Assembly: GCA_052147195.1 (NCBI GenBank)
Contig: JBKQLC010000114.1
Span: 450-64,449 of the forward strand
Length of the DNA stretch: 64,000 bases
Direction: 5' to 3'
DNA from: Syntrophobacteraceae bacterium
GTDB lineage: Bacteria > Desulfobacterota > Syntrophobacteria > Syntrophobacterales > Syntrophobacteraceae
Shown: piece after piece, positions 1 to 64,000 of the stretch
Numbering within the stretch: the stretch's first letter is position 1
Layout: every line of letters begins with the position of its first letter
The notes under the pieces: generated by a model
Databases searched by the model: none
The model's input: only the letters and a program-made list of their open reading frames with translations
Told to the model about the DNA's origin: nothing
Position numbers and translations under genes: made by a program

Positions 1-109
1 GCATCACGCGTCGAAATCGATTCAAAGCGAACAGCGTCGCCCTCAAATCACCCGGACGCTTGAAGGGCAGAGTAATATTCCACGACCAAATCCGGTATCG
101 GTGGCAAAC

Positions 110-1219
110 TTATGTCTCTCCAATCACTGTCCCCATGCGTGATGAGTCATACCCCGGCAGGGCGCTCAATTCCTCGCGCAGGCCCCGTGTTTGCAGCAAC
201 TCAAGAATGATCTTTACAGCCGAATGTTCCATCAGGTCGTGCGGGATTACCAGATCGCAGCGAACCATTGCAAGCGATACAAATCCCAGGCCGTGCGACA
301 TCGCGACAGCCCGAAGTCCGAGCGCGGCGTCTATCAGTCCGAAGGATACCATTTTGGCCCCTTCGTTATGGCTACGGACCATCCGGTCGTATCCGTCGAT
401 GGTCTCAGGGCTTATTCCAAGCCGGTTCAAATGGTCGTCAAGGAGGACTCTCAGAGCGGCTCCAGGCTCACGGTTGGCGAATCGAACGCCTCCGGCCAGA
501 TCGCCGATAGCCTTGATGCCGTGGGGATTGCCCGGACCAACCATCAATCCCTCTTCGAAGCTGGAAAAGGCGATCACTTTCGCCTTCATTTCTCCCAGTG
601 TTGCCCGGGCCAGATCGAGGTTTGACTCCGTATCCGACGTGTTGTGCAGGTGCGTTCCGGCCAGATGAGCATATCCGGACGAAAGGGCCCTCAATGCCCC
701 CGTGCTTTGGCTGAACCGGCATTGGAGTCTTTCGTCACCGAGCGAGCGTGACACATGCGAACTCAAAATAGCAAAAGCGGGATCACAGCCGAGCAGGAGG
801 GCCTTCTTCCCCAACGCTTCCTCGGAAAGCAAAAGGCGTACGCAACGACAGTCGTCCTGGAGCAAGCCGTCGGCAGACTGAAACCCTTCACTGGATATCC
901 ACTTGTCATCCAGCGGATAGGCGATCAACCGATCGCGCACTTTCACCAGGGACACTCGGGGGCCGCTCGGCCCAATCTCTTCGACAAGCGTCACAGCCCT
1001 GTCGCCTAAACTCAAAACGATGCTGAAAAGGTCCTCAACCCTGCAGCTCAATACCTTTGCCAGCAACAACGCAACCTGAGTATTCGGGACGTAACGGCCG
1101 GACTCCATATCATAGATGGCCTGCCGCTTAACCCCTACCTGCTCTGCAAGTTCGCTCTGAGAGAGCCCCTTTGTTTTCCGGGCCGCTTTGAGATTACAGA
1201 TCACAAGCTGTTTTGTCAT
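110..1219 (-). CDS. XRE-family HTH transcriptional regulator fused to a periplasmic-binding-protein-like (putative molybdate/oxyanion-sensing) domain
   Basis: 369-aa ORF. The N-terminus KGLSQSELAEQVGVKRQAIYDMESGRYVPNTQVALLLAKVL is a classic XRE/Cro helix-turn-helix. The remaining ~290 aa look like the PBP-like domain of COG1910-type molybdate-responsive regulators. It is divergently placed from the TOBE-modBAC operon. Confidence 0.7.
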   Translation of the reverse strand: MTKQLVICNLKAARKTKGLSQSELAEQVGVKRQAIYDMESGRYVPNTQVALLLAKVLSCRVEDLFSIVLSLGDRAVTLVEEIGPSGPRVSLVKVRDRLIAYPLDDKWISSEGFQSADGLLQDDCRCVRLLLSEEALGKKALLLGCDPAFAILSSHVSRSLGDERLQCRFSQSTGALRALSSGYAHLAGTHLHNTSDTESNLDLARATLGEMKAKVIAFSSFEEGLMVGPGNPHGIKAIGDLAGGVRFANREPGAALRVLLDDHLNRLGISPETIDGYDRMVRSHNEGAKMVSFGLIDAALGLRAVAMSHGLGFVSLAMVRCDLVIPHDLMEHSAVKIILELLQTRGLREELSALPGYDSSRMGTVIGET

Positions 1220-1472
1220 GAGGGCACCTTTTTGTTTCGTCTATTCTACGGGACAGGCGCAAACTAACGATTATGTACTTTATACATTACGGGTTTGACG
1301 GGTGTAAATTGTTATATTATCTTCCAGGGACGGAAGGGATCGGCAAACTCCTTTTCATACCGTGGATATTATACCCGGTGCGTACCGGCCTTCAATGTGT
1401 GTTTATATGAGAAACAGGCCGAATAGCTGTTACGAATCGTTATGCCTGCTGGAAAAGAGAGGATATCCTGCC

Positions 1473-1682
1473 ATGAAATTGAGCACGAGAAACGTCATAA
1501 AAGGAAAAGTCATCGAGGTAAAAGAAAGCACAGTCGCGGCGAAGGTCCGAGTTGATATCGGAGGCGGAAACGTAATCTCGTCAACGATTACGGTTGATGC
1601 CGTGCGCGACCTTGGCCTCAAGGTAGGTGACGAAGTATTTGCCCTGATCAAAGCAAGCAGCGTCATGATAATGAAAGAGTAG
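1473..1682 (+). CDS. TOBE-domain molybdate/molybdenum-pterin binding protein (molbindin type, 69 aa)
   Basis: MKLSTRNVIKGKVIEVKESTVAAKVRVDIGGGNVISSTITVDAVRDLGLKVGDEVFALIKASSVMI is the canonical single TOBE/Mop fold sequence. The internal ATG at 1473 is preceded by GAAAAGAGAGG. The longer 1362 start of the ORF track is unlikely. Confidence 0.8.
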   Translation: MKLSTRNVIKGKVIEVKESTVAAKVRVDIGGGNVISSTITVDAVRDLGLKVGDEVFALIKASSVMIMKE

Positions 1683-1729
1683 CACCTGAGAGCGCATAAC
1701 ATGAAAGAGGAATTCAAACTCTATTACTG

Positions 1730-2425
1730 ATGAGCATGCTCAGCGTAATTCCCGGACTTCAGCCGCTTTTTCTGACCCTCAAGGTAGCCGGCGTTGCAAC
1801 GCTTTGCGCGTTTCTGACGGGTGTCGCACTGGCTTTTTTGCTCGCAAAGTACAGGTTTCGCGGCAAAGAGTTGCTGGATGCGTTTCTCACGCTGCCCCTT
1901 GTCTTACCGCCAACCGTGCTCGGGTACTATCTCATTGTCCTTGTCGGCAGAAACGGCTGGATCGGACGCCGGCTTTACGAAGTCTTCGGGATAACGCTCA
2001 TGTTCACCTGGCAGGGGGCCGCGCTGGCAGCCACGATTGTCTCGCTGCCGCTGGTTTTGAAGTCGGCCAGGACCGCCTTCGAGAGCGTGGACCAAAATCT
2101 GGAAAAAGCGGCACGCACACTCGGGCTATCCGAGGCGGACGTGTTCTTCCGTGTCTCCTTTCCTCTTGCATGGCGGGGGATTCTTGCCGGAACGATGCTC
2201 GGATTCGCCCGCGCGATGGGAGAATTCGGGGCAACACTGATGATTGCGGGCAACTTGCCCGGCAAGACGCAAACCCTCTCACTTGCGGTCTATGATGCTG
2301 TTCAGGCGGGAAACGACAGCCTTGCGGCAACTCTTGTGTTCATTACATCGCTCGTTTGCATTATCGTTCTTGTCTCTTCAGGCAGAATACTCCAGACCAG
2401 TTACCTCAAGGAGGTTAACCGATGA
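1730..2425 (+). CDS. modB: Molybdate ABC transporter permease
   Basis: 231-aa polytopic membrane protein with a ModB-like N-terminus and an EAA-type loop region (ARTLGLSEADVFFRVSFPLAWRGILAG). It overlaps modA by ATGA. Confidence 0.88.
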   Translation: MSMLSVIPGLQPLFLTLKVAGVATLCAFLTGVALAFLLAKYRFRGKELLDAFLTLPLVLPPTVLGYYLIVLVGRNGWIGRRLYEVFGITLMFTWQGAALAATIVSLPLVLKSARTAFESVDQNLEKAARTLGLSEADVFFRVSFPLAWRGILAGTMLGFARAMGEFGATLMIAGNLPGKTQTLSLAVYDAVQAGNDSLAATLVFITSLVCIIVLVSSGRILQTSYLKEVNR

Positions 2426-3192
2426 AGCGAGCCGTCTTCTACCTCGTTGCGCTGCTTTGCAGCCTTGTTCTCCCCTTTTCTTTCGTTGCAGCCGCTTCCG
2501 CCGATCAGGAACTGATCGTTTCTGCGGCGGCAAGCCTGACCAACGCTTTCGGCGAGATCGGTAAAAAATTTGAGAGCGCCAATCCGGGGACGAAGGTGGT
2601 CTTCAATTTCGGGGCATCGGGCGCTCTTCTTCAGCAAATCGACAAGGGCGCGCCCGTGGACGTCTTCGCATCCGCCGACCAAAAGACAATGGACCAGGCC
2701 GCCGCGAAGGGCCTCATTATTTCCGGCACGCGCAAGGATTTCGTGAGCAACGAGCTGGTTCTCATCGTCCCGCATGGGACCAAGACCCCGGTCAAAACGC
2801 TGCCGGACCTCAACGCCAGTGGAATTGGGAAGATAGCCCTGGGTAACCCTGAAACCGTTCCCGCCGGTCGCTATGCTCAGGAGGTCCTAACCTACGAAGG
2901 GCTTTGGGACGAACTTAAGCCCAAGTTCATCTTCGGAGAATCGGTTAGACAGGTGCTGGATTACGTCAGCCGGGGCGAAGTGGATGCCGGTTTTGTTTTT
3001 GCAACAGACGCTGCGGTGGCGAAAGATCATGTCAGCGTAGCTCTGGAAGCCACGAAGCATAAGCCGATAACTTACCCGATATCGATTGTGGGTTCGACGA
3101 AGAACAAGGACCTGGCGAAACGATTCGTCGATTTCGTTTTGAGCAAGGAGGGCCAGGAGATCCTTTCCACGTATGGCTTCAAAAAACCCTGA
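2422..3192 (+). CDS. modA: Molybdate ABC transporter substrate-binding protein
   Basis: 256 aa with a signal peptide, then ELIVSAAASLTNAFGEIGKKFE...VVFNFGASGALLQQIDKGAPVDVFASAD...LGNPETVPAGRYAQEVL, typical ModA motifs. Confidence 0.9.
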   Translation: MKRAVFYLVALLCSLVLPFSFVAAASADQELIVSAAASLTNAFGEIGKKFESANPGTKVVFNFGASGALLQQIDKGAPVDVFASADQKTMDQAAAKGLIISGTRKDFVSNELVLIVPHGTKTPVKTLPDLNASGIGKIALGNPETVPAGRYAQEVLTYEGLWDELKPKFIFGESVRQVLDYVSRGEVDAGFVFATDAAVAKDHVSVALEATKHKPITYPISIVGSTKNKDLAKRFVDFVLSKEGQEILSTYGFKKP

Positions 3193-3193
3193 T

Positions 3194-3940
3194 ATGCTCA
3201 TCCAAGTCGATATAGAGAAAACGCTCTCTTCCCGCGGTAGACGCTTTGACCTCAAAGCGGCTTTTTCCTCGGTGGAGGGCTTCGTCGTCATCTTCGGCCC
3301 TTCCGGGGCCGGGAAGACGCTCACTCTTCAGTCCATAGCCGGGCTTCTTACCCCCGATTCGGGCACTATCATGCTCAGGGACAACGTTCTCTTCGATTCA
3401 AAGAGCGGGATCAACATACGTCCCCGGCACCGCAATATCGGTTACGTTTTTCAGGATTACGCACTTTTCCCTCATCTTACAGTTTTTGAAAATGTGGGCT
3501 TCGGTTTACGGAAAAGGTGGCCGCAACCCATCTCACGAGCCCATAGGCTAAAGGTTGAAGAATTCCTGGAAATCTTCGAGATTTCACACCTGGCGAAAAG
3601 TTTTCCCTTCGATCTGTCCGGGGGCCAGCGGCAGCGTGTTGCCCTGGCGCGGGCACTCATACGAAACCCGGATCTCCTGCTCCTGGATGAACCTTTTTCT
3701 GCCCTGGACACTCTTCTGCGGCAAAAGCTCCGCGCTGAACTCCTTGCGATTCAGACCCGTTTCAAAGTGCCGGTGATCATGATTACCCATGATCCTGAAG
3801 ATATCATGGCTTTTGCGGAAACACTGGTTACGTATGAGACAGGACGGGTATGCAGGGTGGATTCCTTCCTGAAGACAAATGGAGAGGATCTTTCGAATCA
3901 AGCCACCCTTCCCTGCTCGGAGAAATCCTTTACATACTGA
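3194..3940 (+). CDS. modC: Molybdate ABC transporter ATP-binding protein, short form lacking a C-terminal TOBE domain
   Basis: Walker A GPSGAGKT, signature LSGGQRQRVALARAL, Walker B LLLLDEP. The start is either ATG 3194 (TGAtATG coupling to modA) or ATG 3173 (track). Only ~250 aa, so there is no fused TOBE domain. Confidence 0.85.
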   Translation: MLIQVDIEKTLSSRGRRFDLKAAFSSVEGFVVIFGPSGAGKTLTLQSIAGLLTPDSGTIMLRDNVLFDSKSGINIRPRHRNIGYVFQDYALFPHLTVFENVGFGLRKRWPQPISRAHRLKVEEFLEIFEISHLAKSFPFDLSGGQRQRVALARALIRNPDLLLLDEPFSALDTLLRQKLRAELLAIQTRFKVPVIMITHDPEDIMAFAETLVTYETGRVCRVDSFLKTNGEDLSNQATLPCSEKSFTY

Positions 3941-3976
3941 TTTGAATCTGCCGCAATCGAGTACCTCCAATGTTTA

Positions 3977-4124
3977 CACGCGAAGCCGCGAAGCCGCGAA
4001 GAAAGAGATGGAGGAGGAGATGGAGGAGGAGATGGAGAACAACAGCAGTTGCGAGCAGGGGATGGGGAGAAGGTTCTCGATGTATCCTGCTGTTGTTTTC
4101 TTCGCGGTCTCCCGCTTCGCGTGC
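3977..4124. repeat. Nested long inverted repeat with embedded short tandem repeats between convergent genes (possible bidirectional terminator or structured RNA)
   Basis: Arm pairs: CACGCGAAGC (3977) with GCTTCGCGTG (4115), CCGCGAAGAAA with TTTCTTCGCGG, and AACAACAGCAG (4038) with CTGCTGTTGTT (4087). The left side carries 2.6 copies of the 8-bp unit CGAAGCCG (3981-4001) and 2.75 copies of the 12-bp unit GAGATGGAGGAG (4005-4037). These have no partner on the right arm. Confidence 0.6.
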
Positions 4125-4135
4125 AATAACGGGCG

Positions 4136-5140
4136 CTAGAAATTCCTGATGTATGTCAGCCTGTAGGTCGCGGCAAAATCATGGGGACTGCTTAAAGGCA
4201 AATCCACCCCGCCCATAAGGACGTTTTTGGGAAAGATGGTGACGCGGAAACCCGGAGTCACATTGGCGGCGTTATTACCGTCTTCATTACCATCGAGATT
4301 CGTGGTGTTATAGAACTCGACAAAAGTAGTGAAATTCCCAAAGCACGGCGTGTTCGGCTCAGTCCATGTTTTGGCCACCGAAACATCATACACGAGGTCG
4401 TTGTGCTTCCGGCCCTCGTTGGCAGGTCCCACATATGTCTCCTCCCCAATGCTGTAGTAAAGCCCAACGCGGCTCAATCCATAGCAGGTCAAATCCTGCC
4501 ATCCTGCCAGGGCGGGATAAAATGTGGTTTGCTTATTATTTTGGGTTCCTGACGGGACAATACCTTCATTGGGAGATGTGACACGGAAGTTCAAGGCGTA
4601 CGAGGAGCCGGGAATGTCCACCAACTGCACGCGACCCACTAATGCACCGGAGGCTCCGGAACTACTGCCTGAAATATCGGATTGCGAGGTTTTCCATTCA
4701 TAGTTGGAGACCACTTCCAGCATGATCCTGCGATCCAAACCATAGGCAATCAACGCATCCACAAATTGGACATTCTTGGTCGAGTCGCTGCCCAGATTCT
4801 GTTGAAAGTAGGAATCAAAGCGGAATTCGCGCTCGAGAAAATTCGTTTGCACGTGCAAGAGTGCCATATCCGGAGCTCCTCCCGGTGTCTCCCGATGAGT
4901 CCATTCTTCGCCCCATCCCGCAGTAAAAAAATTTGAGAGGGTGAGATTGGATGGCTGAGCAGGAGCGGCAGATTGATCCTGGGGCGCGGGCGCCGAAGTG
5001 TACGCGGCATAGACCGGCGTAGAAATGCCCGCGCCCGTTTGCTGTTGCTGCGCAGCCGACTCAGGTGCTCTTCCAATCAAGCAGAGTAAAAACAAGAAAA
5101 CCAAGATACCGGCAGTCCTCGATAAACCTAATCGCACCAT
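4136..5140 (-). CDS. Putative outer-membrane beta-barrel (porin-like) protein
   Basis: 334 aa with an N-terminal signal peptide (GILVFLFLLCLIGRAPESAAQ). It has an alternating beta-strand-like pattern rich in Y/G/N/T, and the C-terminus ...TYRLTYIRNF ends in an aromatic residue as in OM barrels. No specific family recognised. Confidence 0.5.
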   Translation of the reverse strand: MVRLGLSRTAGILVFLFLLCLIGRAPESAAQQQQTGAGISTPVYAAYTSAPAPQDQSAAPAQPSNLTLSNFFTAGWGEEWTHRETPGGAPDMALLHVQTNFLEREFRFDSYFQQNLGSDSTKNVQFVDALIAYGLDRRIMLEVVSNYEWKTSQSDISGSSSGASGALVGRVQLVDIPGSSYALNFRVTSPNEGIVPSGTQNNKQTTFYPALAGWQDLTCYGLSRVGLYYSIGEETYVGPANEGRKHNDLVYDVSVAKTWTEPNTPCFGNFTTFVEFYNTTNLDGNEDGNNAANVTPGFRVTIFPKNVLMGGVDLPLSSPHDFAATYRLTYIRNF

Positions 5141-5531
5141 TTCTTTCCTCCATGTTTGTTATGAAATTGTGAAATGCGCCCCACCTATCGAAAAACAACG
5201 TGAAACCCACTATTTTACCAATACCGAAATGGGCCGTCCCTTCCGCTCTATCGGCCGGTATGGCGCTTAGCCGGGCAAAAAGCGGTGCTCAGAAGGTTTC
5301 CGCCTTGATTCTGGAACGGAAAAATGGGCGACGCCATGGATGGTATAGATGTCGTTATGTTACTTTTAACATAACGATCCGGTATATAAGATGACGTGTT
5401 TACAATGTCAATAGTATTTTATAACCTACATTCTTGATTGCCTTGGCTACCGGACTCATTTTTTGACAAACTGCCCGAGCCTGTGGGATGCCACGGCGAT
5501 ACGGGTATCCGAGTCCCATCTACGTTCTGTA

Positions 5532-5573
5532 AGCGGGTCGGGAGTGGAATCCCATGACCCGCTCGCTTTTGTT
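5532..5573 (+). terminator. Orphan intrinsic-terminator-like hairpin in a long divergent intergenic region
   Basis: AGCGGGTCGGGA-GTGGAA-TCCCatGACCCGCT stem-loop (5532-5563) followed by cgcTTTTgTT. No annotated plus-strand gene lies upstream of it. Confidence 0.4.
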
Positions 5574-5971
5574 AAATTTTGGCGGCAAGGGTTGTAATCA
5601 AGAGTCTCGATGAATAGAAAAGGTGACATGAGGTTTTTCATTTACGGATGGGATGTGGCAACCGTTTTCAGGCGATTCCAAACTCTTTCTGAGCTAACCT
5701 TTCTTAGAATAGCGGTTCAAAGCGTAGGCAGCGTCGTTAGCCGAGTTTCAAACTGTTTTTCGCAATGGAAGCATTGCATATAAAGCGATTGCTGCGCCTT
5801 CCGCTCGCGGGTCACGCCTGGTTAAGCGATCCAGGCAGACAAGGCGGGCAATAATTTCCGTATTCTTTAGTTAACCCTTCTAAGAAGCTTTGGCGGAAGG
5901 TCCCACTAACCAGCTTTTAGATTGCATTGATTTGGAATATTGCTTGGTCCAACCAAAGGAAGGGCAGGAGC

Positions 5972-7855
5972 ATGATCGATCCAAATGAAGTTGGCGCCTT
6001 CAGTTCAACCGACGCTTCAGGAAATTTTCATGTCCGCCTGGGAATCTACCTTCCCGGCATTCGCTCGTCTGACGGGTTCGAAGTTATCTCAAAAATCATA
6101 CACATCAAGGACCGCTTCGATCCCCGAATACCCACCAAAGACTTTCCGCTTATATGGACGGAAGGCCACGCTCTCGACCTCTGGGCCGCTGACCTGCAGA
6201 TTGAAGCTTCCGGGGGGACTCACTTTGGTCAGGAAGGCACTTATCTCTACCGATACGAACTTTGGTGGACGCCTCGAGGCGGAAGCAGGCAACTGCTGAC
6301 TCGCTGGTTCACCGATCCATTCGCGCGGGCAACCGAAATAGGCGAACTTTCGGCATTCACGGTTCCACCCGGCCCGGATTTCAAGTGGACGGATGCATCC
6401 TACAAGACTCCGGAACTTGATGATCTTGTCGTGTATGAGCTGCAGGTTGAAGAATACAACGACACTTTTGACGGAGTGCTCGAACGATTGAGTTATCTCC
6501 AGAGCCTTGGCATCAACTGCCTGGAACTTATGCCTGTTACGAGTGTAAAACTTGACTTCGACTGGGGCTACGGTCCCCTGCATTACTTCGCCCCCAACGC
6601 ACGTTTTGGAGGCTCAAATGGTCTCAAACGTCTCGTTGACGCCTGCCATGCCTCCGGCATGGCCGTGATCCTGGATGTTGTGTACCAGCACGTAGATCCG
6701 ATGTTTCCTTATAAGCTTGTCTACGACGCGGTCCAAACCGCCGCCGGCGCCCCCGGTGTGATCAGCCCGATGATCGGCAATACCGGGCCGTTTGGTCCGC
6801 AATGCGATTTCTCTCGTCCTTTCACCCAGGAGTATTTCGCCACATCCAATCGCATGTGGCTCGATGAATACCATGTCGATGGTTTTCGCTATGATGAAGT
6901 CACGGATCTTTACACAGGCCCCACCGATGAGGCTTATGCTAAGCTGGCCTACGATACCTATATGTATTCACTCAATATTCCACGGTTCCAGCAAGGCCCG
7001 GAAAGCTACAGCCGCATAATCCAATGCGCCGAGGCGCTGGGGAAACTGCGCGATGTCCTTCAAAACACCTACACGAACTGCGGCTGGCAAGACGACCTGC
7101 TCAATAAAGCCGAGGACATGATAAAATGGAAGTACGTCGACAGTAATTTTCCCCACCTGCTGGACACGCGTTTCTGCGGCTACCCGGACAAAAAGACCGT
7201 TTCCAATGCTGCGGGACAACCTGTGGATATGCCGGTTGCGCCCTTCCAATACATCGAGACTCACGACCATAGTCAGTTGATTACGTTCGCCGGAACCGAG
7301 CCCGACGGGTTCCTTCCACGCGGTGACCGCAGCCTTTTCTATAGGCTTCAGCCGTTTGTAATCGCACTCTATACACTACAGGGCATCCCCATGCTCTGGC
7401 AGGGACAGGAATTCCCGGATAATTACAATCTCCCGGACAGCGGATCGGCGCGAATAGGACTCAGACGCGACGTGCATTGGGAATTTTTTTACGATGATTT
7501 CGGCAGCCCTTTGGTGCGCCTCTATCGGCGGCTCGGGGAGCTGCGCCGCAGCCACCGTGCCCTGCGAAGCCGCGAGTCCTATTACTATTACGAACAATCC
7601 CTACAGGGGAACCAGATCATTGCCTATCACAGGCACGCCCCTGCCACGGCGTCAGAGGCCGAAGAGTTTGTCATGGCGCTTCTAAACTTCTCGGACACGG
7701 CGGGTACAGTGACCGTTCCATTTCCAAAGGCAGGCACGTGGCAGGAGATGATCGATGCAGACATCCGTGATTTGAAAATTGCTGTTACTGCAGACGGCGC
7801 CAAGAGAGATATTTTCGTGCCTTCCAATTATGGGTTGGTCCTCGTCTGGTCTTAG
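5972..7855 (+). CDS. GH13 alpha-amylase-family glucan enzyme with N-terminal E-set/CBM48-like domain (branching/debranching/trehalohydrolase-like)
   Basis: GH13 conserved regions are present: DVVYQH (region I), DGFRYDEV (region II) and YIETHDH (region IV). ATG 5972 follows GGAAGGGCAGGAG. The track start at 5927 is probably too long. Confidence 0.85.
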   Translation: MIDPNEVGAFSSTDASGNFHVRLGIYLPGIRSSDGFEVISKIIHIKDRFDPRIPTKDFPLIWTEGHALDLWAADLQIEASGGTHFGQEGTYLYRYELWWTPRGGSRQLLTRWFTDPFARATEIGELSAFTVPPGPDFKWTDASYKTPELDDLVVYELQVEEYNDTFDGVLERLSYLQSLGINCLELMPVTSVKLDFDWGYGPLHYFAPNARFGGSNGLKRLVDACHASGMAVILDVVYQHVDPMFPYKLVYDAVQTAAGAPGVISPMIGNTGPFGPQCDFSRPFTQEYFATSNRMWLDEYHVDGFRYDEVTDLYTGPTDEAYAKLAYDTYMYSLNIPRFQQGPESYSRIIQCAEALGKLRDVLQNTYTNCGWQDDLLNKAEDMIKWKYVDSNFPHLLDTRFCGYPDKKTVSNAAGQPVDMPVAPFQYIETHDHSQLITFAGTEPDGFLPRGDRSLFYRLQPFVIALYTLQGIPMLWQGQEFPDNYNLPDSGSARIGLRRDVHWEFFYDDFGSPLVRLYRRLGELRRSHRALRSRESYYYYEQSLQGNQIIAYHRHAPATASEAEEFVMALLNFSDTAGTVTVPFPKAGTWQEMIDADIRDLKIAVTADGAKRDIFVPSNYGLVLVWS

Positions 7856-8051
7856 CCCTCGGAACCATTTTTATTACCCGTTGCCAACTGTAACAAAGCA
7901 GATTCAATAAGCCTGTTCAATGGGAACCCGAGCATCCATATCCAGTTCAAATCGCCCGCAGGGGTTAAAGTGTTGAATTAGCAGCGGGCTCAGACGGCGG
8001 GATCGCGGGGCGTCATTCTTTTTGACCACTGTGGTTTTGATGCTGCCATCG

Positions 8052-9848
8052 CTAGCAGTTAGTCTCCCTGTTAAGTTCAGACTGGAAGCGCTTCAGGTCG
8101 GACGGCGAACCGTTTAACAACTTCACTTCGAGTGCCGAATGCCGATGGGCGAGCACGTTCAAGCAGCCATACTCCTGATCGATTTCAAAAAGATCTGCCA
8201 GAGACCGGCCAAGAGCCTGAGACAAAATGATTCGGTTGACGCCTGCGTGTCCCACGATGAGGATGTTTCCCCGTGTGGAGGTCAAAGTTTCATAGAAGGC
8301 CGGAATGACACGAAAGGTGCAGTCGAGAAAACTTTCTCCCTCGCCGGGGCGAAAGTGGACGATATCCAGGCCCCTTGCATGGAATTCCTCAGGGTGCCGC
8401 CTTCGCACTTCATCAAAGGTCAGGCCTTCCCATCGGCCAAGCGAGATCTCACGCAGTTCTCGCTTTGGAATGCATGAGATATGGTGCGGTTTGGCGATGA
8501 TTTGCGCCGTTTGCACGGACCGTTTCAAATCACTGCAGAATACTGCGGAGAGAGACGTGTCCCTTAAGCCTTCCGCCAATCGCTCGGCCTGCAGGAAACC
8601 TTCTTCAGTCAACGGAAGGTCTAACTGCCCGATGAAGCGTTTGGGATCAACCGGGGACTGAATGGCTCCGTGTCTCACCAGATAGATCGCCCTGCGGCTG
8701 CCCATGGACCCGGCCCTTATGCACCTTTCGTAGCGGCGGACCATATTGTCCACCGGACACCCAAGGAGGGCTTCGATGCGCTTGCCGATGTTTCTTGCCT
8801 CATCAAACCGTCTTACGATTTTCTTCAAGATGTCGGGCCGATCGGCATAACGGCTCATGGATCTTTCAAAACGCTCATCCAGGGAGACAATCCGGTCTTC
8901 CTCAACGCATTTGTCGGCAAAGTAGACGAGGTCAGCCTCATCCACGGATGGACCGCGCGACTGAATATCCATGTGTTTGGCCACGACGGCCCCAACACGC
9001 GGGTAGCCCATTTCGGCAATAAGCTTCGATCCAACCGCTGCATGGTCCGGCTGCCCCCTGGCAATATCGTGGAGTCTGCCGGCCGCAATGATCAAGGGAA
9101 GGTCTAACGCGAGACCCGTGGAATTCAAAAGCGCGGCAAGCGTCCGGGCAAGCTCGGCCACCACCATGGAATGGGCGATCACCTGCTCGGAAACTTTGAA
9201 CCGGGAGCAGACAGCCTCGCACTCTGCCTCCGTTGGAATACTTTCCCTCGACCGGCTCTCTACGAGTATTCGGTAATCCGACGGTGTATCGCAGTCCAGG
9301 AGAATGTTTTCATCTGCGACGTCTACGTCGACGGCGTTGGGTTCATAGGTGCCGAGGAACGCGGGCAATCCTCCGGGGTAGTCGGGTGACAGATCTTCTT
9401 TGAGATAAGCCGCCGGGATGAGCGGAGGATGGCCTCGCTCCCCTTTGAAGCGTGGGTAGATAATCTTTGGGCCGTCCAGATTGTAAACACTGAGGAGCGC
9501 ACGAATAGTTTGAGAATTGACCAGCGGGATATCGCAGGGAAGAAGGAAGAAGGCGTCCACGTCGGGTTCAAAGCTTTTCAGCCCCGCCAGCACGGAGGAA
9601 AACATCCCACGGTCGTATTGCGTGTTGAAGATCCATTTGATGCCCAAATGGTCCAGAACGGGCGTAAGTTCATCGGCCCTGTGCCCGACGACCACCCTCA
9701 CGTCCTCAATCCCTGCCCCGAGAAATCGCGTGACGGCCACCTCGATAAGGGTGGAAGTTCCAAGGGGCGCCAAGGGCTTGAAGCATCCCATCCTGGAGGA
9801 ATAGCCGGCGGCAAGAACCAGCGCAACGATTCGAGGCGGTTTTCTCAT
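8052..9848 (-). CDS. Three-domain fusion: MobA/MocA-like NTP transferase + HD phosphohydrolase + histidine phosphatase (CobC/GpmB-like)
   Basis: 598 aa. N-terminal domain: IVALVLAAGYSSRMGCFKPLAPLG (MobA-like nucleotidyltransferase). Middle domain: AAGRLHDIARG (HD motif). C-terminal domain: IYLVRHGAIQS...SDLKRSVQTA...GRWEGLTF...VGHAGV (RHG histidine phosphatase motifs). Confidence 0.8.
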   Translation of the reverse strand: MRKPPRIVALVLAAGYSSRMGCFKPLAPLGTSTLIEVAVTRFLGAGIEDVRVVVGHRADELTPVLDHLGIKWIFNTQYDRGMFSSVLAGLKSFEPDVDAFFLLPCDIPLVNSQTIRALLSVYNLDGPKIIYPRFKGERGHPPLIPAAYLKEDLSPDYPGGLPAFLGTYEPNAVDVDVADENILLDCDTPSDYRILVESRSRESIPTEAECEAVCSRFKVSEQVIAHSMVVAELARTLAALLNSTGLALDLPLIIAAGRLHDIARGQPDHAAVGSKLIAEMGYPRVGAVVAKHMDIQSRGPSVDEADLVYFADKCVEEDRIVSLDERFERSMSRYADRPDILKKIVRRFDEARNIGKRIEALLGCPVDNMVRRYERCIRAGSMGSRRAIYLVRHGAIQSPVDPKRFIGQLDLPLTEEGFLQAERLAEGLRDTSLSAVFCSDLKRSVQTAQIIAKPHHISCIPKRELREISLGRWEGLTFDEVRRRHPEEFHARGLDIVHFRPGEGESFLDCTFRVIPAFYETLTSTRGNILIVGHAGVNRIILSQALGRSLADLFEIDQEYGCLNVLAHRHSALEVKLLNGSPSDLKRFQSELNRETNC

Positions 9849-10030
9849 CTGCTTTTCCCGGCTCTGACCTGGATCAGTTCCGCCACGATGCTCACGGCGA
9901 TCTCCTCGGGCGTTTCGGCTCCAATATTGAGGCCGACAGGTGAAAAGTCAACGCGGGTGAACCCTTCATTGAAGAGTTTTGCCATACCTTTAAAGATACT
10001 CATGCAATCAACCTGGAGCAGTTTTTCCAT
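9845..10030 (-). CDS. Mini-protein equal to the C-terminal tip of an XdhC/CoxI-family maturation factor
   Basis: 61 aa. SPVGLNIGAETPEEIAVSIVAELIQVRAG matches the conserved end of the XdhC_C domain. The XdhC N-domain and most of the Rossmann part are absent. It has an ATGA overlap with the downstream gene and starts 12 bp after the upstream gene. Confidence 0.55.
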   Translation of the reverse strand: MEKLLQVDCMSIFKGMAKLFNEGFTRVDFSPVGLNIGAETPEEIAVSIVAELIQVRAGKSR

Positions 10031-10042
10031 ATCGAATGAGTC

Positions 10043-11353
10043 TCAGTCCCTCAAATCCAGCAGGACTCGTTTGGCGGTATTCCTCTTGCCGCTTTGCCCT
10101 TTGGGCAGAAGGCTTACATCCAAAGCGAGCGCTCCCTTCTGAAGAGCGGATCGTATCACCGGGACGACGTTCAGGGCCTCCTGAATTGCAGCAATGGTTT
10201 GCCGACTATCGGGCGTTGTCGCCTGAGCTTCGATCCGCAAACGATCAATGCCCGGCGCGCTCTCGAGCGAAGCGCTAAAATCCAGGACCCCTTCAACGGG
10301 GAAGATCGCCTCGTCGAGGTCCGTCATGGTCAACCGGCCGCCCTGTGCGATAGCTATCGAACACAGGCGGCTTTTGACCCGTGCAAGGGTTTTGAGCACA
10401 GTTCCACAGGGGCAAGGGCCCGGCACAAATCGGCTGACGTCGCCGGTGCGGTATCGAATAAGCGGCATTCCCCTCCGCGTGAGAGTCGTGAAAACCACCT
10501 CGCCGGGGTCTCCTTCCGAAACGGACCTTCCGGTTTCAGGGTCCACGATTTCAATATAGAGGTCCGCCTCCCGCAGATGATATCCGTTCCTTGCCTCGCA
10601 TTCAACACCGCCTCCAAAGCCCATCTCGGTCATGCCGTAATGGGTAAAAACCTCGCACCCCCAGATGCGCCGCAGCTCCGTCGAAACCGCATCCGGAACG
10701 TGATCGGCGCTCAAGAGCACGCTCCTTGGAGCAGCCGTCCCGCCGCTCAATCTTGCAAGTCCGAGCACCTGCGCCGGAATGCCCACCAGGGTGTCGATCC
10801 GCTCTTTTTCCATGACCTCCAACGTCCGGGGAGCCTCGCGGACAGGGCCGTGAGGGACGCCGACCGCACCTAACCGTTCAAGTCCCTTTACCAAAAGATC
10901 CCCGACACTGCCCGGAAGAGTTCCAGGCAGAAGAATCAGAACTCGGTCACCGGGGCCGGCGAGCGTGGACATGCCGTGATGGAAGAAATCGATGGTCCGT
11001 TCCTGATCGTCGATCGTAAAGAAAACACGCTTGGGTTCGCCTGTCGTCCCGGATGTTTGAAGCGTTACGACGCGGCTCACCTCACTTTGCGAGACGCAGA
11101 GAAACCTTAGGGGCTGCCGCCGTATGTCCTCCGCCGTCGTAAATGGAAATCGGGTGAGAGCCTCCAGGTCCGTCAGATCCTTCTGCGCGAGACCCGCCAG
11201 ATGCTCCCGGTAAAACGGACTGCCGGCTTTCGCCCAACCAATTGTTTCCCGAAGTTTCGCAAGCCGGAAGGTCTCGATTCGTTCCCGGCTCAGCCCGGTT
11301 CCGTTTGTGCCGATATGTCTCGAAATCCATGCTTCCAGCGGTGTGATCTTCAT
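10043..11353 (-). CDS. Adenylate-forming enzyme, phenylacetate-CoA ligase (PaaK)/coenzyme F390 synthetase-like
   Basis: 436 aa. TSGTTGEPKRVFF AMP-binding motif, PaaK-like size and N-terminal region, and a C-terminal YRTGD-type segment (IRYRTGDVS). Confidence 0.8.
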   Translation of the reverse strand: MKITPLEAWISRHIGTNGTGLSRERIETFRLAKLRETIGWAKAGSPFYREHLAGLAQKDLTDLEALTRFPFTTAEDIRRQPLRFLCVSQSEVSRVVTLQTSGTTGEPKRVFFTIDDQERTIDFFHHGMSTLAGPGDRVLILLPGTLPGSVGDLLVKGLERLGAVGVPHGPVREAPRTLEVMEKERIDTLVGIPAQVLGLARLSGGTAAPRSVLLSADHVPDAVSTELRRIWGCEVFTHYGMTEMGFGGGVECEARNGYHLREADLYIEIVDPETGRSVSEGDPGEVVFTTLTRRGMPLIRYRTGDVSRFVPGPCPCGTVLKTLARVKSRLCSIAIAQGGRLTMTDLDEAIFPVEGVLDFSASLESAPGIDRLRIEAQATTPDSRQTIAAIQEALNVVPVIRSALQKGALALDVSLLPKGQSGKRNTAKRVLLDLRD

Positions 11354-12756
11354 GCCGCTTCCCCGGTCGATCCTTTCCCCCTGCGGGAAAGGCCGGAACC
11401 GTTATCTCTGTAATAGGAACGGCCCTCGCTGTCCGTGATGTTATATGCGCAAAACGGGATCAACCGGCCATCCGGGTGCACTACGTGGATGCAGCAATCC
11501 TTCAGCCGGTCAAGGTCCAGATTCCATGCATCCTGGAAGGCCATTCCCGAAATGCAGAGCGAATGAGTTGCGGCCCGGTTCAAAAACTCGTCCCATCCTC
11601 CCAGGCTTTGGCCCTGGCAGCAGATGGAAGGGGCTTGCATTTCCTCCGGCCGCGACCAGAATTGGGTGACGAACCGGCGGGCTTTGGCGGCGCCTTCGGC
11701 TGCGAAAACAGGTTTACAGCCGCAATCTTTGGATTGGTGCTGCGTCCATGGCCGCAGTGCTCCATCGTTGAGGAGCACGAAGTTGCCATGGAACGAGCAA
11801 AGAGCGTTTTCGCATCCCGGAGGTTTGAAGTGCTCCGCCCTGATTCTCGCGCCTGTCTGGGTTTCAATTTCAGTGATGATTTCAGGGATGGTGATGCGGT
11901 CCTCATCCCCTGGCGGACCCGGGTATCTCCCGAAGTAGCTTACAGGCTGAAAGTGGACGCCCCGGATCGCGGGAAGCTCCTGAAACGCAAACTCGATAAT
12001 AGGTCCGATTTGATCCGTGTTCACGCCGGGAACGATTGTGGGAACGAGGACCACGCCGATGCCGTGCCCGGCACAGTGCTCGATGGCGAGCCGCTTCTCC
12101 CGAAGCAACTCCCGCCCGCGAAGCTTCCGGTAGACAGAGTCCTCAACACTGTCAAACTGAAGGAACACGGACGCAACGCCGGCATCCTTCAAGGCTTTCA
12201 CGTAAGAAGGGTCCTTTGCCAGCCGCAAACCGTTCGTGTTGATTTGAATGAACGAAAATCCCCTGGATCGTCCCAGAGCTACGATTTCCGGCAAATCATC
12301 CCGCAAGGTCGGCTCCCCTCCGGAGAGTTGCACATTGCATGGGCCGGCAACGAGGAGCAGCCGGTCGAATTGCTCCTTAAGGTCTTCCAGGGCCGGGTCG
12401 GCAGCATTTTTGTTTCCTGCATCGGCAAAACAGAAGGCGCATCGTAAATTGCAGCTTTGGGTTACCTCGATAAGGGCGGTGCATGTGTGCTGGCGATGTT
12501 CGGCGCAAAGACCGCAGTCCAGTGGACACCCTTTCTCAACGATTGTGGAAGGGTTCTCGGGGCGAGAGGGGGTTTTGGGCCTCACCCATGATGAGAAGGC
12601 GGGACGCCCACGCCAGATCACGGCCTCATGAGAACCGTGTTCCGGGCACGTCTTCCTGAGGAAGATCCGGTCTCCCCTGCCAACCCTCCGCGCAGGGACC
12701 ACTGCGAAACACTCCGGGCAGATGCTTTCCGTTTCCGAAAGAGAAATTTCTTCCAT
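11350..12756 (-). CDS. Radical SAM protein with N-terminal zinc-ribbon and Cys-rich C-terminal extension
   Basis: 468 aa. N-terminal CPEC...CPEHG ribbon, then the CNLRCAFC radical-SAM CxxxCxxC cluster motif. GGEPTL lies downstream, and the C-terminal half contains CGC, CC and other Cys. Confidence 0.85.
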   Translation of the reverse strand: MEEISLSETESICPECFAVVPARRVGRGDRIFLRKTCPEHGSHEAVIWRGRPAFSSWVRPKTPSRPENPSTIVEKGCPLDCGLCAEHRQHTCTALIEVTQSCNLRCAFCFADAGNKNAADPALEDLKEQFDRLLLVAGPCNVQLSGGEPTLRDDLPEIVALGRSRGFSFIQINTNGLRLAKDPSYVKALKDAGVASVFLQFDSVEDSVYRKLRGRELLREKRLAIEHCAGHGIGVVLVPTIVPGVNTDQIGPIIEFAFQELPAIRGVHFQPVSYFGRYPGPPGDEDRITIPEIITEIETQTGARIRAEHFKPPGCENALCSFHGNFVLLNDGALRPWTQHQSKDCGCKPVFAAEGAAKARRFVTQFWSRPEEMQAPSICCQGQSLGGWDEFLNRAATHSLCISGMAFQDAWNLDLDRLKDCCIHVVHPDGRLIPFCAYNITDSEGRSYYRDNGSGLSRRGKGSTGEAA

Positions 12757-13202
12757 TATAGACGCGCCTGGGTCAGGTCGAATCCGTTTTCAACCAGCAG
12801 ACTCTTAGCTTTCTCATAGACACCCATCACCAACGTCGGGCATCGCGCCGTACGGTTTTTCGGGTCGTCATCCAAAATGACGCTGCACTGGATACCGCCA
12901 TACCTTTCGCCGAATTCTCCGGAGAACCATTCAACCAGTTCAGAAATCATAAGATTGAGCTTTGGGTCCTCCTCCTCTTCCGGGACGCCTCTTCCGGCGT
13001 ATAGGCCCACAAGACAGGCCCCGCCCGTGAGCGCCCCGCAGACATCTCCGGAAAACCCCATCCCCCCCGCAAGGCCACTCATGGCTCTGATCAAGTCGGG
13101 ATCACTCTTTCCTTGCGCCTCCAGGCCCAGGAAAAGCAGGATTTGACTGCAATAGAAACCCTTTTGGGCCAGTTCAAGCATCCGGACCGTCTCGGTTGTC
13201 AC
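12756..13202 (-). CDS. C_GCAxxG_C_C family (putative redox-active) protein
   Basis: 148 aa. FYCSQ ... GDVCGALTGGACLVG ... CP pattern diagnostic of the C_GCAxxG_C_C family. TAATG overlap with the radical SAM gene. Confidence 0.85.
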   Translation of the reverse strand: MTTETVRMLELAQKGFYCSQILLFLGLEAQGKSDPDLIRAMSGLAGGMGFSGDVCGALTGGACLVGLYAGRGVPEEEEDPKLNLMISELVEWFSGEFGERYGGIQCSVILDDDPKNRTARCPTLVMGVYEKAKSLLVENGFDLTQARL

Positions 13203-13230
13203 AAGGATAGCTCCTCATCCGATTTAGGGT

Positions 13231-13983
13231 TCATACGCACCCGAGGCTTACGGGCTTCTTCTCCGCGATAGCAAGAAAATATCCGGGCTTAGCCCGGGAA
13301 ACCGCCCGCTCGATTCTAAGCGCATCGAGTGGTTCGCCGCCAGTTAGCGAACACCAGAACGACCGCGCAGATCCTTGTGAGAAGATTAGTTGAGCGGCAA
13401 ACTGTTTCAGCGCTGCAGAATGGTCCTCCCAAGTGGAAAAGGCAAATCCGCAGTCTCTGAGCTTGACCGTCAGTTCCTCAATAGATAATGCTCCGGTGAG
13501 GCAGCAGTCCATGGATAGTGCGCGAAGTTCCGGTATGGCTTCCGCATTCCGGACGTACACGTCGTTCAAAATCAGCCTGCCCCCGCCCCTTAGAACGCGG
13601 AAGCACTCCCGGAGAAACATTGGAGGATTTCGGGAGAGCGACAGGCTGCACTCGGCGAAGACGCCGTCCCATTGGGCATCCGGAAAGGGCAGGCTCTCTC
13701 CCGCCGCTCGCACGAGAGGTAGGAGACTGTTTCTTGCGTGCCCCTGCGCGATCATCGGCAACGAGGGGTCAACCCCCGCCGTAAAGAACCCGAACCGTCG
13801 GTTCAGGTGTTCCACCGTAGTCCCGGTCCCGCATCCCACGTCGAGAAGGCGGGAGCCGGGAGGAAACGCACATAGTGAAAGCGCTCGCTCCGTCAGCGCC
13901 ATCCCGCCCGGACGTATAAAACCGTCGGTAACTCCGCTTGCGGCAATTCGCTCATAGACCCCGCATTCGCCGAAGTTGGCCAT
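13231..13983 (-). CDS. Class I SAM-dependent methyltransferase
   Basis: LLDVGCGTGTT motif I and a Methyltransf_11-like layout. ATG 13983 is preferred over the TTG at 14001 used by the track. Confidence 0.8.
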   Translation of the reverse strand: MANFGECGVYERIAASGVTDGFIRPGGMALTERALSLCAFPPGSRLLDVGCGTGTTVEHLNRRFGFFTAGVDPSLPMIAQGHARNSLLPLVRAAGESLPFPDAQWDGVFAECSLSLSRNPPMFLRECFRVLRGGGRLILNDVYVRNAEAIPELRALSMDCCLTGALSIEELTVKLRDCGFAFSTWEDHSAALKQFAAQLIFSQGSARSFWCSLTGGEPLDALRIERAVSRAKPGYFLAIAEKKPVSLGCV

Positions 13984-14006
13984 GAGAACCCCTTTCCCCA
14001 ATGCGC

Positions 14007-14216
14007 CTACTTATCCTCGAGGAGCTTTTCGACTTCCGCGATCTTGCCGAGCGCAAGATCTTCAGGGATGAACACAAGTCCGCAGCCGGGGCATCTCAAC
14101 AAGTCCACCGGAAACTCATTTCCCAGGTAGGAGATGGGGACCTTTGCCATCTCCAGGGGGAGGCTGCATTTCGTGCACGACCAAATCTTTTCGTCGGTAC
14201 GCTCTTGCGGGATCAC
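14007..14216 (-). CDS. Small zinc-ribbon protein (CxxC...CxxC)
   Basis: 69 aa. WSCTKCSLPL...LLRCPGCGLVF. ATGA overlap with the upstream 787-aa gene supports translation. Confidence 0.6.
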   Translation of the reverse strand: MIPQERTDEKIWSCTKCSLPLEMAKVPISYLGNEFPVDLLRCPGCGLVFIPEDLALGKIAEVEKLLEDK

Positions 14217-16576
14217 GATTTCATGTCCTCGGCGATTTCCATGCGGTGGCTGTATGCGTTGTAAACGATGAATTCATCCCCGGCAATAGAGTATTCCACC
14301 CAGTACGTAACGCTTGCCGGTTTGTAGTATGCCAGGAAATGGCCGGTATTTCGGTTGAGGAGCCTGGACCCCGTTCTTTCGGAATAGTCGATCACTTGCT
14401 GCAGGTCCTCCACAAGGATCAGCCGTTCTTCCATGCGTTGCTGCACCTCATCGGAAATCTTCAGCCGAAGGGTTTGATACCCTTGCGCTTCAGCCATAGT
14501 CTCCCCCCACCACTCCCTGAGCATCGCGTTTTTCAACCGGACTCGGTTTTCATGCCGCTGCGAATAGACGGGACCTTTCCGCAAGGCGGCCTCGTCCCTC
14601 GGAGTTTCAAAAATGAGATCCAGAAGGTGAAGGGTACGCTTGCCGCTGAAGGCGAGATAATCCCGGCACATGGCGCAATAGGCCAGGTAGTCGAGCGAAC
14701 TCTCTTCGACGCGCCGTCGGATGACGCTCTTTGCGAGCTCCGGATTGGCGAAAAACATGAGCCCGCCATAGCCGCAGCATTCCGTCTTGTCGCGGCTCAA
14801 GGGCAGTTCTTCAATCTCAAAACCGATGCGGCGCAGGATGTTGCGCACGCTCTCCTGGATGGCGCTCTCATGCCGGGTGGTACAGGCGTCATGCACCGCG
14901 ATGACATCATGTTTCTGCGCTTTCACGCTTTTCGGCAAACCCAGGCTGTCCAGAGTCTCCCAAAGCGAAGTGATCGGGACATCCGGAAGATGGGCCTTAA
15001 AGATCTCATAGCAAGTCGAGCAGGCAAGGATCAGGCGCGAACTCCCCAGTTCCCGCCACAAGGCCAGGAAATCCCCCCTGGTGGATTGAAAAAGTTCGGC
15101 CCGACCCGACCAGTCTGCCGGGGCTCCGCAGCACCGGGACATGAATCCGACCCCGCCGGAGAGTTCCTTGGTGAGCAGTGTATAGACACTTTTTACATGT
15201 TCGGGGGCCGATGCGATGAGCTGGCATCCCGGAAAGAAAAGAAACCGGCTTTGCACGGTCCCGGGTTGATGGCGGGCAAAGGCGCATTTGTCGCCGTTGC
15301 TGAACAACATGTCCCGCAGGGGAAAGTCGTGGGCAGACGGCGGCATCCTCCCCTGGTTCACCATGGTTTCGCGGGCCGTTTTGCAAACCAGCCCCATGTG
15401 CAGATCTTCAGGACAGACCTCCCGGCACAACCCGCAGAGACTGCACGAATTGATGAGCTTGTTAGCATGGCGATGGCCCATGACGATGGAAAGGTTATTG
15501 TAGATCTGGCGCACGTACTTTTTGGGATAAGCGCGAAAGGTGTTGAGATATTCACAGACCTTGACGCATTCGAGACACTCGCATTGCAGGCATCTTGCGG
15601 CCTCGCGGGCAGCTTCTTCCCGCAAATAGCCCTGCCGGGGGTCGCTTACCGGCGTGGCCGGGAGCGGTGCGACGCCCTCCGTGCTCGTGTAGAGTCGAGT
15701 CGGAATTGAACCTTCGCCAGCGCGCGAGGCCGTCAAGGAGACTTTTTGCAGGAACCGGTCGATGGTGATGCCCGCAATCCGGCCGTCCGAAATGGAATTG
15801 ATCGGGGACCCTTCTCCTTGCGCCCGGCGGAGGCTGCCTCCCGCAAAGACACCTTCCCGGCTGCTTGCGAGGGTCACCGGATCGACGGCTATCCGCCCGT
15901 CAACCCCGGTGGCGAGGCCGAAAACATCGAGGGCCTGTGTACCGGGAGCGATATAAACGGCGTCAAAATCCCTGCAAAGATCCTCGAAAGAAATATCAAT
16001 CCCAACGGTGGTGTTCAACCGAACCTCGACTCCGATTCGCTCCAGAACATTCAAGTCCTTCGCAAGCACCTCCATGGGAAGTTTCTCTTCCGGAAAATGC
16101 CACAGGCTCCCCCCAAGGACCGCAGCCTTCTCGAATACCACCACCTTGAACCCTTTTCTTGCCAGATCGAAGGCGGCAGTCAGACCACTCAGACCGCCTC
16201 CCACAACGCCCACGCGTTTTTCTTTCCCGGGAAGCACGGCGATTTTTTCAGGAAGTTCAGAGGCGTAATCGAGACATGACTTTTCAATGGCAACGACGGA
16301 CAGGGGTTCCCCCGCTTCCTTCCTTTTGCAGACCGACCGGCATGGCTGGTCGCAAACCCGGCTGATGATTCCCGGGAAAGGGACAGTCTTCTTAAGGATT
16401 TTCGCCGCTTCCGTGAAGTTTCCCACAGCCGCCTGCGCCATCATGGCCCGAACGTCCACATGGACGGGACAGGCTGCGGCACAGTTGGGGGGCTGCTCCT
16501 GGATGCACCGGTCTTCCAGCCTGGTCAGTTCGTCTTTTTCCATGGTTCCGCAGAACTTCCTTCCGGTGAATGCCAC
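14213..16576 (-). CDS. Fusion oxidoreductase: GltD-like FeS/NAD(P)-FAD module + 4Fe-4S dicluster + two CCG (HdrD/GlpC-like) domains + C-terminal domain
   Basis: 787 aa. CAAACPVHVDV...CDQPCRSVC, then the dinucleotide fold VGVVGGGLSGLTAAFDLARKG. Ferredoxin-type CLQCECLECVKVCE and CSLCGLCREVCPE follow, then CCG-type Cys clusters (FFPGCQL..., CCG at MSRCCGAP, ECCGYGG). The start is GTG 16576 or ATG 16543. Confidence 0.85.
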   Translation of the reverse strand: MAFTGRKFCGTMEKDELTRLEDRCIQEQPPNCAAACPVHVDVRAMMAQAAVGNFTEAAKILKKTVPFPGIISRVCDQPCRSVCKRKEAGEPLSVVAIEKSCLDYASELPEKIAVLPGKEKRVGVVGGGLSGLTAAFDLARKGFKVVVFEKAAVLGGSLWHFPEEKLPMEVLAKDLNVLERIGVEVRLNTTVGIDISFEDLCRDFDAVYIAPGTQALDVFGLATGVDGRIAVDPVTLASSREGVFAGGSLRRAQGEGSPINSISDGRIAGITIDRFLQKVSLTASRAGEGSIPTRLYTSTEGVAPLPATPVSDPRQGYLREEAAREAARCLQCECLECVKVCEYLNTFRAYPKKYVRQIYNNLSIVMGHRHANKLINSCSLCGLCREVCPEDLHMGLVCKTARETMVNQGRMPPSAHDFPLRDMLFSNGDKCAFARHQPGTVQSRFLFFPGCQLIASAPEHVKSVYTLLTKELSGGVGFMSRCCGAPADWSGRAELFQSTRGDFLALWRELGSSRLILACSTCYEIFKAHLPDVPITSLWETLDSLGLPKSVKAQKHDVIAVHDACTTRHESAIQESVRNILRRIGFEIEELPLSRDKTECCGYGGLMFFANPELAKSVIRRRVEESSLDYLAYCAMCRDYLAFSGKRTLHLLDLIFETPRDEAALRKGPVYSQRHENRVRLKNAMLREWWGETMAEAQGYQTLRLKISDEVQQRMEERLILVEDLQQVIDYSERTGSRLLNRNTGHFLAYYKPASVTYWVEYSIAGDEFIVYNAYSHRMEIAEDMKS

Positions 16577-16634
16577 GCGGCGGAGACTATGGTTGCGTAC
16601 ACTGGATCGTAAAAAGCTTCAAAATAGGTGAAAG

Positions 16635-16666
16635 CTCCCTGCCGCCCTCAAGAAGGGGGCAGGGAG
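16635..16666 (-). terminator. Hairpin immediately downstream of the aldehyde oxidoreductase gene (terminator or attenuator inside the cluster)
   Basis: CTCCCTGCC(gCCCTcaagaAGGGg)GGCAGGGAG, a 9+4 bp stem. On the minus strand it is followed by CTTTCACCTATTTTGAAGCTTTTT. Confidence 0.5.
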
Positions 16667-16711
16667 TAATGGTTAAATGTTTTCAGAGCAGATGATCAAC
16701 CCCATGCCTTT

Positions 16712-19441
16712 TCAGCGTGCGGCCTTGGCTTCAAGGCCGGCCTTCACTTTCTCCGGCAGGGCCGGGAGCTTGGTGATGCGCACACCGCATGCATTGTAGA
16801 TGGCGTTGACAATGGAACAGTGGGGCGAAGTCAGCGGGAGCTCTCCCACGCCGGCCGCCCCGAAGGGACCGTGGAGGCGCGGAGTTTCCACATAGAGGAT
16901 ATTGAAGTTATCGGGGATATCCTTGATATACGGGACGCCGCAGGAAAGCAGCGAGGTATGCTTTTTGAGATCCTCGAAATCCTCAGAGAGCGCGAGTCCG
17001 ATGCCCTGGGCCACACCGCCGTAGATCTGCCCGTCCACCACGAGCCTGTTGTTGATCTTGCCAACGTCGGCCACAGTCGTAAACCCTTCGACTTTCACCT
17101 TGCCGGTCTTTACATCCACTGCGACTTCGCTCATGAAAACGCCGTACATGTAGACAGCGAAAGGCTTGCCCTGCCCGTTTTCGTCGCACGCCGAGTTCAT
17201 GGAGGCGGCCCACTTGCCGGCGTAGCGAACAGGGATCTTTTCCGCCATCATCTCGTCATAGGTGCGGTAGCCGCTGTTCGGTTTTTTCATAGCCGCAAGA
17301 AGCATATCGCAACCGCTCTTGATGGCATTGCCGGTCACAACCTGGCTGCGGCTGCCACCTGCGGGGCCGCTGTTGGGAGTGATGGCGGTATCGTTCATAA
17401 TCAGCTTGATTTTCTCGGGAGCGATCCCCATCGGGCGCAATGCTTCGTGTGCCGTGCCGAGGCACCCCATGTCGGCGCCCTGGCCGTGGTCCTCCCAGCT
17501 TGAATACACCGTGACGCCGTCCCCGGTGAGCTCAATGGCAACCTCGGAGGCATCAGGTCCGTCGAGGCCGCAGCCGTAGATGCCGATCGACACACCCACG
17601 CCCTTTTTGACCTCGGCCGTGGATTCGGCCTTAGCCTTCTCCTTTGCTTTCTGGTAGAGCGGCCGCATCTTGTCAATCATTTCCTTGAAGCTGAAGACTT
17701 CCGGCTCCTGGCCCGTCGGTGTGGTATCGCCGGGGCGGTATACGTTCAGGGCGCGCAGTTCCAGCGGGTCCATGCCGATCTTTTCCGCCAGCTCGTCCAT
17801 GAGCACCTCACTGGCGAGGAAGCTCTGGGGAGAACCGTAAGCGCGGAAGGCCGATCCCCAAGCATGGTTGGTGCACACCGTGCGGCCAAGACCCCGAATG
17901 TTAGGAATGCCGTAGCCGGCGCCTATGAATTGTGCTCCGCGCACGGTGAGAAGATCACCGAACTCGGAGTATGGACCATGGTCCACCAGCCAGTCGGATT
18001 CCATGGCAATTATTTTGCCGTTCTTGTCCGCGCCGTACTTGAGCTTGACGAAAAAGGGCGAGCGCTTGCCGGTATAGGTGATGTGCTGATAATAGTCGTA
18101 TCTGAGGAAAACCGGACGGCAGGTCGCCATGGCGGCCACCCCGACCAAAGCTTCCATGGTCGGGCTGAACTTGTAGCCGAACGTGCCTCCGGCGGGGTTT
18201 TGCACAAGGCGCAGCTTCTCGGGTTCTATACCGAGGCCGGGGCAGATCATGGCATGATGGAGGTGGATGCCTATACTTTTCGAGTGAATGGTGAGCCGTC
18301 CTTCCTCATCGAAATAGGCAAAACCTACGTCGGGCTCGATGGTCAGATGGGGCTGCCTCTGGAGGTAGAACTCGTCTTCTACAACGTAGGCGGCGGAATC
18401 CATGAGCGGTTTTGTCTCCCCGCCTTTTGCGATCTTCTGCTCGTAGTAGACGTTGGGCGTGCCGGGATGGATCTCGATGGCGTCATCGGCCATGGCCGCC
18501 GGAGCACTCATGTAGGCCGGAAGTTCTTCGAGCTTCACCACGACTTTTTCGGCCGCCGCCCTGGCGTTCTCCACCGTGTCGGCGCAGACGATAGCGATGG
18601 CGTCGCCGAACTGGAACACCTTCGTGTCGCAGAGGATGGGACGGTCCCAGCCGTCGCCCTTGTTCGTCGGGAAGGTGATGAGCCCCGTGATCCGGTTCTT
18701 CCCCTTGACGTCCTTATGGGTCACCACTTTGTAGACGCCCGGCATCTTCTCGGCTTCGGAGGTGTCTATGGAGAGGATATTGGCGTGGGACACTTTGGCC
18801 TGGACAAGCGCCAATTGCAGGGAGTCGGGGGGAAGCTTGAGCCCCAGATCCCCGCCGTAGTCGCAGGTCCCGGTTACTTTGGCCAGAGCGCTCGGACGCG
18901 GGTATTTTCCTCCCCAGATCTTGCCGTCCGCCGGAAGCTTGAAGGAGAGATCCTTTAAGCTTATTTCGCCCCTTATTACTCGCGCCGCATCCATCACCGC
19001 GTCAACCAGGGGTTTGTACCCCGCGCAGCGGCAAGCGTTCCGGTGGCTCTGAAACCAGTCACGCACGTCTTCACGGGTAGGCTTGGAATTTTCATCCAGT
19101 AGAGCCTTGGCGGAAACGATGAAGCCGGGACTGCAGAAGCCGCATTGTGCTCCACCGTGAACCATCCAGGACACCTGGAGAGGGTGAAGGTCATCCGGCG
19201 TGCCGATACCTTCGATAGTGGTGATGTCGGCGCCTTCCTCGACCTTTTTTATCTTGGTGACACAAGAACGGACTACTTTTCCGTCCATGATGACAGAGCA
19301 GGCACCGCACTGGGCCTGGCCACAGCCGACCTTGGTACCTGTCAGGCCGAGCTGTCCGCGCAGAACGTCCGCAAGGGAGGCTTCTGAGTTTGCGATAATC
19401 GTTCGAGGTACCCCATTGATGTTAAGGACCTTCTTCTCCAT
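16712..19441 (-). CDS. mop: Molybdenum (MCD cofactor) aldehyde oxidoreductase, Desulfovibrio gigas Mop type, with two N-terminal [2Fe-2S] domains
   Basis: 909 aa, colinear from memory with D. gigas MOP (907 aa). Shared segments include GLTGTKVGCGQAQCGACSVIMDGKVVRSCVTK, GGAQCGFCSPGFIVSAK, HRNACRCAGYKPLVDAVMDAA, ITFPTNKGDGWDRPILCD and GPFGAAGVGELPLTSPH. There is no FAD domain, as in Mop. Confidence 0.95.
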   Translation of the reverse strand: MEKKVLNINGVPRTIIANSEASLADVLRGQLGLTGTKVGCGQAQCGACSVIMDGKVVRSCVTKIKKVEEGADITTIEGIGTPDDLHPLQVSWMVHGGAQCGFCSPGFIVSAKALLDENSKPTREDVRDWFQSHRNACRCAGYKPLVDAVMDAARVIRGEISLKDLSFKLPADGKIWGGKYPRPSALAKVTGTCDYGGDLGLKLPPDSLQLALVQAKVSHANILSIDTSEAEKMPGVYKVVTHKDVKGKNRITGLITFPTNKGDGWDRPILCDTKVFQFGDAIAIVCADTVENARAAAEKVVVKLEELPAYMSAPAAMADDAIEIHPGTPNVYYEQKIAKGGETKPLMDSAAYVVEDEFYLQRQPHLTIEPDVGFAYFDEEGRLTIHSKSIGIHLHHAMICPGLGIEPEKLRLVQNPAGGTFGYKFSPTMEALVGVAAMATCRPVFLRYDYYQHITYTGKRSPFFVKLKYGADKNGKIIAMESDWLVDHGPYSEFGDLLTVRGAQFIGAGYGIPNIRGLGRTVCTNHAWGSAFRAYGSPQSFLASEVLMDELAEKIGMDPLELRALNVYRPGDTTPTGQEPEVFSFKEMIDKMRPLYQKAKEKAKAESTAEVKKGVGVSIGIYGCGLDGPDASEVAIELTGDGVTVYSSWEDHGQGADMGCLGTAHEALRPMGIAPEKIKLIMNDTAITPNSGPAGGSRSQVVTGNAIKSGCDMLLAAMKKPNSGYRTYDEMMAEKIPVRYAGKWAASMNSACDENGQGKPFAVYMYGVFMSEVAVDVKTGKVKVEGFTTVADVGKINNRLVVDGQIYGGVAQGIGLALSEDFEDLKKHTSLLSCGVPYIKDIPDNFNILYVETPRLHGPFGAAGVGELPLTSPHCSIVNAIYNACGVRITKLPALPEKVKAGLEAKAAR

Positions 19442-19477
19442 AACTTTTCTCCTGATCTGAGGTAAACGACAAACCTT

Positions 19478-20506
19478 TCAAGCACCCTTGGCGAAGCCAC
19501 AGTCCGGGTACCTGCACTCCTCGCAACGGACGCAAAGTCCACCGTGCGCCAATCCGACGATATCCCTGCGCGTGATCTCTTCACCGGCAAGCAGCCTGGG
19601 AAGAATCACGTCAAAGACGCTGGTCTTGTGGTACATGACGCATCCCGGAAGGCCCAGGAGGGGAACGTTCCCGAGATAGGCCAGCATGAACATGGCGCCG
19701 GGAAGAACCGGAGCGCCGTAAGTCACCACGCGTGCGCCTGAATTCCGGATGGCCGCCGGGGTAACGTCATCCGGGTCCACCGACATCCCGCCCGTGACGA
19801 TAATCATCTCCGCCCCCTGGCTCAAAAACGATCCTATCTTTCCGACGATCCGCTGCTGATCGTCGGACACAAAGGACTGCCCAAGAGTTCGGCACCCCAA
19901 TTCACTGAGTTTTTCACGAACGACGGGACCGAATTCATCCTTAATCCGGCCGTGGTAAACCTCGCTCCCGGTCGTAATGATGCCGACGTTGAAGCTCCTG
20001 AAAGGCAGGACTTCGATCAGCGGCTGATGCCGGGAACAGACATGCTCTGCGCGCTTGACCTTGGCCTCTTCTATGACCAGCGGAATCACGCGTATTCCGG
20101 CGAGCACCTTTCCCTTGGCAACCCTCTGGTTAGTGTGAAGGCTTGCGAATACAACCTCTTCGGCGTTGATCTCAAAGAGGGCCTCGAGGTCGATCTTCAG
20201 TAGCCCTTCAACGGTCGCTCTAAGCTCCACCTTGCCTTCGTTGGGCTCCGAGACCTCGATGTTTCTCCCGGCTGCTGCGCGGGCAATCAGAACAGTGGCT
20301 TCATCTTCATGTAGAAGACCGCTATCCTTTTGGATATCCCACGCATAGACATGCTCTTTTCCCATGCTGAGCAGTCGCGGAACATCCTCCTCCGTAAGGA
20401 TGTGGCCCTTTCTGAAGGCCGGACCCTTCATCCGCCCCGGAATAATCTGAGTCACATCATGACACAGCACCATCCCTATGGCACTCTGGACCGGAACCAT
20501 CTTCAT
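19478..20506 (-). CDS. Molybdopterin-binding (MoeA-like N-domain + MoCF_biosynth domain) protein
   Basis: 342 aa. SAIGMVLCHDV... N-terminus resembles MoeA domain. GIITTGSEVYHGRIKDEFGPVVREKLSELG...IIVTGGMSVDPDD is the MoaB/MogA/MoeA MPT-binding fold. Confidence 0.8.
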   Translation of the reverse strand: MKMVPVQSAIGMVLCHDVTQIIPGRMKGPAFRKGHILTEEDVPRLLSMGKEHVYAWDIQKDSGLLHEDEATVLIARAAAGRNIEVSEPNEGKVELRATVEGLLKIDLEALFEINAEEVVFASLHTNQRVAKGKVLAGIRVIPLVIEEAKVKRAEHVCSRHQPLIEVLPFRSFNVGIITTGSEVYHGRIKDEFGPVVREKLSELGCRTLGQSFVSDDQQRIVGKIGSFLSQGAEMIIVTGGMSVDPDDVTPAAIRNSGARVVTYGAPVLPGAMFMLAYLGNVPLLGLPGCVMYHKTSVFDVILPRLLAGEEITRRDIVGLAHGGLCVRCEECRYPDCGFAKGA

Positions 20507-20662
20507 GAGGTTCTCCTACAGGATTTACCGAAGGTATGGACAAACAGACATTGTGTCGTTAATAACACCATCCTTATGGCGCTCTAGACCGGAACGATGT
20601 TTATGACGTTCTCCTACCAGATTTAACGGTATGGATAAACGGACATTTTGTCGTTAATAACA
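20470..20662. repeat. Tandem ~95-98 bp duplication spanning the RBS and first 12 codons of the 19478-20506 gene. The upstream copy is decayed.
   Basis: Minus strand, copy A: GGAGAACCTC ATG AAG ATG GTT CCG GTC CAG AGT GCC ATA GGG ATG. Copy B: GGAGAACGTC ATA AAC ATC GTT CCG GTC TAG AGC GCC ATA AGG ATG. Each copy ends in the 35-bp motif. Confidence 0.85.
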
Positions 20663-20702
20663 TAATAGGTATGGACAAACAGGCATTATGTCGTTTATAA
20701 CA
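20533..20702. promoter_or_regulatory. Three direct copies of a 35-bp motif GGTATGGAYAAACRGRCATTNTGTCGTTWATAACA upstream of the Mop operon (candidate operator array)
   Basis: Copies at 20533-20567, 20628-20662 and 20668-20702, with 3-4 mismatches between copies. They start 27 nt upstream of the ATG at 20506 on the minus strand. A partial fourth match (CGTTATGTCCATGCAGACAT) lies near 20813. Confidence 0.6.
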
Positions 20703-20913
20703 CAATGAAGCGTAAAAAGACTTACTCACTCAAACAAAGTTGAAGCATTTCCGTTATCCGCAACCGATCTGCGGATGATGATCGAAACCCTTGCATCTTA
20801 TAATACTAAATTGGCGTTATGTCCATGCAGACATAGCGGCAAGCAAAAAAATAACGGCCACAAACCTGTTCTCGTTATTGACCATTATCGACAGTGCCCG
20901 CGGCCGCAAACCA

Positions 20914-21374
20914 TCAATCGCTTTTTTTCTCTAAATACTTATCCAGCTTTTCCCCCAGAAACTTTGAATAATGTTTTTCCAAACACTCCGGACAAACTCC
21001 ATGGCTGAATAGGGTTCCAGAATGCTCACGGATGTAGGATTCGATTTGTTGCCAATAGCCCTCGTCGTTGCGTATCTTTTTGCAGTGCGAGCAGATGGGT
21101 AACAGGCCGCTCAATGTTTTTACATTGCCCACTGCTTCCCGGAGTTGCGTGATGAGTTCTTCTCTCTCCTGTTCGGCCCGCTTGTACTCGGTTATATCGG
21201 CGGCAATGCCTTGAGGAAAACGATGCACGCGCTGGAAGCGATGGGGATATAATCAGCACCGAAACTGGTGAGATCAGGCGATTTTAATGCCCATCCCAAG
21301 CGTCCAAGTACACCGACGAAAGTCAAGAGATAAATCAAATTATTTGATGAAGTCCTTTTAAATTCAGGTTTCAA
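20914..21374 (-). pseudogene. Remnant of a PAS-type sensor: possible N-terminal TM fragment out of frame with a retained C-terminal Cys-rich domain
   Basis: ORF 20914-21228 begins inside a PAS end motif (GIAADITEYKRAEQE) and keeps LPICSHCKKIRNDEGYWQQIESYIREHSGTLFSHGVCPECLEKHY. ORF 21192-21374, in another frame, encodes a TM-like N-terminus. No PAS core lies between them. Confidence 0.45.
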
Positions 21375-21397
21375 TCAATAAATCCCGCAGACTACGC

Positions 21398-22552
21398 TTA
21401 GTGGACGACTACGTCAATTGTCCTGGAGTAGGCGGCGCCCCATCCCGCAGCGTTATGCGCCTCGACTTTGTAGTAATATTTCCCTTCACCCGGCACGGTT
21501 ACGGCAAGGCTTGTGCCGGATACAGTACCTTGGTAGATCAAATTGGTAAAGGCAGCGTCTGTAGCGACCAAGAGATAGTACTCGTCGACCTGCGCGTTAC
21601 CCGACGGAGCTTTCCAGTGAGCAGTAAAGCTGTTGGCAGTTATAAGGGTTGCGGCGGTGGCCTTCGGTGCACCGGGTAGGGTGGTAAAGGTTGAAGCGGC
21701 TGTATAGGCTGTTCCTGCTCTGTTGGTCGCATAGCCCCGGAAATAATAGACGGTATTGGAGGCAAGGCGGGTGACGTTGACTGAGAATGTTCCGGTGGTA
21801 ACCGTCGGGGCTGTTGCTTTCTTCGTCCTGCTGACGGTCGGATTGATATTCTTGCCGTAGGCAACACCGGATGCTGTGGGGACGGCAGCTCCATCGGAGA
21901 CAATGTTAGCGCCAAGCGTCGCGTTAGTGGTAGTGCAGGAATACAAAGTCTGACCGTTTATAGTGGCTATGCTGATCGGGGGAGCGTTGGAGATAGTGAG
22001 GGAATCCGTCCAAGTATGTCCATCGCTGGCGCTTCTTACGACCCAATTATACGAGGCCATTTCGGCGTCGCCATTCCAGGGGTCCATCAGGTAAACAGTG
22101 TTTCCCGTGATGCCCTTGATCGCCAGAATATGGCCGCCTCCAGTGTCCCATCCCCACCGGATGCCAACCGGCCGCAATGAATTTATCTGACTCGTCACGA
22201 CAGCTTTTGACAGAGCAACGCCGTGGCCGGTAGCAGTCAGACCAGCGAAATAATTGAGGATGTAATCGACGCCATAGCGCATCGGAGGCGGATCGGACTC
22301 GACGCCGTATAGGTAATTCCAGGTGTCGGCACTCCCAGGGGTCCCGTACGCGGCTATCTGAGTCTGGGTCTTTGAGACGCCGTAGAATTGAAGGATAGCC
22401 TGGGATGTCGCGTCCCAACACCACTGGTCCTGTTCCTGCCACTCTTGTGGGACAGTCAATACGGTGGCGAAAGCTACATCGGCACAAAGGAGGCCGGCCA
22501 GCAGGCACGCCGCCAGACATACACTCATGCGGGGTTTTGTCTTCGTGATCAT
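21398..22552 (-). CDS. Secreted papain-like/C39-like cysteine peptidase domain protein with C-terminal fibronectin-III-like repeats
   Basis: 384 aa with a signal peptide. Candidate nucleophile context QDQWCWDATSQAILQFYG and His context GGGHILAIKG. The C-terminus FTAHWKAPSGNAQVDEYYLLVATDAAFTNLIY...YYYKVEAHNAAGWG is FN3-like. Confidence 0.65.
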   Translation of the reverse strand: MITKTKPRMSVCLAACLLAGLLCADVAFATVLTVPQEWQEQDQWCWDATSQAILQFYGVSKTQTQIAAYGTPGSADTWNYLYGVESDPPPMRYGVDYILNYFAGLTATGHGVALSKAVVTSQINSLRPVGIRWGWDTGGGHILAIKGITGNTVYLMDPWNGDAEMASYNWVVRSASDGHTWTDSLTISNAPPISIATINGQTLYSCTTTNATLGANIVSDGAAVPTASGVAYGKNINPTVSRTKKATAPTVTTGTFSVNVTRLASNTVYYFRGYATNRAGTAYTAASTFTTLPGAPKATAATLITANSFTAHWKAPSGNAQVDEYYLLVATDAAFTNLIYQGTVSGTSLAVTVPGEGKYYYKVEAHNAAGWGAAYSRTIDVVVH

Positions 22553-23187
22553 CGCTGCTTTATCGCCTCCGTGACCGTGGGTTTCAAACTTTCAAGAATG
22601 CCGGCGGCCTGGTTTGCTCCGGACACCGGCTGCCCCGATCCTGAGGCGGTCTGTGCCGGGGAGACCGGCAGCAACAATTCACCCGCCTCGGGGATCAACA
22701 CCAGATACTTCTTTGCCTGGAAAACCGCTATCAGCACCGGATTGTACCCCTTCTCCGCAGGCCAGCTCAGCCTGATCTGATTCATAAACTTGGCGAGAGT
22801 AACATATCCGAGCGAAACGGCCTCCCATCGCCCGTCCATGCGGTCGACGACCAGGAAGCACCTGATTTGATTGCCCATCATTACCGGGAAATACCACTGG
22901 TCGATCGGGGTCAGGATCGAGGCCACGGGGACCCCTTCACTGTAGCTGAACAGGGCATCCGGAGTTATGATATGAAGATTGAAAGGGTCGCCGAGATAGG
23001 CCTTGTCGAGTGAACCGGTTGCGGAGAAATCATACTCCTGCCTGGAACCCGCCGGTATGAGGTCCAGGTAGTGTTTCAGGCCGACTTTGGCGGCATCCGT
23101 GACGTCAGCAGCCGGAGCGGTCACGGCCTCAGCCGCAAGAGGCGACATACATAACAAAACTGTGATAGCAAGTATCAATGTTTTCAT
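22549..23187 (-). CDS. Secreted protein of unknown function, translationally coupled to the peptidase gene
   Basis: MKTLILAITVLLCMSPLAAEA signal peptide from ATG 23187. ATGA overlap with the downstream peptidase gene. No family recognised. Confidence 0.55.
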   Translation of the reverse strand: MKTLILAITVLLCMSPLAAEAVTAPAADVTDAAKVGLKHYLDLIPAGSRQEYDFSATGSLDKAYLGDPFNLHIITPDALFSYSEGVPVASILTPIDQWYFPVMMGNQIRCFLVVDRMDGRWEAVSLGYVTLAKFMNQIRLSWPAEKGYNPVLIAVFQAKKYLVLIPEAGELLLPVSPAQTASGSGQPVSGANQAAGILESLKPTVTEAIKQR

Positions 23188-23684
23188 ATATTCTCCATCC
23201 GAATAATGCATCAACCTGATCGCCAACGAATCTCGAAGGGCATTTGGGGTTCGTCTAAGACCCTAAAGACCTCCAGGGACACCTTCAAGGTCATAGAACC
23301 TTCCCATACATGAATAAAAAACGCAAGTGGTGTGTCAAGGGAACCGGTTTTTTCAATTTGAGGACACACCACCATCCCAGCAGTTTATAGCTCGCTTCCC
23401 GCCTTTCATAGTGTTGGGGCAGTGACAGAGTTGACAAAATGACAAAACCATCATATCTGCTGTTAAGCCCGCCGGTGGCCCGGATAACTCGATTTGCCCG
23501 CCTGGACGTGTTAACAGGAAATTCCGCGCCCCCTGTGCGCCTCCCCGGAAGAAAAATCCGCGAAACGCGGCCATTTATCCTCAACATTTTCATCCAATTT
23601 AGAGGTACAATAAGGGAAGTCACAACTGGTTAGATACGGATTCCAAAGCTGAAGAGCAGGAAAACGGCACCGGAGGCGCCAAAC

Positions 23685-24641
23685 ATGGCGAAAATGAACC
23701 AAGAAGGGGATTATTTCGTACCGACCCTGGCCCCTTATGTTCAATGGGTGCAGGCTTATGGACGGCTCATCTGCGCGCTCTACGAGGAGCATAAAACAGT
23801 CAAGAGAACGTGGAAAGCGTTCAAGGATGCAACACCAGGAGTCGAGCAAAGGTTGGAATTCGACGTTTTTGAACAAATCCTGCTATTTAGCCTCTTTCTT
23901 TCGGAAAGCAATGAGAGCAACCAAAGAGGCGGCTCCGTTCAGGAAGACCGCGAGACAAAGCGGGCCAGCATGGATTTTTCGGAAAGTCATGCCGATAACC
24001 AGTTAGACACGGTTATACAGGAGCTGCGCAACGCGTCCGAGGAAAGGGACAGGGCCTTGTGGAATGTTAAGCATCTCGAAGAAAATGCTTCTGGACTCAC
24101 GGCCCGCAATGATGACCTGCAAAGTCAGGTGAACAGTCTCAAGGAAAACCTGGACAAGGTTCAAACCGAGTTGGGTGTGTCAAGTGCGAATCTCAGCATG
24201 GTTGTACATGAGTTAGACAACCAGAGAGCTCAAAACGCTTCTCTACAGGAAAAGTATGCAGCCCTGAAGGAAAAGGAAGCTTCTTTAAAAAAGCTGATCA
24301 AAAGGCTCATGGAAAAGTCGGTCAGGATTGCTCCGGACAAATCGCCACACCAAAGCATTGTTGCAGTCACAGAAGCGGGGGCTAAACAGGGGCCTTCCCA
24401 GATGCCCATGTGGGCTAAACAGGACTCCAGCCCCAGTGCTGGCCGGGAAGTTATACAAAATCCCAGCGGGGAGATTTCTGCAAAAAAGATAGCCGGGTGG
24501 AATGTGCAGCGCTCCAAAGATGGCTATTACCGGATCTACCGGAAGATCAGAGGCAAGGTTCGTTCGATCTATATCGGAAGAGAGCTTGATATCGAGAAGG
24601 CCAACAGGAGGATAGCCGAAAAGGAAAAAGAACTGAAATAA
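23685..24641 (+). CDS. Coiled-coil protein of unknown function with a small basic C-terminal domain
   Basis: 318 aa. The central ~130 aa is heptad-like (LEENASGLTARNDDLQSQVNSLKENLDKVQTELG...LQEKYAALKEKEASLKKLIKRLMEK). The C-terminus is WNVQRSKDGYYRIYRKIRGKVRSIYIGRELDIEKANRRIAEKEKEL. Confidence 0.55.
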   Translation: MAKMNQEGDYFVPTLAPYVQWVQAYGRLICALYEEHKTVKRTWKAFKDATPGVEQRLEFDVFEQILLFSLFLSESNESNQRGGSVQEDRETKRASMDFSESHADNQLDTVIQELRNASEERDRALWNVKHLEENASGLTARNDDLQSQVNSLKENLDKVQTELGVSSANLSMVVHELDNQRAQNASLQEKYAALKEKEASLKKLIKRLMEKSVRIAPDKSPHQSIVAVTEAGAKQGPSQMPMWAKQDSSPSAGREVIQNPSGEISAKKIAGWNVQRSKDGYYRIYRKIRGKVRSIYIGRELDIEKANRRIAEKEKELK

Positions 24642-24724
24642 TACGCCCCCGGGGTCTTATACACGAACCGGAAACTTTCATTACATCACCCTACCCTACC
24701 CGATCCGATGTATGGAAGTAAAAG

Positions 24725-25111
24725 TCAGCCGCTACTGCCCCGGTTATTGTCACCGTGCTCATCGGATTTGTAACGCGACGGCAAGCGATTAGCAACGTAG
24801 AAGACCCTGGATGATATGAGAATAGCGATGCAGAGCACAGGGAATGCGAGCGATCCATCGTGCCATAACCCGGCTAACCATCGCCTGAACTCATCGGCAA
24901 GAACATTCGCAGTTCCACCGTAGAGTGCCAAGCCCCGTAAGTACTGTTTCGAATCGTCAGGCATGACCGGATACCCATCCTGGTAACCAAGGTCGCTGCT
25001 CGAATCTTCTCTAGCCGTAACATGAATCAGGAGCGCGCTCCCTAAACCAACCAACAGGATAATAGCACCGATAACGTTAAGGCATTCGCGCCCACATCTG
25101 CGATTTTCCAT
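24725..25111 (-). CDS. Small membrane protein (two predicted TM helices), unknown function
   Basis: 128 aa. Hydrophobic segments VIGAIILLVGLGSALLI and LAFPVLCIAILISSRVF. No family recognised. Confidence 0.45.
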   Translation of the reverse strand: MENRRCGRECLNVIGAIILLVGLGSALLIHVTAREDSSSDLGYQDGYPVMPDDSKQYLRGLALYGGTANVLADEFRRWLAGLWHDGSLAFPVLCIAILISSRVFYVANRLPSRYKSDEHGDNNRGSSG

Positions 25112-25332
25112 TTAATGCTATGCCTGTCCGGAAAGATCTCAACCTCAATCCCGCGAAGTAAAAACGGCGCGATTTCGATTATACTCTAACATAATCAGCG
25201 CTTCCAGGGATTAAAGGCTGTTCGAAACACCTTCCGCCCGCAGGCCTATCTTTAAAGGTGGGTCGGGGAGCGGCGGCGGATAAAAAACCGCTCACATGAA
25301 GAAGATAGATTTTCGTGCTTTACAATAACCTG

Positions 25333-26358
25333 TTACAGCCCCTTGATATGCCTGTGAAGCTCGACCGTGCTCTGCAGCCGGACACGGTCGCGGTCTTTTC
25401 GAATCTCTTCGAGTTCCCGCCAGAGGGCAAGCAGGTCAGGATCGTCATACCGCCCGCCTGAGCGCTTGGCTTCGATCATGCTGCGGTATATGAAAATCAT
25501 TCTGCTGACAAGTTCCACTGGGTACTCACGCCCCTGGACTTTGAGTGTATGAAGCCCAAGGTCCATGTACTTCCAAAACTCCTCCCCGGCTATAACGAAC
25601 GCGACATTTGGGTTGCGGCGGATACGCTCGTTAATGAACTCGATCTCTTCAGGCTTCCTCCCCCTCTGGCCGAGCACCTTTCGCCTCTGCTTATCTGTAA
25701 GCAGACACAACCGGAAGCAGCTTCCAGATCTATCAGGCCACCCTTCGAACTCAACGATTTCGTTGCCATCTTCATCCCGGCACCTGCGCTGAATATAGGA
25801 ATCACTGATCAGTTCATGGAACGAGCAGTTCCCTACCCCTCCTATGCAGCGGTTGCCGTGAATCAAAACTTCAGTTGCCACACCGAGGGAGTCAGATGCG
25901 CTTTTGAAGTCCGAGAGTTGTCCAGCGGTCTTGATCTCGGTACTGACCACCACCTGTGTGGCGCCATATCCGCGGTATTTGGCTATCTCATCGCGCCTCT
26001 GGATATTACACCCCACACTCGCGTGAACCACCAGATCGGGGAAATTGTCACGGGCCATCTGCATTACGAACGGAGTCCTTACGATTATGCCCTCGGCCCC
26101 GCAGGAGGCGTATTTCGCGGTTTTTTCCAGGAGCAGCATTGCCTTCTCGCGTGGGACCTCCGCGTTCATGGCGACCCGCACCTTCCCTCCGAACCCATTG
26201 GCGATCCGGACAGCCTCGCAAATGTGTGAGTCTTCCAGCTCCCAGGCACTCTTTCTGCGACTGAAGCCCTTGCACCCGACGTAAACGGCATCAGCGCCAT
26301 TCTCGAAAACGGCTCTTACCATCTCAAGACTTCCGCCGGGCGCCAGTAATTCGTTCAT
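25333..26358 (-). CDS. Peptidase U32 family protein
   Basis: 341 aa. The N-terminus [28 protein letters not shown] and the following TIM-barrel-like layout are typical of U32 (collagenase-like/RlhA/UbiU-type) proteins. Confidence 0.8.
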
Positions 26359-26620
26359 GGATTACACCTCATACCAGAGGATTCCGGAGAATCTTGAGGT
26401 ACACCCTTCGGCAAGCAGGTGGCGAACTCGTAACCTCTCTTACAAGAAGCCCTCCAACGCCGGCCGAAAGAGTGCAACAGCAAGCAATGCAAAGCGGCAG
26501 GGCCAAAACCGCGATCTCGACGCTCCGCCGAGGCGGGCGCCTTCTCCGGTTGGCCCGCCGCACGCCAGGAAAGGCGGATACTTTCATGAGATTCGGGATA
26601 AGCCACACTCCCCCGGGACA

Positions 26621-26908
26621 TTAATCCTCTATAAGCTTAAAGAACTGGTCAACCGGCAGAGCTTTGTAAACTTCGTATGAAACCGCGCCCCGTTGGAGTG
26701 TATTGACCATACTCTTCACCCTGGCGTCCTCATCCGGGAATTCTGCCAAGATAAGATATTCTCCCCGAGATACGATGTAGTAGGCTGCAATGATTTTGCC
26801 TCCGGATTGCTCGACATTTTTCCTGCCAAGTTCGAAGCGCTCTCGTGAATTCCTGATCTCCCGGTTGCCTTCCGCTGTAAATTTAAGGTAAGAAGCATAG
26901 ACTGGCAT
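26621..26908 (-). CDS. GYD domain-containing protein
   Basis: MPVYASYLKFTAEGNREIRNS...GGKIIAAYYIVSRGEYLILAEFPDEDA matches the GYD family pattern. ATG 26908 is preferred. Confidence 0.75.
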   Translation of the reverse strand: MPVYASYLKFTAEGNREIRNSRERFELGRKNVEQSGGKIIAAYYIVSRGEYLILAEFPDEDARVKSMVNTLQRGAVSYEVYKALPVDQFFKLIED

Positions 26909-27932
26909 AAAAACCTCCGTTTTGAGAGAAAAAGTTGCCAAATGGCGATTAGCGGCCTCAAAGGCCGTCCCGTGAAGTCAGGAGGGAAAAGCACCACGAC
27001 TTCTCACGGACCAGAGCCGAACACCAGGTCATAGAGCAAAAAGAATGCCATGGTACTTCACAACACGGCCAAGCCAAAAGGTAACCTGGCGTGATTTCTA
27101 TACTGCACGATGAGGTATTTTTAACTTGACCTTTTTTCTTTGGCTTGCTAAGGATCATCATAAGCGTTAGCAGAAGCTGCAATCTTTCTGCTGAGAGGCT
27201 ATCACTTTAATAACAATGGATGCGTTTCGGATAGATGATTTCCGAAAAACTCCTTCTTCTCCATGCGATCGATTTTCCTTGGCAGTTGCTCATAATATTG
27301 ATGTAGCCTTCTCCTTTCCATTCCCGTTCTTAAAGGCGCAAATCAAGCGCTGATACCTCATCCCGGCGAATTTTCGAAACCCATTATCTTCACTGTCGAT
27401 TAGAGATTTTTTCGAACGCGTGTCGCCGTGCCTTATTTTGTTCATCAGAATCACGATAATGCCAATGCTGTTTATGCAGTTTTGGGCCTATGGAGAGCAG
27501 CAAAGTCTTTACATGTAAAAAGGATACTTCCATGGAAGGTATATCGGAACATCAAAATTGTTTCCTGATCGACCTTCGAAAACGGCAGGCCTGGTGCAGG
27601 TCTTGCCGGGCGCTGTGCAGGCGGCTCGATTTGGCCGAGTACACCCAGTTCTGGTGCGGCAATCACGGCTGCGATAACAGCGGGGAGGTCAGACTTTGTC
27701 AAGACGGTACATGGAGCATTCACTGTTTCGTTGAAAGCTGGTTTGGAAATCGCTGCAGCAGATTCGCGTCCAGGCTGTTGGTTTCCACGGCCCCGCCACC
27801 CTGCGGTCCAGATCCTTCAGCCTGAGCGGCGAAACAGACAACAAGGTGTTTCCGTCTTTTAGCGCGATGAACCTCAAACATCATTAAACTCCGGCAGTCC
27901 GTCCACTACCGGCATGCGCGCAGGTAAGCCAA

Positions 27933-30626
27933 ATGAGGAAAAAAACTCCCCCCCAGTCAGAACCTCCTTCATTTGAATTGTTATTCCAAAGTTTGAATGA
28001 ACCCATGTTTATCTGCGATTCAAGTCTTCACATACTTCAGGCAAACGAATCTTTTTCCATGCTTTTTAACGATAATGGCGGGCCCATCATTGGAAAATTT
28101 TGCCACGCGCTGCTTGGCGGTGACCACAGCGAGGATTTTGCGATACGCTTCAACGAGGTCTTCCGGACGTCGAAAGTGCAATCATGGGACGTTTACATTC
28201 CAGTGTCCAACGGCGCATGGGGTAAGTTCGAATTCACCGCCTCCCCTTTGCGCAATTGTGACGGGCAGGTTACCAGGGCAGTTGGACATGCCCACGATAT
28301 TTCGAAGCGCATGAGCCTGGAAAAAGAGCTAAAGGCATCCGAAGAAAGGTATAGAAGAATAGTAGAGACCGCGAGGGAGGGCATTTATATCATCGACAGC
28401 GAGGCAAGGATAACTTTCGCCAACCGGCGATTCTCTACGATGCTCGGCTATCACACTGATGAGATACTAGGCAGATTCATTTTCGATTTCATGGAGGAGG
28501 CTTCAGAAGCCTTGGCGCGCCGAAAATTCGAGAGGCGCCGGCTCGGTTTATCTGACACTTATGAATTGAAATTGCTGAGAAAAGGTTCCGCGTGTATCTA
28601 TTGCCTCGTCTCGGCTTCACCTATAATGGAGGACGGAGTTTTTCAGGGCGCCCTGGGCATTTTGACAAACATCACGTGTCTCAAGGAGATCGAGTCTGCA
28701 TTGCGTTCGGCAAAATGCTTTTCCGAGAGGATCATCAACAGCATAACTGACGAACTCATGGTCGTAAATCCATTAACCTACCGCATAGTGCAGGTAAACG
28801 ATCATTTTCTCGCCAGGACGATGTTTCAGAATGCCGAGGAACTCTCAGGCAGGACCTGTTACGAGACTCTGTTTGGCAGGAGTTTTCCATGTCACGAAGA
28901 GGGGATTTTCTGCCCGGTGCGCAAAACTTATGAAACCGGAAAGCCTTACCTGTGTGATACCATACATCCGGAACTGAAGCAGAGCGGAAGAGTCAAGCAG
29001 ATTGCCACATATCCAATCATGGGCGACCTGGGTAAAGTTGACCTCGTGATCCGAACCGAGCGTGACGTTACGGAGAAGAAAAATCTCGAGCAGGCCCTGG
29101 CTGTCCGCTCCGAGGAACTGCTCCGGACGCAGCACAGACTCGAAGAACTGTTCGATCTGTCCCGCGAGGTGGGGACAAAGGCTACCTTGGCGGAGCTTTT
29201 GCAGTTTCTCCTGAACTTTACTCTAAAACTTCTTCCCGATTCGGAGCCGGCATTACTCCTTTTGGACTCCTCTTGCGAACACTTACTGCGCTTCGAGGAT
29301 TGTGAGCCTAAATCCGTTGAGAAACTGCTCCAGATTTTGCAGAAGCTCGAACTATGCACCCTGACCTCCAACCTTGTTCATGAAATCAAAAAATGCAAGA
29401 TCAAGGACCTCATCGGCCCCTCGGACCACTGCCAGGTATTTTCTCTTCTAAAGATCATCGCCAAGTCCGACCTCACCTGGTTGGCCATCCCGCTTTTTGT
29501 GCGCAGACAATGCATCGGCCTGCTCTATTTTGGATCAAAGACCTTCAACAGATATCCGGCTGGGGACATCAGGTTCCTCGAGGCGCTGTGCGAACAAGCT
29601 GCAGGACATCTCAGAAATCTCGTAATGCACGAGGCCGAAGTCAAAACCCTGCGATCCCAGGTCATCCAACGTTCGGGATATGGGGACATTATCGGCCAGA
29701 GCAAGGCCATGCAGGAAATCTATGAACTCATCGACCTCGTTTCCTGCTCCGACGCCACCGTGCTCATAACGGGTGAAAATGGAACAGGCAAAGAGCTGGT
29801 CGCCCATGCCATCCACACCCAGAGTCATCGACGAAAAGGCCCTTTTGTGGTCGCAAACTGCTCTGCTTACTCCCCCACCCTGCTCGAGAGCGAAATATTC
29901 GGCCACGAAAAAGGTGCATTCACAGGCGCGAGCCATCAGAAAAAGGGCCGGATCGAACGCGCTCATGGCGGTACGCTGTTTCTGGACGAAATAGGCGAGA
30001 TAGCACCTTCCGTACAGATATTCCTTCTGCGGTTTCTACAGGATCATTGCTTCGAGCGAGTCGGAGGGGAGAAGGTCATTGCTGCAGATGTCCGGGTACT
30101 TGCGGCAACTAACCGCGAGCTTCAGCACGAGGTCCAGGCAGGCCGATTCCGGGATGATCTTTTTTATCGCCTGAACGTAATCGCAATCCACCTGCCGACT
30201 CTGATGGAGCGCAAGGAGGACATTCCTCTGTTGGCCCATCATTTCCTTGCCAAACACAATCTGAAGGAACACAAAAATATTAAGAACTTCTCAGCAGGCG
30301 CCATGCAGGCTCTCATGAATTATGACTGGCCTGGAAACGTTCGCCAGCTCGAAAATGCTATTAGCCACGCGGTCGTACTGGCTCAGGGGGAACTTATCCG
30401 CAGAAAATACCTGCCTAGATTCCTGTGGGACACAGGAACAAGTAGAACTTTGACCTCACTTTGCGAGAGCGAACGTGGACTTATCCTCGAAGCACTCCAG
30501 AGAGCCAACGGGAACAAGCATGAAGCGGCCAGGTGCCTTAAGATCAGTCGAAGCACTCTATACAGCAAAATGAGGCGATACGAACTCGATGAAGAGTTAA
30601 AGGCGAGGTGTCTGGACTTGCACTAG
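27933..30626 (+). CDS. Sigma-54-dependent transcriptional activator (PAS-PAS-GAF-like sensor, AAA+ sigma-54 interaction domain, Fis-type HTH)
   Basis: 897 aa. Walker A GENGTGKELVAHAIH, GAFTGA motif (EKGAFTGA), Walker B LFLDEIGE, RFRDDLFYRLNV, and the C-terminal HTH AARCLKISRSTLYSKMRRY. Confidence 0.92.
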   Translation: MRKKTPPQSEPPSFELLFQSLNEPMFICDSSLHILQANESFSMLFNDNGGPIIGKFCHALLGGDHSEDFAIRFNEVFRTSKVQSWDVYIPVSNGAWGKFEFTASPLRNCDGQVTRAVGHAHDISKRMSLEKELKASEERYRRIVETAREGIYIIDSEARITFANRRFSTMLGYHTDEILGRFIFDFMEEASEALARRKFERRRLGLSDTYELKLLRKGSACIYCLVSASPIMEDGVFQGALGILTNITCLKEIESALRSAKCFSERIINSITDELMVVNPLTYRIVQVNDHFLARTMFQNAEELSGRTCYETLFGRSFPCHEEGIFCPVRKTYETGKPYLCDTIHPELKQSGRVKQIATYPIMGDLGKVDLVIRTERDVTEKKNLEQALAVRSEELLRTQHRLEELFDLSREVGTKATLAELLQFLLNFTLKLLPDSEPALLLLDSSCEHLLRFEDCEPKSVEKLLQILQKLELCTLTSNLVHEIKKCKIKDLIGPSDHCQVFSLLKIIAKSDLTWLAIPLFVRRQCIGLLYFGSKTFNRYPAGDIRFLEALCEQAAGHLRNLVMHEAEVKTLRSQVIQRSGYGDIIGQSKAMQEIYELIDLVSCSDATVLITGENGTGKELVAHAIHTQSHRRKGPFVVANCSAYSPTLLESEIFGHEKGAFTGASHQKKGRIERAHGGTLFLDEIGEIAPSVQIFLLRFLQDHCFERVGGEKVIAADVRVLAATNRELQHEVQAGRFRDDLFYRLNVIAIHLPTLMERKEDIPLLAHHFLAKHNLKEHKNIKNFSAGAMQALMNYDWPGNVRQLENAISHAVVLAQGELIRRKYLPRFLWDTGTSRTLTSLCESERGLILEALQRANGNKHEAARCLKISRSTLYSKMRRYELDEELKARCLDLH

Positions 30627-30730
30627 GGGGTCGCTATTCATACAGGTGCTCCAAATCCAGATTGGTAGCGCTTTGAGCCTGATTTCACTAGTGGGTGGGG
30701 CGTATTTCATACACTTTCCCGATTCCAGCC
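30626..30730 (+). promoter_or_regulatory. Copy A of a repeated ~100-bp noncoding element (candidate enhancer/UAS)
   Basis: Shares ordered blocks with copy B at 42485-42588: GGGGGTCG, TGAGCCyGATTTCA, GGGrCGTATTTCATACACT (15 nt identical) and GATTCCrGC. It contains the palindromic core GTAT-TTC-ATAC. Confidence 0.5.
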
Positions 30731-31066
30731 TTGTGCGGGATCGGAAAAAAACTTTTGAAAGTTAAAAATAATTCTTTCCAGGCTTTTTCCACTTTAAGAA
30801 GCCCATGGTTTCCCACCTGCTATAAGTAGCTAAATTCACTCAAAACCTTCCGGGCTGTTTACGAAAAAACCTTAACATCCTACGCTCTTTTTCATGATTA
30901 TCTCCCCGTTGCGTCAAAGACTGCGGTGACCGGTTTACTATTCAACTAATCTCTAGTTTTTCGCTCTGACTTTCATCCAACGCGTGGGCGCCATTACCGC
31001 AACGATCGGTTCAGCCCGCCACGGCTTGACCACATCTAACAGCGATCAGACCATTCTGATTCCTCG

Positions 31067-31083
31067 TGGGCATAAATCTTGTA
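31067..31083 (+). promoter_or_regulatory. Candidate sigma-54 (-24/-12) promoter, copy A
   Basis: TGGGCATAAATCTTGTA. GGCAT then TTGT at canonical GG-N10-G spacing. The 16-nt core is repeated at 42740-42755 with 1 mismatch (GGGCACAAATCTTGTA). The -12 element reads TTGT instead of the consensus TTGC. Confidence 0.4.
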
Positions 31084-31858
31084 GTGTTGGTGAGTTCCTA
31101 CAAGCCTAATACCTTTTAGAGATTGGGTTTTTAGAGGTTGGGTCTGCGTCAGGTCGAGCTTCTGGTCGGCAGCAGCAGACCGAGCGTTTCTTGAAACGCC
31201 GGATATATGGATAAATCGGGCCGCATATCGGCGACCTGATGAATATTATAAACTGGTTACGTAAATCTTTGCTGATCCATCCGTCAGCTCTGAAACACCG
31301 GTTCAACAGTGCAATTTTACGATTTCAGCGCAATTCATACTTATCACGCTCCTTTCTCCTCCTGACCGCCCACTCCCTTCATGCGCAGGGTGCCGCCACC
31401 TCCTCGGCGGTGTGTGTTGTTTTCAACCCCCGCAGCGGCCAATCCGTCTGATTACACGGCACGCCAGCAAAGGCCTCTGCTTTAAGGTAACCGTTGTAAG
31501 GTTAACGATAGGATCAAGCGCGAAAATCACCAAAGGATATTTTATCGGTGATCCTTCGTGGTTCAGAGATAATCCTCATTATACCCGGATTGAAGATACG
31601 CCTTACCGGGAATCAATTGAGGATTTCAGATACAACTATTACCGCGAATATAGAATTGAGAGGAGGTGGTCAAGGGACGGCAATATCCCATTATAAGTTC
31701 TGGCTCTTTTTCGGGAGAATGATTGTTGTACGGAGGTCCTTTCTCACCGGGACGAATTACGCGAGTCAGGCCGGTTGCTAAACCATGTGGTGGCACTGAT
31801 GAAACATCATCGCTTTTAAACTCAGAATCAGAGGTCACCACGAACAAGGGAGGTAAAA

Positions 31859-33343
31859 ATGCCGGAAAAGCGAGATATCGAAATAAAGAGCCGGGCCGAT
31901 ACCATAGGCCTGATGGATCTGGATGTAAGACCCTACCCGGTTACTCCGCCGCCCTCTTACGAGGCGGTAAAGCCGATATATGAGAGAAGAAAGGCGCTGG
32001 AGTTCTGCAATTGGGCTGAGGAGAACCTAAGATTTGAAAAAAGATACGAGAAAGATGAGGCCCTGACAGGATACAGGATTCTGGACATCGGTCTGTGGAG
32101 ACTCGGCCACAAATTTTGCGCCTCTCTGTATGGCGAAGCCGGCGCGGAGGTCGTTTCCATCGAACCACCCAAAGGCGATCCGTTGAGGAAGCTGACACCT
32201 TTCGGCCGCGAAGAGTACCTTCTCAAAAACAAGGACAGCGGCGAAAAATGCGGCATGGAGTTCGTCAACGAGACGGTGAACACCCACTGTGTAACCCTCG
32301 ATGTGGAGACAAAGGAAGGGCAGGAAATTTTCAGGAAAATGGCAATGAACGTCGACGTCCTGATCGACGGGATGCCCCCCGGTTACATGGATAATCTTGG
32401 GATCGGGTATCGTCAGCTTAAGCAACTCAACCCCAGGATGGTCTACGTGTGGGTCGGCATGCTCGGCCAGTGGGGCCCCTGGAAGGACAAGCAATCCAAG
32501 TTCGGCCAGTGGATGCTCGAGCCTTTCGCGAGCGCCGCAAATTCCTGGATCCACAATACCGGCTTGGCCCAGGACCTTCTCCCGCGCGGCAAGGGCGGCG
32601 ATCCCACCCGCGCAGGCATTTGGCTTGCTGACTATGTTGCCGGGGCCCAGGCTTTCCTCAACTCCATTGCTGCCCTGTATTGGAGAGACGAATTGGGCGG
32701 TACCGGGCAGATGATCGAGGTCACGGGCGCCGAAGCTTTGATGGATATTCTCGACTTCGATATTACCTGGTATGGGTTTAATAAAAGTATAAAGGCCCGC
32801 ACCGGCGGCTGGGATGCGTGCCTCAACCAGTATGCCTGGAACCCCTGTAAAGACGGCTACATGATGATCGGCGGCCAGACCGACAAGCTCTGGTATAATA
32901 TAGGATTTTGCCTTGAGCGTGAGGAACCACAGTTCGGCCGGCTGATCCACGAAGATCCCCTCCTCAAGGAAATGGCGGCCAGAAACGCCTTGCACGCTCT
33001 TATAAAGACCTACACCCTGACCACCCGGTGGCTCAGAGACACTAACCGGGTGGAAGCAGAAACCAAGCTCCTCGAGTACCAGGTTGCGGCCGGGCCGGTT
33101 CTCTACATCGACGAGGTCTGCGAGTTCCCCCACTTCAAGTATCGGCCATGGGTCTACGTACATGAGACCGATTACGGCCCGCTGCTGATCGCTTCGAGCC
33201 CGGCGTCCTACCAGGTTCGCGCTCCTTTCAGGTGCAAGTGGATGGGCAGAGATCTCGGCTATGACAACTACGAGATCTATTTGAAATGGACTGGAATGGG
33301 GCAGACAGCAGTGAATCAAATGAAACAGAAGGGGGTGATATAA
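31859..33343 (+). CDS. Family III CoA-transferase (CaiB/BaiF/BbsF-like), long form, subunit 1
   Basis: 494 aa. [41 protein letters not shown] is the N-terminal family-III signature. LADYVAG supplies an Asp at the expected catalytic position. SD GGGAGG upstream. Confidence 0.8.
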
Positions 33344-34758
33344 TGGCGCAAGACCCGAGAGTAACACGCATGGAAGACCTGCCAGGCCCCAAGAGCAAAG
33401 GTGAAATGGACGAGTTTAAGATGCCCTACGAGGAATACTGCAGGAAGCTCTTCGATGTTGGCAATGAACACACCAAGCCCAAACCTCTTAACGGGATTCG
33501 GTGGCTGAGCTGCACCATGTATATCTTCACGCCGCACGCTGTGGCCAACCTGGCCGAGCTGGGGGCCGAGGTCATCAAGCTTGAGATACCGAGGATGGGT
33601 GAGCCCATGCGGCACACATCTCCCTTTAACGAGGTCTATCTCTATCCGTTCCACGATATGCGCCCCATGACCGGCACCGGCCTTGGCTATACTAACGCTA
33701 ACCCCAACAAGTATTTTGTGACAATGGATTATCACGTCCCCGAGATGAGGGAGGTGTTCTACAGCCTGGTGAAAAAATCCGACGGGCTCACCGAGCTCTA
33801 CCGGCCAGGCACCCTGGACAAATGGAAAATGAGCTACCGGTACCTGAGTGAAATCAATCCCAGGTTCATCTACGTTTGGGGCGGCGGTTTCGGCTACGGT
33901 CCCAAAGTATTTGGCGGTTCCTACGACATCCTGGGCCAGGCGCACGCCGGACTCGCCTCGATAACCGGCATGCACGAGTACATGGGAGGGCATTGCTCCA
34001 AGTGCACCAACTGGGTCATAGACTGGCAATCGGGCAACCTTATAAGCTGCGCGATCATGGCGGCCATTCATCATCGCAGAAAGACCGGGCTGGGCACCAT
34101 GATAGAATTCTCCCAAGTGCAGGTCCCCACAAGGATGCTCGGTCATACCACGACGATGTATGGCAAGTTCGGCATTGTCCGGCAGCGCTGGGGCAACTGG
34201 GACACTCAACTTGGGGTACACGGCATCATTTTGTGCGGCAAGTCCGATTTTCCGGATGCCGAAAATCCGCAGGACAAGTTCGATTCAAGATATGTACTGG
34301 TCAGCGCCTTCCAGGATCAGGACTTCAAGGAGCTGTGCGCCATCACAGGCCTGAAGGAACTCTATGAAAAGTACAAGGCTCACAAAGACCGAGTCGAAGG
34401 CGAGGCTCAGGTGGAGATTTATACCGCTTTGGAAAGATGGGCCGCAGACAAGAGCAGGTCTCAGGTAGCAAAGATTTTGACCGACGGGGGTCTTTTGGCC
34501 GAACCTGTTCGGAATGACCGCGAGGTTTATGAGAGTCCGCACTACCGTGAGAGAGGCACGGTCCGATGGATGGACGATCCTCTATTCGGTGATTTGGTGG
34601 TCCATGGCGGCTACAGCACCGGGTTGATGGAAAAGAGCCCCAGGAGGATTAACTGGCACTGGCGTCCGCTGGGTGCGGACAACAAGAAGATCTACCGTGA
34701 CATGCTCGGTGTTCCGCTGACCAAGATCGAAGAATGGTATAAAAAGGCCTACATCTAA
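33343..34758 (+). CDS. Family III CoA-transferase, long form, subunit 2 (paralog)
   Basis: 471 aa from ATG 33343 (TAATG overlap with subunit 1, SD AAGGGGGTGA). [40 protein letters not shown]. Asp in VIDWQSG. Confidence 0.8.
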
Positions 34759-34770
34759 GAGGAGGCTCCC

Positions 34771-35256
34771 GTGTGTGATATTATTTGGTGCAAGAAAGAA
34801 GTGAACGGAAAACCATGTGACACGATCAACTACCTGGACCCCTACTGCTTCTGGAACTGGGAAGGAAAGATCAACTGCGCCGAATGCGGCACGGTCTATT
34901 ACATTCACATGATTCAGGGCTTTATGTACATGGGACCTGAAGAAAGACCCGGCGAGAAGCCGGACACCTCACCCCTTTATGCGGACAAGCCTTACGACGG
35001 TTATACCAACTACAGACCAGGTGTGGAAGGCCGCACCAGACCTTTCCAGTGCACGCCCAGAACAAAATTGCTGGGAGTTGCCGACATGGTGAAATTCAGC
35101 ATCCGGGGCCGTCCCGTGCGTGGATGGCGTCCGCAGCCACCCTCCGCAGGTTTGGCCGGAAGCCTTGGCTTCAACTGGGATATTCAGAAACTGTCGCCCG
35201 AGGTCTGGGAGGAATATCAGAAGAAGCTGGCTGCCGGCGAAGTCAAAGACTGGTAG
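34771..35256 (+). CDS. Cys-rich protein of unknown family (161 aa), operon member
   Basis: GTG start 5 nt after AAGAGGAGG. The N-terminus holds six Cys (CDIIWC...C...C...CAEC). The remainder is Pro/Gly/Arg-rich. No family recognised. Confidence 0.6.
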   Translation: MCDIIWCKKEVNGKPCDTINYLDPYCFWNWEGKINCAECGTVYYIHMIQGFMYMGPEERPGEKPDTSPLYADKPYDGYTNYRPGVEGRTRPFQCTPRTKLLGVADMVKFSIRGRPVRGWRPQPPSAGLAGSLGFNWDIQKLSPEVWEEYQKKLAAGEVKDW

Positions 35257-35275
35257 ATTGAGAAAGGAGTGTTGC

Positions 35276-35512
35276 ATGTCACAAGAGTTGACACCTGAAG
35301 ATTTCCTGGACACCGTCCTGGTCCCGGAAAAAAAGAGTGACCATATATGCTGGCAGTGCAAATACTTGAAGCCGGTCCTCAAAGGCTCCAAGTTCCCGCC
35401 CGCGGACATTATCGGCTGGTGCAAGAAAATCCACTGGCCTCATTACTGGTGCGTAGCAGACTTCAACGTGGTGAAGAAGTGCTATGCCTATGACGCCAGG
35501 AAGAAGGCCTAG
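35276..35512 (+). CDS. Small Cys-rich protein of unknown family (78 aa), operon member
   Basis: ATG after AAAGGAG. ICWQCKYL...GWCKKIHWPHYWCVADFNVVKKCYAY (five Cys, Trp-rich). The track ORF 35120 start is probably spurious. Confidence 0.55.
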   Translation: MSQELTPEDFLDTVLVPEKKSDHICWQCKYLKPVLKGSKFPPADIIGWCKKIHWPHYWCVADFNVVKKCYAYDARKKA

Positions 35513-35513
35513 C

Positions 35514-35786
35514 ATGGAAGAAAACGTCCGTGAAGAACTCGATGTCCTCAAGGGCATGCTGAACAACTGGAAAACGGGTTTTTTGGGTTGGGCCTCCCCC
35601 GAAGGGGATAACGATCATGTGCTCCTTGAATTCAGCGAGGAAATCCAGATGCACGTCTATCCCTATGTAAAGAGATTGTTTGAGACGGATCAACTCAGCG
35701 AAGTCGAGGTCAAAGAGTTCATGCATTATTGCTTAAGCCAGGTTGAAGATCTTCGCTTCCAGTTGAGCAAAGCGCAAACCGACTAA
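35514..35786 (+). CDS. Small acidic helical protein of unknown family (90 aa), operon member
   Basis: ATG 35514 lies 2 nt after the preceding stop, with SD GGAAGAAGG. MEENVREELDVLKGMLNNWKTGFLGW... Confidence 0.5.
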   Translation: MEENVREELDVLKGMLNNWKTGFLGWASPEGDNDHVLLEFSEEIQMHVYPYVKRLFETDQLSEVEVKEFMHYCLSQVEDLRFQLSKAQTD

Positions 35787-35805
35787 AGCTAGAAGGAGGT
35801 TTAGT

Positions 35806-36228
35806 ATGCCAGAGAAATGCCGTGTGGTGGTATGCGGCTTTGACCCTATGCTCGTAAAAGCATATGTAGCCGCCAACGCGAGAGCCTGCTGGTGGCACGT
35901 ATCCGACGAGCTATACAATGAGTTCAAAATGCAGCCGAAAATGAAGGTCCAAGGGAAGCTTCTTAAAGTCTATTCGGGTAAAACCGGTCAAGAGGCAGAG
36001 GCTCCTGACGAACCATTTGAATGGGAATGCTCCAACGAGTCCGGCCTTGCGGTCTTGCTCCCGGCTGACGTTATCAAGAAGCACAAGCTCACGGAATTTC
36101 ATTTCCTCGAGTTGATGATCGACAAAATTGACGGCAAAGACGTTTATCCTGGCCAGGAAAAGATAAGTAAGAAGTGGTGGCCGCAGGAGAAGCTGAAATT
36201 GGGCTATGCACTCGATTACATCGGATAG
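35806..36228 (+). CDS. Protein of unknown family (140 aa), operon member
   Basis: Strong SD GAAGGAGG 7 nt upstream. MPEKCRVVVCGFDPMLVKAYVAANARACWWHVSDE... No family recognised. Confidence 0.6.
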   Translation: MPEKCRVVVCGFDPMLVKAYVAANARACWWHVSDELYNEFKMQPKMKVQGKLLKVYSGKTGQEAEAPDEPFEWECSNESGLAVLLPADVIKKHKLTEFHFLELMIDKIDGKDVYPGQEKISKKWWPQEKLKLGYALDYIG

Positions 36229-36301
36229 CCTGCAACGACTTCATAGTGTGAATTCCACTTTCCCCCGTGACCGGGGGAGAGTTGGGACCCAACACAGAGA
36301 C

Positions 36302-36337
36302 TCCCCTTTCCATTGCCAGGAGAGGGGGTTTTATTAT
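36302..36337 (+). terminator. Weak intrinsic terminator after the CoA-transferase operon, within a cluster of four hairpins (36258-36386)
   Basis: CCCCT-15 nt loop-AGGGG followed by GTTTTATTAT. Flanking stems: TCCCCCG/CGGGGGA (36258-36281), GTTGGG/CCCAAC (36281-36293) and TGAGCCCCA/TGGGGCTCA (36350-36386). Confidence 0.4.
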
Positions 36338-36433
36338 GATCTAACGCTATGAGCCCCATAGTGGGATGTGGCGACTTTGGGGCTCACGTTGTATTTGACA
36401 AAGAAAAGTACGAGTGTTCATTGAGGGGAAGAA

Positions 36434-37696
36434 ATGGCAAATAAAGCGATAGACGAGAGGCAGGACCCACACCCGGAAATAAAGCCGCTCATAGAGGATG
36501 AAAACCTGCCGGAGCACGAACCGGCACACCCTGGCTGGCTATCGATTGGTGAGATTTTGAAAGTATCGCATCCTGTCTTTGCAAAGAGCAGTTTTCTTAT
36601 CGGATATCATCATTCCAGCAATGTGTATTTGCTCGCAGGCGATTACCTCACCCTGGTGGACCCAGGCAATGATTACACTATTTTTTTTGATATTGAAAAA
36701 CTTGGGTATGATATTTTGGATATAAAGAAGGTCGTGTTCACGCACGGGCATCGCGACCACTGCATGGGCATATTCGAGATGTTGAGATTTCCCACCGTAA
36801 TTGAAAACAAGCAAGTCGAGATCATTATGCATGCAGAAGGTCCACAGGAGTTAAAAAGGATTACCACACAGGCCGGGTTTCCCCCAACAGAATTAGCAGG
36901 TGGAGAAACCCTTGAGCTGAGCGGCTTTGAATGGGAAGTAATCCATACTCCCGGCCACACAATCGATAGTATATGCCTGTATCACGAACCGACCGGGACG
37001 CTTATTTCCGGCGACTGCGTACTGCCCGATACCATGGCGGACGTAGACAAGACTGCCGGAGGCAGGCTGGACCTTTACTTGTACGGGCTCGGTCAGTTGA
37101 TGAAAAAAAGCATCGTTCATGTTCTTCCCGGCCATGGTGTGCCGGTGGCGTTCACCGGAAAGCGTACTGTAGAAGAAACATATGAAGGCTTAATAATGAA
37201 AATCTTAGAAGCGGCCCCCGAAGACAAAATGACCTGGATGGAAGGGGCGAAGCGGCTGGCTGACAAGGGGCTTTTGGCAGAGGTCGCATTTTGCTGTGAT
37301 AAAGAACTGACCCTCAGGCCGCATAATCTGGAAGCAATGCAGTTGAAGGCCCTTGCGTTGAACGATATGGGCCGGTGCGAGGAGGCCATCGAGGTTTTGG
37401 ACTTGATTTTGGCAAGGCAGGGCCACAATGCCTATGCTTTGACAGCCAAGGGTCAGGCATTGCTGGGTCTGACCAGATACGCTGACAGTCTGCCATATTT
37501 TGATAAAGCCATGGCGAAGGACCCCCAGATCAGGGAAGCTCAGGTCTTTAAAGGTATGGCATTGTATTTTATGGGCAGGTCTGAGGAGGCTATGGCAATC
37601 GAGGCCTTCAAATCCGAGTTCGAAGCAAGATGCAGGAGCCAATTTGACAAAGTGCGGCAAGCACCCGAATCAGATGCTCACAGCCATGACGTATAG
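36434..37696 (+). CDS. MBL-fold metallo-hydrolase fused to C-terminal TPR repeats (paralog 1)
   Basis: 420 aa. THGHRDHCMG (HxHxDH), TPGHTIDS, SGD, LPGHG. The C-terminal ~170 aa are TPR-like (LKALALNDMGRCEEAIEVLDLIL..., TAKGQALLGLTRYADSLPYFDKAM...). Confidence 0.85.
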   Translation: MANKAIDERQDPHPEIKPLIEDENLPEHEPAHPGWLSIGEILKVSHPVFAKSSFLIGYHHSSNVYLLAGDYLTLVDPGNDYTIFFDIEKLGYDILDIKKVVFTHGHRDHCMGIFEMLRFPTVIENKQVEIIMHAEGPQELKRITTQAGFPPTELAGGETLELSGFEWEVIHTPGHTIDSICLYHEPTGTLISGDCVLPDTMADVDKTAGGRLDLYLYGLGQLMKKSIVHVLPGHGVPVAFTGKRTVEETYEGLIMKILEAAPEDKMTWMEGAKRLADKGLLAEVAFCCDKELTLRPHNLEAMQLKALALNDMGRCEEAIEVLDLILARQGHNAYALTAKGQALLGLTRYADSLPYFDKAMAKDPQIREAQVFKGMALYFMGRSEEAMAIEAFKSEFEARCRSQFDKVRQAPESDAHSHDV

Positions 37697-37769
37697 GCGG
37701 CTGGACGGTTATATGTTCTGACTTGACCATTGTCCGATGGTTATGCACTCCCTCGGCAGGTATAGAAAA

Positions 37770-37961
37770 ATGGACGAGAAATTCTATCATGCTGCAAAAG
37801 CCCTGATAACTTACATTGATAAAGAGTATGTTTTCGATAAGTCCGCTGATATGGGTTGTGGCGGATTTGATACTTATCAATCAGAGACTTTTTACGATCT
37901 AATCGCAAATGCCAAAAAAGCCCTTAGCGATTTTGAGAATTCAATGAAAGAACTCGGATGA
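37770..37961 (+). CDS. Hypothetical small protein (63-74 aa)
   Basis: ORF 37737/37770-37961. The stop overlaps the next ORF start (ATGA). Predicted helical, with no strong SD. Lies in an AT-rich segment. Confidence 0.3.
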   Translation: MDEKFYHAAKALITYIDKEYVFDKSADMGCGGFDTYQSETFYDLIANAKKALSDFENSMKELG

Positions 37962-38221
37962 GTTGTTACCCTGAAAGGTGTCGCGGTAAAATGGCAATCG
38001 AGGAAATCAGTTACGAAGAGTACATGACAAAGCTTGATGAAATCGAGAAGCGCTACTTGTCCGATGAGAAAGGTTTTCCCGAGGGTGCGCGCGAGAAGGG
38101 GTTGGAGATTTGTAAGAAGTTCCGGCGAGAAGTGAAGGCGTTGGGTCCTGAAAATTGTTTATATTACATCGACACGGTGTATGGGTTGCCGATGCACAAA
38201 CCCAAGCAACGCGAAGGATGA
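37958..38221 (+). CDS. Hypothetical small protein (76-87 aa)
   Basis: The ORF is coupled by ATGA to the previous one. Lys/Glu-rich helical sequence (ISYEEYMTKLDEIEKRYLSDEKGFPEGAREKGLEICKKFRREVKAL). Confidence 0.35.
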   Translation: MSCYPERCRGKMAIEEISYEEYMTKLDEIEKRYLSDEKGFPEGAREKGLEICKKFRREVKALGPENCLYYIDTVYGLPMHKPKQREG

Positions 38222-38338
38222 GTTGTAGTATTCAACCCGGTTGGTTCCAGTCCGGAGAGGTGCTCTCTGGCTGGATCATTCTTCGGCTGCGGCCCGATTG
38301 CGTACCCCTGCCAGGTCCAATATAAAAGCCTGTATATA

Positions 38339-38521
38339 ATGGTGGAAAAAGAAACTATTCAAAATGTTACATGTGCACACTGTGATACTAGGCTGACCTT
38401 GGAGGAGGCTGTTCACTACGAACACAGGCTGCTTTACTGTGAGCACTACCATTGCGGTGAGTGCGATCCCATAGGCGTTTGGGATTGTGTGAGTCACGAC
38501 ACGGACATGGACGTTCATTGA
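38339..38521 (+). CDS. Hypothetical Cys/His-rich mini-protein (60 aa, zinc-ribbon-like)
   Basis: CAHC...YCEHYHCGEC...C spacing suggests metal binding. Weak RBS. Convergent with the amidotransferase genes. Confidence 0.3.
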   Translation: MVEKETIQNVTCAHCDTRLTLEEAVHYEHRLLYCEHYHCGECDPIGVWDCVSHDTDMDVH

Positions 38522-38531
38522 CCCTTCCTTA

Positions 38532-39275
38532 TCATATGTCTGCTTGCAGCAGTATATCACTTCCCACAATCGCCATTAGAAAGCCAATGGATTCTGCACG
38601 CCTGGAAAACCTTGTCCAGTTTTCTTCACTTAAGCCGTGCTCTACTGTGGTCAACAGCAATCCTCTTTCAAGACTGTTGCTTTCCTTAAGCAAGAGAAAT
38701 TGCCTGTGATTGCTGAATGCAAACAATACCGAGCCGTTAGTCAAAAGATAATTGTATGATCCAGGGTATTCCTCAATAAGTTGCCTGGAGGTGTCAGCCA
38801 CGGCCCTGAAGAGGCCGAAGATATCACTGCTTCTTTCTTGGCGAGCCGCCATACCGTCCATAAGATACTCAAAGATTCTTGCCGAATCACTAACTACATC
38901 ATCAAATCGAACCTTTTGACTTCGATAAGACTCTATGGCAGGGGACTTCCCATTGTGAGCGAAAATCCAGTTTTGACCTTTGAATTGAAGGACAAAAGGA
39001 TGAGCATGACATTCGTCTATAGGACCGCTGGTTCGTAAACGTACATGTGCGATAATAAACTTGCTTGCAACGACTCGAGCAAGCCTCTGAAAACCATCAT
39101 GGAATCTTCCTTCTTGATAGGCATGGGTGGCTGATTTCTCTACATAAGCTCGATTCTTCCTGAAAAATCCTATACCCCAGCCGTCCATATTCCTAGCCGC
39201 TTTGGCTGCAAAAATCGGCAAGGCCTTGGGCGCCGAGTAATTTGTCGCAGCAGACAGGGCGAATAAGTCGCACAT
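38532..39275 (-). CDS. Class II (Ntn, Cys-1) glutamine amidotransferase-like protein, YafJ-type, paralog 1
   Basis: 247 aa. MCDLFALSA...NMDGWGIGFF...HVRLRTSG...HPF...FAHNG is the Ntn GATase-II pattern, with Cys2 as the nucleophile after Met removal. Confidence 0.8.
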   Translation of the reverse strand: MCDLFALSAATNYSAPKALPIFAAKAARNMDGWGIGFFRKNRAYVEKSATHAYQEGRFHDGFQRLARVVASKFIIAHVRLRTSGPIDECHAHPFVLQFKGQNWIFAHNGKSPAIESYRSQKVRFDDVVSDSARIFEYLMDGMAARQERSSDIFGLFRAVADTSRQLIEEYPGSYNYLLTNGSVLFAFSNHRQFLLLKESNSLERGLLLTTVEHGLSEENWTRFSRRAESIGFLMAIVGSDILLQADI

Positions 39276-39391
39276 AACGGGGTCTTACCTGTCTTCGTAT
39301 ACAGGGTTGAATTCAATCGATCGCCTTTATCGGGCGGTCCTACTCCCGGCACGATTAGAGCCTGCCCTGCCTGCCGGTCGCAGTGTGAATT

Positions 39392-40150
39392 TTAGAGAAA
39401 AGCCTCTTGCGTCACATTGCCCAGATACAATACGTCTGGTCCCGCAACCACCAGAAGCTTTCCCAGGGTGTTACTTTCCGGCTCGATGGCAATCCATTCT
39501 TTGTCACTCAGTCCTTCCCCGATAGTGGTGAGGACAAGGCTATTTCCATTCCTTGCCGATTCCTTGAGGAGCATCAAAGTCCGAAAATTAGAAAAGGCAA
39601 AAAAGACTGACTCATTGGCTAGAACAAACGAATAATGGCCAGGATAGTCTGAAAGCAAGTTCCTAATGCTTTTTACCAGCGATCTGCCAAGACTCTCGTA
39701 AGGAGTGTACAGCAGATAAGAGATCAGTTGATCCCTTAAATATTCAAATACTCTGGCAGGATAAACATCCACATCTATCCTGGGTTCGTTTGCTGTTTGA
39801 TAATTGTCGATTTCTTTTATCAATCCGATATGCACAAATAGCCATACGTGGTTGAGAAACGATAAAGAAAATGGGTGATTCTGAGCAGTATGACGTCCAC
39901 CGCTCAACGGACAGCTAATGTGCGAGACTATGATTCTGCTGTCTACAACCCTTGCCAGCCTCTGGAAGCTCTCGTGGACTTGCTCGCTGTCATAGACCCG
40001 CTCTGCAGATTTCTCTACCAGAGCCTGGTTGTCACGATAAAATCCAATACCCCAACCGTTCATGTTTCGCTTGCCCTTTTCCGCAAATATCGGCAAGTAC
40101 TGTTGGGCCGTATAATTAACTCCCGCCGAGAGCGCAAAAATATCGCACAT
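39392..40150 (-). CDS. Class II (Ntn, Cys-1) glutamine amidotransferase-like protein, paralog 2
   Basis: 252 aa. MCDIFALSA...NMNGWGIGFY...HISCPLSG...HPF. The usual HNG is replaced by FVHIG, so this copy is divergent. Confidence 0.75.
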   Translation of the reverse strand: MCDIFALSAGVNYTAQQYLPIFAEKGKRNMNGWGIGFYRDNQALVEKSAERVYDSEQVHESFQRLARVVDSRIIVSHISCPLSGGRHTAQNHPFSLSFLNHVWLFVHIGLIKEIDNYQTANEPRIDVDVYPARVFEYLRDQLISYLLYTPYESLGRSLVKSIRNLLSDYPGHYSFVLANESVFFAFSNFRTLMLLKESARNGNSLVLTTIGEGLSDKEWIAIEPESNTLGKLLVVAGPDVLYLGNVTQEAFL

Positions 40151-40223
40151 CTTCTCTAATTCCCCTGTACAAAGTTAGCTCTTGCAATTCAGCCCGGACT
40201 GAGTTGCAACGGGAACATCCCGG

Positions 40224-41207
40224 TCACCCCAGCTTCAAACCCAACGGTTCTTCTCCCATCTTTGATATAGTAGACTTGTGTGCAATCCAACCGTTAATGC
40301 GATTCATATGACCAAATGCAAGATATATCTTATATATCGTTTTCAACCATTTATTTGCATTTGCATAGTAGTCGATTTTCGGCACTCGTCCATCGCTCAG
40401 TTCGACTAAAAACTGCGTGAAGATAATCCACTGCATTGCTTCATCTATTTGCTGGAGAACAGCAGAGTGATATCGGAACTCAATGGTGGATCGATACCAA
40501 TACGAATGCAGATTGAGCCCATGGTAACGAGTCAAGTCGTACCTGTCAGATGCGCTGCGAGTGGAATCATGCCCATTGTTCTGGCAATACCATAACTCCT
40601 TGATTTTACAACCGTTCTTCTCACATGTATCGTCACAATCACCCAATTTACTGAATAAATCGACATCGAGATCCATGGGACGGCAAGTAGCTTTATCGAT
40701 CCTGCCCCCAGCGATCAGAAGATAAATATAGTCCTCCATTGCATAGACAATTCTTATGAGCTCTTTCAGGTGTTTGCACTCATAAAGTTTAGCATCTACG
40801 CCGTGATGAACGTGAAATCCACATGATTCGTCTATTTGCGCTCCACGGATTTCGCCGAGCAACTGGAAGAAGCGATACGATTCCATTAGTCCCTCAAAGC
40901 CGCGAAGTATCGGGCTTATAAGTTCCACGCCACCTCGGTGAACTATGGAAGCATCTTCTTCAAAGTGCCAGGAATGCCTGTCCGTGCCTAGATTTAGTCC
41001 GTAGTCATCTAGTAATTGAAGGAAGCTTCTGCCATCTCGGGCTTTCGAATGGATGTTGTAAGGTTTGATTATGCCGTTGTCGGGCGGTAAGATATAGTAG
41101 TCCAGGCCATAGAACTCGATTTCCACTCCGAGAGGCCTATCCGTGAAATAGCACAACATCGGGTACTTCTTCTTAAGTTTTGCGACCGACTCTTGATGCT
41201 CTTGCAT
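40224..41207 (-). CDS. Amidoligase_2-family (glutamine-synthetase-fold) putative amidoligase
   Basis: 327 aa. GVEIEFYG, WHFEEDASI...GGVELISP, CGFHVHHG, STIEFRYH are the block motifs I associate with the PF12224-type amidoligase. SD GAGGAAGAG upstream. Confidence 0.75.
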   Translation of the reverse strand: MQEHQESVAKLKKKYPMLCYFTDRPLGVEIEFYGLDYYILPPDNGIIKPYNIHSKARDGRSFLQLLDDYGLNLGTDRHSWHFEEDASIVHRGGVELISPILRGFEGLMESYRFFQLLGEIRGAQIDESCGFHVHHGVDAKLYECKHLKELIRIVYAMEDYIYLLIAGGRIDKATCRPMDLDVDLFSKLGDCDDTCEKNGCKIKELWYCQNNGHDSTRSASDRYDLTRYHGLNLHSYWYRSTIEFRYHSAVLQQIDEAMQWIIFTQFLVELSDGRVPKIDYYANANKWLKTIYKIYLAFGHMNRINGWIAHKSTISKMGEEPLGLKLG

Positions 41208-41683
41208 ATATGGCTCTTCCTCACAATCTAGAAGGCCACCCGCTGCCGGCCCAGGTCCCGGTGAGCGGCGCTTCAGCCTTTTGAAGTGATTGAGCGACCA
41301 CGCATGAAATAAATAATAACGTATTGTATCTAGTCTATCTTACGACGAGAATACAAATCGGCCATATTTTTTTGATCGCCCGTTAATGTGTTCCAGAGCA
41401 GTATCTTTCAAGAAGGATGCCGATGAACCGCCCGCGGTCCCGCCAGAGGCAGGAGTGGAAATGTCTTTCCCAATGCTCACTGCGCCTCTGTCATCTCGGA
41501 CATGCCCCACCCTGGATCTCGGGTCCCCTGATCTGGTCCGGGACGTGCTCGACAGGACCTCCCGGGACGTGGAGATGGCCTTTTCCTGGTCTTGGTGTGC
41601 GAAAGGCAGACGAAGAACTTCGGGGCGGTCTTTATTGCGAAGACCGGGAAGTCGCTTCCGGTCATAATCCGGCCCGCAGCATA

Positions 41684-42118
41684 TTATTCGAATATCTCAA
41701 TCAGCTCGATTTCAAATTTGAGTAGTTTTCCAGCAAGCGGGTCATTTGCATCAAGAACCACGCTGTCTTCGGTAATAGCCGTGATAGTTGCAATCGTCGT
41801 TTCCCCATGGTTTGTGCGAATTTGCAGCTTCTTACCTAACTCAAGATTCAGGCCGGCCGGGGCCTGGGCTCTATTCATGACGAATACAAATTCTTGTCTG
41901 TGCTGACCGTAAGCCTCTCCCGGAGGAATTGAGATGCTCTTGGTGTCTCCTTCCTTCATACCGATGACTGCCTGTTCAAATCCTGGAAGTACGCTTCCCT
42001 TACCAACAGTAAATTCAAACGGCTCTTTCTCCTCGTACGTGGAGCTAAACACCGTGCCATCCTCCAGAGTGCCGTGATAATGAACCTTTACCTTATCTCC
42101 TTGCCTTGCCTGAGCCAT
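41684..42118 (-). CDS. FKBP-type peptidyl-prolyl cis-trans isomerase (SlyD/FkpB-like, short)
   Basis: 144 aa. GDKVKVHYHGTLEDGTVFSSTYEEKEPFEFTVGKGSVLPGFEQAVIGMKEGD is the FKBP core with an IF-type insert. SD AAGGGAGAA. Confidence 0.85.
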   Translation of the reverse strand: MAQARQGDKVKVHYHGTLEDGTVFSSTYEEKEPFEFTVGKGSVLPGFEQAVIGMKEGDTKSISIPPGEAYGQHRQEFVFVMNRAQAPAGLNLELGKKLQIRTNHGETTIATITAITEDSVVLDANDPLAGKLLKFEIELIEIFE

Positions 42119-42484
42119 GGGTTTCTCCCTTTCCTAAGAGTCATTAAAATTAAGAGGGGCAATCGAGTTCCCACCTTGTCAGCTTAACTATAGTCAGCTT
42201 ACCACTTTCAATTCCGCCTTCACAGAGCACATCTTCAATCTCGCAGCAATGAGGTAAATACGCACATGAGAAGTAGTCCTGTTCTGCGTTCCGGGCGGCA
42301 TTCCAAGGTACGCCTCCACACCAGACACCGATTTCCTTGCTATGACGAAAAATCCCTCTCGGACGTCGAAAAATTCCGACGTCAAAAAATGCGAATCGGA
42401 AACTCCTGTGTCAAATAAGGTGAAATTCTCCTACGTTCATCCGGTTTATCGTTTGATGCCTAGCGTATGTCTGCACGGGCAAAA

Positions 42485-42588
42485 GGGGGTCGAGTTTTAA
42501 ACACTCACTCTGAGCCCGATTTCAAAGACTTTGCGCGCTATCGAACTGCTAACAGGGACGTATTTCATACACTCTAATTGATTCCGGC
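42485..42588 (+). promoter_or_regulatory. Copy B of the repeated ~100-bp noncoding element (candidate enhancer/UAS)
   Basis: Same ordered blocks as copy A: GGGGGTCG 42485, TGAGCCCGATTTCA 42511, GGGACGTATTTCATACACT 42555-42573, GATTCCGGC 42580. Confidence 0.5.
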
Positions 42589-42738
42589 ACTTCAAATTGA
42601 GCAGGACAGCGAAACATTCACTTCGCAATTGAACTTTCGGCGATTTTTCTCTCCTGACGCCTTTAACCATCGTTTCATTATGAGTGGTTCAATCCTTCAT
42701 AATGTCAAGCATACTGCGATATTCGTTGTCATTGCCGT

Positions 42739-42755
42739 CGGGCACAAATCTTGTA
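42739..42755 (+). promoter_or_regulatory. Candidate sigma-54 (-24/-12) promoter, copy B
   Basis: CGGGCACAAATCTTGTA. GGCAC is perfect at -24 and TTGT sits at the -12 position. It is nearly identical to 31067-31083 and lies ~530 nt upstream of MBL-TPR paralog 2. Confidence 0.4.
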
Positions 42756-43286
42756 TTACCAATAGAGGCCCCTCCTAGCTTCATCCATTCAGAAGTGTGG
42801 TTTTTAAAAAGTTTGGACGTGCAAGGAGTGGCGGTCACATCTGCGTGTAGCGGACTTGGTGGACGGGCTGATATGCAGGACCGGCCGGCTGATTGGCGGC
42901 TTGGTCATCAAGAAACTATGGGGATCAGTTCCATAAATCTCGGCGGCTCCATTCTTCAGTCTTCAAACTCGAGCTCAGCAGAGCGATTTTTCGATGCCAG
43001 CGCTGTTCAGTATCCAATCGTGCTTCTTTCGCATTCTGGCTGCCTTTCTCTATCCATGGCCAACTTACAAGCCTCTCAGAAGGACTCGTAAGGGTGTAGT
43101 CCACGAAAGAGATGAAATTCCTTTACTCGGCAACCCTCATATGACCCAGTAATTCATCAGCCGGGTCCTTCTTGCCACTTGGGGGGTTTGACAGGGACGA
43201 CCCAGGGGGTGCGGTAACGTTTCACCTTAACCTCACCCCTCTGCAAACCGGCAGTTCACATTTTACATTACCGGAAGGTGACACAC

Positions 43287-44561
43287 ATGGAACGCAAAGA
43301 GGATGCAAGAGCAAAAGGATGGGTCCCCGCCATAGTGAAGAATATTGAAACTGAACATTCGCCTAACGATGAGAATGAACCTGAGGCACCCGGTTGGATT
43401 TTCCTCTCAGAACTTTTTCAGCAACAGGACCCACTTTCCAAAAATATGCTCTTCTTGGAAGGATATGATTTTACCTCCAACATTTACATGATCGTTGGGG
43501 AATCCCTCACGATAATCGATCCGGGCAGCGACTATACCGCGTTCATGCAACTGTTCCAGCAGCCCGAATATGCCCCCGATGACATAAGAAAAATAGTATT
43601 GACCCACGGGCACCCGGATCATGCATTGGGCGCCATCGAGCTGTTCAGGTATCCAGCGGTCAGAGAAAATCCGCAACTGGAAATAATTCTACACGCTGAC
43701 GGCCCGGTCGAACTCAAAAGAATCATCCGTGAATTCGGCGTCCCCTTGACTGAGGTCCGAGGAGGTGAAACACTCGATCTCAGCGGGTTCCAGTGGAAAG
43801 TCATTCCAACACCCGGGCATACGATCGATGGCATAAGCCTCTATCATGCTCTAACGAAAACCCTCATTTCGGGCGATATGGTGCCATATTCTATGACTGC
43901 CCCCGACAGGGAGGGGGGCGAACGGATGGACCAATACCTAGTCAGCATGAGATCGCTACTGAGTCTGGACATTGCCGATGTATTACCGGGCCATGGCCCC
44001 CCCATAGCTTCGGCCGGTAAAAAGGTCCTTGAAGAGAGCTACAGCGAGGTGCTTCTCAAAATTCTGGGCTCCGGGGCCGAAGAATCGTCTTCATGGTTAG
44101 AGATTGCTTCCGCCGCCGCCAACAGGGGGCTTCATCAGGATGCGGTCATCTGCTGCGACATGGCCATGTCCATTCACCCGGAACAATACAGGGCGTCTAA
44201 GCTCAAGGCCTTCTGCCTAAATGATCTGGGCGAATATGACAGGGCGCTCGAAGCCTTTAACCTTTTAGAAAAAAGCTCCCCTCTTGAAAAAGATGATGTG
44301 TTTACAATAATGGGCCGTGGAAGTTCTTTCCTTGGTCTCGGGCGCTACGATGAAGGCCTGCGTTGCTTCGACAGGGTCCTTGAGACGATGCCGGATAACA
44401 AAGAGGCCCTGGTATACAAGACATTCGCAATTCACCTTTCCGGCAGGGTCGATGAAGCCATGCAAATCGAGGAATTCAAGAAAGGCTTCATAGCCAGGTT
44501 CAAAGAAGAACTTCTAAGGTACGCTCCATCCGAGAATACAGGGAACACTGAAAGCCCCTGA
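43287..44561 (+). CDS. MBL-fold metallo-hydrolase fused to C-terminal TPR repeats (paralog 2)
   Basis: Colinear with 36434-37696 (THGHPDHALG, TPGHTIDG, SGD, LPGHG, TPR tail). ATG 43287 lies 6 nt after GGAAGGTG. The track GTG at 43278 sits inside the SD. Confidence 0.85.
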   Translation: MERKEDARAKGWVPAIVKNIETEHSPNDENEPEAPGWIFLSELFQQQDPLSKNMLFLEGYDFTSNIYMIVGESLTIIDPGSDYTAFMQLFQQPEYAPDDIRKIVLTHGHPDHALGAIELFRYPAVRENPQLEIILHADGPVELKRIIREFGVPLTEVRGGETLDLSGFQWKVIPTPGHTIDGISLYHALTKTLISGDMVPYSMTAPDREGGERMDQYLVSMRSLLSLDIADVLPGHGPPIASAGKKVLEESYSEVLLKILGSGAEESSSWLEIASAAANRGLHQDAVICCDMAMSIHPEQYRASKLKAFCLNDLGEYDRALEAFNLLEKSSPLEKDDVFTIMGRGSSFLGLGRYDEGLRCFDRVLETMPDNKEALVYKTFAIHLSGRVDEAMQIEEFKKGFIARFKEELLRYAPSENTGNTESP

Positions 44562-44665
44562 GCTGTGCACGATAGCTTAAGATACAGTTCCAGTTTCAGG
44601 GACGCCACTGCTTTTCCCTGGAAACCCTCAGTCAGGCGAAAAGGTGAAAGCCCTCGCCTGAGGAC

Positions 44666-45124
44666 ATGGGGAATCGGAGTCCCTTAATGGTCACTCAAGA
44701 TGTGCGATTTTCCGTCATGATTTTGAACGAGGAAGTTCGCAGCCTTATCTTGAGTCTGCTGAAGAAGTACGAGCAGTTTAACGTTGGCATTGCTGAACTC
44801 AAAGAGCTATTGGATTCGACGAAAAAAAAGGAAGACTTGATAATCCTGGTTGACAGTGAAGCTGTGCTCGCATATGGCGCCGCCGTGATATCGAAGCTCA
44901 AAATGTCCTGCCCGGAATGCAGGCTGATTCTGCTTTGCAGCCGGGTCCACCGCAGCATGGTAAAGCATGTAATGGAACTCGGCGCCTATGGTTGTATAAT
45001 CGAGCCATACCCGGAATGGGAGTTTTCAACCATGGTCAGGTCCATTCTGAACGGCCAGAAGATTGATAAAAAGATAACGGCATCGAAAGCTAAGCGGCAG
45101 GGACGAAAACCTCAAGGGAACTGA
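44666..45124 (+). CDS. Stand-alone CheY-like receiver-domain protein (possibly atypical)
   Basis: 152 aa. beta-alpha pattern VMILNEE...DLIILVDSE...ILLCS...GAYGCIIEPY resembles a REC domain. The acidic pocket is not clearly canonical. Confidence 0.5.
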   Translation: MGNRSPLMVTQDVRFSVMILNEEVRSLILSLLKKYEQFNVGIAELKELLDSTKKKEDLIILVDSEAVLAYGAAVISKLKMSCPECRLILLCSRVHRSMVKHVMELGAYGCIIEPYPEWEFSTMVRSILNGQKIDKKITASKAKRQGRKPQGN

Positions 45125-45178
45125 TTCCAGCCTTCACCCCTCGCGAAAAACCCCATATAGCCGAAACGCTTGACGCAG

Positions 45179-45200
45179 CGCCTGTAACAAGGCGTTTTTT
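45179..45200 (+). terminator. Short intrinsic terminator after the receiver-like gene
   Basis: CGCCT-gtaaca-AGGCG followed by TTTTTTCTTTT. Confidence 0.45.
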
Positions 45201-45453
45201 CTTTTCGGCTCAGGAGCAAACAATTCAGTACAGGCCTCGATCTGCTTTGGGAGTGCAACTGCCGCCCCTATGCCGGTGACTCCAGGCCACAGATAGTTCT
45301 TGAGGCACTCACGGAGTCACCAGCCAAGGACCGGTTCTTGAAAAATAGGCGGTCAGTAAAGCTTACCGAACAGCAGAAAAAAAGGACAGGGCGCTTCGAA
45401 TTGTGGAGAGGCGATCAGATGACCGCACGAGTATCAGGAAGAAAGGAGTCAAA

Positions 45454-47100
45454 TCACGAATGCTGCCTCAGTAAACGGCGCAATAGTTTACCGGTTGGGG
45501 TCCTGGGCAGCTTTTCCATGTATTGAATAACCCGGGGGAGCTTGTAAACCGCTATATGGTCCCTCAGGAAATTGTTGATTTCATCGCTCAACTGATCCGA
45601 ACCGGTAAACCCCGGTTTCAGCTCTACCACCGCCTTTACAATCTGCCCTTTTTCAGGGTCTTGGATACCGACTATGCCCACATCCGCTATCGCCGGATGC
45701 TTTGCCATCGCTTCCTCGATTTCAGAGGGTGCGATTCGGTAGCCGGAACTTTTGATCATATCGTCTTCGCGAGATACAAAGAAGATGTTACCGTCCGCAG
45801 CCATGTGAACGGCGTCGCCCATTCGGTTCCAGCCGTCAACCACGCCCGATTTCTGCGATTTGAGCAGCTTCTCGTTGTTTTCGTAAGGCTTCCAGTAAAG
45901 GGTGCCCGAAGGGCCTTTGATTATCATGCTGCCCACGTCGCCGGGTTTGCATTCTTTGGAGGTTGAATCCACTACTCGAACCTCTACCCCGGGAAGAGCT
46001 CTTCCGATGGAGTTGGGTACGGGCTCAGAATTCAAAGTGTTGGAGGTTACCAGATGCAGCATTTCTGTCCCTCCGAGTCCTTCCCAGATGGGCTTGCCGG
46101 TAAGTTCGGCCCATCCCGTGAGTGTTGCCGCCCCGAGAGAATCGCCACCCGAAGTATAGAGCCTGACAGAACTGATATCATAGCTCTTGAATGCCGGGAA
46201 CTTCATAAGCGCACGGTATGCAGTCGGGAGCCCGGTCAGGACCGTTATCTTGTGCTTGCCGATGAGTTCCATCATGTCAGCAGGGGCAAATTTCGGAATC
46301 AGCGAGATAGCTGCCCCATCCTCGAAAGGAATGAGTGTGAAGGTACCGAAGCCGGCCGCAAAGGATACGGGCGCCGAACCTCCCAGCACGTCTCCAGGTT
46401 TGAGCTGATATACGTGTCTATTGACGATCTGAGTCTCAATTACCGCGGGACGGACGAAATGGACGCATCCCTTAGGCATTCCAGTTGTTCCGGACGTGTA
46501 AAGGATTACGCCGATATCGAAGCCGTCAAGCATTGTGGCTTCAAGATTGGGCGACCCTTTCGCGAGCATTTCTTCATAGACCAGATTGCCGGCGGCTTTG
46601 ACCTCCTCAGCAGTGTCCCCGATTACGATAACGCGGGTCCCGTGCTGAAATTTTGGCTTTGCAGCTTCGACCTGCTCCATTAGCGGCGCATTCACGACGA
46701 AATACTTCATTTCGGCATCGTTCACTACAAATGCGATCTCTTCGCGGGACCACAAAGGTGAAGTCGGGACCGGAATGGCCCCGATTTTCTCAATGGCAAA
46801 GATAGTGACCAGGGACGGAGGGGAGTTGACAAGGCGAATACCCACCCGGTCCTGGGACTCCACTCCAGCATCCTTGAGGGCATTGCCGAACTGATTTACC
46901 ATTTTCTGCAACTGGGCGTAAGTGATCGCCCGATCCATAAATTTAATCGCGGTGTTGTCTCCCCTGCCCTCCCTGACATGACGGTCAAGCAGAAAGTCGG
47001 CCAGGTTCAATTTATCCGGGGTGCTCGAAAATTCCTTCGGATTGAGGTATTCCGGCCAGCATTCTCTTCCCGGCAAATAGTTTTCAGGTATTTTACTCAT
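45454..47100 (-). CDS. AMP-forming acyl-CoA synthetase, aromatic-acid (benzoate/aminobenzoate)-CoA ligase-like
   Basis: 548 aa. YTSGTTGMPKGCVH (AMP-binding core), GDAVHMAADGNIFFVSREDDMIKSSGYRIAP, PRTPTGKLLRRLL. The N-terminal region is like benzoate-CoA ligase family members. Confidence 0.85.
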   Translation of the reverse strand: MSKIPENYLPGRECWPEYLNPKEFSSTPDKLNLADFLLDRHVREGRGDNTAIKFMDRAITYAQLQKMVNQFGNALKDAGVESQDRVGIRLVNSPPSLVTIFAIEKIGAIPVPTSPLWSREEIAFVVNDAEMKYFVVNAPLMEQVEAAKPKFQHGTRVIVIGDTAEEVKAAGNLVYEEMLAKGSPNLEATMLDGFDIGVILYTSGTTGMPKGCVHFVRPAVIETQIVNRHVYQLKPGDVLGGSAPVSFAAGFGTFTLIPFEDGAAISLIPKFAPADMMELIGKHKITVLTGLPTAYRALMKFPAFKSYDISSVRLYTSGGDSLGAATLTGWAELTGKPIWEGLGGTEMLHLVTSNTLNSEPVPNSIGRALPGVEVRVVDSTSKECKPGDVGSMIIKGPSGTLYWKPYENNEKLLKSQKSGVVDGWNRMGDAVHMAADGNIFFVSREDDMIKSSGYRIAPSEIEEAMAKHPAIADVGIVGIQDPEKGQIVKAVVELKPGFTGSDQLSDEINNFLRDHIAVYKLPRVIQYMEKLPRTPTGKLLRRLLRQHS

Positions 47101-47315
47101 ACTTGCTTCTCCCTTCGCTCAGTGAATCGCATAAACACCATAACCAATGTACAAATAAAATCGAAAGAAGGGGCAATAACCGTGCCAACGCCTGTACCAA
47201 CCTGCTCCGTGCAACGCACCCAAGCCGGTGACGTATAGTATATCTGGCACGATTCGTGTAAAGTAATCGTGAGGCCCTCAAACTGCTGCCGCAAGCTATT
47301 TCACGGGAGCAACTG

Positions 47316-47750
47316 ATGCAAGAGAGTTCCCGCGCTAAGGAGATCGACCTCACGATAACTGTTCGGTTCGGCGACACCGATCCTTACGGCGTAGTTTACT
47401 TCGCATCTTATTTTCGATACTGTCACCATGGGATAGAAGAGTTCTTGAAACACCATGGGCTGACCCCATCCGAGGTCTTCAGAAACAGAGCCGAGGGGTT
47501 TGGCCTGCCTATTGTCTCAGCCGGCTGCGATTTTCTTAAACCCGTCTGGTATGGCCAGCAGTTGCGCCTGACAGTTTCGCTTTCCGGGATCGGAGAGAAA
47601 TCACTTACCTTCGATTTCCGATTCCGCCGCTTGGCTGAGGATGAGATCGTCGCCAGGGGCAATGCAACCATCGTGGCGATAGGTACGGACTGGCGGTCGC
47701 GAGGTATTCCGCAGCAAGTCCTTACGGCTCTTTCAGCGCCTGATCCATGA
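47316..47750 (+). CDS. Hotdog-fold acyl-CoA thioesterase (4HBT/YbgC-like)
   Basis: 144 aa. ITVRFGDTDPYGVVYFASYFRYCHHGIEEFL has the catalytic Asp context of 4HBT-type thioesterases. Confidence 0.8.
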   Translation: MQESSRAKEIDLTITVRFGDTDPYGVVYFASYFRYCHHGIEEFLKHHGLTPSEVFRNRAEGFGLPIVSAGCDFLKPVWYGQQLRLTVSLSGIGEKSLTFDFRFRRLAEDEIVARGNATIVAIGTDWRSRGIPQQVLTALSAPDP

Positions 47751-48061
47751 CTATCTGGGAGTCAGTTGAGGGCAGGTTCACAATGAAGCAGGGGCCGAAG
47801 CTGTTGAGCATCGAGACTTCCCTGTCATAAGCTGGCGCCATTTCACCGCAGAATGTGCACCGGCTTTCCTGCCGGAATTCAGATGAGTTCCGGTTTTTTT
47901 GCGCTCTTACACCAGCTTATAGGTAGTTCCTATCTCTGCAATAGACGCAATTTAATATTATTTCTAACAGGTTCTTGAGTAGTCGCCTATTTGCCATTAT
48001 TATGTGCATGTGGATATTCCCTCGAAAGAACCAATCGTGATATTTTGCTAAGGTGGCTTCA

Positions 48062-49114
48062 ATGTTCCATTTTGGGAAAAGGAACACGCTCACAAGCCTT
48101 GCCAGGACATGCGGGTGAGCGGCTAAAATAGCTCCAGCAGTTTTGTTGGAGGCGCTCAAAGACCTGCCGGCTTCAACGGATCCGAATCTACTTGTCGGCT
48201 TCGACACGTCTGATGATGCAGCGGTTTATCGTGTATCCGACGAACTTGCCGTCATATCCACGGTGGATTTCATAACTCCTCCGGTTGACGATCCCATCTG
48301 GTTCGGCCGCATTGCCGCGGCCAACTCGCTTTCGGACATCTATGCAATGGGCGGCCGTCCCATAACCGCGTTGAATCTCATCATGTTTCCTTCGAAAAAG
48401 CTCAGCATGGAGATACTCAAAGCCATCCTCCAAGGTGGCTTTGAGAAAGTTGCCGAGGCGGGGGCATCGCTTGCGGGTGGGCATTCCGTCGAAGACGATG
48501 AGCCCAAATACGGCTTGGCCGTAACAGGTATTGTCTCGCCGAAAGGTATACTCACCAACGCCGGCGCCAAAGCAGGCGACCTGCTTATTCTCACAAAGCC
48601 GCTCGGAACGGGTGTCCTTTTTAACGCCTGTAGATCCGGAAAGCTTCCGTGGGATGAACTGGAGCAGGTTTTACCACAAGTTGCGGCATTGAACAGCACC
48701 GCCCTGGAGATAGCCCTCAAATCGGAGATACATTCCTGTACCGACATAACGGGTTTCGGAATCCTCGGACATGCCCTGGAAATGGCCCGTGCAAGCTCTG
48801 TCGCAATCACGATCGAGTTCAGCGCCCTGCCCTTCTATCCAAACGCCTTGGATATGTACCGCAAGGGCGAGACTACGGGCAGCAACAAGCCAAATCGAGA
48901 ACTCGTCGAGAATTTTCTTCGTCCGTCTACTCGGCTATCCCAAGAAGAGCATCAATTGCTTTTCGATCCTCAGACCTCTGGCGGCCTGCTGCTTTCCGTT
49001 CCTGCATCCCGGGCGCAAACCCTTCTGGGAGAACTAAGAGGCGGTGGAGTGAATTCCGCTTGCGTGATCGGCAAGGTAGACAGTAGCCCGAATCCTGAGA
49101 TCAGGCTGCTTTAG
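48062..49114 (+). CDS. selD: Selenide, water dikinase (selenophosphate synthetase), selenocysteine-containing form
   Basis: The track ORF (48143, TTG) lacks the catalytic N-terminus. The same frame extends upstream to ATG 48062 (SD AAGGTGG) through a single TGA at 48116-48118. This gives MFHFGKRNTLTSLARTCG-U-AAKIAPAVLLEALKDL, with Sec three residues before the catalytic Lys, as for Cys17/Lys20 of E. coli SelD. The rest is AIR-synthase-like (DDAAVY, SDIYAMGG, GGHSVEDDEPKYG). Confidence 0.88.
48132..48151 (+). promoter_or_regulatory. Putative bacterial SECIS hairpin for selD UGA recoding
   Basis: CUCCAGCA-GUUU-UGUUGGAG, an 8-bp stem (one G-U pair) with a G/U tetraloop. It starts 14 nt after the UGA. 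Confidence 0.55.
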
Positions 49115-49298
49115 AGGCCCAAAAACCCACGATGTTCTCTCCGGCTTTAAGCCAGAGGTTTTCGAAAGGTCTCAGTATTTCGTTTTATTCGGGGTACTTC
49201 TTTGCTTGGTTACGCCAATGTCCGGCGGGACCTCGGCGGTATAAAGGCCTGGCAGGAAGCAGATTATCCTGTCCAGAATGCCCGATAATCATCTGTTT

Positions 49299-51011
49299 TC
49301 AATTCTCGACTGGCGAAACGCTCGGCACCCGGGGCTTTGTATCAGCCGCTCCCGGTAATTCGGCTTCTTCCAGGTCCAGTTGGAAACGCACCGGGCCACG
49401 AGAAATAGCGGTCGCGCCGGGCGCTTTAGGGTAATTCATGTGAACTGCGCATGCGGAAGCAGGCGAGGACCATGTGACCGCAATCGCAGTGTGTCCTTTT
49501 GGGAACGTCGTTACTTCGGCATCCACATAGTCTAACGGCGCCAAGGCTGCGCTTTCATCCACAAGTTCGTCTTTTTCGGCGATACAGAGAAGCCACTTGG
49601 TACCTTTTTCCTTGATCCGCTTGAAATTGAGACTGCGCCCGAACAGCCTGACCGGCAAGGTACCATCCGCAGCAACGGGTTTTGTGTAGGAATCGAAGCT
49701 CAGCCTGGTGATCTCGACCGGGATATCGGTAATATCATAGGTCAGCCAATGAGTCATAGCCGCTGCGACCTTATTGATCTTAGGTGTTATTTTCGCATCG
49801 GCATCAAACATCATTATATCGCGGTAAAAAGTGGACATGGGGGACTCTTTTTCGATACTCTTAAGTTTATAGACCCAGCTCATCAGTTTCCCGTCAACAA
49901 CCATGTTTCCATTCGGCAAAGTCTTGAGTGCGTAGCCCAGATCCCTGAAATGAGGCGGCAAATGCTCGATGTATTCGACAAGCCCCTTACTGCGCGAACC
50001 ATCCAATGGCGCTACACAGGTTATGAGGGCGTCAACCAGGCCGTCGAGCTCTCCTGACAAGACGCCAAGCACAGCCATGAATCCCCCCTGGCAATACCCG
50101 TTCAGGGTTACCGGCCTGCCGTGCCTTGCCACGAGCTTCTCAGAGAAGTAACGCGTGTCGAGAACATCATCTTCACCTCTCATTATCTGTACGCCCGGGT
50201 TTATGTCTATGTTTTTGACTAAACGGATGTAGGTCGGGATTCCTTGATTCGCGAATGCGTGAACATAGCTTCTGTTCTCACCGGGTAGAAAGGCCAATAT
50301 GTTTGCCCCCAGAACATACGGAGGAATAATCATAACCGGCTTTCCGTTTTCACGCACCTCGGTGTTCTTATCAGTCGGAAGTACCTGGTATAGTTCGAAT
50401 CTGTCTGTTTCAGCGATCTTGACATATCCGCCGTTATCAAGATGAAATCCAAACTCTGATACTATTTCCCGAACGGCCTCCGGGTAGACATTTACCACGG
50501 TATCCATCAGCCTGAGCTGTCTTTCGGAGTAATGCACCAAGTCCCCATCGCTTTTCTCAAGCAGGGTGTTTCTGACCGCGGCCAGCGCTTCCGACATTTC
50601 GCGGGTATGGTATTTACTCATGGCCGACATGTCGGCCATGGCGCCTTTGGCGACAAGTTCCATTTCGAAAAGAAGAAGTTCCATAAAATCAAAAGCGGTC
50701 CCGCATGGAGAACCGCCGGCCGCACACTTCTTTTTCTCAACATTGGAGAAGTATTGCAAAGCAGTCCAGAATGACCCAAAGAAGCCTGAAGCATACCGCA
50801 TCATCCCCAATAACTGAAACCATCTCAACCTTGATGTATTAAACAAGATCTCGAGCAATCCGCCGTCGAGAGCCAAAAGGTGCTGCGGAGGCAAACCCGG
50901 GATTGGTTTGGTTTGCAGATCCGGGAGGAACTGTAAACCACCGGTCTTAAAAGTGTCCTTTTCCAATGTTGACCTCCAGTTTCGCTGCGATAGTGTTTTC
51001 ACGGTGTGCAA
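49299..51011 (-). CDS. Polyhydroxyalkanoate synthase (PhaC)-like alpha/beta hydrolase-fold protein
   Basis: 570 aa. VMIIPPYVLGANILAF..., lipase-box variant with Cys, LNGYCQGGFMAV (G-x-C-x-G-G), typical of PHA synthases. The start is uncertain (TTG 51011 in the track). Confidence 0.7.
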   Translation of the reverse strand: MHTVKTLSQRNWRSTLEKDTFKTGGLQFLPDLQTKPIPGLPPQHLLALDGGLLEILFNTSRLRWFQLLGMMRYASGFFGSFWTALQYFSNVEKKKCAAGGSPCGTAFDFMELLLFEMELVAKGAMADMSAMSKYHTREMSEALAAVRNTLLEKSDGDLVHYSERQLRLMDTVVNVYPEAVREIVSEFGFHLDNGGYVKIAETDRFELYQVLPTDKNTEVRENGKPVMIIPPYVLGANILAFLPGENRSYVHAFANQGIPTYIRLVKNIDINPGVQIMRGEDDVLDTRYFSEKLVARHGRPVTLNGYCQGGFMAVLGVLSGELDGLVDALITCVAPLDGSRSKGLVEYIEHLPPHFRDLGYALKTLPNGNMVVDGKLMSWVYKLKSIEKESPMSTFYRDIMMFDADAKITPKINKVAAAMTHWLTYDITDIPVEITRLSFDSYTKPVAADGTLPVRLFGRSLNFKRIKEKGTKWLLCIAEKDELVDESAALAPLDYVDAEVTTFPKGHTAIAVTWSSPASACAVHMNYPKAPGATAISRGPVRFQLDLEEAELPGAADTKPRVPSVSPVEN

Positions 51012-51204
51012 GCATAGTAAATTATATCATTTTAGAAATTAATATCAGCCTCACCAATTAGCCATACCTTGGGTGGTATCAGGCAGGGATAAATCCATTC
51101 TTAGTCGAAATTGGTATTAGTTTTAACGGATTAGCGATCCCGGGGGACACCCCGCGCGAACGAGCAGACCCACCTGCGTTTTAACACGATCTGCTCCGGA
51201 AACC

Positions 51205-52083
51205 TTATCGGCTGTTTCCTAACTCCGATACATAACGAAGGGCAGCGACGTCGGATAGGGTTTGTGTCAGCACTGGTTCAGCCGGTTCGTCTTTGACGTA
51301 GTGGTTCATGAAGGCAAGGCTGTAGACGATTATACTATCGCGATTCCCTCTGGCCAAGTCGGTCCAGGCTAAATGTCCGGCATTTCGAAATTCAACATAA
51401 TACTTGGATTGGATCGACTGGTCATAAGCGCCCTGCGATTTTTGCAGCCAGGGCGTAATACCGAAATCGAGCGTACCGCCCTGATACATCACAGGCGCGC
51501 TCAGGTCTGTCAGCGTTTTATGCCGAGCAAAGGGTTGGACATAGGGCGACAGCGCCAGAATGGCCTTGATGCCTGGAAGTTTCCAACTGGGCCAGGCACC
51601 GCCAAGCCCCAGGACCGTATAACCACCCAGCGAATGCCCGGCGAGACCGAAATGCTCCCAATCGATCAGGTCACGAAAACGCTCATCCGTCTTTATGGCT
51701 GCGATCAGGTTGCCAATATCATCCGCGCGATCTCGAAAGCTGTCCTGGTTCCAGACCCCAATCTTCCAAAACGGCACCTCGGGACGATCACTCCATTTGG
51801 CTTTACCGCCACCACAGGTTGCATCGCGGTGATTGGGGGCAAAGACCAGATACCCGGCTCCGGCAAAGGCTTCCATCAAAAATCTCGATTGCGTAGCGCA
51901 GCCATGAAAGCCGTGCGAAAAGATGATGATCGGCCGCTTAACCGACGCGCTGAAACTTTGCGACCAGACGGTCACATCCATATCCGCCAGCATGACGGAT
52001 TGTTCATCGGCCCAAGCGTGAGTTGCGGCCAGGCAAAAGAGGACTACGAAGGCTACTGTTTTGTGCTTTATAAAACTCAACAC
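51205..52083 (-). CDS. Secreted alpha/beta hydrolase (dienelactone hydrolase/PAF-acetylhydrolase/cutinase-like)
   Basis: 292 aa. Signal peptide VVLFCLAATHAWA, oxyanion-region IIIFSHGFHG, nucleophile elbow GLAGHSLGG. Confidence 0.75.
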   Translation of the reverse strand: MLSFIKHKTVAFVVLFCLAATHAWADEQSVMLADMDVTVWSQSFSASVKRPIIIFSHGFHGCATQSRFLMEAFAGAGYLVFAPNHRDATCGGGKAKWSDRPEVPFWKIGVWNQDSFRDRADDIGNLIAAIKTDERFRDLIDWEHFGLAGHSLGGYTVLGLGGAWPSWKLPGIKAILALSPYVQPFARHKTLTDLSAPVMYQGGTLDFGITPWLQKSQGAYDQSIQSKYYVEFRNAGHLAWTDLARGNRDSIIVYSLAFMNHYVKDEPAEPVLTQTLSDVAALRYVSELGNSR

Positions 52084-52190
52084 GGTCCTCTCAACAAGAG
52101 CTATAGCCTGGAGCAGTGTATGAGGCGGTCGGCATGGACTGGTCAGGCGGCCAACTTTTGCACGACGAGCGGTTGATTGTCCAGTACCGC

Positions 52191-52358
52191 TTAGCCATTA
52201 TTGAACACCGCAGCGTTCAACAACTCTGTGATCTTATCAGTGCAGTGGATTCTGTTCCAGGTTTTTTCGGCCTCCTCGATCAGTTTGAAAGCGCCCTTTT
52301 TGTGCTCATTAAACAGTTCCCGGAAAACGGTGAAGACACTACATTCCGTAAAGCGCAA
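52191..52358 (-). CDS. Possible 55-aa protein missed by the 60-aa ORF cut-off
   Basis: TTG start 4 nt after AAAGGAG. MRFTECSVFTVFRELFNEHKKGAFKLIEEAEKTWNRIHCTDKITELLNAAVFNNG. It lies 107 bp upstream of the hydrolase gene on the same strand. Speculative. Confidence 0.25.
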   Translation of the reverse strand: MRFTECSVFTVFRELFNEHKKGAFKLIEEAEKTWNRIHCTDKITELLNAAVFNNG

Positions 52359-52592
52359 CTCGCTCCTTTAATTCCAGCACCTTCATCCCACTTAGTTACA
52401 TGATTCATACCTCTCATTGACCGAAGCACCATTCGCCGCTATTCTTTAATTCAGCGAAGAAATTGATAGAGCGTTTGTTTGGATGTTTTCGTCGAACGGA
52501 TGTTCCGGCGTTTTCCCGGCGCAACATTGCAATCAAACCTGGCGGCTCCAACACTTGCTTGCCATTTCAGACTCACAAATTATACTGAGCAT

Positions 52593-53540
52593 ATGGATAA
52601 CTTTTGGACATTGCTGAAAAAGCCTATTTTTGCCCTGGCGCCTCTTTCCGGAATAACCGACAGCCCATTTCGCCGGATATGCAAAGGCCTTGGAGCTGAC
52701 GTAGTCTACAGCGAACTCACCAGTTGCACCGCCCTCGCATACAAGCCGGAGGCTTCTCTGAGGGTTGTTCGTTTCGATGAATCGGAGCGCCCTTATGTTG
52801 TGCAACTTTTCGGAAATAACCCCGAACATTTCGCAACCGCCGCGATACTGGTAAGCCGCGAGATCAAGCCTGACGGAATCGATATCAATTTCGGCTGCCC
52901 CATTCCAAAGGTATTCAAACGCGGCGCCGGTGCGGCTTTAATGACAAATCTGCCGCTTGCAAAAGAAGTAATCCTGAGCGTTATCGAGAATACGCACTTG
53001 CCTGTGTCCATAAAAACGAGGACCAGGGTCAATGAAGTAGATCTCCTCAGCTTTCTCGATTATGTCGGCGACCTCGACATCAAGGCCATAATGGTCCACG
53101 GCAGATCGTATGCGCAGGGCTTCTCGGGGCCTAACGACATTGAAACGACCCGGGCCGTTCGCCGGTGTTTCAGAGGGACTGTTCTTGCTAACGGGGGAGT
53201 GGGCACAGCGGCACAGGGTTTGGAACTACTCCGCGAGACTGGTGCTGACGGGCTGGGACTAGCAAGGGGAGCACGAGGAAACCCCTGGATTTTTCAGCAG
53301 TTAAGAACAGCCCTCGCAGGTAATGGAAATGAAAAACCGACCAGCCAGGATGTTTTCAGGACGGCTATTGAACACGCAAGGCTTGCAACAGATTCGAAAG
53401 GCGAGCGTGGAATAATCCAGATGCGCAAACACCTGTGCTGGTACTTACAGCAAGTACCCGGCACAAAGAAGCTCCGGCAGAAGGCTGTTGCGATAAGCAA
53501 CCTTCAAGATGTGGCCGAATTATTTTCGCAGGCAGACTGA
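52593..53540 (+). CDS. dus: tRNA-dihydrouridine synthase
   Basis: From ATG 52593: FALAPLSGITDSPFRRICKGLGADVVYSEL...VQLFGNNPE...DGIDINFGCP...VSIKTR...HGR are Dus family motifs. Confidence 0.88.
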   Translation: MDNFWTLLKKPIFALAPLSGITDSPFRRICKGLGADVVYSELTSCTALAYKPEASLRVVRFDESERPYVVQLFGNNPEHFATAAILVSREIKPDGIDINFGCPIPKVFKRGAGAALMTNLPLAKEVILSVIENTHLPVSIKTRTRVNEVDLLSFLDYVGDLDIKAIMVHGRSYAQGFSGPNDIETTRAVRRCFRGTVLANGGVGTAAQGLELLRETGADGLGLARGARGNPWIFQQLRTALAGNGNEKPTSQDVFRTAIEHARLATDSKGERGIIQMRKHLCWYLQQVPGTKKLRQKAVAISNLQDVAELFSQAD

Positions 53541-53574
53541 GCAGCTCTGACGCTAATTTTGCCGGCGAGTGAAC

Positions 53575-54366
53575 TTACCTGAAGCTCTTCAGCTCGATTT
53601 CAGCCCAAACAGGGGTATGATCGCTGGGGTTGGGTTGGCCGCGAAGATCGGCGTCCACCTGGCAGTCAATAGAGGCGCTTGAGATGGGTTCGGTAGCCCT
53701 TATGTGATCGAGCCTCCAACCCAGGTTCCTGTGAAAACTCTCAGGCAGGCGGTAATCCCAGAAAGTGAACTGCCGAACATCCGGATGGTGCTTTCGAAAC
53801 AGGTCGATAAATCCCCAGGAAACCACTTCCGCCAGGGCCTGCCTCTCCAGAGGGTGGAAGCCGATTTTCCCGTCCATTCTTCTGGGTGAAAACACGTCCA
53901 TTTCCTCGGGCGCCACGTTGATGTCACCTGTCCAGATAACAGGATCGGACGGTGTGAATTCGAGTTGAAAAAGGCGTTTTAGCCTTGCGAAAAAATCGAG
54001 TTTTATCTGAAAGGCTGGGTGCTCCGGGCTTCTGCCCTGTGGCACATAGGTATTGAAAATCCAGATACCGTCAATTTTTGCCGCAATCAGCCTGGCTTCC
54101 GTATCCGGCACGTCATCGCCGAATCCACGCCTCACCTCTTCAGGTTTGCACAGGCTTAGAATTGCAACTCCGTGAAAGGATTTCTGTCCACAAACGCTTG
54201 CCTCATATCCGACGTCGCGCAGGGAATCGACTGGGAACTCCGAATCCTGGCACTTTATTTCCTGAAGACACAGGACATCGGGCCTGTTACGCTCTATCCA
54301 GGACATGAGAACATGCTCGCGTGACCGCACGCCATTCACGTTGAATGTCGCTATTTTCCATTTCAT
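53575..54366 (-). CDS. xth: Exodeoxyribonuclease III
   Basis: 263 aa. KIATFNVNGVRSR...DVLCLQEIK...NTYVPQG...GDINVAP...DHIRAT...SDHTPVWAEI are EEP/ExoIII motifs. Confidence 0.9.
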   Translation of the reverse strand: MKWKIATFNVNGVRSREHVLMSWIERNRPDVLCLQEIKCQDSEFPVDSLRDVGYEASVCGQKSFHGVAILSLCKPEEVRRGFGDDVPDTEARLIAAKIDGIWIFNTYVPQGRSPEHPAFQIKLDFFARLKRLFQLEFTPSDPVIWTGDINVAPEEMDVFSPRRMDGKIGFHPLERQALAEVVSWGFIDLFRKHHPDVRQFTFWDYRLPESFHRNLGWRLDHIRATEPISSASIDCQVDADLRGQPNPSDHTPVWAEIELKSFR

Positions 54367-54600
54367 GTGAGAATTCCGTTCACCAGTAGTGCTCTCTCAA
54401 CTTCATTTTGAGTATACAATTCTTAATTTTAAACCTCGGGCGGCGATTGTGAATCGTTTTTCGGTTGCTCGACCGCTTGGAACATGTTAGTAAATTCTGT
54501 TTAATAAAATTCGCACTCCCCTTTAACTTTTGGTGTCCGAGCCCCTTATTGAAGTGGCCGGATGCAAAGGGGCGGAGGCAAAACCAGAAGGAGATGTACT

Positions 54601-55422
54601 ATGGCAGTTGTCGGAATGAAACAGTTGCTCGAAGCCGGGGTCCATTTCGGCCACCAGACACGCCGGTGGAACCCCAAAATGAAGCCCTTCATCTTCGGTG
54701 CACGCAACGGGATTTATATCATAGATCTCCAGCGCACCGTCAGGCTTTTCAACACCGCCTATCAATTCCTGGTCGATACCGTAGCCGCAGGCGAAAGCGT
54801 TCTTTTCGTCGGCACCAAGCAGCAAGCCCGCGACACCATCCAGGAAGAAACCGACCGTTGCAGCATGTTCTTTGTGAACCACCGCTGGCTCGGCGGAATG
54901 CTCACAAACTTCAAAACCATGAAGATTAGAATCGATCGACTAAAAGAACTGGATTCAATGGTCGAAGACGGAAGCATCAACCGGTTTCCTAAAAAGGAAA
55001 TCCTCGGGCTTCAGCGCGAGCGCGAAAAGCTCGAGAAGAATCTGGGCGGCATCAAAAAGATGAACCGGCTCCCGGGCGCCATCTTCGTAGTGGACACCGA
55101 GCGTGAAAACATAGCCGTCATGGAAGCAAACAGGCTCGGTATTCCGGTTGTAGCCATTGTGGATACAAACTGCGATCCCGATGTGATCGACTATCCCATT
55201 CCAGGTAATGACGATGCTATCCGGGCAATCAGGCTGGTTACATCAAAGGTCGCCGACGCCTGCATAGAGGGGCGCGACAAACTCTCCGAGATCCAGCAGG
55301 CCACCGTGGACAAAGGGATCGAACTCGAAGAAGTTCCCGCTGGACAGATTCTCGGACAGGAGGAAAAAGGTCCAGTCGTTGAGATTATAAACCCTGTGCA
55401 GACCGAGCAAGAGGAAGAGTAA
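54601..55422 (+). CDS. rpsB: 30S ribosomal protein S2
   Basis: [43 protein letters not shown]... ATG 54601 follows AGAAGGAGATG. Confidence 0.95.
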
Positions 55423-55430
55423 ACCAAAAT

Positions 55431-55467
55431 GAGCTTCGCACCGAAAACCGGTCCGAGGCTCTTTTTT
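55431..55467 (+). terminator. Intrinsic terminator/attenuator between rpsB and tsf
   Basis: GAGCTTCGCACCG-aaaa-CGGTCCGAGGCTC (13-bp stem, 2 mismatches) followed by TTTTTTATT. Confidence 0.6.
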
Positions 55468-55596
55468 ATTCATATACTGGGTCCCGCACAGCCAGGCGCT
55501 GCCCCGTTTGCGGGATACCCGGGACTGAAGTTCCATCACAAAATCGTTAGAATCTTTACCTGAAAATAGATTGCGTTGCTTTACGGGAGGAAGAAA

Positions 55597-56190
55597 TTGG
55601 AAATTACATCAGGAATGGTAAAGGAACTCAGAGATAGAACCAACGTTGGTATGATGGATTGCAAAAAGGCACTCCAGGACTCCAGCGGCGACATGGAGAA
55701 AGCAGTTGACCTGCTGCGCCAAAAGGGCCTTGCCAAGGCAATGAAGCGAGCAGGCCGGGAGGCAGCCGATGGGTTGGTTCATGCTTATATCCACAGCGGC
55801 GGCAAGATCGGTGTTTTAGTCGAGGTAAACTGTGAGACCGACTTTGCTGCCAAGAGCGAAGATTTCAGCGAATTCGTGCGCAATGTTGCCCTCCAGATAG
55901 CGGCGGCAAACCCTCTCGGGGTTCATCCCGAAGACATCCCGCAGGATATCGTTGAGCGTGAACGTGCTATTTACCTGGCACAAGCCCAGGAATCCGGAAA
56001 GCCTCAGAATATTCTCGAAAAAATGGTTGACGGGAAAATGAGGAAATTCTACGAAGAAAACTTGCTGATGCAGCAAAAGTATATTCGAGATCCCGACAAG
56101 ACCATCGAGGATTATTTGAATGAGCTGATCGCCAAAATCGGTGAAAAAATCCAGGTCCGCAGGTTTTGCAGGTATCAGCTTGGTGAATAG
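55597..56190 (+). CDS. tsf: Translation elongation factor Ts (short ~197-aa form)
   Basis: EITSGMVKELRDRTNVGMMDCKKALQDSSGDMEKAVDLLRQKG (UBA-like N-domain). Probable TTG start 55597, 6 nt after GGGAGG. Confidence 0.9.
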   Translation: MEITSGMVKELRDRTNVGMMDCKKALQDSSGDMEKAVDLLRQKGLAKAMKRAGREAADGLVHAYIHSGGKIGVLVEVNCETDFAAKSEDFSEFVRNVALQIAAANPLGVHPEDIPQDIVERERAIYLAQAQESGKPQNILEKMVDGKMRKFYEENLLMQQKYIRDPDKTIEDYLNELIAKIGEKIQVRRFCRYQLGE

Positions 56191-56234
56191 CCACATGGGG
56201 CTGAATTGCCGAATCAGAATTGGAGTTAGCCCTG

Positions 56235-56972
56235 ATGAGCGAAAGTGAAAAGCCCGTTTACGGCAGAATACTGCTCAAGCTGAGCGGCGAAGCGCTAATG
56301 GGAGCTGAACCCTACGGGATAGATACCACAGTTTTGCGCGAAATTGCCGAACAGATCTCGGAAGTACACCACCTGGGAACACAGGTTGCTCTCGTCATAG
56401 GAGGCGGGAATATCTTTCGCGGGGTTTACGCCGCATCGGGCGGAATGGACCGTTCCACTGCAGATTACATGGGCATGCTTGCAACCGTAATGAACGCCCT
56501 TGCTATGCAGGATGCCCTCGAGAAATTCGGGATAGCCACCAGGGTTCAATCGGCGATCGATATGAAAGAGGTTGCCGAGCCCTACATTCGGCGCAAAGCT
56601 ATCCGGCATCTGGAAAAGGGGCGAATTGTGATTTTCGCTGCCGGCACTGGGCTTCCATACTTTACGACTGATACTACCGCAGCGCTTCGGGCGAGCGAAA
56701 TCGGGGCCGAAGTCCTGATGAAGGCCACCAAAGTTGACGGTGTCTATGAATCCGATCCTGTGGAAAATCCTCTCGCCTCGCGCTACGACCGGATCAGCTT
56801 TACCGAAGTCCTCAACCGGAACCTCAAGGTGATGGACGCCACGGCCGTATCCCTGGCGCGGGAACAGAAAATGCGAATCATAGTCTTTAATCTCAAGATA
56901 AAGGGCAACATCAGGAAGGCTGTTCTGGGCAAACCGATCGGGACTGTGGTGGAGGAAATCTGTTATGCTTGA
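56235..56972 (+). CDS. pyrH: UMP kinase
   Basis: [15 protein letters not shown]...[13 protein letters not shown]...[15 protein letters not shown]...[13 protein letters not shown]. Confidence 0.93.
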
Positions 56973-57522
56973 TGACATTTATCGTGATCTTCGCGAACGT
57001 ATGAACAAGGCAGTGGAAACGTTGGAAACCGAGTACAAAAGGCTTCGCACGGGAAGAGCATCCATTTCGCTGGTTGATGGGACCAGGGTCGACTACTACG
57101 GAACTGCGACCCCTCTCGGCCAACTTGCCACCCTTACCATACCCGATCCTCGCACAATAGTGATTCAACCCTGGGATACCTCAGTGGTTGGCGAAATAGA
57201 AAAAGCCATAATGAAATCCGAGCTCGGACTTACCCCGATGAACGACGGCAAGGGGATACGCATCAGTATTCCGCCACTTACCGCCGAACGCCGCCGAGAT
57301 CTCGTAAAAGTGGTGAAGAAAAAAGCCGAGGAATCAAAAGTCTCTGTCAGGAATATCAGACGTGACATAATTGAAAAGATAAAAGATCTGAAAAAAGACA
57401 AAAAGGTCTCTGAGGACGAACAGTTTCGAGCTCAGGAAGAAATTCAGAAGATTACGGACGACTACATCAAGAAAATCGATACCGTATACGGCGCGAAGGA
57501 AAAGGAAATCCTGGAAACCTAG
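56965..57522 (+). CDS. frr: Ribosome recycling factor
   Basis: 185 aa. [59 protein letters not shown]. Confidence 0.93.
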
Positions 57523-58323
57523 ATGGAACTAGATTTGGAGCGCCTTCCTCGGCATGTGGCCATCATTATGGATGGCAACGGCAGGTGGGCCAGGCAAAAA
57601 CTGAGGAGTCGAATTTTCGGACATAAAAAGGGCGCAGACGCTGTGCGCTCCACCGTGGCCTGTTGCCGAGAATTGGGTATCGGCTACCTGACCCTCTACG
57701 CCTTCTCAAAAGAAAACTGGAACCGGCCTCAAAAAGAAGTAAAAGCGCTTTGGGGGTTGCTCGAAAAATATCTAAAATCTCAGATCCCCGAACTTATCGA
57801 AAAACAGGTGCGGTTCCGGCACATCGGCGATGATGACGGCATACCCTCATCTGTCATGGAGCAACTTCGCATCGCAGAGGATAAGACCTCCAATTTTGAC
57901 AAACTAATCTTGAGTCTGGCTCTCAACTACGGGGGCAGGCAAGAAATCACCCGGGCTGCCAAACTTTTTCTGGCCGATGTAATTAATGGCGGCTACGGCG
58001 CCGGCCAACTCTCCCCTGAACTCTTTTCGCGCTATCTCTATACTGCCGGGCATCCCGACCCCGATTTTGTCATCAGGACGGGTGGTGAGATAAGGGTTAG
58101 CAACTTCCTGCTCTGGCAAATCGCTTATGCGGAGCTTTATTTCACGGAGATTCTGTGGCCTGACTTCGGAAAGGCCGATTTCATTGAAGCCCTAAAGGAA
58201 TTTCAGAGCAGAGAGCGACGATTCGGACGCACCGGCGAACAGGTGCGGGAACGCCAGGGCTCATTAATTGAGGATGACGCAAAGAGAATAGATATTGCGC
58301 TCTCAGGTTCGAGCGGACGATAA
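57523..58323 (+). CDS. uppS: Isoprenyl transferase (undecaprenyl diphosphate synthase)
   Basis: PRHVAIIMDGNGRWA...LTLYAFSKENWNRP...RTGGEIRVSNFLLWQIAYAELYF. Confidence 0.92.
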   Translation: MELDLERLPRHVAIIMDGNGRWARQKLRSRIFGHKKGADAVRSTVACCRELGIGYLTLYAFSKENWNRPQKEVKALWGLLEKYLKSQIPELIEKQVRFRHIGDDDGIPSSVMEQLRIAEDKTSNFDKLILSLALNYGGRQEITRAAKLFLADVINGGYGAGQLSPELFSRYLYTAGHPDPDFVIRTGGEIRVSNFLLWQIAYAELYFTEILWPDFGKADFIEALKEFQSRERRFGRTGEQVRERQGSLIEDDAKRIDIALSGSSGR

Positions 58324-58380
58324 GCAACGGCCCTCCCCATGGCCCTTCACGAATTCCAAGAGATGACTAACTGAAACTTC

Positions 58381-59214
58381 ATGCCTGATTTCCAGAAACC
58401 ACGTCCTCATATCCAACGATGGGTTACCGGCACATTGGTCGGGTTGCCGGTTCTCGTATGTATAACCGCAGGTCCCCCCTGGAGCTGGTACCTTCTTGTC
58501 AGCGTCGCCACCACGCTCGGTCTGTGGGAGATACACGGTTTTCTTTTCCAAGCTCCTCTTCCAGGCAGGTGGCTGATTTTATCTTTTGCCGCTGGAGTCC
58601 TCATGCCCCTTGGAACTTACCTCTGGGGAATCGCCGGCCTTAATTTTACCCTTTTTATCTCGTTTTTCGCCGCGCTTTCCCTTATGATGCTGTCTTCTCC
58701 CCTTGATCGCGATCAAATAGGGCAAGTTGGCCTGCTCTCTTTCGCATGGCTGTATCTACCCTATTTCATGTCGTTTATTCTCCTTATCGGGGCTGCGCCA
58801 CAGGGGAGATTCTGGATTTTGTTCGTACTGGCGGTTACCGTTGCTGGAGACGCCGGCGCCTACCACATCGGATCGCGTATTGGCCGCCGCAAGCTCTATC
58901 AAGTCGTCAGTCCTAAGAAGACTATCGAAGGCGCTATAGGTGGGCTTTTTTCGAGTGTCGTTGCCGGGTCGGCCGTGGGCTTTATCTTTTTGAGGAATGT
59001 GCCCTTCGCCACGCTGCTCTTCTTTAGCCTCGCAGTTGCCGTTACCGGACAGATCGGGGACCTGATCGAGTCCATGCTGAAGCGAAACTGCGGCAAGAAG
59101 GATTCGAGCGCACTCCTTCCGGGTCACGGAGGTATTTTGGACAGGTTGGACTCCCTGATTTTCTCTTTCCCTGTTATGTGGGCTCTTTTACAATTGGACG
59201 CTATTGGGTTCTGA
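58381..59214 (+). CDS. cdsA: Phosphatidate cytidylyltransferase
   Basis: 277-aa polytopic protein. C-terminal signature SMLKRNCGKKDSSALLPGHGGILDRLDS. Confidence 0.9.
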   Translation: MPDFQKPRPHIQRWVTGTLVGLPVLVCITAGPPWSWYLLVSVATTLGLWEIHGFLFQAPLPGRWLILSFAAGVLMPLGTYLWGIAGLNFTLFISFFAALSLMMLSSPLDRDQIGQVGLLSFAWLYLPYFMSFILLIGAAPQGRFWILFVLAVTVAGDAGAYHIGSRIGRRKLYQVVSPKKTIEGAIGGLFSSVVAGSAVGFIFLRNVPFATLLFFSLAVAVTGQIGDLIESMLKRNCGKKDSSALLPGHGGILDRLDSLIFSFPVMWALLQLDAIGF

Positions 59215-59226
59215 TACGGCTGGAAC

Positions 59227-60414
59227 ATGACCAAAAAGAAAATATCCATACTTGGCAGCACCGGTTCGATAGGAAGAAGCACGCTGGAAGTAATCCGCCA
59301 GTTTCCGGAGCGCTTCGAGGTGGCGGCCCTTGGAGCGGGTTCCAATGCCGCGCTTCTTCGCGATCAGATACTGGAGTTCTCTCCGCGGCTTGTTTCAGTT
59401 ATGGACACACAGGCCGCCTTTAGCCTCGAAAATCTTCTCGGCCAGCAGGCGAACTGTCATCCCGAAATCCTCTATGGCCCCGATGGGTACTGCAAGGTGG
59501 CCGCCTTCCCCGAAGCAGAGATGCTCGTATCCGCAATGGTCGGGGCTGCCGGTCTTTTGCCTACCCTCTTCGCAATTGAGGCCGGAAAGAACATCGCGCT
59601 TGCAAACAAGGAGACCCTGGTAGCTGCGGGACAGATCGTAATAGACGCTGCAGCCAGGAATAACGTCAAAATTCTTCCCGTGGACAGCGAACACAGCGCT
59701 ATTTTTCAAGCCTTGCAGGGAAACCACAGGGAAGCTCTCGAACGGATACTCCTCACAGCCTCGGGAGGCCCTTTTTTCAATAAACCAAGAAGCGAGATAG
59801 AAGCAGTCACTCCAGAAGCGGCCCTCCGTCATCCCAATTGGTCCATGGGTCGCAAGATCACAATTGATTCCGCAACCCTCATGAACAAGGGACTCGAAGT
59901 AATCGAAGCCCACTGGCTGTTCGGAGTGCCGGTCGAGCGCATATCAGTACATATCCATCCCGAAAGCATCATTCACTCTATGGTGGAATACGTTGACGGC
60001 TCGGTCATAGCGCAGATGGGAATTCCTGACATGAAGACCCCGATAGCATATGCCCTGGCTTATCCCGAGCGCCTCCCCATAGCAATCCCAAGGCTCGATC
60101 TTTTCCGGCTTCAGAAACTTTCCTTCTATCCCCCGGATGAAGAAAAATTCCCCTGCCTGCGTCTCGCTTTCGATGCATGCCGCAAAGGGTCTACGATGCC
60201 GGCCGTCCTCAATGCCGCAAACGAAATTGCGGTTCACGCTTTCCTTGAGAAAACGATAGCTTTTTACGATATACCCCGTGTGATCGAGCAAGTAATGAAT
60301 TCTCACAATCCCTGCGCTAAGCCGGACCTTGAGGCGATCCTTCAGGCAGATGCATGGGCGCGTGAAGAGGCCTCCAAAATTATTATTGCCCGAGGGGCGA
60401 AAATGGAGGGATGA
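59227..60414 (+). CDS. dxr: 1-deoxy-D-xylulose 5-phosphate reductoisomerase
   Basis: KISILGSTGSIGRSTLEVI...LANKETLV...PVDSEHSAIFQ...LTASGGPF...HPNWSMGRKITIDSATLMNKGLEVIEA. Confidence 0.95.
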   Translation: MTKKKISILGSTGSIGRSTLEVIRQFPERFEVAALGAGSNAALLRDQILEFSPRLVSVMDTQAAFSLENLLGQQANCHPEILYGPDGYCKVAAFPEAEMLVSAMVGAAGLLPTLFAIEAGKNIALANKETLVAAGQIVIDAAARNNVKILPVDSEHSAIFQALQGNHREALERILLTASGGPFFNKPRSEIEAVTPEAALRHPNWSMGRKITIDSATLMNKGLEVIEAHWLFGVPVERISVHIHPESIIHSMVEYVDGSVIAQMGIPDMKTPIAYALAYPERLPIAIPRLDLFRLQKLSFYPPDEEKFPCLRLAFDACRKGSTMPAVLNAANEIAVHAFLEKTIAFYDIPRVIEQVMNSHNPCAKPDLEAILQADAWAREEASKIIIARGAKMEG

Positions 60415-60474
60415 ATTTGGAATCGAGCATTATATTTGGACAAATAAATCTCTCTTTGAAGTGAGGAACTTTCA

Positions 60475-61581
60475 TTGCTGACAATGATATTCTCAACCGT
60501 AATAGTACTTGGAATTTTGATTTTCGTGCACGAACTCGGGCATTTCCTGGTGGCCAAACGCGTCGGGGTGACTGTACTTCGTTTTTCGCTGGGGTTTGGG
60601 CCGAAAATTTTCGGAATTACCCGTGGAGGAACCGAATACCGCCTATCGCTGATACCTCTCGGCGGCTATGTTAAGATGCTTGGAGAGGATTCGGAGGAAG
60701 AGCTGCCCCAGCACGAGAAGGCAAATTCTTTTTCCGAGCAGAAGGTGATAAAGCGGCTGGCCATTGTCTTTGCAGGCCCGTTCTCAAATTTCCTTCTCGC
60801 GATCGTCATTTTTACCTTCCTGTTTGCATTTTCAGGAATCCCCGAACGATCGCCCGAAATCGGCTCCGTAACTGCCGGATCGCCGGCCGAACAGGCCGGC
60901 CTGATGGCTGGAGACAGAGTGCTTGCGATTAACGGCAGCTCCATTCGTACGTGGGAGGATCTCTCAGAATCCATTGAAAAACTGGGCCTAAACCCTTTGA
61001 ATCTCCATGTAAAGCGGGACGATTCTGAAATTGACATAACGGTCACGCCCAAAATCAACGAAGTAAAGAACTTATTCGGCGAAACGATCAAACGGCCTCT
61101 GATCGGGATAACCGCGTCAGAGGCTACGACCATCAGATCCGTCAATCCGCTTGCAGCCGGCTACTATGCCCTGGACCATACCTATTCACTCTCCAAGCTC
61201 TTTTTCCTCACGGTTGTGAAACTCATAGAGCGGGTAGTGCCGCTGAATTCTCTGGGTGGGCCGATTTTGATCGCCCAGATGGCCGGCAAACAGGCGCAGA
61301 AGGGCGTCCTCGATCTCATGAACTTCATGGCCTTTATAAGCGTAAACCTGGCGGTCTTGAATCTATTGCCCATCCCGGTGCTTGACGGTGGCCATATTTT
61401 CTTCTTTTTGATCGAAGCGCTTATCGGCAAACCACTTTCATTGAAAAAAATAGAAATCGCCCAAAAGGTGGGATTAGTCGCCCTTCTGTCCCTCATGGTC
61501 GTAGTTTTTTATAATGACATTATGCGGCTCGACTGGTCCTCGATCACTTCATGGTTTCAAAGTTTATGGTCGAGGTTGTGA
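60475..61581 (+). CDS. rseP: RIP metalloprotease RseP (site-2 protease, M50 family, PDZ domain)
   Basis: HELGHFLVAKRVGV (HExxH) and NLLPIPVLDGGH (LDG motif), with a PDZ-like segment between them. The start is TTG 60475 or ATG 60484. Confidence 0.9.
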   Translation: MLTMIFSTVIVLGILIFVHELGHFLVAKRVGVTVLRFSLGFGPKIFGITRGGTEYRLSLIPLGGYVKMLGEDSEEELPQHEKANSFSEQKVIKRLAIVFAGPFSNFLLAIVIFTFLFAFSGIPERSPEIGSVTAGSPAEQAGLMAGDRVLAINGSSIRTWEDLSESIEKLGLNPLNLHVKRDDSEIDITVTPKINEVKNLFGETIKRPLIGITASEATTIRSVNPLAAGYYALDHTYSLSKLFFLTVVKLIERVVPLNSLGGPILIAQMAGKQAQKGVLDLMNFMAFISVNLAVLNLLPIPVLDGGHIFFFLIEALIGKPLSLKKIEIAQKVGLVALLSLMVVVFYNDIMRLDWSSITSWFQSLWSRL

Positions 61582-61663
61582 AAACGATTTTGTATCAACC
61601 CTTCCCCCGAACAGTTAACAGTGTGTTCCTGGTTGTTTTCTCTTCATTGTTCACTGTTGTGCA

Positions 61664-62398
61664 ATGAGAATTCTTGCAGCGGATACCTCTACGGCGTCGG
61701 GCAGCCTGGCTCTGCTCGACGGAGAAAACCTCACAGCCGAATGGACGCTCAGATCCGCCCAGACCCACAACAGGAGATTACTCAGGTCAATTGATTCGCT
61801 TCTCCGGGAAGCTGGATGGGACCTGGAAACCATTGATGCGTTCGCGGTCGCATGCGGTCCTGGCAGTTTTACGGGCCTGCGGATCGGAATGACCACTATG
61901 AAGGTGCTTGCCTGGACCAGGGGCAAGCTCTATGCGGGTATTTGCTCTCTTGACGCGCTGGCATTACCGTTTTGTTTTTCGACCAATCCGATTTGCGCCC
62001 TTATTGACGCCCGAAAAGGCGAGGTCTATTGCGCACTCTACCGGCCTGACGGAAAAGGCGGCCTTGGTCTTGAAGTTCCTTATGCGGCACTGACTCCCTC
62101 ACGACTAGCCGAAAACATAATCTTAAGGTTTTCAGAGCCTGTTATTTTCTGCGGGGACGGCTGGACAGCGTATCGGAATGTTATGGAAAGAAAGCTTGGG
62201 GACATGATTTTGGTGCCTTCATCCTATTTTCACATAATTCGGGCAGCATCTATAGCGGAGCTGGCAAGAAGAAGGCTTGTCAAAGGCGAATCCGACGACC
62301 CCAAATCCAGTGTGCCATTATATCTCCGGCTATCGGAAGCAGAAATCTATTACCCTCACCTGGCGAAAAAGAGCAGTGGAAAACCGGAAATTATTTAA
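61664..62398 (+). CDS. tsaB: tRNA t6A37 biosynthesis protein TsaB (YeaZ)
   Basis: MRILAADTSTASGSLALL...IDAFAVACGPGSFTGLRIGMTTMKVLA. Confidence 0.88.
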   Translation: MRILAADTSTASGSLALLDGENLTAEWTLRSAQTHNRRLLRSIDSLLREAGWDLETIDAFAVACGPGSFTGLRIGMTTMKVLAWTRGKLYAGICSLDALALPFCFSTNPICALIDARKGEVYCALYRPDGKGGLGLEVPYAALTPSRLAENIILRFSEPVIFCGDGWTAYRNVMERKLGDMILVPSSYFHIIRAASIAELARRRLVKGESDDPKSSVPLYLRLSEAEIYYPHLAKKSSGKPEII

Positions 62399-62669
62399 TT
62401 CTAACCGGCTCAAACGGTCACTGAAGAGAAACGGGAGCAGCCGAAACAGGACATTAAAGGGCCTGTGTGACCCCGGATTCCCTCTTTACTATGTGCTTCG
62501 GAACCTGGGGTGGCTGAACAGCGAGCGGTGGTGGACAGTCCTGTCCCATCGCGCAAAACGCGCTCACGCCTTCAGGATTGTCAGCGAGCGTATCGCGATA
62601 TTTAATGAAGTGAAAAACTGGAGGAAAAATCAAAAAACGGCGCAAACACCGAGTTTGAACATCGGGGAT

Positions 62670-63074
62670 ATGAATGCGCCTCGGTATTGTAATAAATGCG
62701 GTCTGTGCTGCGAGGTTGCAAGTGGAATGCCGGATTTCCCCGCTCCGGAAGCACTTCCGGGACGCTGGCGCGAGGTATTTGCCAACGGACTGGGACGAGG
62801 CCACCGCTTTTGCCCGTTTTTATGGGAAGACAACAGCTCAGGAGGGGGCCTATGCTCTATCTATCCGTTGCGGTCTAATGCATGCAGGCTGTTCGAGTCT
62901 GAGGAATGCGACTTCTTCTGGAAATCTCCTGAACCGGATGATCTATCCAACTCCAGGAAAACCCTCCTAATTGGGCGATGGCTCGCCAGGCTGGTTAATC
63001 CCCGCAAGCTGCCACAGACGATTACCGGCATCACGGGTAAACGTCCAAAATTCCTGGAATTTAACCGGATTTAA
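62670..63074 (+). CDS. YkgJ-family (UPF0153) cysteine-cluster protein
   Basis: From ATG 62670: MNAPRYCNKCGLCCEV...FCPFLWED...GGLCSIYPLRSNACRLF. The N-terminal part of the track ORF overlaps tsaB and is unlikely to be translated. The 3' end overlaps the convergent gene by 108 nt. Confidence 0.65.
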   Translation: MNAPRYCNKCGLCCEVASGMPDFPAPEALPGRWREVFANGLGRGHRFCPFLWEDNSSGGGLCSIYPLRSNACRLFESEECDFFWKSPEPDDLSNSRKTLLIGRWLARLVNPRKLPQTITGITGKRPKFLEFNRI

Positions 63075-63959
63075 CTTGTCACCTTTGAGGAGTTTCCCGG
63101 TCTTGTCGTCAACCGTATAGTCCAGCAGGCTGGCCGTAATGAGCACAGTGATGAAATCCCGGCTGGATTCCCGCCACACTTCGGCTGGCTCTACTTCACG
63201 AACCGCAATGTTCTCAAGCCGGTTAATTATGTGCTCATGCTTCATTCTAGCGAATTCGCCGCCGAAATAGTCTCCCATTTCCCTGGTCAGCATGTTTTCG
63301 ACGCCATCCAGGCTGCGATTCATCCAGGCCGCCTGAACCCGGAAAAACAAGTCTTCGACCGTTTCAAGATATGTCTCGGTGTTAAATGAGGGATCAAATC
63401 TCCTGATTTCCTCCAGGCCTCTTTCCACCTCGTTAAGCTCGGAAATATAAGGCTGCCGGCTACCGCCGTAATGAGGTGCGCCAAGCTGCCGGTGGTTATC
63501 CCTGAGGTTCTCCTCATAATGGATGGACTGCCCGCCCCTTCTGCGTACAAAATACCTGTAGCCAAAGTAGATCAGCGCCCCGATTATTACCAGGTCCAAG
63601 AGTCCGAGTCCCCCGCCATATCCCATTGGTCCTGCGTACGCGCGGCCCCCGAAAAGTAAGTTCCCGATGAACCATGCCATAACACTGCCAGCAAAACCCG
63701 ACCAGAATGGACTTTTACTGCGGCCCATTCCCGAAGAGCCCGGCCCGGGGGTTGGCGTTATTCCAGGTGCCGGCGATGGAGCAGTTCCCGGTTTCTGCAT
63801 GGATTGGGCTGAGAAACTCCGACTTACAAAGCTCCCTGAGGACCCATCATCCCCGCCTTTGGCCCAGGCAGACGATTCCATCTCCAAGGCAACCGTCAAA
63901 ATAAGAGTTGCAAAAATAACAAGGACGCCGAACGCCCCTTTTCTCGACATCATTTTCAT
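62967..63959 (-). CDS. Membrane protein with C-terminal Tim44-like domain
   Basis: From ATG 63959 (SD AAGGAGAG): signal/TM, a Pro/Gly-rich linker, a second TM, then the Tim44-like domain (FDPSFNTETYLETVEDLFFRVQAAWMNRSLD...EFWTFTRDAGNRLWQLAGINQ). Confidence 0.75.
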   Translation of the reverse strand: MKMMSRKGAFGVLVIFATLILTVALEMESSAWAKGGDDGSSGSFVSRSFSAQSMQKPGTAPSPAPGITPTPGPGSSGMGRSKSPFWSGFAGSVMAWFIGNLLFGGRAYAGPMGYGGGLGLLDLVIIGALIYFGYRYFVRRRGGQSIHYEENLRDNHRQLGAPHYGGSRQPYISELNEVERGLEEIRRFDPSFNTETYLETVEDLFFRVQAAWMNRSLDGVENMLTREMGDYFGGEFARMKHEHIINRLENIAVREVEPAEVWRESSRDFITVLITASLLDYTVDDKTGKLLKGDKLNPVKFQEFWTFTRDAGNRLWQLAGINQPGEPSPN

Positions 63960-64000
63960 CTCTCCTTGGAATTCCAAGCACCCCCGCATTCCACACCGGC

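Follow-up and report, generated by a model that had tools for sequence, protein, structure and literature searches.

The 12.4-kb region at positions 8052–20506 of the window (the whole 64,000-nt stretch of DNA analysed) is another mop operon of the type found in D. vulgaris (DVU_1551 to DVU_1560), a known kind of gene cluster that annotators have already curated. New here are the observations that the gene set around its radical SAM enzyme, TrsS (named by Haft & Tolstoy 2025, mSystems 10:e0141724, as cited in PMC13188914), is not Mop-specific, that D. gigas carries the full set despite plain MCD in its Mop, and that several fusions link the partners. We tentatively propose that the operon encodes Mop with a dedicated electron-transfer partner, genes for MCD supply and a portable small-molecule tailoring set, which would serve the redox-partner side and leave MCD unaltered; we regard this arrangement as quite possible, short of probable.

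Table 1 Features of the mop operon and its surroundings in the window
Feature	Position	Strand	Basis
MoeA-like molybdopterin-binding protein, 342 aa	19478..20506	-	MoCF_biosynth domain
Mop-type aldehyde oxidoreductase, 909 aa	16712..19441	-	NF045668 + Pfam architecture
GC-rich stem-loop then T-rich tail, mop-flavoprotein spacer	16635..16666	-	folding
Flavo/FeS/CCG protein, 787-aa ORF	14213..16576	-	NF045663 + Pfam
DUF7479 / DVU_1557-family zinc-ribbon protein, 69 aa	14007..14216	-	NCBIfam + Pfam
DVU_1556-family class I SAM methyltransferase	13231..14001	-	NF045667
DVU_1555-family C_GCAxxG_C_C protein, 148 aa	12756..13202	-	NCBIfam + Pfam
TrsS radical SAM enzyme, Cys form, 468 aa	11350..12756	-	NF045646
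DVU_1553-family PaaK-like adenylating enzyme, 436 aa	10043..11353	-	NF045666
Decayed XdhC remnant, 61-aa ORF	9845..10030	-	C-terminal XdhC homology
DVU_1551-family MocA-like NTP transferase + HD + CobC-like histidine phosphatase, 598-aa fusion	8052..9848	-	NCBIfam + Pfam
Tandem array 5′ of operon, probable operator array	20477..20706	-	repeat analysis
ModB-ModA-ModC molybdate ABC transporter (context)	1730..3940	+	L081 has these neighbours too
HTH + molybdate-binding-type (PBP_like) regulator (context)	110..1219	-	L081 homologue: HTH_3 + PBP_like

All ten minus-strand ORFs described in an earlier note on this DNA are present. NCBIfam and Pfam profile searches, which that note had proposed, gave concordant domain calls, placed eight of the ten products above curated NCBIfam cutoffs and returned exactly the DVU_155x labels it had named. 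Scores in bits (cutoffs in brackets) were 1720 (1100) for Mop, 1058 (530) for the flavo/FeS/CCG protein, 692 (490) for TrsS, 481 (300) for the PaaK-like ligase, 416 (315) for the NTP transferase fusion, 245 (155) for the methyltransferase, 173 (103) for the C_GCAxxG_C_C protein and 99 (60) for the DUF7479 protein. In D. vulgaris Hildenborough the same families (NCBIfam NF045645, NF045646 and NF045663–NF045669) stand in the same order beside an NF045668 Mop. The present operon differs in having only a 61-codon remnant of XdhC, a fusion of the NTP transferase-HD and histidine phosphatase genes, and the cysteine rather than the selenocysteine form of TrsS. Most junctions had been described as ATGA or TAATG overlaps, but only four of the nine truly overlap (GTGA, TAATG, ATGA and ATGA), the rest being gaps of 5–28 nt (three), 36 nt and 135–168 nt. 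Upstream, a 98-nt unit repeated 2.1 times, with an inner 40-nt imperfect palindrome occurring three times, is probably an operator array; an array of like kind is found in the closest relative (locus L081).

The hairpin reported 3′ of mop was confirmed, with a 14-bp stem, one bulge and a T-rich tail. The spacer folds with z = −2.3 at this locus, and in 51 of 61 loci the corresponding spacer folds far better than its dinucleotide shuffles (median z = −3.9), many having a T-run. We predict a stem-loop of terminator, attenuator or mRNA-stabiliser type, which would hold Mop at a high level and the accessory proteins at a low one. The terminator-like hairpin, with its 135–168-nt spacer, would also suit a reading in which mop ends there and the downstream genes form a separate, functionally untied operon. 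Synteny comes close to refuting this, and we consider it highly improbable: a seven-gene core (Mop, flavo/FeS/CCG protein, DUF7479, methyltransferase, C_GCAxxG_C_C protein, TrsS and PaaK-like ligase) keeps one gene order in 55 of 60 loci, spread over at least nine phyla, it accompanies all four Mop genes that were sampled by starting from Mop, and Mop-specific XdhC and MocA-like genes lie 3′ of the hairpin.

Approached from TrsS, 80 well-flanked loci gave a consistent set of partners: the ligase in 78, the C-terminal domain of the flavoprotein in 71, DUF7479 in 70, CCG in 67, the C_GCAxxG_C_C protein in 66, the methyltransferase in 65 and a pterin enzyme of any kind in 66. In 59 of them TrsS has a xanthine-oxidase-family enzyme no more than 10 kb away, which bears out the suggested linkage of the accessory genes to Mop-type genes. 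The further suggestion that they are specific to this oxidoreductase fails, because TrsS sets, all scoring above the TrsS cutoff, also flank BamB/AOR-type tungsten enzymes in some loci and DMSO-reductase-type enzymes in others (among them one with formate dehydrogenase alpha, below cutoff, as its best NCBIfam match), and in Dehalococcoidia no pterin enzyme was found within 10 kb of the set, which is adjoined there by an MFS transporter. The set occurs in sulfate reducers, acetogens, gut Firmicutes and Anaerolineae.

Mop has two [2Fe-2S] domains and the Moco-binding domains, without an FAD domain (Pfam). It matches D. gigas MOP (1SIJ/1VLB) at 1476 bits, with ~75% identity over residues 3–904, and by this homology would oxidise aldehydes to acids at Mo-MCD, electrons leaving via the two [2Fe-2S] clusters. 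The D. gigas cluster shares the MoCF_biosynth, mop, flavo/CCG, DUF7479, methyltransferase, C_GCAxxG_C_C, TrsS, ligase, XdhC and histidine phosphatase genes; it differs in an extra nitroreductase and HEAT-repeat gene, a full XdhC, and the lack of an NTP transferase-HD gene in the cluster. Its Mop, at 1.28 Å, holds ordinary MCD with well-defined pterin rings (PMC10223205). A modified Mop cofactor, as the earlier note had entertained, is therefore unlikely. In its strong form, the note's idea would have the set tailor Mop's own cofactor or install a labile Mo ligand that does not survive purification in air. TrsS is related to a pterin-methylating radical SAM enzyme (Pfam Zn_ribbon_HMPTM, JGI names), pterin enzymes from each of the three superfamilies have the set beside them, XdhC and MocA-like genes belong to the same gene string, and D. 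gigas Mop is unusual in needing no sulfido ligand and in requiring reductive reactivation (PMC10223205), all of which would suit such a role. Given the standard MCD of an organism with the full set, and sets with no pterin enzyme nearby, we nevertheless judge it distinctly improbable.

On our proposal, MCD would be made and inserted by the MoeA-like protein, XdhC and the MocA-like NTP transferase-HD-phosphatase, as their families and fusions suggest. MoCF_biosynth (residues 175–305) is the only domain of the MoeA-like protein, whose N-terminal 170 aa have no assigned domain; of 56 loci, 23 have a homologue 5′ of mop, as do D. gigas, D. africanus and one Acidobacteriota MAG. The supposed XdhC-tip mini-protein matches the XdhC C-terminus alone, covering the final 44 positions of a 346-position model (53.9 bits, cutoff 350; ~45 codons homologous). 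Full-length XdhC occupies its position in D. gigas, in locus L082 (350 aa; TrsS 83% identical), in L001 and in others, and L081 retains even less of it; by these comparisons the ORF is a decayed leftover of a deleted gene. No further XdhC was found elsewhere in the window. The neighbouring fusion comprises NTP_transf_3, HD and His_Phos_1 domains (Pfam). The triple fusion occurs in seven loci, the phosphatase elsewhere being a separate gene or undetected, and Desulfobacter curvatus has an XdhC-NTP transferase-HD fusion. Operons of this type resemble the XdhC/PaoD and MocA maturation systems of xanthine-oxidase-family enzymes (E. coli PaoABCD, R. capsulatus XDH) in that genes for a chaperone of the XdhC family and for a MobA-like NTP transferase adjoin that of the enzyme; fusion of XdhC to the NTP transferase in L165 joins these two functions. 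Those systems lack the radical SAM enzyme, ligase, methyltransferase, C_GCAxxG_C_C protein and CCG flavoprotein, and the transferase here differs in scoring below the MocA cutoff (124 vs 186 bits) and in its additional HD and phosphatase domains. XdhC, NTP transferase-HD and phosphatase are dispensable, being absent from D. africanus, partly absent from D. gigas and, for XdhC, decayed here, while six core genes stay.

The electron outlet would be the FeS-flavin-CCG protein together with its C-terminal adaptor and the DUF7479 zinc-ribbon protein, acting as Mop's dedicated redox partner and standing in for the missing FAD domain. The flavoprotein consists of Fer4_20, an FAD-type Rossmann domain, a 4Fe-4S dicluster, two CCG domains and a ~90-aa C-terminal adaptor, its N-terminal part being akin to NfnB/GltD-type modules. 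Its previous description as a flavo/FeS/CCG fusion holds, but the 787-aa length is probably too great: translation is likely to begin at the 16543 ATG, for a product of 776 aa like that of L081. The DUF7479 gene is GTGA-coupled to it. The two are fused in five loci, and the adaptor alone is fused with DUF7479 in four, as seen in AOR- and DMSOR-type loci; of the whole flavoprotein, it is the adaptor that non-Mop loci retain. Class II benzoyl-CoA reductase (BamBCDEFGHI, Geobacter) similarly wires a low-potential pterin enzyme to HdrD/HdrA-like CCG and flavin modules, although the pterin enzyme here is of the Mo-MCD xanthine-oxidase family and the CCG and flavin modules share one polypeptide. Because the flavoprotein gene follows the hairpin and Mop purifies as a homodimer on its own, a tight stoichiometric Mop-flavoprotein complex is unlikely.

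The dependency could also run the other way, with the pterin enzyme and the FeS/flavin/CCG protein feeding low-potential electrons to TrsS, whose product would be unrelated to Mop. The partner enzymes belong to different families that are all low-potential types (Mop, AOR/BamB-type, DMSOR-family), the set's own adaptor and DUF7479 share a polypeptide with the electron-transfer protein, purified Mop shows nothing unusual, and the set can occur without a pterin enzyme. Set against this, Mop is made in large amounts, DVU_1559 being well detected in D. vulgaris proteomes (PMC10920352), an excessive supply for one radical SAM enzyme when flavodoxin or ferredoxin is normally enough, and Mop-specific Moco chaperones share the operon. 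We hold this direction to be unlikely.

For the tailoring set we infer substrate, product and client; we found no experimental data on any accessory protein in the accessible literature. In keeping with the earlier note's suggestion, an adenylating enzyme, a radical SAM enzyme, a methyltransferase and a Cys-rich protein together resemble small-molecule or cofactor tailoring. FeGP-cofactor synthesis (Hcg), for [Fe]-hydrogenase, draws on the same toolbox, in which radical SAM and adenylating enzymes work alongside a SAM methyltransferase, an NTP transferase and a Cys-thioester protein. The likeness is one of analogy only, homology with the operon going no further than superfamily level, and there is no Hmd here. 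The PaaK-like enzyme (143 bits to PaaK 4R1L), which keeps the adenylation motifs (P-loop, RYRTGD hinge, C-terminal Lys428), would adenylate a small carboxylate and then probably transfer it into thioester linkage with either CoA or the Cys-rich C_GCAxxG_C_C protein. Its gene is ATGA-coupled to that of TrsS and fused to it in three loci. TrsS has Zn_ribbon_HMPTM and Radical_SAM domains (Pfam) and CX3CX2C motifs at 77–84 and 102–109. It matches Tes/GDGT-MAS tetraether lipid synthase (7TOL) at 294 bits, and its model resembles 7TOM/7TOL (TM 0.72–0.73, 32% identity), the two having in common an N-terminal metal ribbon, paired CX3CX2C motifs and the overall fold. It differs from Tes in scoring below the Tes cutoff (368 vs 450 bits), in a middle region (residues ~314–396) that is unaligned at sequence level, and in a context of soluble redox enzymes rather than lipid synthesis. 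Such a Tes-like enzyme might perform C-H radical chemistry on the thioester-borne group, which the DVU_1556 enzyme would methylate. What results would be a group, either dissociable or bound to a partner, that low-potential pterin oxidoreductases need for their electron-transfer side, MCD remaining unchanged. The two tandem sets of Mop, FAD/CCG, 4-Cys and C_GCAxxG_C_C proteins in C. ljungdahlii (PMC5640608) fit four structural partners served by shared enzymes.

These enzymes may instead form a catabolic pathway, Mop or an AOR-type enzyme yielding an acid, the ligase its CoA thioester, and TrsS and the methyltransferase transforming it, with no maturation factors among them. The ligase, the most constant partner of TrsS, acts on the class of compound that Mop produces. 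AOR/BamBCDE-like and DMSOR-type loci sit amid genes for 3-hydroxyacyl-CoA dehydrogenase, enoyl-CoA hydratase, SDR and aldehyde dehydrogenase, BamBCDE-like genes adjoin a TrsS set in L087, and Fe-ADH genes adjoin six Mop loci and the mop of Desulfobacter curvatus. This CoA-ester setting and the Fe-ADH neighbours fit a catabolic role equally well, and the Dehalococcoidia transporter also suits it; that these loci pair the set with a transporter and no pterin enzyme counts against our own proposal. Radical SAM enzymes, however, consume one SAM per turnover, a cost suited to low-flux biosynthesis over bulk catabolism. XdhC and the MocA-like gene are moreover translationally coupled within the string, the set spans very different metabolic types, and a conserved, putatively attenuating hairpin parts abundant Mop from the other genes. 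We give a catabolic pathway a low probability.

The C_GCAxxG_C_C protein, the putative thioester carrier, is all-helical, with invariant Cys18/63/106/121 and a Gly-rich loop; a PDB fold search with its AF2 model (pLDDT 78.5) gave no match. In some loci TrsS is fused to DUF5714, whose only secondary Pfam match is C_GCAxxG_C_C (E = 0.0063). An hhalign alignment of the two covers the same motif region, though the relationship is weak (E = 0.0063 and 0.074).

The cluster around the Mop-type aldehyde oxidoreductase stands as the earlier note described it: an ORF check recovered ten minus-strand ORFs arranged head to tail, and profile searches identified their products. Mop and seven accessory families pass curated NCBIfam cutoffs, and the DVU_155x family names given in the earlier note were returned by these searches; the MoeA-like protein has no dedicated model in NCBIfam. 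Genes overlap at four junctions (GTGA, TAATG, ATGA and ATGA), gaps of 5–28 nt occur at three, and one junction measures 36 nt. The spacer between mop and the flavoprotein gene is 135 nt, or 168 nt with the flavoprotein start placed at the ATG at 16543, which is the better-supported start. ModBAC and a regulator of the HTH/molybdate-binding type flank the operon, and the named proteins that best match those of the window come from Syntrophobacteraceae. The system is a further member of a neighbourhood that is already curated and functionally unexplained, with local peculiarities in the decay of its XdhC gene, a triple fusion and an upstream repeat array.

Features of the mop operon and its surroundings in the window
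Feature	Strand	Position	Length	Assignment
Operon	minus	8052-20506		Ten ORFs, head to tail
MoeA-like protein	minus			MoCF_biosynth the sole domain found (profile search)
Mop	minus		909 aa	NF045668, 1720 bits (cutoff 1100)
Flavo/FeS/CCG protein	minus		787 aa	Fer4_20, FAD-type Rossmann fold, 4Fe-4S dicluster, two CCG domains; NF045663, 1058 bits
DUF7479 protein	minus		69 aa	DVU_1557-family zinc ribbon
Methyltransferase	minus			DVU_1556 family (profile search)
C_GCAxxG_C_C protein	minus			DVU_1555 family (profile search)
TrsS, radical SAM enzyme	minus			NF045646, 692 bits (cutoff 490); Zn_ribbon_HMPTM (PF23545) and Radical_SAM (PF04055)
PaaK-like adenylating enzyme	minus			DVU_1553 family (profile search)
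XdhC-matching ORF	minus	9845-10030	61 aa	Last 44 of 346 model positions only; XdhC_rel_AOR, 53.9 bits (cutoff 350)
Triple fusion	minus		598 aa	DVU_1551-family NTP transferase, HD domain, CobC-like histidine phosphatase
Hairpin		16635-16666		14-bp stem
Repeat array	minus	20477-20706		~98-nt unit, 2.1 tandem copies
Putatively truncated ORF	minus	20914-21228	104 aa	Matches C-terminal part of a 176-aa protein
GH13-type glycoside hydrolase	plus	5927-7855	642 aa	TreZ/GlgB-like
Peptidase-like protein	minus	21398-22552	384 aa	Papain-like Peptidase_C70/C39-like domain and fibronectin type III domain

Mop is a single chain with two [2Fe-2S] domains, a hammerhead domain and two Moco-binding domains, without an FAD domain. 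It aligns over residues 3–904 with D. gigas MOP (1SIJ/1VLB; 1476 bits, ~75% identity), keeping the GVGE active-site stretch, and over its whole length with the D. desulfuricans enzyme. Given the identity to a crystallised enzyme, it is predicted to contain MCD and to oxidise aldehydes. The D. gigas protein provided the first structure of the xanthine oxidase family and has served as a model enzyme for 30 years. The D. gigas genome carries the full accessory set directly 3′ of mop, together with a nitroreductase and a HEAT-repeat gene and with no NTP transferase-HD gene in the cluster. As reviewed by Moura, the structure at 1.28 Å contains MCD with very well defined pterin rings, no sulfido ligand is required, and flavodoxin is merely a “putative” physiological electron acceptor (PMC10223205). 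The accessory enzymes thus leave no visible mark on purified Mop, which counts against tailoring of MCD. Pterin tailoring of Mop’s own cofactor was accordingly dropped as the lead hypothesis, since D. gigas has the full set, yet its structure shows ordinary MCD.

Conservation of the neighbourhood was assessed in loci anchored on TrsS. Among species-representative genomes a scan gave 80 loci from at least 600 matches, in Thermodesulfobacteriota, Chloroflexota, Bacillota, Campylobacterota, Acidobacteriota, Synergistota, Myxococcota, Pseudomonadota, Geobacter and one archaeon. Divergent TrsS sequences, used as queries against metagenomes, contributed 80 further loci. More than 7,800 proteins, Tes-like relatives included, matched in the wider TrsS search at E ≤ 1e-20; TrsS loci occur in sulfate reducers, syngas acetogens, gut Firmicutes and Chloroflexi. 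By tblastn with the window proteins, a seven-gene core (Mop, flavoprotein, DUF7479, methyltransferase, C_GCAxxG_C_C, TrsS and ligase) was present in 60 loci, 55 of them in the order of the window, and all eleven pieces were collinear in 13. In the 80 loci that extend far enough to either side of TrsS, the gene was accompanied by the ligase in 78, the flavoprotein C-terminal domain in 71, DUF7479 in 70, a CCG protein in 67, the C_GCAxxG_C_C protein in 66 and the methyltransferase in 65. Approached from the Mop side, the core lay beside mop in four out of four cases: D. gigas, Desulfobacter curvatus, an Acidobacteriota MAG and Desulfocurvibacter africanus. The D. africanus cluster keeps six core genes and is without XdhC, NTP transferase and phosphatase, which places the Moco chaperones at the periphery of the cluster and makes the TrsS set with the flavoprotein its constant part. 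The synteny, the co-occurrence counts and the Mop-side loci agree that the accessory genes are not equally common away from Mop. No duplicated four-gene units were seen among the comparison loci.

GC fraction is 0.56–0.59 within the cluster (8001–20000) against 0.50–0.54 in the flanking 2-kb windows. The contrast fits the cross-phylum distribution, and horizontal acquisition of the cluster is possible.

The interpretation offered in the earlier note was partly upheld: the association of the accessory genes with Mop holds, and their specificity to this oxidoreductase does not, as the TrsS set also occurs with AOR/BamB-type enzymes, with DMSO-reductase-type enzymes and with no pterin enzyme nearby. 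Neither a xanthine-oxidase-family nor any other pterin enzyme lay within 10 kb in 14 of the 80 loci, and another pterin enzyme took Mop’s place in 7. The AOR/BamB-type group (L042, L069 and L085–L088) encodes a 656–671-aa tungsten-type enzyme (AFOR_N/AFOR_C) with a 176–180-aa FeS subunit, followed in L087 by HdrD-like and HdrA-like proteins, a BamBCDE pattern. Within the DMSO-reductase-family group (L036, L038, L092 and L093), one locus has an XdhB-type FAD subunit, MoeA and MOSC, and another an FmdE protein and beta-oxidation genes. Dehalococcoidia loci combine the methyltransferase and ligase with a CCG protein and one or two copies of TrsS, and no pterin enzyme lies within 10 kb; two of them, L052 (8573–11353) and L056 (10001–12777), carry tandem TrsS paralogues and an MFS-type transporter. 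Solo TrsS genes, with no neighbouring set (L029 9968–12145 and protein P0110), are fused at the C-terminus to DUF5714, which matches the “metal-binding double selenoprotein MbdU” model (118 bits). The sole secondary Pfam match of DUF5714 is to C_GCAxxG_C_C (E = 0.0063; hhalign E = 0.074), weak signals that are only suggestive of a relationship between the two; profile comparison gave no signal between the DUF7479 and DUF5714 zinc ribbons. TrsS from AOR-type, DMSO-reductase-type, pterin-less and solo loci all passes the curated cutoff. At the non-Mop loci a ~160-aa protein stands in for the large flavoprotein; it comprises the last 90 residues of the flavoprotein fused to DUF7479, and this C-terminal domain has no significant match in Pfam.

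The two CX3CX2C motifs of TrsS lie at C102-C106-C109 and C77-C81-C84. TrsS has been named among selenoprotein families in a paper citing Haft & Tolstoy 2025 (PMC13188914). A selenocysteine form was rejected for the window, whose TrsS ORF runs to its end without a TGA codon in frame; the family name allows Cys forms. The first 80 loci showed no in-frame TGA aligned with a Cys, in TrsS or in neighbouring genes, and stops near residue 450 are natural ends. In L082 (6219–8548) a 269-aa and a 497-aa ORF, lying in different frames, make up the flavo/FeS/CCG gene; the break reflects a frameshift or sequencing error and not a selenocysteine codon. Assignment of TrsS as the tetraether lipid synthase Tes also failed (368 bits against 450 for NF045702, over profile positions 2–319 of 486 only). 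The two share an overall fold (TM 0.72–0.73 for the model), but the PDB alignment covers TrsS residues 8–313 and 397–441 and the middle region differs. JGI automated annotation calls some close homologues (P0025–P0028, P0052 and P0066) “tetraether lipid synthase” or “7,8-dihydro-6-hydroxymethylpterin dimethyltransferase”; genomic context supports neither name, and such labels may mislead lipid-biomarker surveys that use Tes homologues.

Several other assignments fell below their cutoffs: the NTP transferase as MocA (123.9 bits against 186.45, TIGR03310), the ligase as the phenylacetate-CoA ligase PaaK (136 against 646, TIGR02155) and, by a slight margin, the phosphatase as the alpha-ribazole phosphatase CobC (155.9 against 162.9, TIGR03162). 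A naive motif count had prompted the idea of a degenerate, non-catalytic ligase; alignment overturned it, showing the C-terminal Lys to be conserved. With its P-loop and RYRTGD hinge also kept, the ligase family is predicted to adenylate. For the C_GCAxxG_C_C protein (AF2 model, pLDDT 78.5), Foldseek against the PDB gave no match below E = 1, and a PDB sequence search returned none. Fusions recur among these genes. TrsS and the ligase form one ORF in three loci, the flavoprotein and DUF7479 in five, and the NTP transferase-HD and phosphatase are fused, as in the window, in seven; the CobC-like phosphatase is kept in the neighbourhood in 31 of 56 loci. Desulfobacter curvatus (L165) encodes XdhC and NTP transferase-HD in one ORF, which supports a predicted functional link between the NTP transferase and Moco insertion.

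Catalysis by Mop and supply of its MCD are strongly predicted from homology and fusions. The flavoprotein would be Mop’s electron outlet, judging by its constant adjacency, the lack of an FAD domain in Mop, and its NfnB/GltD-like and Hdr-like modules. The role of the TrsS set is the weakest layer of this explanation. The fusions suggest that TrsS, the ligase and a C_GCAxxG_C_C-like domain may act together, the ligase chemistry that their substrate may carry a carboxylate, and the adaptor-DUF7479 fusions that the set may plug into the electron-transfer protein. From these three lines we propose a low-flux tailoring pathway whose product would serve the redox-partner side. Reading the genes instead as a catabolic pathway explains part of the data, as does having Mop and its flavoprotein feed electrons to TrsS; we consider both unlikely. 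It is conceivable, if doubtful, that TrsS, the ligase, the DVU_1556 methyltransferase and the C_GCAxxG_C_C protein build a new non-protein group for electron transfer or activation in low-potential Mo/W-pterin systems of all three superfamilies. Candidates for such a group are a small molecule tethered as a thioester, a modified thiol mediator and a labile metal ligand. If so, a new cofactor or maturation pathway would lie beside a long-studied model enzyme. Once the accessory function is worked out, Mop might have the redox partner still missing for it, a Tes-like scaffold might prove to host new radical SAM chemistry, or a set common to Mo and W enzymes of three superfamilies might be explained.

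Transcriptomics of C. ljungdahlii recorded two tandem sets of Mop, FAD/CCG oxidoreductase, four-Cys protein and C_GCAxxG_C_C, the first upregulated on syngas and/or H2/CO2, and its authors urged study of a redox role (PMC5640608). A sigma-54 regulon study described a MopR regulon of unknown function (PMC6615313), and sigma-54 activators adjoin 14 of our loci. The Mop literature searched contained no description of the six genes constantly found 3′ of mop, and DVU1559, in two papers, was the only DVU locus tag of the neighbourhood to appear in it. The proteome supplement examined listed none of the accessory proteins, and the literature search found no fitness or mutant data on their genes.

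The ORF matching XdhC, taken in the earlier note for a mini-protein, proved to be a remnant lacking the full XdhC_CoxI and XdhC_C domains. Between ligase and NTP transferase, L082 (TrsS 83% identical) has a 350-aa XdhC at the same site; L081, the closest relative among the loci listed (TrsS 90% identical), retains ~28 homologous codons without a start codon (12720–12825), and the window ~45. No other XdhC is present in the 64-kb window. XdhC has been deleted stepwise in this lineage, with the rest of the operon intact and translationally coupled. The D. africanus cluster also lacks it. XdhC may thus be dispensable for this type of Mop, which would fit the sulfido-independent D. gigas enzyme.

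The hairpin between mop and the flavoprotein gene has a strong stem that contains one bulge, and the T-run in its tail is interrupted (CTTTCACCTATTTT). Measured against dinucleotide shuffles, the mop-flavoprotein spacers of 61 loci fold far better (median z = −3.9; z < −2 in 51), and a T-run follows the stem in many, clearly so in several other loci. Spacer sequences are unrelated across phyla, so that structure is what recurs, as expected for a candidate partial terminator or mRNA-stabilising 3′ stem; either would keep mop highly expressed and the downstream genes low. As XdhC and the MocA-like gene are found on its downstream side, the hairpin is very unlikely to mark a border between unrelated operons. 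Rfam gave no match at the gathering threshold in the whole window, for the Moco riboswitch or any other known RNA. Within the repeat array upstream of the MoeA-like gene are three copies of a 40-nt imperfect palindrome (TTAACGACAnAATGTCnGTT), along with a decayed copy of that gene’s RBS and first codons. A counterpart in L081 comprises at least 3 units. The array is probably an operator array.

Further upstream, the 104-aa ORF matches, at 87% identity, the last 99 residues of a 176-aa L081 protein that has a weak PAS_3 match and the Cys motif ‘LPICSHCKKIR...HGVCPEC’; the N-terminal part of this protein seems to have been lost in the window. The 384-aa peptidase-like protein appears unrelated to the operon. 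At the other end, the GH13-type gene lies between the cluster and a 334-aa gene and is absent from the corresponding position in L081.

Follow-up and report, generated by a model that had tools for sequence, protein, structure and literature searches.

Within the window (the whole 64,000-nucleotide stretch of Syntrophobacteraceae DNA that was analysed), six genes are packed into a block on the plus strand, designated A, B and S1 to S4:

31859-33343, plus strand: A, family-III CoA-transferase paralog, 494 aa, catalytic Asp in WLADYVAG
33343-34758, plus strand: B, family-III CoA-transferase paralog, 471 aa, catalytic Asp in NWVIDWQSG
34771-35256, plus strand: S1, orphan protein, 161 aa, N-terminal zinc-ribbon-like Cys4 site
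35276-35512, plus strand: S2, orphan protein, 78 aa, rubredoxin-like Cys4 site
35514-35786, plus strand: S3, acidic orphan protein, 90 aa
35806-36228, plus strand: S4, orphan protein, 140 aa, swapped-hairpin beta-barrel model
36302-36338, plus strand: terminator-like hairpin with T-run, closing the six-gene unit
36313-36340: sigma-70-like promoter, overlapping this hairpin

The original prediction of six tightly spaced genes was borne out in its coordinates, gaps and Shine-Dalgarno sites. B starts on the stop codon of A in a TAATG overlap, and the gaps B/S1, S1/S2, S2/S3 and S3/S4 measure 12, 19, 1 and 19 nt. Each of the six starts is preceded, 5-10 nt upstream, by a purine-rich Shine-Dalgarno site (from A to S4: GGGAGG, AAGGGGGTGA, GAGGAGG, AAAGGAG, GGAAGAAGG and GAAGGAGG), and the same six gene calls are made on sister contigs.

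Both large products match Pfam PF02515 (CoA_transf_3; A, E 7e-59; B, E 9e-68), as had been claimed from their N-terminal signature. In A the domain spans residues 69-452 and in B residues 49-445, so that their extra length consists of N- and C-terminal extensions and an insertion of about 20-30 residues. LADYVAG of A and VIDWQSG of B align with each other, the Asp of the D-x-x-x-G motif of human SUGCT (PDB 9br7) aligns with that of B, and each Asp is retained by at least 97% of some 50 orthologs. A and B share merely 27% identity; with their own orthologs across phyla and domains the figure is 52-76% (on Archaeoglobus-, Thermoplasmata-, Methanocellales- and Aquificota-labelled contigs, 52-62% for A and 54-70% for B). 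Against the named equivalogs of NCBIfam they score 50-128 bits, below every cut-off (413-750), and thus belong to no named subfamily. A and B, each with its catalytic Asp, would together make up a heteromeric family-III CoA-transferase.

The order A-B-S1-S2-S3-S4 was found in 249 species-level genomes, mainly of Desulfobacterota, and also on Archaeoglobus-, Thermoplasmata-, Methanocellales-, Terriglobales- and Aquificota-labelled contigs; among 80 fetched genome loci it is kept in all whose contig reaches far enough. Purifying selection acts on all six genes: their median dN/dS values are 0.06-0.32 (A, B, S1 and S2, 0.06-0.10; S3, 0.32). S1-S2 lies directly 3' of B in every testable locus of the 80 genomes, and does so in Archaeoglobus- and Methanocellales-labelled loci where S3, S4 and the MBL gene described below lie elsewhere. 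In a distant sister family S1-S2 again follows B, though S1 is only about 35% identical. Some genomes carry up to three diverged copies of the system. These observations support the view that the six genes are one conserved functional unit.

S1 to S4 have no match in Pfam, NCBIfam, PADLOC or PDB sequences, supporting the earlier view that they belong to no described family; family hints for S1 and S2 are limited to zinc-ribbon and rubredoxin matches, those of S2 being weak (PknG_rubred, E 0.087). The clustered Cys residues noted beforehand are present. In S1, an invariant, zinc-ribbon-like Cys4 site (C7, C16, C36, C39) lies in the N-terminal domain, which is confidently modelled; it is accompanied by a 40-residue low-confidence segment, read as chain that may become ordered only on a partner, and a poorly modelled C-terminal half. 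In S2, H23, C25, C28, C49, H53 and C69 are invariant, and the Cys4 site is rubredoxin-like. The idea of metal- or FeS-binding small subunits is thus narrowed to S1 and S2, whose invariant Cys4 sites are putative metal sites; in S3 and S4 no conserved Cys site was found. Sites of this type would sooner bind zinc or a single iron than an Fe-S cluster; structural zinc is the most likely occupant, and iron could be held instead.

Could S1 and S2 do more than hold a metal? A and B might serve as scaffold and CoA-loading module for a new metal-dependent catalytic unit, formed by S1 and S2 and perhaps S3 and S4, that transforms the CoA ester, much as a family-III transferase is a stable dehydratase subunit in phenyllactate dehydratase FldABC. 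Conservation of S1 and S2 indeed equals that of the transferases (dN/dS 0.06 and 0.10; bacterial and archaeal-labelled copies 48-69% and 38-59% identical), the invariant S1 motifs NYLDPYxFWNW, TRP and PQPP look more than structural, two invariant His accompany the S2 Cys4 site, and the core operon contains no other obvious acyl-modifying enzyme. However, the CxxC...CxxC patterns are of the ribbon or rubredoxin type and not typical Fe-S motifs, neither an activator ATPase nor an HgdAB-like subunit accompanies them, and the S1 model matched no known enzyme fold, making this an unlikely explanation.

S3 is acidic (pI 4.5), shows the lowest conservation among the six, and is missing from some variants. 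The AF2 model of S4 is confident (pLDDT 90) and resembles a pseudo-dimeric swapped-hairpin beta-barrel of the AbrB/PhS018 type (against PDB 2glw: probability 0.97, E 0.14, TM 0.44/0.62); no family was found at the sequence level. Downstream of S4 lie the following genes:

36434-37696, plus strand: MBL-fold hydrolase with C-terminal TPR, 420 aa, metal motif (THGHRDH, TPGH, GD, LPGH) intact
37770-37961, plus strand: S5, 63-aa orphan
37991-38221, plus strand: S6, 76-aa orphan
43278-44561, plus strand: a further MBL-TPR protein, 427 aa, sharing 43% identity with its paralog at 36434-37696
44666-45124, plus strand: CheY-like single-domain receiver, 152 aa

The MBL hydrolases noted beforehand are thus present, two in number. 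The metal motif of the first is conserved among its orthologs, and the gene is next after S4 in 53 of the 80 loci, including 27 of the 29 long ones; in archaeal-labelled loci it adjoins S4 even where A-B-S1-S2 is on the opposite strand. In cluster variants lacking the MBL gene, receiver homologs lie directly 3' of S4. S5 and S6 match nothing in Pfam, NCBIfam or PADLOC and have dN/dS of 0.14 and 0.05; in tblastn the longer ORFs that hold them (37737-37961 and 37958-38221) found matches in 44 and 39 of the 80 loci. S3 and S4 with the following MBL-TPR hydrolase, together with S5 and S6, are best explained as a lineage-specific accessory module, in which adaptor proteins probably hold a hydrolase of esters or thioesters.

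Upstream of A, and before two other genes, lie candidate regulatory elements:

27933-30626, plus strand: sigma-54 enhancer-binding activator, 897 aa, with PAS sensor, AAA+ and HTH domains (Pfam, NCBIfam)
27035-27050, minus strand: TGGCATTCTTTTTGCT, promoter-like site of sigma-54 type with one mismatch; the GYD gene (below) starts 127 nt downstream
47172-47187, minus strand: TGGCACGGTTATTGCC, promoter-like site of sigma-54 type with one mismatch; the ligase gene (below) starts 72 nt downstream
31068-31083, plus strand: conserved -24/-12-like 16-mer GGGCATAAATCTTGTA, 790 nt upstream of A
31084-31858, plus strand: long non-coding leader with a terminator-like hairpin at 31390-31413
42740-42755, plus strand: second 16-mer copy GGGCACAAATCTTGTA, heading a non-coding stretch of about 400 nt

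The activator gene is found upstream of A in 18-21 of the 80 loci. A search for the sigma-54 control first proposed for the six-gene operon itself found no -24/-12 consensus in the 1.2 kb before A. The window has only three matches with one mismatch, and two of these precede genes of the system. The 16-mer GGGCATAAATCTTGTA is non-canonical, with GT instead of GC at -12, and is a candidate promoter of the 790-nt leader. Exact copies are found in 11 related loci, each time 5' of A or the receiver gene, and the stretch following its second copy is homologous to the A leader (74% column identity, indels not multiples of three). The leader matches no Rfam family and is restricted to a clade; its last 260 nt are strongly conserved and could sequester the Shine-Dalgarno site.

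The leader and the S4 fold bear on a further explanation, in which the small proteins are regulators, chaperones or assembly factors accompanying a conventional heteromeric CoA-transferase. On this reading S4 might bind DNA in the manner of AbrB, and S1 and S2 might be zinc-finger proteins that bind nucleic acids. The best structural matches of S4 are AbrB/MazE/PhS018-class swapped-hairpin barrels, a fold class known best from DNA-binding regulators; zinc ribbons are frequent nucleic-acid binders, and the unusually long conserved leader is a possible target of RNA-binding proteins. But S4 is not basic (pI 6.3), and in split loci it travels with the MBL-TPR hydrolase rather than the promoter region. 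The leader is clade-specific, yet S1 and S2 follow B in all lineages, archaeal-labelled loci keep B-S1-S2 despite unrelated upstream regions, and translational coupling and the 1:1 gene order suggest stoichiometric partners. We consider this explanation improbable.

The window encodes further candidate partners or neighbours:

45454-47100, minus strand: AMP-forming CoA ligase, 548 aa, nearest solved relatives anthranilate- and benzoate-CoA ligases
47316-47750, plus strand: YbgC/4HBT-type acyl-CoA thioesterase, 144 aa
25333-26358, minus strand: U32-family protein, 341 aa (PF01136, E 3e-28), Cys pattern CX6C...CX3C
26621-26908, minus strand: GYD-domain protein, 95 aa (PF08734, E 3e-12), first gene of a GYD-U32 unit
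38532-41207, minus strand: Amidoligase_2 and one or two GATase_4 genes, adjoining the cluster

The ligase and thioesterase had been anticipated. The ligase is 40% identical to those beside Archaeoglobus- and Thermoplasmata-labelled clusters, which are flanked by ligase and U32 genes alike, and 46-48% identical to the sister-family ligase, which shares an operon with the core; in Desulfobacterales-labelled loci the ligase gene is divergent from A. The best NCBIfam matches of the U32 protein, TrhP and UbiU, are far under cut-off; it is 38% identical to the U32 protein adjoining the Archaeoglobus-labelled cluster, and GYD is kept with U32 in 9-11 related loci. Characterised U32 proteins carry Fe-S clusters and hydroxylate without O2 (PMC11574389). 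Of the sister-family loci, 13 are 18 kb or longer; the ligase is present in all 13, the thioesterase in 10 and U32, within 10 kb, in 12; within 10 kb in the window's own family the counts are 9, 11 and 6 of 29 long loci, and the thioesterase recurs in 16 of its 80 loci. The system as refined is larger than six genes, taking in the MBL-TPR hydrolase, two small proteins, the AMP-forming ligase, the thioesterase and the U32 protein.

The amidoligase genes raise the question of whether the system serves biosynthesis or detoxification instead of catabolism, making or remodelling a CoA-activated small molecule such as an amide-linked metabolite. The Amidoligase_2/GATase_4 set lies beside the cluster in 17 of 80 loci, including that of the Desulfoferrobacter suflitae isolate, and on an Aquificota-labelled contig whose core proteins are merely 62-70% identical, and families of beta-oxidation, ring reduction or other downstream catabolic pathways occur in none of the Pfam-labelled neighbourhoods. 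The set is missing, however, from the loci labelled Archaeoglobus, Thermoplasmata and Methanocellales, and none of 80 sister-family loci has it. The PAS sensor/sigma-54 activator regulators, together with transporters (MFS, TRAP, Liv-type ABC) lying next to the ligase in several loci, would suit a system induced for taking up and using an external acid, and the multiple diverged copies per genome resemble catabolic paralog families. A biosynthetic or detoxifying role is the least probable of the explanations weighed here, and the recurrence of the set in distant lineages hints at chemistry outside the model that follows.

The data presented above have led us to a model, to which we give about an even chance, of a four-subunit CoA-transferase, A/B/S1/S2, that recycles CoA in a ligase-primed acid pathway, with S3, S4 and the MBL hydrolase as accessory module. 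S1 and S2 would be obligate small partners of A/B, each with one Cys4 metal site, and the aryl-type AMP-forming CoA ligase, 4HBT thioesterase and U32 Fe-S protein encoded in the same window would be the partners of the system. The ligase would use ATP to form the first acyl-CoA of a carboxylic acid; the acyl moiety would be transformed while bound to CoA, the U32 protein being a candidate catalyst; and A/B/S1/S2 would then hand the product's CoA on to a new substrate molecule, sparing ATP in each cycle. Ligase priming followed by CoA transfer would be the logic of CaiC/CaiB. Thioesterases may free the product or clear dead-end CoA esters. The sole clue to the substrate is the type of the ligase, whose relatives are distant. 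The conserved Asp of A and B, the placement of S1 and S2, their Cys4 sites, the low dN/dS of these four genes and the co-occurrence of the partners argue for this model. Against it stand the missing downstream pathway families, odd for a catabolic island, the patchy nearness of ligase, thioesterase and U32 in the window's family, and the S4 fold class.

A literature search found no paper describing the six-gene system. Its conservation from sulfate-reducing bacteria to archaea indicates that the block is a real, undescribed enzyme system, and the best explanation is that the six genes are the core of a horizontally spread system for CoA thioesters in anaerobes.

The cluster opens with A and B, two paralogous family-III CoA-transferases of 494 and 471 aa, and continues with the genes for four small orphan proteins, S1 to S4. 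The six plus-strand ORFs of the original prediction are all present at exactly the coordinates listed here, and independent gene calls on sister contigs return the same products of 494, 471, 161, 78, 90 and 140 aa. The tight packing described from the sequence was recovered: A and B share a TAATG overlap, the gaps between the genes after them are 12, 19, 1 and 19 nt, and a purine-rich Shine-Dalgarno site does precede each of the six starts. Further small genes and a gene for an MBL-fold hydrolase with a C-terminal TPR domain (MBL-TPR) lie 3' of the terminator-like structure that closes the unit.

Features of the cluster
31859-33343, plus strand, A, family-III CoA-transferase
33343-34758, plus strand, B, family-III CoA-transferase
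34771-35256, plus strand, S1, small orphan protein
35276-35512, plus strand, S2, small orphan protein
35514-35786, plus strand, S3, small orphan protein
35806-36228, plus strand, S4, small orphan protein
36302-36338, terminator-like hairpin and T-run closing the six-gene unit
36434-37696, MBL-TPR gene, add-on after S4
37770-38221, S5 and S6, add-on small genes

A profile scan using one genome per species identified 249 loci carrying the block, and the order A-B-S1-S2-S3-S4 proposed from a single stretch of DNA is kept in the 80 best loci. Searches of these 80 loci with tblastn detected A in 73, B in 74, S1 in 80, S2 in 78, S3 in 71 and S4 in 73; the misses of A, B, S2 and S4 all fall at contig ends, while S3 is also missing in five variant loci despite contigs that span its position. 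The majority of the loci are metagenome-assembled genomes (MAGs) labelled Syntrophobacteraceae, Desulfobacterales or Desulfobacca, one of which is about 97% identical to the window, and the full set is present in one cultured isolate, Desulfoferrobacter suflitae DRH4 (locus L032). The hosts are sulfate reducers and syntrophs of peat, sediment and subsurface. Database relatives of S1 number 123, at 48–89% identity, and all named ones are annotated "hypothetical protein"; a single 90%-identity S1 cluster contains about 1,000 member sequences. Purifying selection, on which the reality of the small genes had been staked, is evident for all six genes in comparisons with 4 to 12 diverged loci, with median dN/dS values of 0.09 (A), 0.10 (B), 0.06 (S1), 0.10 (S2), 0.32 (S3) and 0.14 (S4), along with 0.11 for the MBL gene; these values are rough because dS is near saturation.

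The system is not confined to these groups. Orthologs of A, B, S1, S2, S4 and MBL-TPR are present on contigs labelled Archaeoglobus, Thermoplasmata and Methanocellales; S3 was found on the first two but not on the Methanocellales-labelled one. The proteins of these archaeal-labelled contigs share with those of the window identities of 52–59% for A, 54–68% for B, 48–69% for S1, 38–59% for S2, 30–34% for S3, 44–51% for S4 and 38–39% for MBL-TPR. Terriglobales- and Aquificota-labelled contigs also carry orthologs.

The arrangement of the genes varies with lineage in a way that divides the system into modules. The Archaeoglobus- and Methanocellales-labelled loci keep A-B-S1-S2 as one group and have S3/S4 and MBL-TPR on the opposite strand; the Thermoplasmata-labelled locus has A/B oriented divergently from S1-S2-S3-S4-MBL. 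Some bacterial variants are without S3 or the MBL gene and have a CheY-like receiver gene after S4, which in the variants without the MBL gene lies directly 3' of S4. Because of these split, divergent and variant arrangements, A, B, S1 and S2 are taken as the stable core, and S3, S4, the MBL-TPR gene, S5 and S6 as an add-on module. Within the latter, the MBL-TPR gene follows S4 in 53 of 80 loci, and tblastn with longer ORFs containing S5 and S6 gave matches in 44 and 39 of the 80 loci, respectively. The window encodes MBL-TPR twice: the second paralog, which shares 43% identity with the first, precedes a single-domain CheY-like receiver (43278-45124).

The assignment of A and B to family III was borne out by nearly full-length matches to the Pfam model CoA_transf_3 (PF02515), with E-values of 7e-59 for A (model positions 1–349 of 366) and 9e-68 for B (positions 1–364 of 366). 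Their nearest solved relatives are BbsEF, SUGCT and formyl-CoA transferases (E 1e-17 to 2e-25). The catalytic Asp claimed for both proteins also stands: in B, VIDWQSG aligns with the SUGCT motif mtDlatG in a D-x-x-x-G context, LADYVAG of A aligns with the B motif, and the Asp of each is kept in at least 97% of orthologs. The two proteins are only 27% identical to each other, and their N-terminal extensions, 68 aa in A and 48 aa in B, hold residues conserved across orthologs. Among the NCBIfam equivalogs scored (formyl-CoA, mesaconate, glutarate, oxalate and carnitine transferases and mesaconyl-CoA isomerase), the best scores were 103 bits for A and 128 bits for B against cut-offs of 413 to 750, none of which was reached. 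As judged from sequence, A and B are a family-III CoA-transferase pair with dedicated orphan partners in a wider conserved system.

The orphan status of the partners withstood database scrutiny. S1–S4, first described as matching no recognisable family, have no match in Pfam or NCBIfam, and scans of all small proteins of the cluster against Pfam, NCBIfam and PADLOC were likewise empty. Profile searches of S1, S2, S3 and S4 against PDB sequences gave nothing significant, and none of nine proteins matched a PADLOC model of known anti-phage defence systems. S1 has four invariant cysteines (C7, C16, C36 and C39) forming CxxC-type knuckles, with an insertion in the first pair in the window's clade, and carries an NYLDPYxFWNW motif; a distant relative gives a sub-threshold match to the Zn_ribbon_5 profile (E 0.003). 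Its AF2 model is confident over residues 1–90 and poor over 95–136, and has no fold match in the PDB; weak SCP2-like structure matches (E above 2) were dismissed as noise. In S2 the invariant residues are H23, C25, C28, C49, H53 and C69, and rubredoxin-like matches are sub-threshold only (PknG_rubred, E 0.087; the 1zvf rubredoxin-like site, E 0.84). S3 is small and acidic and belongs to no known family. S4 is modelled by AF2 with a pLDDT of 90, and its best structural match is PhS018 (2glw), with a Foldseek probability of 0.97 but an E-value of 0.14 and TM-scores of 0.44/0.62; the second is 2d9r (probability 0.80), and both are swapped-hairpin barrels of the AbrB/MazE/PhS018 class. A rival explanation is that the small proteins have a regulatory or chaperone role rather than acting as enzyme subunits. 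The barrel resemblance of S4 bears on this role; the pI of S4, 6.3, argues against DNA binding, and S4 matched neither Pfam, including SpoVT_AbrB/MazE, nor PDB sequences.

The system was placed in a broader setting by distant relatives of S1. An exhaustive profile search of 1.84 billion representatives found only 63 S1-related clusters at 50% identity, some of them relatives of 110–140 aa (E 1e-12 to 1e-19). The genes of these relatives sit between a B-like transferase gene, which they follow directly, and the gene for a short S2-like Cys protein, and a metagenome scan with the profile of the relatives returned 365 loci of this sister family. Partner genes were counted in the 13 sister-family loci that span 18 kb or more: A and B are present in 13/13, an AMP-forming CoA ligase 46% identical to that of the window in 13/13, a 4HBT thioesterase in 10/13 and a U32 protein in 12/13. 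The MBL-TPR gene is found in 0/13, and other orphan proteins take the place of S3/S4. The same three partners are present in the window, as listed below, and are more scattered in its own family, with the ligase in 9, the thioesterase in 11 and the U32 protein in 6 of 29 long loci. The Archaeoglobus- and Thermoplasmata-labelled clusters are also flanked by the ligase (40% identity) and the U32 protein (38% identity).

Partner genes in the window
25333-26358, U32 protein
45454-47100, AMP-forming CoA ligase
47316-47750, 4HBT thioesterase

The nearest solved relatives of the ligase are anthranilate- and benzoate-CoA ligases. The U32 protein matches PF01136 and has CX6C and CX3C Cys pairs; its best NCBIfam matches, TrhP and UbiU, score 91 against 534 and 70 against 440, well short of the equivalog cut-offs. 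U32 proteins of characterised function act as hydroxylases that need Fe-S clusters but no O2 (PMC11574389). MBL-TPR matches PF00753 (E 2e-19), and its metal ligands, of the pattern HxHxDH/H/D/H, are conserved in 47 sequences as THGHRDH, TPGH, GD and LPGH; its nearest named relatives, far below cut-off, are glyoxalase-II-type thioester hydrolases.

Several other genes recur near the cluster. Genes for DUF169, aldehyde dehydrogenase, MFS and other proteins that flank the Archaeoglobus- and Thermoplasmata-labelled clusters were rejected as partners, since the window contains no counterpart of them. On the minus strand (38532-41207), an Amidoligase_2 gene and two GATase_4 (EgtC-like) genes converge on the cluster; this set lies beside it in 17 of 80 loci, including D. 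suflitae DRH4, and in the Aquificota-labelled L094, where the amidoligase is only 39% identical, whereas neither the archaeal-labelled loci fetched nor the sister family have it. A block of four to five genes (JAB/MPN-like, ClpX-like AAA ATPase, ThiF/E1-like and two unknowns, typed by sequence inspection only) recurs 2–8 kb downstream of the cluster in about 10 loci, including L056, L058, L061, L068, L087 and L092; it looks ubiquitin-like or defence-type and is probably an unrelated neighbour. In L093 and the Terriglobales-labelled L095 the cluster adjoins FeoAB and a PadR gene; among further metal-related genes, L093 has Zip and L095 encodes Fe-dependent repressor (DtxR-type) domain proteins. 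Because these two loci are mutually syntenic, they represent a single independent case of the cluster lying among metal-homeostasis genes. A further orphan of about 125 aa, starting (K)(V/L)EFYYSS and without a Pfam match, follows the cluster in the Aquificota-labelled contig (L094, 12148-12543), recurs in L097 (1913-2284) and lies within the sister-family operon (cluster c3); no homolog of it was seen in the window. Finally, a SelD (selenide, water dikinase) gene just past the thioesterase (48143-49114) is probably unrelated, since it is there in only 1 of 80 related loci.

The proposed sigma-54 control of the six-gene operon has one of its two expected elements, the adjacent activator, which is real, and lacks the other, a -24/-12 consensus 5' of A: the 1.2 kb between the two genes (30627-31858) contains no match with the -24 GG and -12 GC intact at three or fewer mismatches. 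Canonical sigma-54 promoters 5' of A were found in none of the window and 33 loci except the Desulfobacca-type L082 and L084, with matches at -188 and -191 from A.

Regulatory features of the window
27035-27050, minus strand, one-mismatch sigma-54 site, 127 nt before the GYD-U32 unit
27933-30626, sigma-54 activator of 897 aa (PAS/AAA+/HTH), upstream of A
31068-31083, 16-mer GGGCATAAATCTTGTA, 790 nt upstream of A
31390-31413, terminator-like hairpin and T-run inside the leader
47172-47187, minus strand, one-mismatch sigma-54 site, 72 nt before the AMP-ligase gene

Only three one-mismatch sigma-54 sites occur in the whole 64 kb, and two of them precede partner units. Sigma-54 control of the partner genes is likely because these sites lie before the ligase gene and the GYD-U32 unit, and their placement suggests that the adjacent activator controls both.

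The leader, the long non-coding stretch 5' of A, has features of its own. The 16-mer is identical in 11 related loci and has a second copy at 42740-42755, which lies ahead of both the second MBL-TPR gene, at a distance of about 540 nt, and the receiver gene. Both copies read GGGCA(T/C)AAATCTTGTA, which is sigma-54 -24/-12-like but has a non-canonical GT at -12. The approximately 400 nt after each copy are 74% identical with non-triplet indels, indicating that the duplicated element is non-coding. A listed ORF at 42684-43091 is probably spurious because it lies in this element, and its candidacy as an S4 paralog was ruled out; the stretch is non-coding and homologous to the leader 5' of A. The hairpin inside the leader, including its T-run, is conserved in three of four loci aligned and could act as an attenuator or mark where a small RNA ends. 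The last 260 nt (31600-31858) are strongly conserved in Syntrophobacteraceae-labelled loci, and for this proximal part RNAalifold predicts a stem, GTGGTGGC/GTCACCAC, supported by a few compensatory changes (UA-to-CG), as well as pairing of a UCCC stretch with the Shine-Dalgarno GGGA. The proximal leader could, on this predicted structure, be a cis-regulatory RNA. RNAalifold gave no consensus structure for the distal leader. Rfam has no matching family for the window at the gathering threshold, nor for the leader with the limit relaxed to E 1.

A literature search found no paper describing the A-B-S1-S2-S3-S4 block, and comparison with known systems shows where it departs from each. BbsEF likewise consists of two adjacent paralogous family-III subunits in anaerobic Desulfobacterota-type organisms, and the best PDB sequence match of A is a BbsEF subunit (9fn0_A, E 1e-17), with B also matching 9fn0_B (3e-20). 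The similarity is only distant, however. A and B both keep the Asp, whereas in the alignment 9fn0_A has none where A has it. No bbs beta-oxidation genes lie nearby, and acyl-CoA dehydrogenase, hydratase and thiolase are absent from all labelled neighbourhoods. To our knowledge, BbsEF has no small subunits.

A fixed complex does have a precedent in FldABC of Clostridium sporogenes, in which the family-III transferase FldA is stably complexed with the dehydratase FldBC, making the transferase a subunit of a multi-protein enzyme that acts on its own CoA ester (cited in PMC13416013). By the same logic, the putative metal-binding small proteins of the present system might themselves be catalytic, a rival to an accessory role as transferase subunits. 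The partners of FldA are, however, HgdAB-type [4Fe-4S] dehydratase subunits and an ATPase activator, families that S1–S4, with no Pfam match, do not share, and the neighbouring genes include no HgdA/HgdB-type subunits and no BcrAD/BadFG-type activator ATPase. In the carnitine pathway, the ATP-dependent ligase CaiC primes and the family-III transferase CaiB recycles CoA between product and substrate. This logic matches that proposed for the present system, where the AMP ligase is the most constant partner. CaiB is a homodimer without accessory subunits; its model scores 50 bits for A and 61 bits for B against a cut-off of 413, and CaiA/CaiD-type enzymes are absent here.

The "Magic" cluster of the benzene degrader ORM2a (PMC13101534) and the BzS1_26180-26210 cluster (PMC13416013), both uncharacterised and from strictly anaerobic Desulfobacterota, each encode a novel AMP-forming CoA ligase together with a pair of class-III CoA-transferases that are predicted to form a complex. 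They share only this ligase and two-transferase theme with the window system. By their published descriptions they are set apart by MaoC dehydratases in both and a GlcDEF-like flavoprotein/Fe-S trio in "Magic" (PMC13101534, PMC13416013); zinc-ribbon proteins, MBL-TPR and U32 are not reported there. For the window U32 protein the closest known systems are the U32 oxidases UbiU/UbiV, TrhP and RlhA. Its Cys-pair spacing differs from the CX6CX15CX3C motif given in one review, and the characterised U32 substrates in that review are ubiquinone precursors and RNA bases, none a CoA ester (PMC11574389). MBL-TPR shares the conserved HxHxDH and downstream His/Asp/His ligands with GloB and LACTB2; its best NCBIfam match is GloB (43 bits against a cut-off of 201), and LACTB2 and YcbL are among its PDB sequence matches. 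It differs in carrying a C-terminal TPR domain and in pairing with S4, a protein that has no counterpart in known GloB enzymes.

From these gene facts we infer a complex, its metal, an order of reactions and a substrate. A/B/S1/S2 would act as a four-subunit CoA-transferase in a ligase-primed, transferase-cycled pathway handling an unknown acid, with the U32 protein as a candidate modifier of the CoA ester and the 4HBT and MBL hydrolases as putative release or clean-up enzymes. Some points speak against a simple catabolic reading: no labelled neighbourhood holds downstream pathway genes, the partners have a scattered distribution among loci of the window's own family, and distant lineages again have the Amidoligase_2/GATase_4 set next to the cluster. 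A further rival is that the system is biosynthetic; the constancy of the ligase, thioesterase and U32 genes in the sister family is in keeping with the ligase-primed pathway. In its most specific form, the proposal is that A/B/S1/S2, the AMP ligase, the thioesterase and the U32 protein constitute a new anaerobic pathway in which a U32-type oxidase functionalises a CoA-activated, probably aromatic, acid without O2, and in which the CoA-transferase needs two new metal-binding subunits. We regard this version as unlikely. If true, it would give U32 enzymes their first catabolic, CoA-ester-directed role and would provide the first family-III transferase with dedicated small subunits.

The presence of four or more orphan families fixed to a known enzyme fold, at about 40–70% identity between bacteria and archaea, points to an undescribed piece of anaerobic metabolism. 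The question is testable now, since the cultured D. suflitae DRH4 carries the complete cluster. Solving the system would give several orphan families a function and could show that CoA-transferases can be built in a new way; should the U32 link hold, it could also uncover a new route of O2-independent oxidation in carbon cycling.

Follow-up and report, generated by a model that had tools for sequence, protein, structure and literature searches.

The 64,000-nucleotide stretch of Syntrophobacteraceae DNA analysed here (the window) encodes a conserved three-gene module in which a predicted ligase of the Amidoligase_2 family (AmL) is followed by two paralogous Ntn proteins with the class-II glutamine amidotransferase (GAT) fold, designated GATa and GATb. 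Judged from sequence, the module is a variation on a pairing of Amidoligase_2 with GAT-II or AIG2 genes, in which one Ntn partner is canonical and the other remodelled. Iyer, Abhiman, Burroughs and Aravind are said to have predicted such neighborhoods in 2009.

Table 1. Positions of the module and its neighbors in the window.
Feature	Position	Strand	Description
AmL	40224-41207	-	327 aa; first gene of module; Amidoligase_2 (PF12224)
GATa	39392-40150	-	252 aa; remodelled YafJ/EgtC-type Ntn protein, class-II GAT fold
GATb	38532-39275	-	247 aa; canonical YafJ/EgtC-type Ntn amidohydrolase/glutaminase-like paralog
Convergent block	31859-37696	+	Two family III CoA-transferases, four small proteins, MBL-TPR1
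MBL-TPR genes	36434-37696 and 43278-44561		Confirmed in ORF list and with Pfam
FKBP	41684-42118	-	SlyD/SlpA-type peptidyl-prolyl isomerase, upstream of AmL, same strand
Micro-ORFs s74, s87, s60	37737-38521	+	Three micro-ORFs of 74, 87, and 60 aa; tail of block operon

The list of open reading frames with translations places the three genes consecutively on the minus strand (Table 1), as the initial annotation had described, and all of the motifs quoted there are found: GVEIEFYG, GGVELISP, GFHVHHG, and STIEFRYH in AmL, MCDIFALSA and FVHIG in GATa, and MCDLFALSA and FAHNG in GATb. GATa and GATb are ~42% identical. The proposed Amidoligase_2 membership of the 327-aa protein was borne out by Pfam, with AmL scoring 82.5 bits against PF12224 (cut-off 22) across profile positions 3-242 of 245 (240/245); it also matches phrog_2443, 'amidoligase enzyme', at 76.5 bits. 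The paralogs likewise fall in the class-II GATase/Ntn group to which they had been assigned, with PF13230 (GATase_4) scores of 53.7 bits for GATa and 98.2 bits for GATb (cut-off 23). The PF12224 family is described as having, in its gene neighborhood, either a thiol peptidase of GAT-like type or a cyclotransferase (AIG2/GGCT), and AmL has two GATase_4 genes directly downstream.

Residues of AmL that are invariant among 45 homologs include E29, E31, E95, H132, H134, H135, R227, E243, and R245, and its dN/dS is 0.13-0.30. A PDB sequence search with AmL returned no match. With the AF2 model of AmL (pLDDT 78.5, pTM 0.81), the best Foldseek matches were YbdK (1tt4, 1r8g), the 1-naphthylamine GS-like enzyme 8wwu, and glutamine synthetases, the matches to YbdK and the GS-like enzymes having probabilities of 0.98-0.99 but TM scores of only 0.3-0.36. 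All of these nearest solved folds belong to enzymes that join the γ-carboxylate of glutamate to an amine. Together, the family match and the model make AmL a predicted ATP-dependent carboxylate-amine ligase with a glutamine-synthetase/GCS2-like fold.

For GATb, the best NCBIfam match is EgtC (TIGR03442) at 45.7 bits, which is far short of the equivalog cut-off of 218.65, and a Pfam GATase_6 match is sub-threshold. Its PDB sequence matches are 1te5, 3mdn, and EgtC, and its fold relatives include the glutaminase domains of PurF and GlmS. The protein carries Cys1 and the motifs HVR, AHNG, and SDS; all 44 orthologs share C2, R79, H107, N108, G109, S129, D130, and S131, and the dN/dS is 0.13-0.16. 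In PurF the corresponding residues are Asn101-Gly102, which make the oxyanion hole, and Arg73 and Asp127, which hold the α-carboxylate and the α-amino group of glutamine or of a γ-glutamyl moiety. In sequence GATb looks more like an EgtC-type γ-glutamyl amidohydrolase than an ammonia donor, although the same residue set would also suffice for a plain glutaminase, and it may supply ammonia.

In the window GATa begins MCD, as GATb does, and so retains Cys1, but its FVHIG, HIS, and VYP motifs no longer contain the oxyanion Asn, the Arg, and the Asp, respectively, and these changes recur among its relatives. All 54 distinct orthologs have Cys1, whereas position 108 is Val in 41, Ile in 12, Thr in one, and Asn in none; Arg is found at position 79 in 6/54 and Asp at position 130 in 2/54, so that G109 alone of these positions is kept. 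The distinction drawn earlier between a canonical FAHNG copy and a divergent FVHIG copy extends to the ortholog sets of both proteins. GATa has also fixed residues of its own (Y18, D70, C80, G85, H87, E180, and G202). A decaying pseudogene was ruled out by equal pairwise identity (0.664 versus 0.662) and a dN/dS of 0.09-0.19, and purifying selection on GATa is at least as strong as on GATb, so GATa is a selected, remodelled paralog. Its AF2 model (pLDDT 79) matches 1te5, EgtC, and PurF with a probability of 1.00 and TM scores of 0.63-0.74, and its score against EgtC TIGR03442 is 28 bits, compared with the equivalog cut-off of 218.65. Although the fold is present, GATa is not to be classed as a glutaminase. 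The initial annotation had suggested that the two paralogs may divide the roles of amide donor and hydrolase/recycler. The residue patterns agree with functional divergence, but GATa cannot be the conventional amide-donor glutaminase because the oxyanion Asn is gone and so, in most orthologs, are the glutamine-binding Arg and Asp.

The order AmL-GATa-GATb on one strand is found in 55 of the 63 related loci that have enough downstream sequence and, after removal of redundancy, in 44/51 loci, far more often than chance would produce. At two loci (L012/L013) the triad is kept while both flanks are entirely different. Because the order persists in 44/51 non-redundant loci, including some with wholly different flanks, the triad is a genuine module. 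Four non-redundant loci have AmL alone, and two (L053, L066) have AmL and GATa without GATb. A further locus, L010, lacks the 3′ end of AmL and both GAT genes, and its neighbors are fragmented too; it was not counted as a natural loss, as an error-prone assembly is possible. The carriers named by their source are all Syntrophobacteria/Desulfobacterota, and they include a cultured organism, Desulfoferrobacter suflitae (named by NCBI).

The scan of the genome collection, which used one protein as query, reached close relatives only, and a more distant AmL clade (36-40% identity) was reached by a search of representative proteins followed by contig look-ups. In 4/6 loci of this clade a single GATase_4 gene overlaps the start of AmL by a few bases, which suggests translational coupling, and the best curated match of this GAT is again EgtC. 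The pairing of ligase and Ntn protein therefore predates the GAT duplication. UvrC and SelD genes stay near the distant-clade locus, and the adjacent block there includes a PCMT-like protein-carboxyl methyltransferase.

The enzymes around the module differ among clades. In 14/14 loci of the window's clade, the convergent block lies downstream of the triad, and in 6/6 loci of the distant clade the two CoA-transferases, four small proteins, and MBL-TPR gene lie tail-to-tail with AmL. In the marine clade no such block lies near the triad, and the genes ahead of AmL encode an ADP-forming acyl-CoA synthetase and a thioesterase. Pfam annotation of the block was taken from an identical contig (L021). 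Its CoA-transferases score far below all NCBIfam cut-offs, the nearest being the mesaconate, oxalate, and glutarate types, and neither Pfam nor NCBIfam has a match for its four small proteins. The earlier proposal that the MBL-TPR proteins are partners thus gained unexpected support from the block's position beside an AmL of 36-40% identity, but does not extend to the marine clade. We infer that the block is a candidate functional partner of the module, and that the thioester enzymes surrounding the module in all three architectures may be functionally connected with it. This neighborhood could, alternatively, reflect inherited synteny within one bacterial class.

The micro-ORFs and the FKBP gene had also been suggested as targets or partners. 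The micro-ORFs, which end 10 nt from the GATb stop codon, are real genes conserved at 63-93% in relatives, but they occur in 13-17/40 triad loci and always with MBL-TPR. They have no match in Pfam or other family profiles, and the distant-clade protein orf131 is not homologous to them by BLAST. Both s74 and s87 have conserved cores and C termini that vary among orthologs, while s60 is a CxxC...CxxC protein with a conserved ...DMEVH end; ortholog alignments revealed no conserved Gly-Gly, Gln, or Glu ending. Pup- or ubiquitin-like tags were rejected on the basis of the opposite strand, the lack of a ligatable C terminus, and this patchy occurrence. FKBP (FKBP_C, 91.5 bits in Pfam; PRK15095, 81.5 bits) immediately precedes AmL in 16 of the 25 non-redundant loci from the window's clade but in none of the 42 from the marine clade. 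It is separated from AmL by 476 nt here and by about 25 nt in L002-L004, and in L063 an FKBP-type PPIase lies downstream of GATb. Given this distribution, FKBP is a clade-specific accessory neighbor and not a core part, its linkage being confined to the window's clade.

Rfam and tRNA scans of the window gave no match and hence no riboswitch clue, and in a promoter and terminator scan around the operon signals did not rise above chance. Matches in a sigma-54 promoter search equalled chance in total, with the sole convincing site upstream of an acyl-CoA synthetase and not of AmL or the CoA-transferase/MBL-TPR block; the search thus gave no evidence of co-regulation by the neighboring PAS/sigma-54 activator. 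PADLOC defence models matched none of AmL, GATa, GATb, the two MBL-TPR proteins, orf161, orf140, and FKBP. The AmL module is chromosomal and lies among housekeeping genes.

Amidoligase_2 is widespread, with 3,479 proteins at E≤0.001 among 1.84 billion representative proteins scanned, spread over phages, plasmids, and genomes. As the initial annotation stated, its link with GAT-II is known and comes without a substrate: papers from 2023-2024 that discuss it cite nothing beyond what Iyer et al. hypothesized in 2009, and a search of papers from 2024-2026 turned up no biochemical work on any PF12224 member. Of the five mobile-element relatives inspected, two have a γ-glutamyl(amine) cyclotransferase in place of the GAT: GGCT in Bacillus phage 055SW001 and GGACT/AIG2 in a Firmicutes mobile element. 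In Arthrobacter phage Ottawa (gp65/gp66) the ligase is followed by a PurF-like canonical Cys1 GAT-II, and in Phage-ZRK32 Amidoligase_2 occurs with a GAT, a GGCT, and a glutathione synthase (PMC10945688). The phage and plasmid systems have the ligase family in common with the module and, as in phage Ottawa, place a Cys1 GAT-fold protein after the ligase. However, their ligases are only 23-28% identical to AmL, and the module's partners are YafJ/EgtC-type GATase_4 proteins, which show no BLAST similarity to the PurF-like GAT of the phage. The module also differs in having two tandem GAT partners, one of them remodelled, and in being chromosomal and flanked by thioester enzymes, whereas the phage and plasmid genes are flanked by DNA-metabolism genes. 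A Klebsiella fimbrial 'amidoligase' proved to be an ATP-grasp enzyme irrelevant to Amidoligase_2.

Among characterized systems, mycobacterial ergothioneine synthesis likewise pairs a ligase of the GS/GCS2 fold, the GCS2-type γ-glutamyl-cysteine ligase EgtA, with a free-standing Cys1 Ntn protein, the γ-glutamyl amidohydrolase EgtC. Both GATb and the distant-clade GAT have EgtC as their best curated match, GATa has it among its top structural matches, and the top fold match of AmL is YbdK-type GCS2. However, AmL belongs to PF12224 and not to the GCS2 family, and the module has an extra remodelled Ntn paralog. Identity of GATb or GATa with EgtC was rejected from their bit scores, and no EgtB- or EgtD-like gene was found among the window ORFs scanned. 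In the PuuA/PuuD, IpuC/IpuF, and aniline/1-naphthylamine GS-like pathways, a GS-fold ligase γ-glutamylates an amine and a GAT-fold hydrolase removes the group, and the 1-naphthylamine enzyme is, as noted, among the best fold matches of AmL. The hydrolases of PuuA/PuuD and IpuC/IpuF are of the class-I (triad) GAT fold, not Ntn class-II, and the ligases are full-length type I/III GS of about 450 aa, compared with roughly 300 aa for Amidoligase_2; no oxidase or dioxygenase lies next to the triad. YafJ-type GATs share the GATase_4 family, size, and fold of both paralogs; one of them, P. aeruginosa PA1307 (PDB 1te5), ranks first for GATb by sequence and for GATa by structure. Proteins of this type are usually annotated as single genes, whereas the module keeps two copies, diverged from each other, at a fixed place after a ligase, and of the four signature residues GATa is missing three.

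Our favored reading, held at somewhat short of even confidence, is that the module carries out ATP-dependent γ-glutamyl-type amide ligation on some amine followed by Ntn-mediated removal. This reading is preferred because a cyclotransferase replaces the GAT in relatives and because the nearest folds of AmL γ-glutamylate their substrates. Pairs of a GS-fold ligase and a GAT-like hydrolase act in this ligate-then-remove manner in EgtA/EgtC, PuuA/PuuD, and IpuC/IpuF. The three genes would then be an enzymatic unit complete in itself and confined to Syntrophobacteria. AmL would most likely convert the γ-carboxylate of glutamate, or of an acid much like it, into an acyl-phosphate and join the activated acyl group to an amine. 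GATb would strip the γ-glutamyl group at a later stage, either when processing of the rest of the molecule was complete or to undo the ligation or act as a safety valve. GATa, presumably the product of a tandem duplication of the GAT gene in which glutamyl-binding and oxyanion residues were lost and its own fixed residues gained, would probably act on another amide or thioester intermediate or serve as a specificity or regulatory subunit. Glutamate as acyl donor, the order of the steps, and the role of GATa are inferred. Set against the reading are that glutamate as donor is drawn from fold likeness at the superfamily level, with the low TM scores given above, that the hydrolase is not always alongside (the four AmL-only and two AmL-GATa loci), and that two of five inspected mobile-element amidoligases have no annotated partner. 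A more specific version, which we think rather improbable, would make the module an N-protection and deprotection device for thioester chemistry. AmL would γ-glutamylate the amino group of an amino-carboxylate or of a cysteine-type thiol precursor, and the protected molecule could then travel as a CoA or other thioester without cyclizing or reacting with itself. The CoA-transferase/MBL-TPR block, AMP- or ADP-forming acyl-CoA synthetases, and hotdog thioesterases, one or another of which surrounds the module in every architecture, would handle the carrier stage, GATb would remove the glutamyl group, and GATa, with C80, H87, and E180, would act on the thioester-bearing intermediate.

An unlikely alternative to γ-glutamyl ligation and removal is a glutamine-dependent amidotransferase complex, in which GATb would hydrolyze glutamine and hand the ammonia to AmL, AmL would use ATP to activate a carboxylate and turn it into a carboxamide, and GATa, weakened in catalysis, would be a docking or regulatory subunit linking them. 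The full class-II glutaminase residue set of GATb and its PurF and GlmS relatives fit such a complex, GS-fold enzymes use ammonia as a nucleophile, the Arthrobacter phage arrangement offers a parallel, and a dead-looking adaptor would explain both the presence of GATa beside AmL and the loci with only these two genes. Yet an adaptor would not need the invariant Cys1 of GATa, and the GATase_4 proteins stand alone without a synthase domain. To our knowledge, the only characterized standalone member, EgtC, is a hydrolase, and we know of no GS-fold ligase with a GAT subunit as ammonia donor. The homologous systems that have γ-glutamyl cyclotransferases in place of the GAT speak indirectly against the ammonia-donor role, because a cyclotransferase could not replace an ammonia donor.

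We consider it doubtful that the module modifies proteins or peptides. In that case AmL would couple a small acid or an amino acid to the amine of a lysine or of an N terminus, or would ligate a peptide C terminus; the Ntn proteins would be thiol peptidases for processing or for removal of the modification, and FKBP would be a substrate chaperone. GGACT acts on ε-(γ-glutamyl)lysine-type isopeptides, and the FKBP genes of the window's clade and L063, the PCMT-like methyltransferase of the distant clade, and the small conserved ORFs nearby all lend themselves to such a role. Peptide modification was reportedly proposed for amidoligase families by Iyer et al. in 2009. Against it stand the micro-ORFs' strand, C termini, and absence from most triad loci and the lack of an upstream FKBP gene in the marine clade. 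Across the three architectures the triad has no conserved companion resembling a precursor-peptide gene, and no proteasome or protease partner was seen. Very improbable, finally, is inherited synteny without shared function, with AmL and two ordinary YafJ-type housekeeping amidohydrolases as chance neighbors. The confinement of source-named carriers to Syntrophobacteria/Desulfobacterota and the persistence of the unrelated UvrC and SelD genes in the distant clade would be expected from it. The neighborhood analysis, however, shows tight linkage, with order and strand fixed in most non-redundant loci and the triad surviving full replacement of both flanks, and the GAT-AmL overlap suggests coupling. 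In independent Amidoligase_2 lineages on phages, moreover, the partner comes from a GAT-II subfamily unrelated to these paralogs.

Amidoligase_2 is a large family with no defined substrate 15 or more years after its prediction, and the module offers clean handles on its function in a fixed three-gene operon and a cultured carrier, Desulfoferrobacter suflitae. It also provides a natural 'experiment', one Ntn partner having kept its glutamyl-binding residues and the other having lost them, and it occurs in three distinct genomic contexts, each of which points to thioester metabolism. A simple pair for γ-glutamyl salvage or detoxification would be an ordinary result, while N-protection, if true, would amount to a previously unrecognised pathway of Syntrophobacteria and the first PF12224 substrate. 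Solving the module would give the Amidoligase_2 family a chemistry, would explain how a Cys1 Ntn protein stays under selection despite the loss of its oxyanion and substrate-binding residues, and might bring to light, in syntrophic and sulfate-reducing bacteria that live in peat and marine sediment, a new pathway represented by the orphan CoA-transferase/MBL-TPR block.

The ligase gene AmL and the tandem class-II GAT/Ntn paralogs GATa and GATb are three consecutive genes on one strand, with open reading frames as the initial annotation placed them, and every motif quoted there is found in the translations. Pfam assigns AmL to Amidoligase_2 (PF12224; 82.5 bits versus a cut-off of 22) and both GATa and GATb to the class-II GAT type (GATase_4, PF13230; 53.7 and 98.2 bits, respectively, versus a cut-off of 23), in agreement with the families proposed from the motifs. 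An NCBIfam profile search returned no model for AmL, and for both GATa and GATb the top match, ergothioneine amidohydrolase EgtC, is far under the model cut-off. Genes around the module are of ordinary chromosomal kinds (molybdate transport, molybdo-hydroxylase, Dxr, Dus, SelD) and belong to a Syntrophobacteraceae-like chromosome, with the nearest loci found in MAGs of Syntrophobacteraceae. tRNA and Rfam scans of the window gave zero matches, and PADLOC defence-system models matched none of the components tested. Elsewhere in the window, an unusual protein fuses a MobA-like nucleotidyltransferase, an HD domain, and a histidine phosphatase; the region adjoining it encodes an AMP-binding protein together with a radical-SAM protein that carries a zinc ribbon of the HMPTM type. 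In a further protein, a fibronectin type III domain accompanies an AvrRpt2-like cysteine protease domain of the papain type (Peptidase_C70).

Features of the window, with coordinates and strand
Feature	Coordinates	Strand	Remarks
Three-domain fusion protein	8052-9848	-	
AMP-binding and radical-SAM proteins	10043-12756		
Peptidase_C70 protein	21398-22552	-	
Orphan operon-like block and activator	27933-37696	+	strongly conserved
Micro-protein set (s74, s87, s60)	37737-38521	+	74, 87, and 60 aa; conserved
GATb	38532-39275	-	247 aa
GATa	39392-40150	-	252 aa
AmL	40224-41207	-	327 aa
FKBP-AmL spacer	41208-41683		476 nt
Second MBL-TPR paralog	43278-44561	+	
AMP-forming acyl-CoA synthetase	45454-47100		
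Sigma-54 promoter element	47172-47187	-	near-consensus
SelD	48143-49114		

AmL-GATa-GATb is a real module. The order is retained in 10 of 11 representative genomes, all of them close relatives, and at L012 and L013, related loci with an AmL homolog 59% identical to that of the window, the triad persists although both flanks are wholly different. A metagenome scan added 80 loci with 53-92% identity. Where a locus extends 1.9 kb or more past AmL, the triad occurs in the same order and strand in 55 of 63 cases, and in 44 of 51 after redundancy removal (20/21 for the window's clade; 24/30 for a second clade, mostly from marine sediment); this co-location agrees with the initial annotation's treatment of the three genes as one system. 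Four non-redundant loci carry a solo AmL. In two marine-clade loci (L053 and L066), AmL is joined by the remodelled GATa, which here starts with GTG, but not by the canonical GATb, so that the seemingly degenerate GATa is the copy retained beside the ligase. At a further related locus (L010, 8001-9030), only the 5' half of AmL is present, without GAT genes and with the micro-ORFs and block directly next to it; as the adjoining genes are also fragmented, this loss reflects either a real deletion or error-prone assembly.

An exhaustive search of 1.84 billion representative proteins identified 3,479 Amidoligase_2 members with E≤0.001, of which only 11 representatives are related to AmL below 1e-30, defining a narrow subfamily. 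Its acidic, histidine, and arginine motif residues are invariant across 45 homologs, and AmL shares only 23-28% identity with amidoligases of phages and plasmids. No solved structure for AmL was detectable by sequence search. An AlphaFold model (pLDDT 78.5, pTM 0.81) matches YbdK-type gamma-glutamyl-cysteine ligases, a glutamine synthetase-like enzyme that gamma-glutamylates 1-naphthylamine, and glutamine synthetases. These matches have high probability but low TM-scores (about 0.3), and consequently the fold assignment is sound, but the model is a weak guide to the substrate.

The two Ntn paralogs differ at positions that we take to be catalytic from knowledge of PurF, GlmS, and EgtC. In an alignment of 54 GATa and 44 GATb sequences, all distinct, the nucleophile Cys1 is invariant in both groups. 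GATb also keeps Arg79 (HVR), the oxyanion hole Asn108-Gly109, and Asp130 (SDS) in all 44 sequences, while in GATa position 79 is Ser, Asn, or Thr (Arg in 6/54), position 108 is Val, Ile, or Thr and never Asn, Gly109 is kept, and position 130 is mostly Tyr (Asp in 2/54). The pair is thus one canonical and one divergent copy, as first proposed. Each group has its own fixed residues: Y18, D70, C80, G85, H87, E180, and G202 in GATa, and D31, D60, D87, C89, N108, S129, D130, and H190 in GATb. Mean pairwise identity is equal between the groups (0.664 and 0.662). Comparisons with close relatives give dN/dS values of 0.09-0.19 (GATa), 0.13-0.16 (GATb), and 0.13-0.30 (AmL); the equal identity and low dN/dS rule out GATa as a decaying copy. 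A confident AlphaFold model of GATa (pLDDT 79, pTM 0.83) superposes on YafJ-type 1te5, EgtC (TM 0.63-0.72), and the PurF glutaminase domain. Residue pattern, selection, and fold together show that GATa retains the Ntn fold and nucleophile with a rebuilt pocket. The label 'glutaminase' is unsuitable for it, with the oxyanion Asn gone and the Arg and Asp mostly gone.

Partner genes vary among amidoligases of other lineages. Across five mobile-element contexts, Arthrobacter phage Ottawa encodes, immediately after the ligase, one canonical PurF-like GAT-II to which neither GATa nor GATb shows BLAST similarity; Bacillus phage 055SW001 has a gamma-glutamyl cyclotransferase about 1.1 kb downstream of the amidoligase; a Firmicutes mobile element has a GGACT/AIG2 cyclotransferase two genes downstream; and the amidoligases of a C. 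perfringens plasmid and a Porphyromonas phage have no annotated partner. The main rival explanation, a glutamine-dependent amidation complex, is unlikely given these swaps, because a cyclotransferase could replace an enzyme that removes gamma-glutamyl groups but not a glutaminase that donates ammonia. EgtA/EgtC, PuuA/PuuD, and IpuC/IpuF are pairs that add a gamma-glutamyl group and later remove it, a mode of working like that proposed here for AmL and its Ntn partner. Partner swaps and known pairs therefore favor, tentatively and with somewhat less than even probability, the following as the best mechanistic reading: a cycle in which a gamma-glutamyl-type group is ligated to an amine and then removed. 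In such a cycle, AmL would form a gamma-glutamyl-type amide on some amine and the canonical partner, GATb, would take it apart again. Protein modification is more improbable than either.

Distant AmL relatives and de novo clustering of neighboring genes reveal three architectures. In a deep clade (V1), AmL is ~270 aa and 36-40% identical to that of the window, and in 4/6 loci it is preceded by a single GATase_4 gene that shares a few bases with the AmL start (of the other two loci, one is cut by the contig end and one has a solo AmL). Facing it on the opposite strand are orf131, an MBL-TPR protein, four small proteins, and two family III CoA-transferases, followed by a second MBL-TPR and a PCMT-like methyltransferase. 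In the V1 GAT, Cys1, Arg, and Asp are kept while the oxyanion Asn gives way to His, and identity to either GATa or GATb is only about 25%; the adjoining CoA-transferases are about 70% identical to those of the window. This single-GAT arrangement indicates that the ligase-Ntn pairing is older than the GAT duplication, which came after it. The window's clade (V2; AmL >62% identical) has [FKBP]-AmL-GATa-GATb facing a V1-type block that here ends in three micro-ORFs. Marine Syntrophobacteria (V3; AmL 55-61% identical) have [TatD]-hotdog thioesterase-ADP-forming acyl-CoA synthetase-AmL-GATa-GATb, with the synthetase directly upstream of AmL in 28/36 loci at gaps of 9 nt upward and the CoA-transferase/MBL-TPR block absent (found in 1/18).

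Non-homologous thioester enzymes thus recur around the module across architectures, and in the window an AMP-forming acyl-CoA synthetase and a YbgC-type thioesterase lie a few kb upstream. This recurrence may be inherited synteny within one bacterial class. The sigma-54 element TGGCACGGTTATTGCC lies about 70 nt upstream of the synthetase gene; no comparable site precedes AmL or the CoA-transferases, and a search for sigma-54 promoters gave no signal ahead of AmL or of the block. In 4/5 deep-clade loci (L105-L109), GAT-AmL is preceded at a distance of a few genes by SelD, a Se/S-carrier protein, a cysteine-desulfurase-like aminotransferase, and TusA, with the complete set in L106, L107, and L108. 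The window, too, has SelD close to the module; both placements are probably inherited synteny.

Among the neighbors suggested as targets or partners, MBL-TPR fared best: it lies within the block and is the only one with linkage reaching the deep clade. It scores best against GloB, a glutathione-thioester hydrolase, with every match sub-threshold. A second paralog, about 43% identical to the first, is inserted between a response-regulator-like gene and FKBP in some relatives only (L007, L022, L032, L033) and is absent from most others of the same clade. FKBP is linked in V2 only (16/25 loci, against 0/42 in the marine clade). Its spacer to AmL is about 25 nt in several relatives (L002-L004), and the extra sequence in the window contains no notable ORF or Rfam match. 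The micro-ORFs are genuine conserved genes, but they form the tail of the block operon on the strand opposite to the triad, the C termini of s74 and s87 vary, and they occur in only 13-17 of 40 triad loci, which makes them unlikely tags. The 60 aa protein s60 is zinc-ribbon-like (CxxC...CxxC) with a conserved C terminus (...SHDTDMEVH), and the second and third micro-proteins are apparently fused in one reading frame at L039 and L032. Pfam and NCBIfam gave no match for any micro-ORF or any of the four small proteins of the block, two of which are Cys-rich (orf161, 'MCDIIWCKK...CAECG', and orf~90, 'DHICWQCKYLKP...WCKKIHWP'). The block region also contains a PAS/sigma-54 activator, MBL-TPR, and two family III CoA-transferases that are far under every curated cut-off, nearest to mesaconate, oxalate, and glutarate types. 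orf161 and CoA-transferase 2 retain about 70% identity in loci where that of AmL is down to only 36%, and this orphan block may merit separate analysis.

The pairing of Amidoligase_2 with class-II GAT-fold proteins is an association already known yet uncharacterised, and the accessible literature up to 2026 contains no assayed member of the family. What is new is a chromosomal AmL subfamily specific to Syntrophobacteria, a YafJ/EgtC-type rather than phage-type GAT as the ligase partner, a tandem GAT duplication with one copy remodelled and held under selection, and a recurrent thioester-enzyme setting that includes an orphan conserved block. The module is valuable chiefly as a tractable entry point to the substrate of PF12224.
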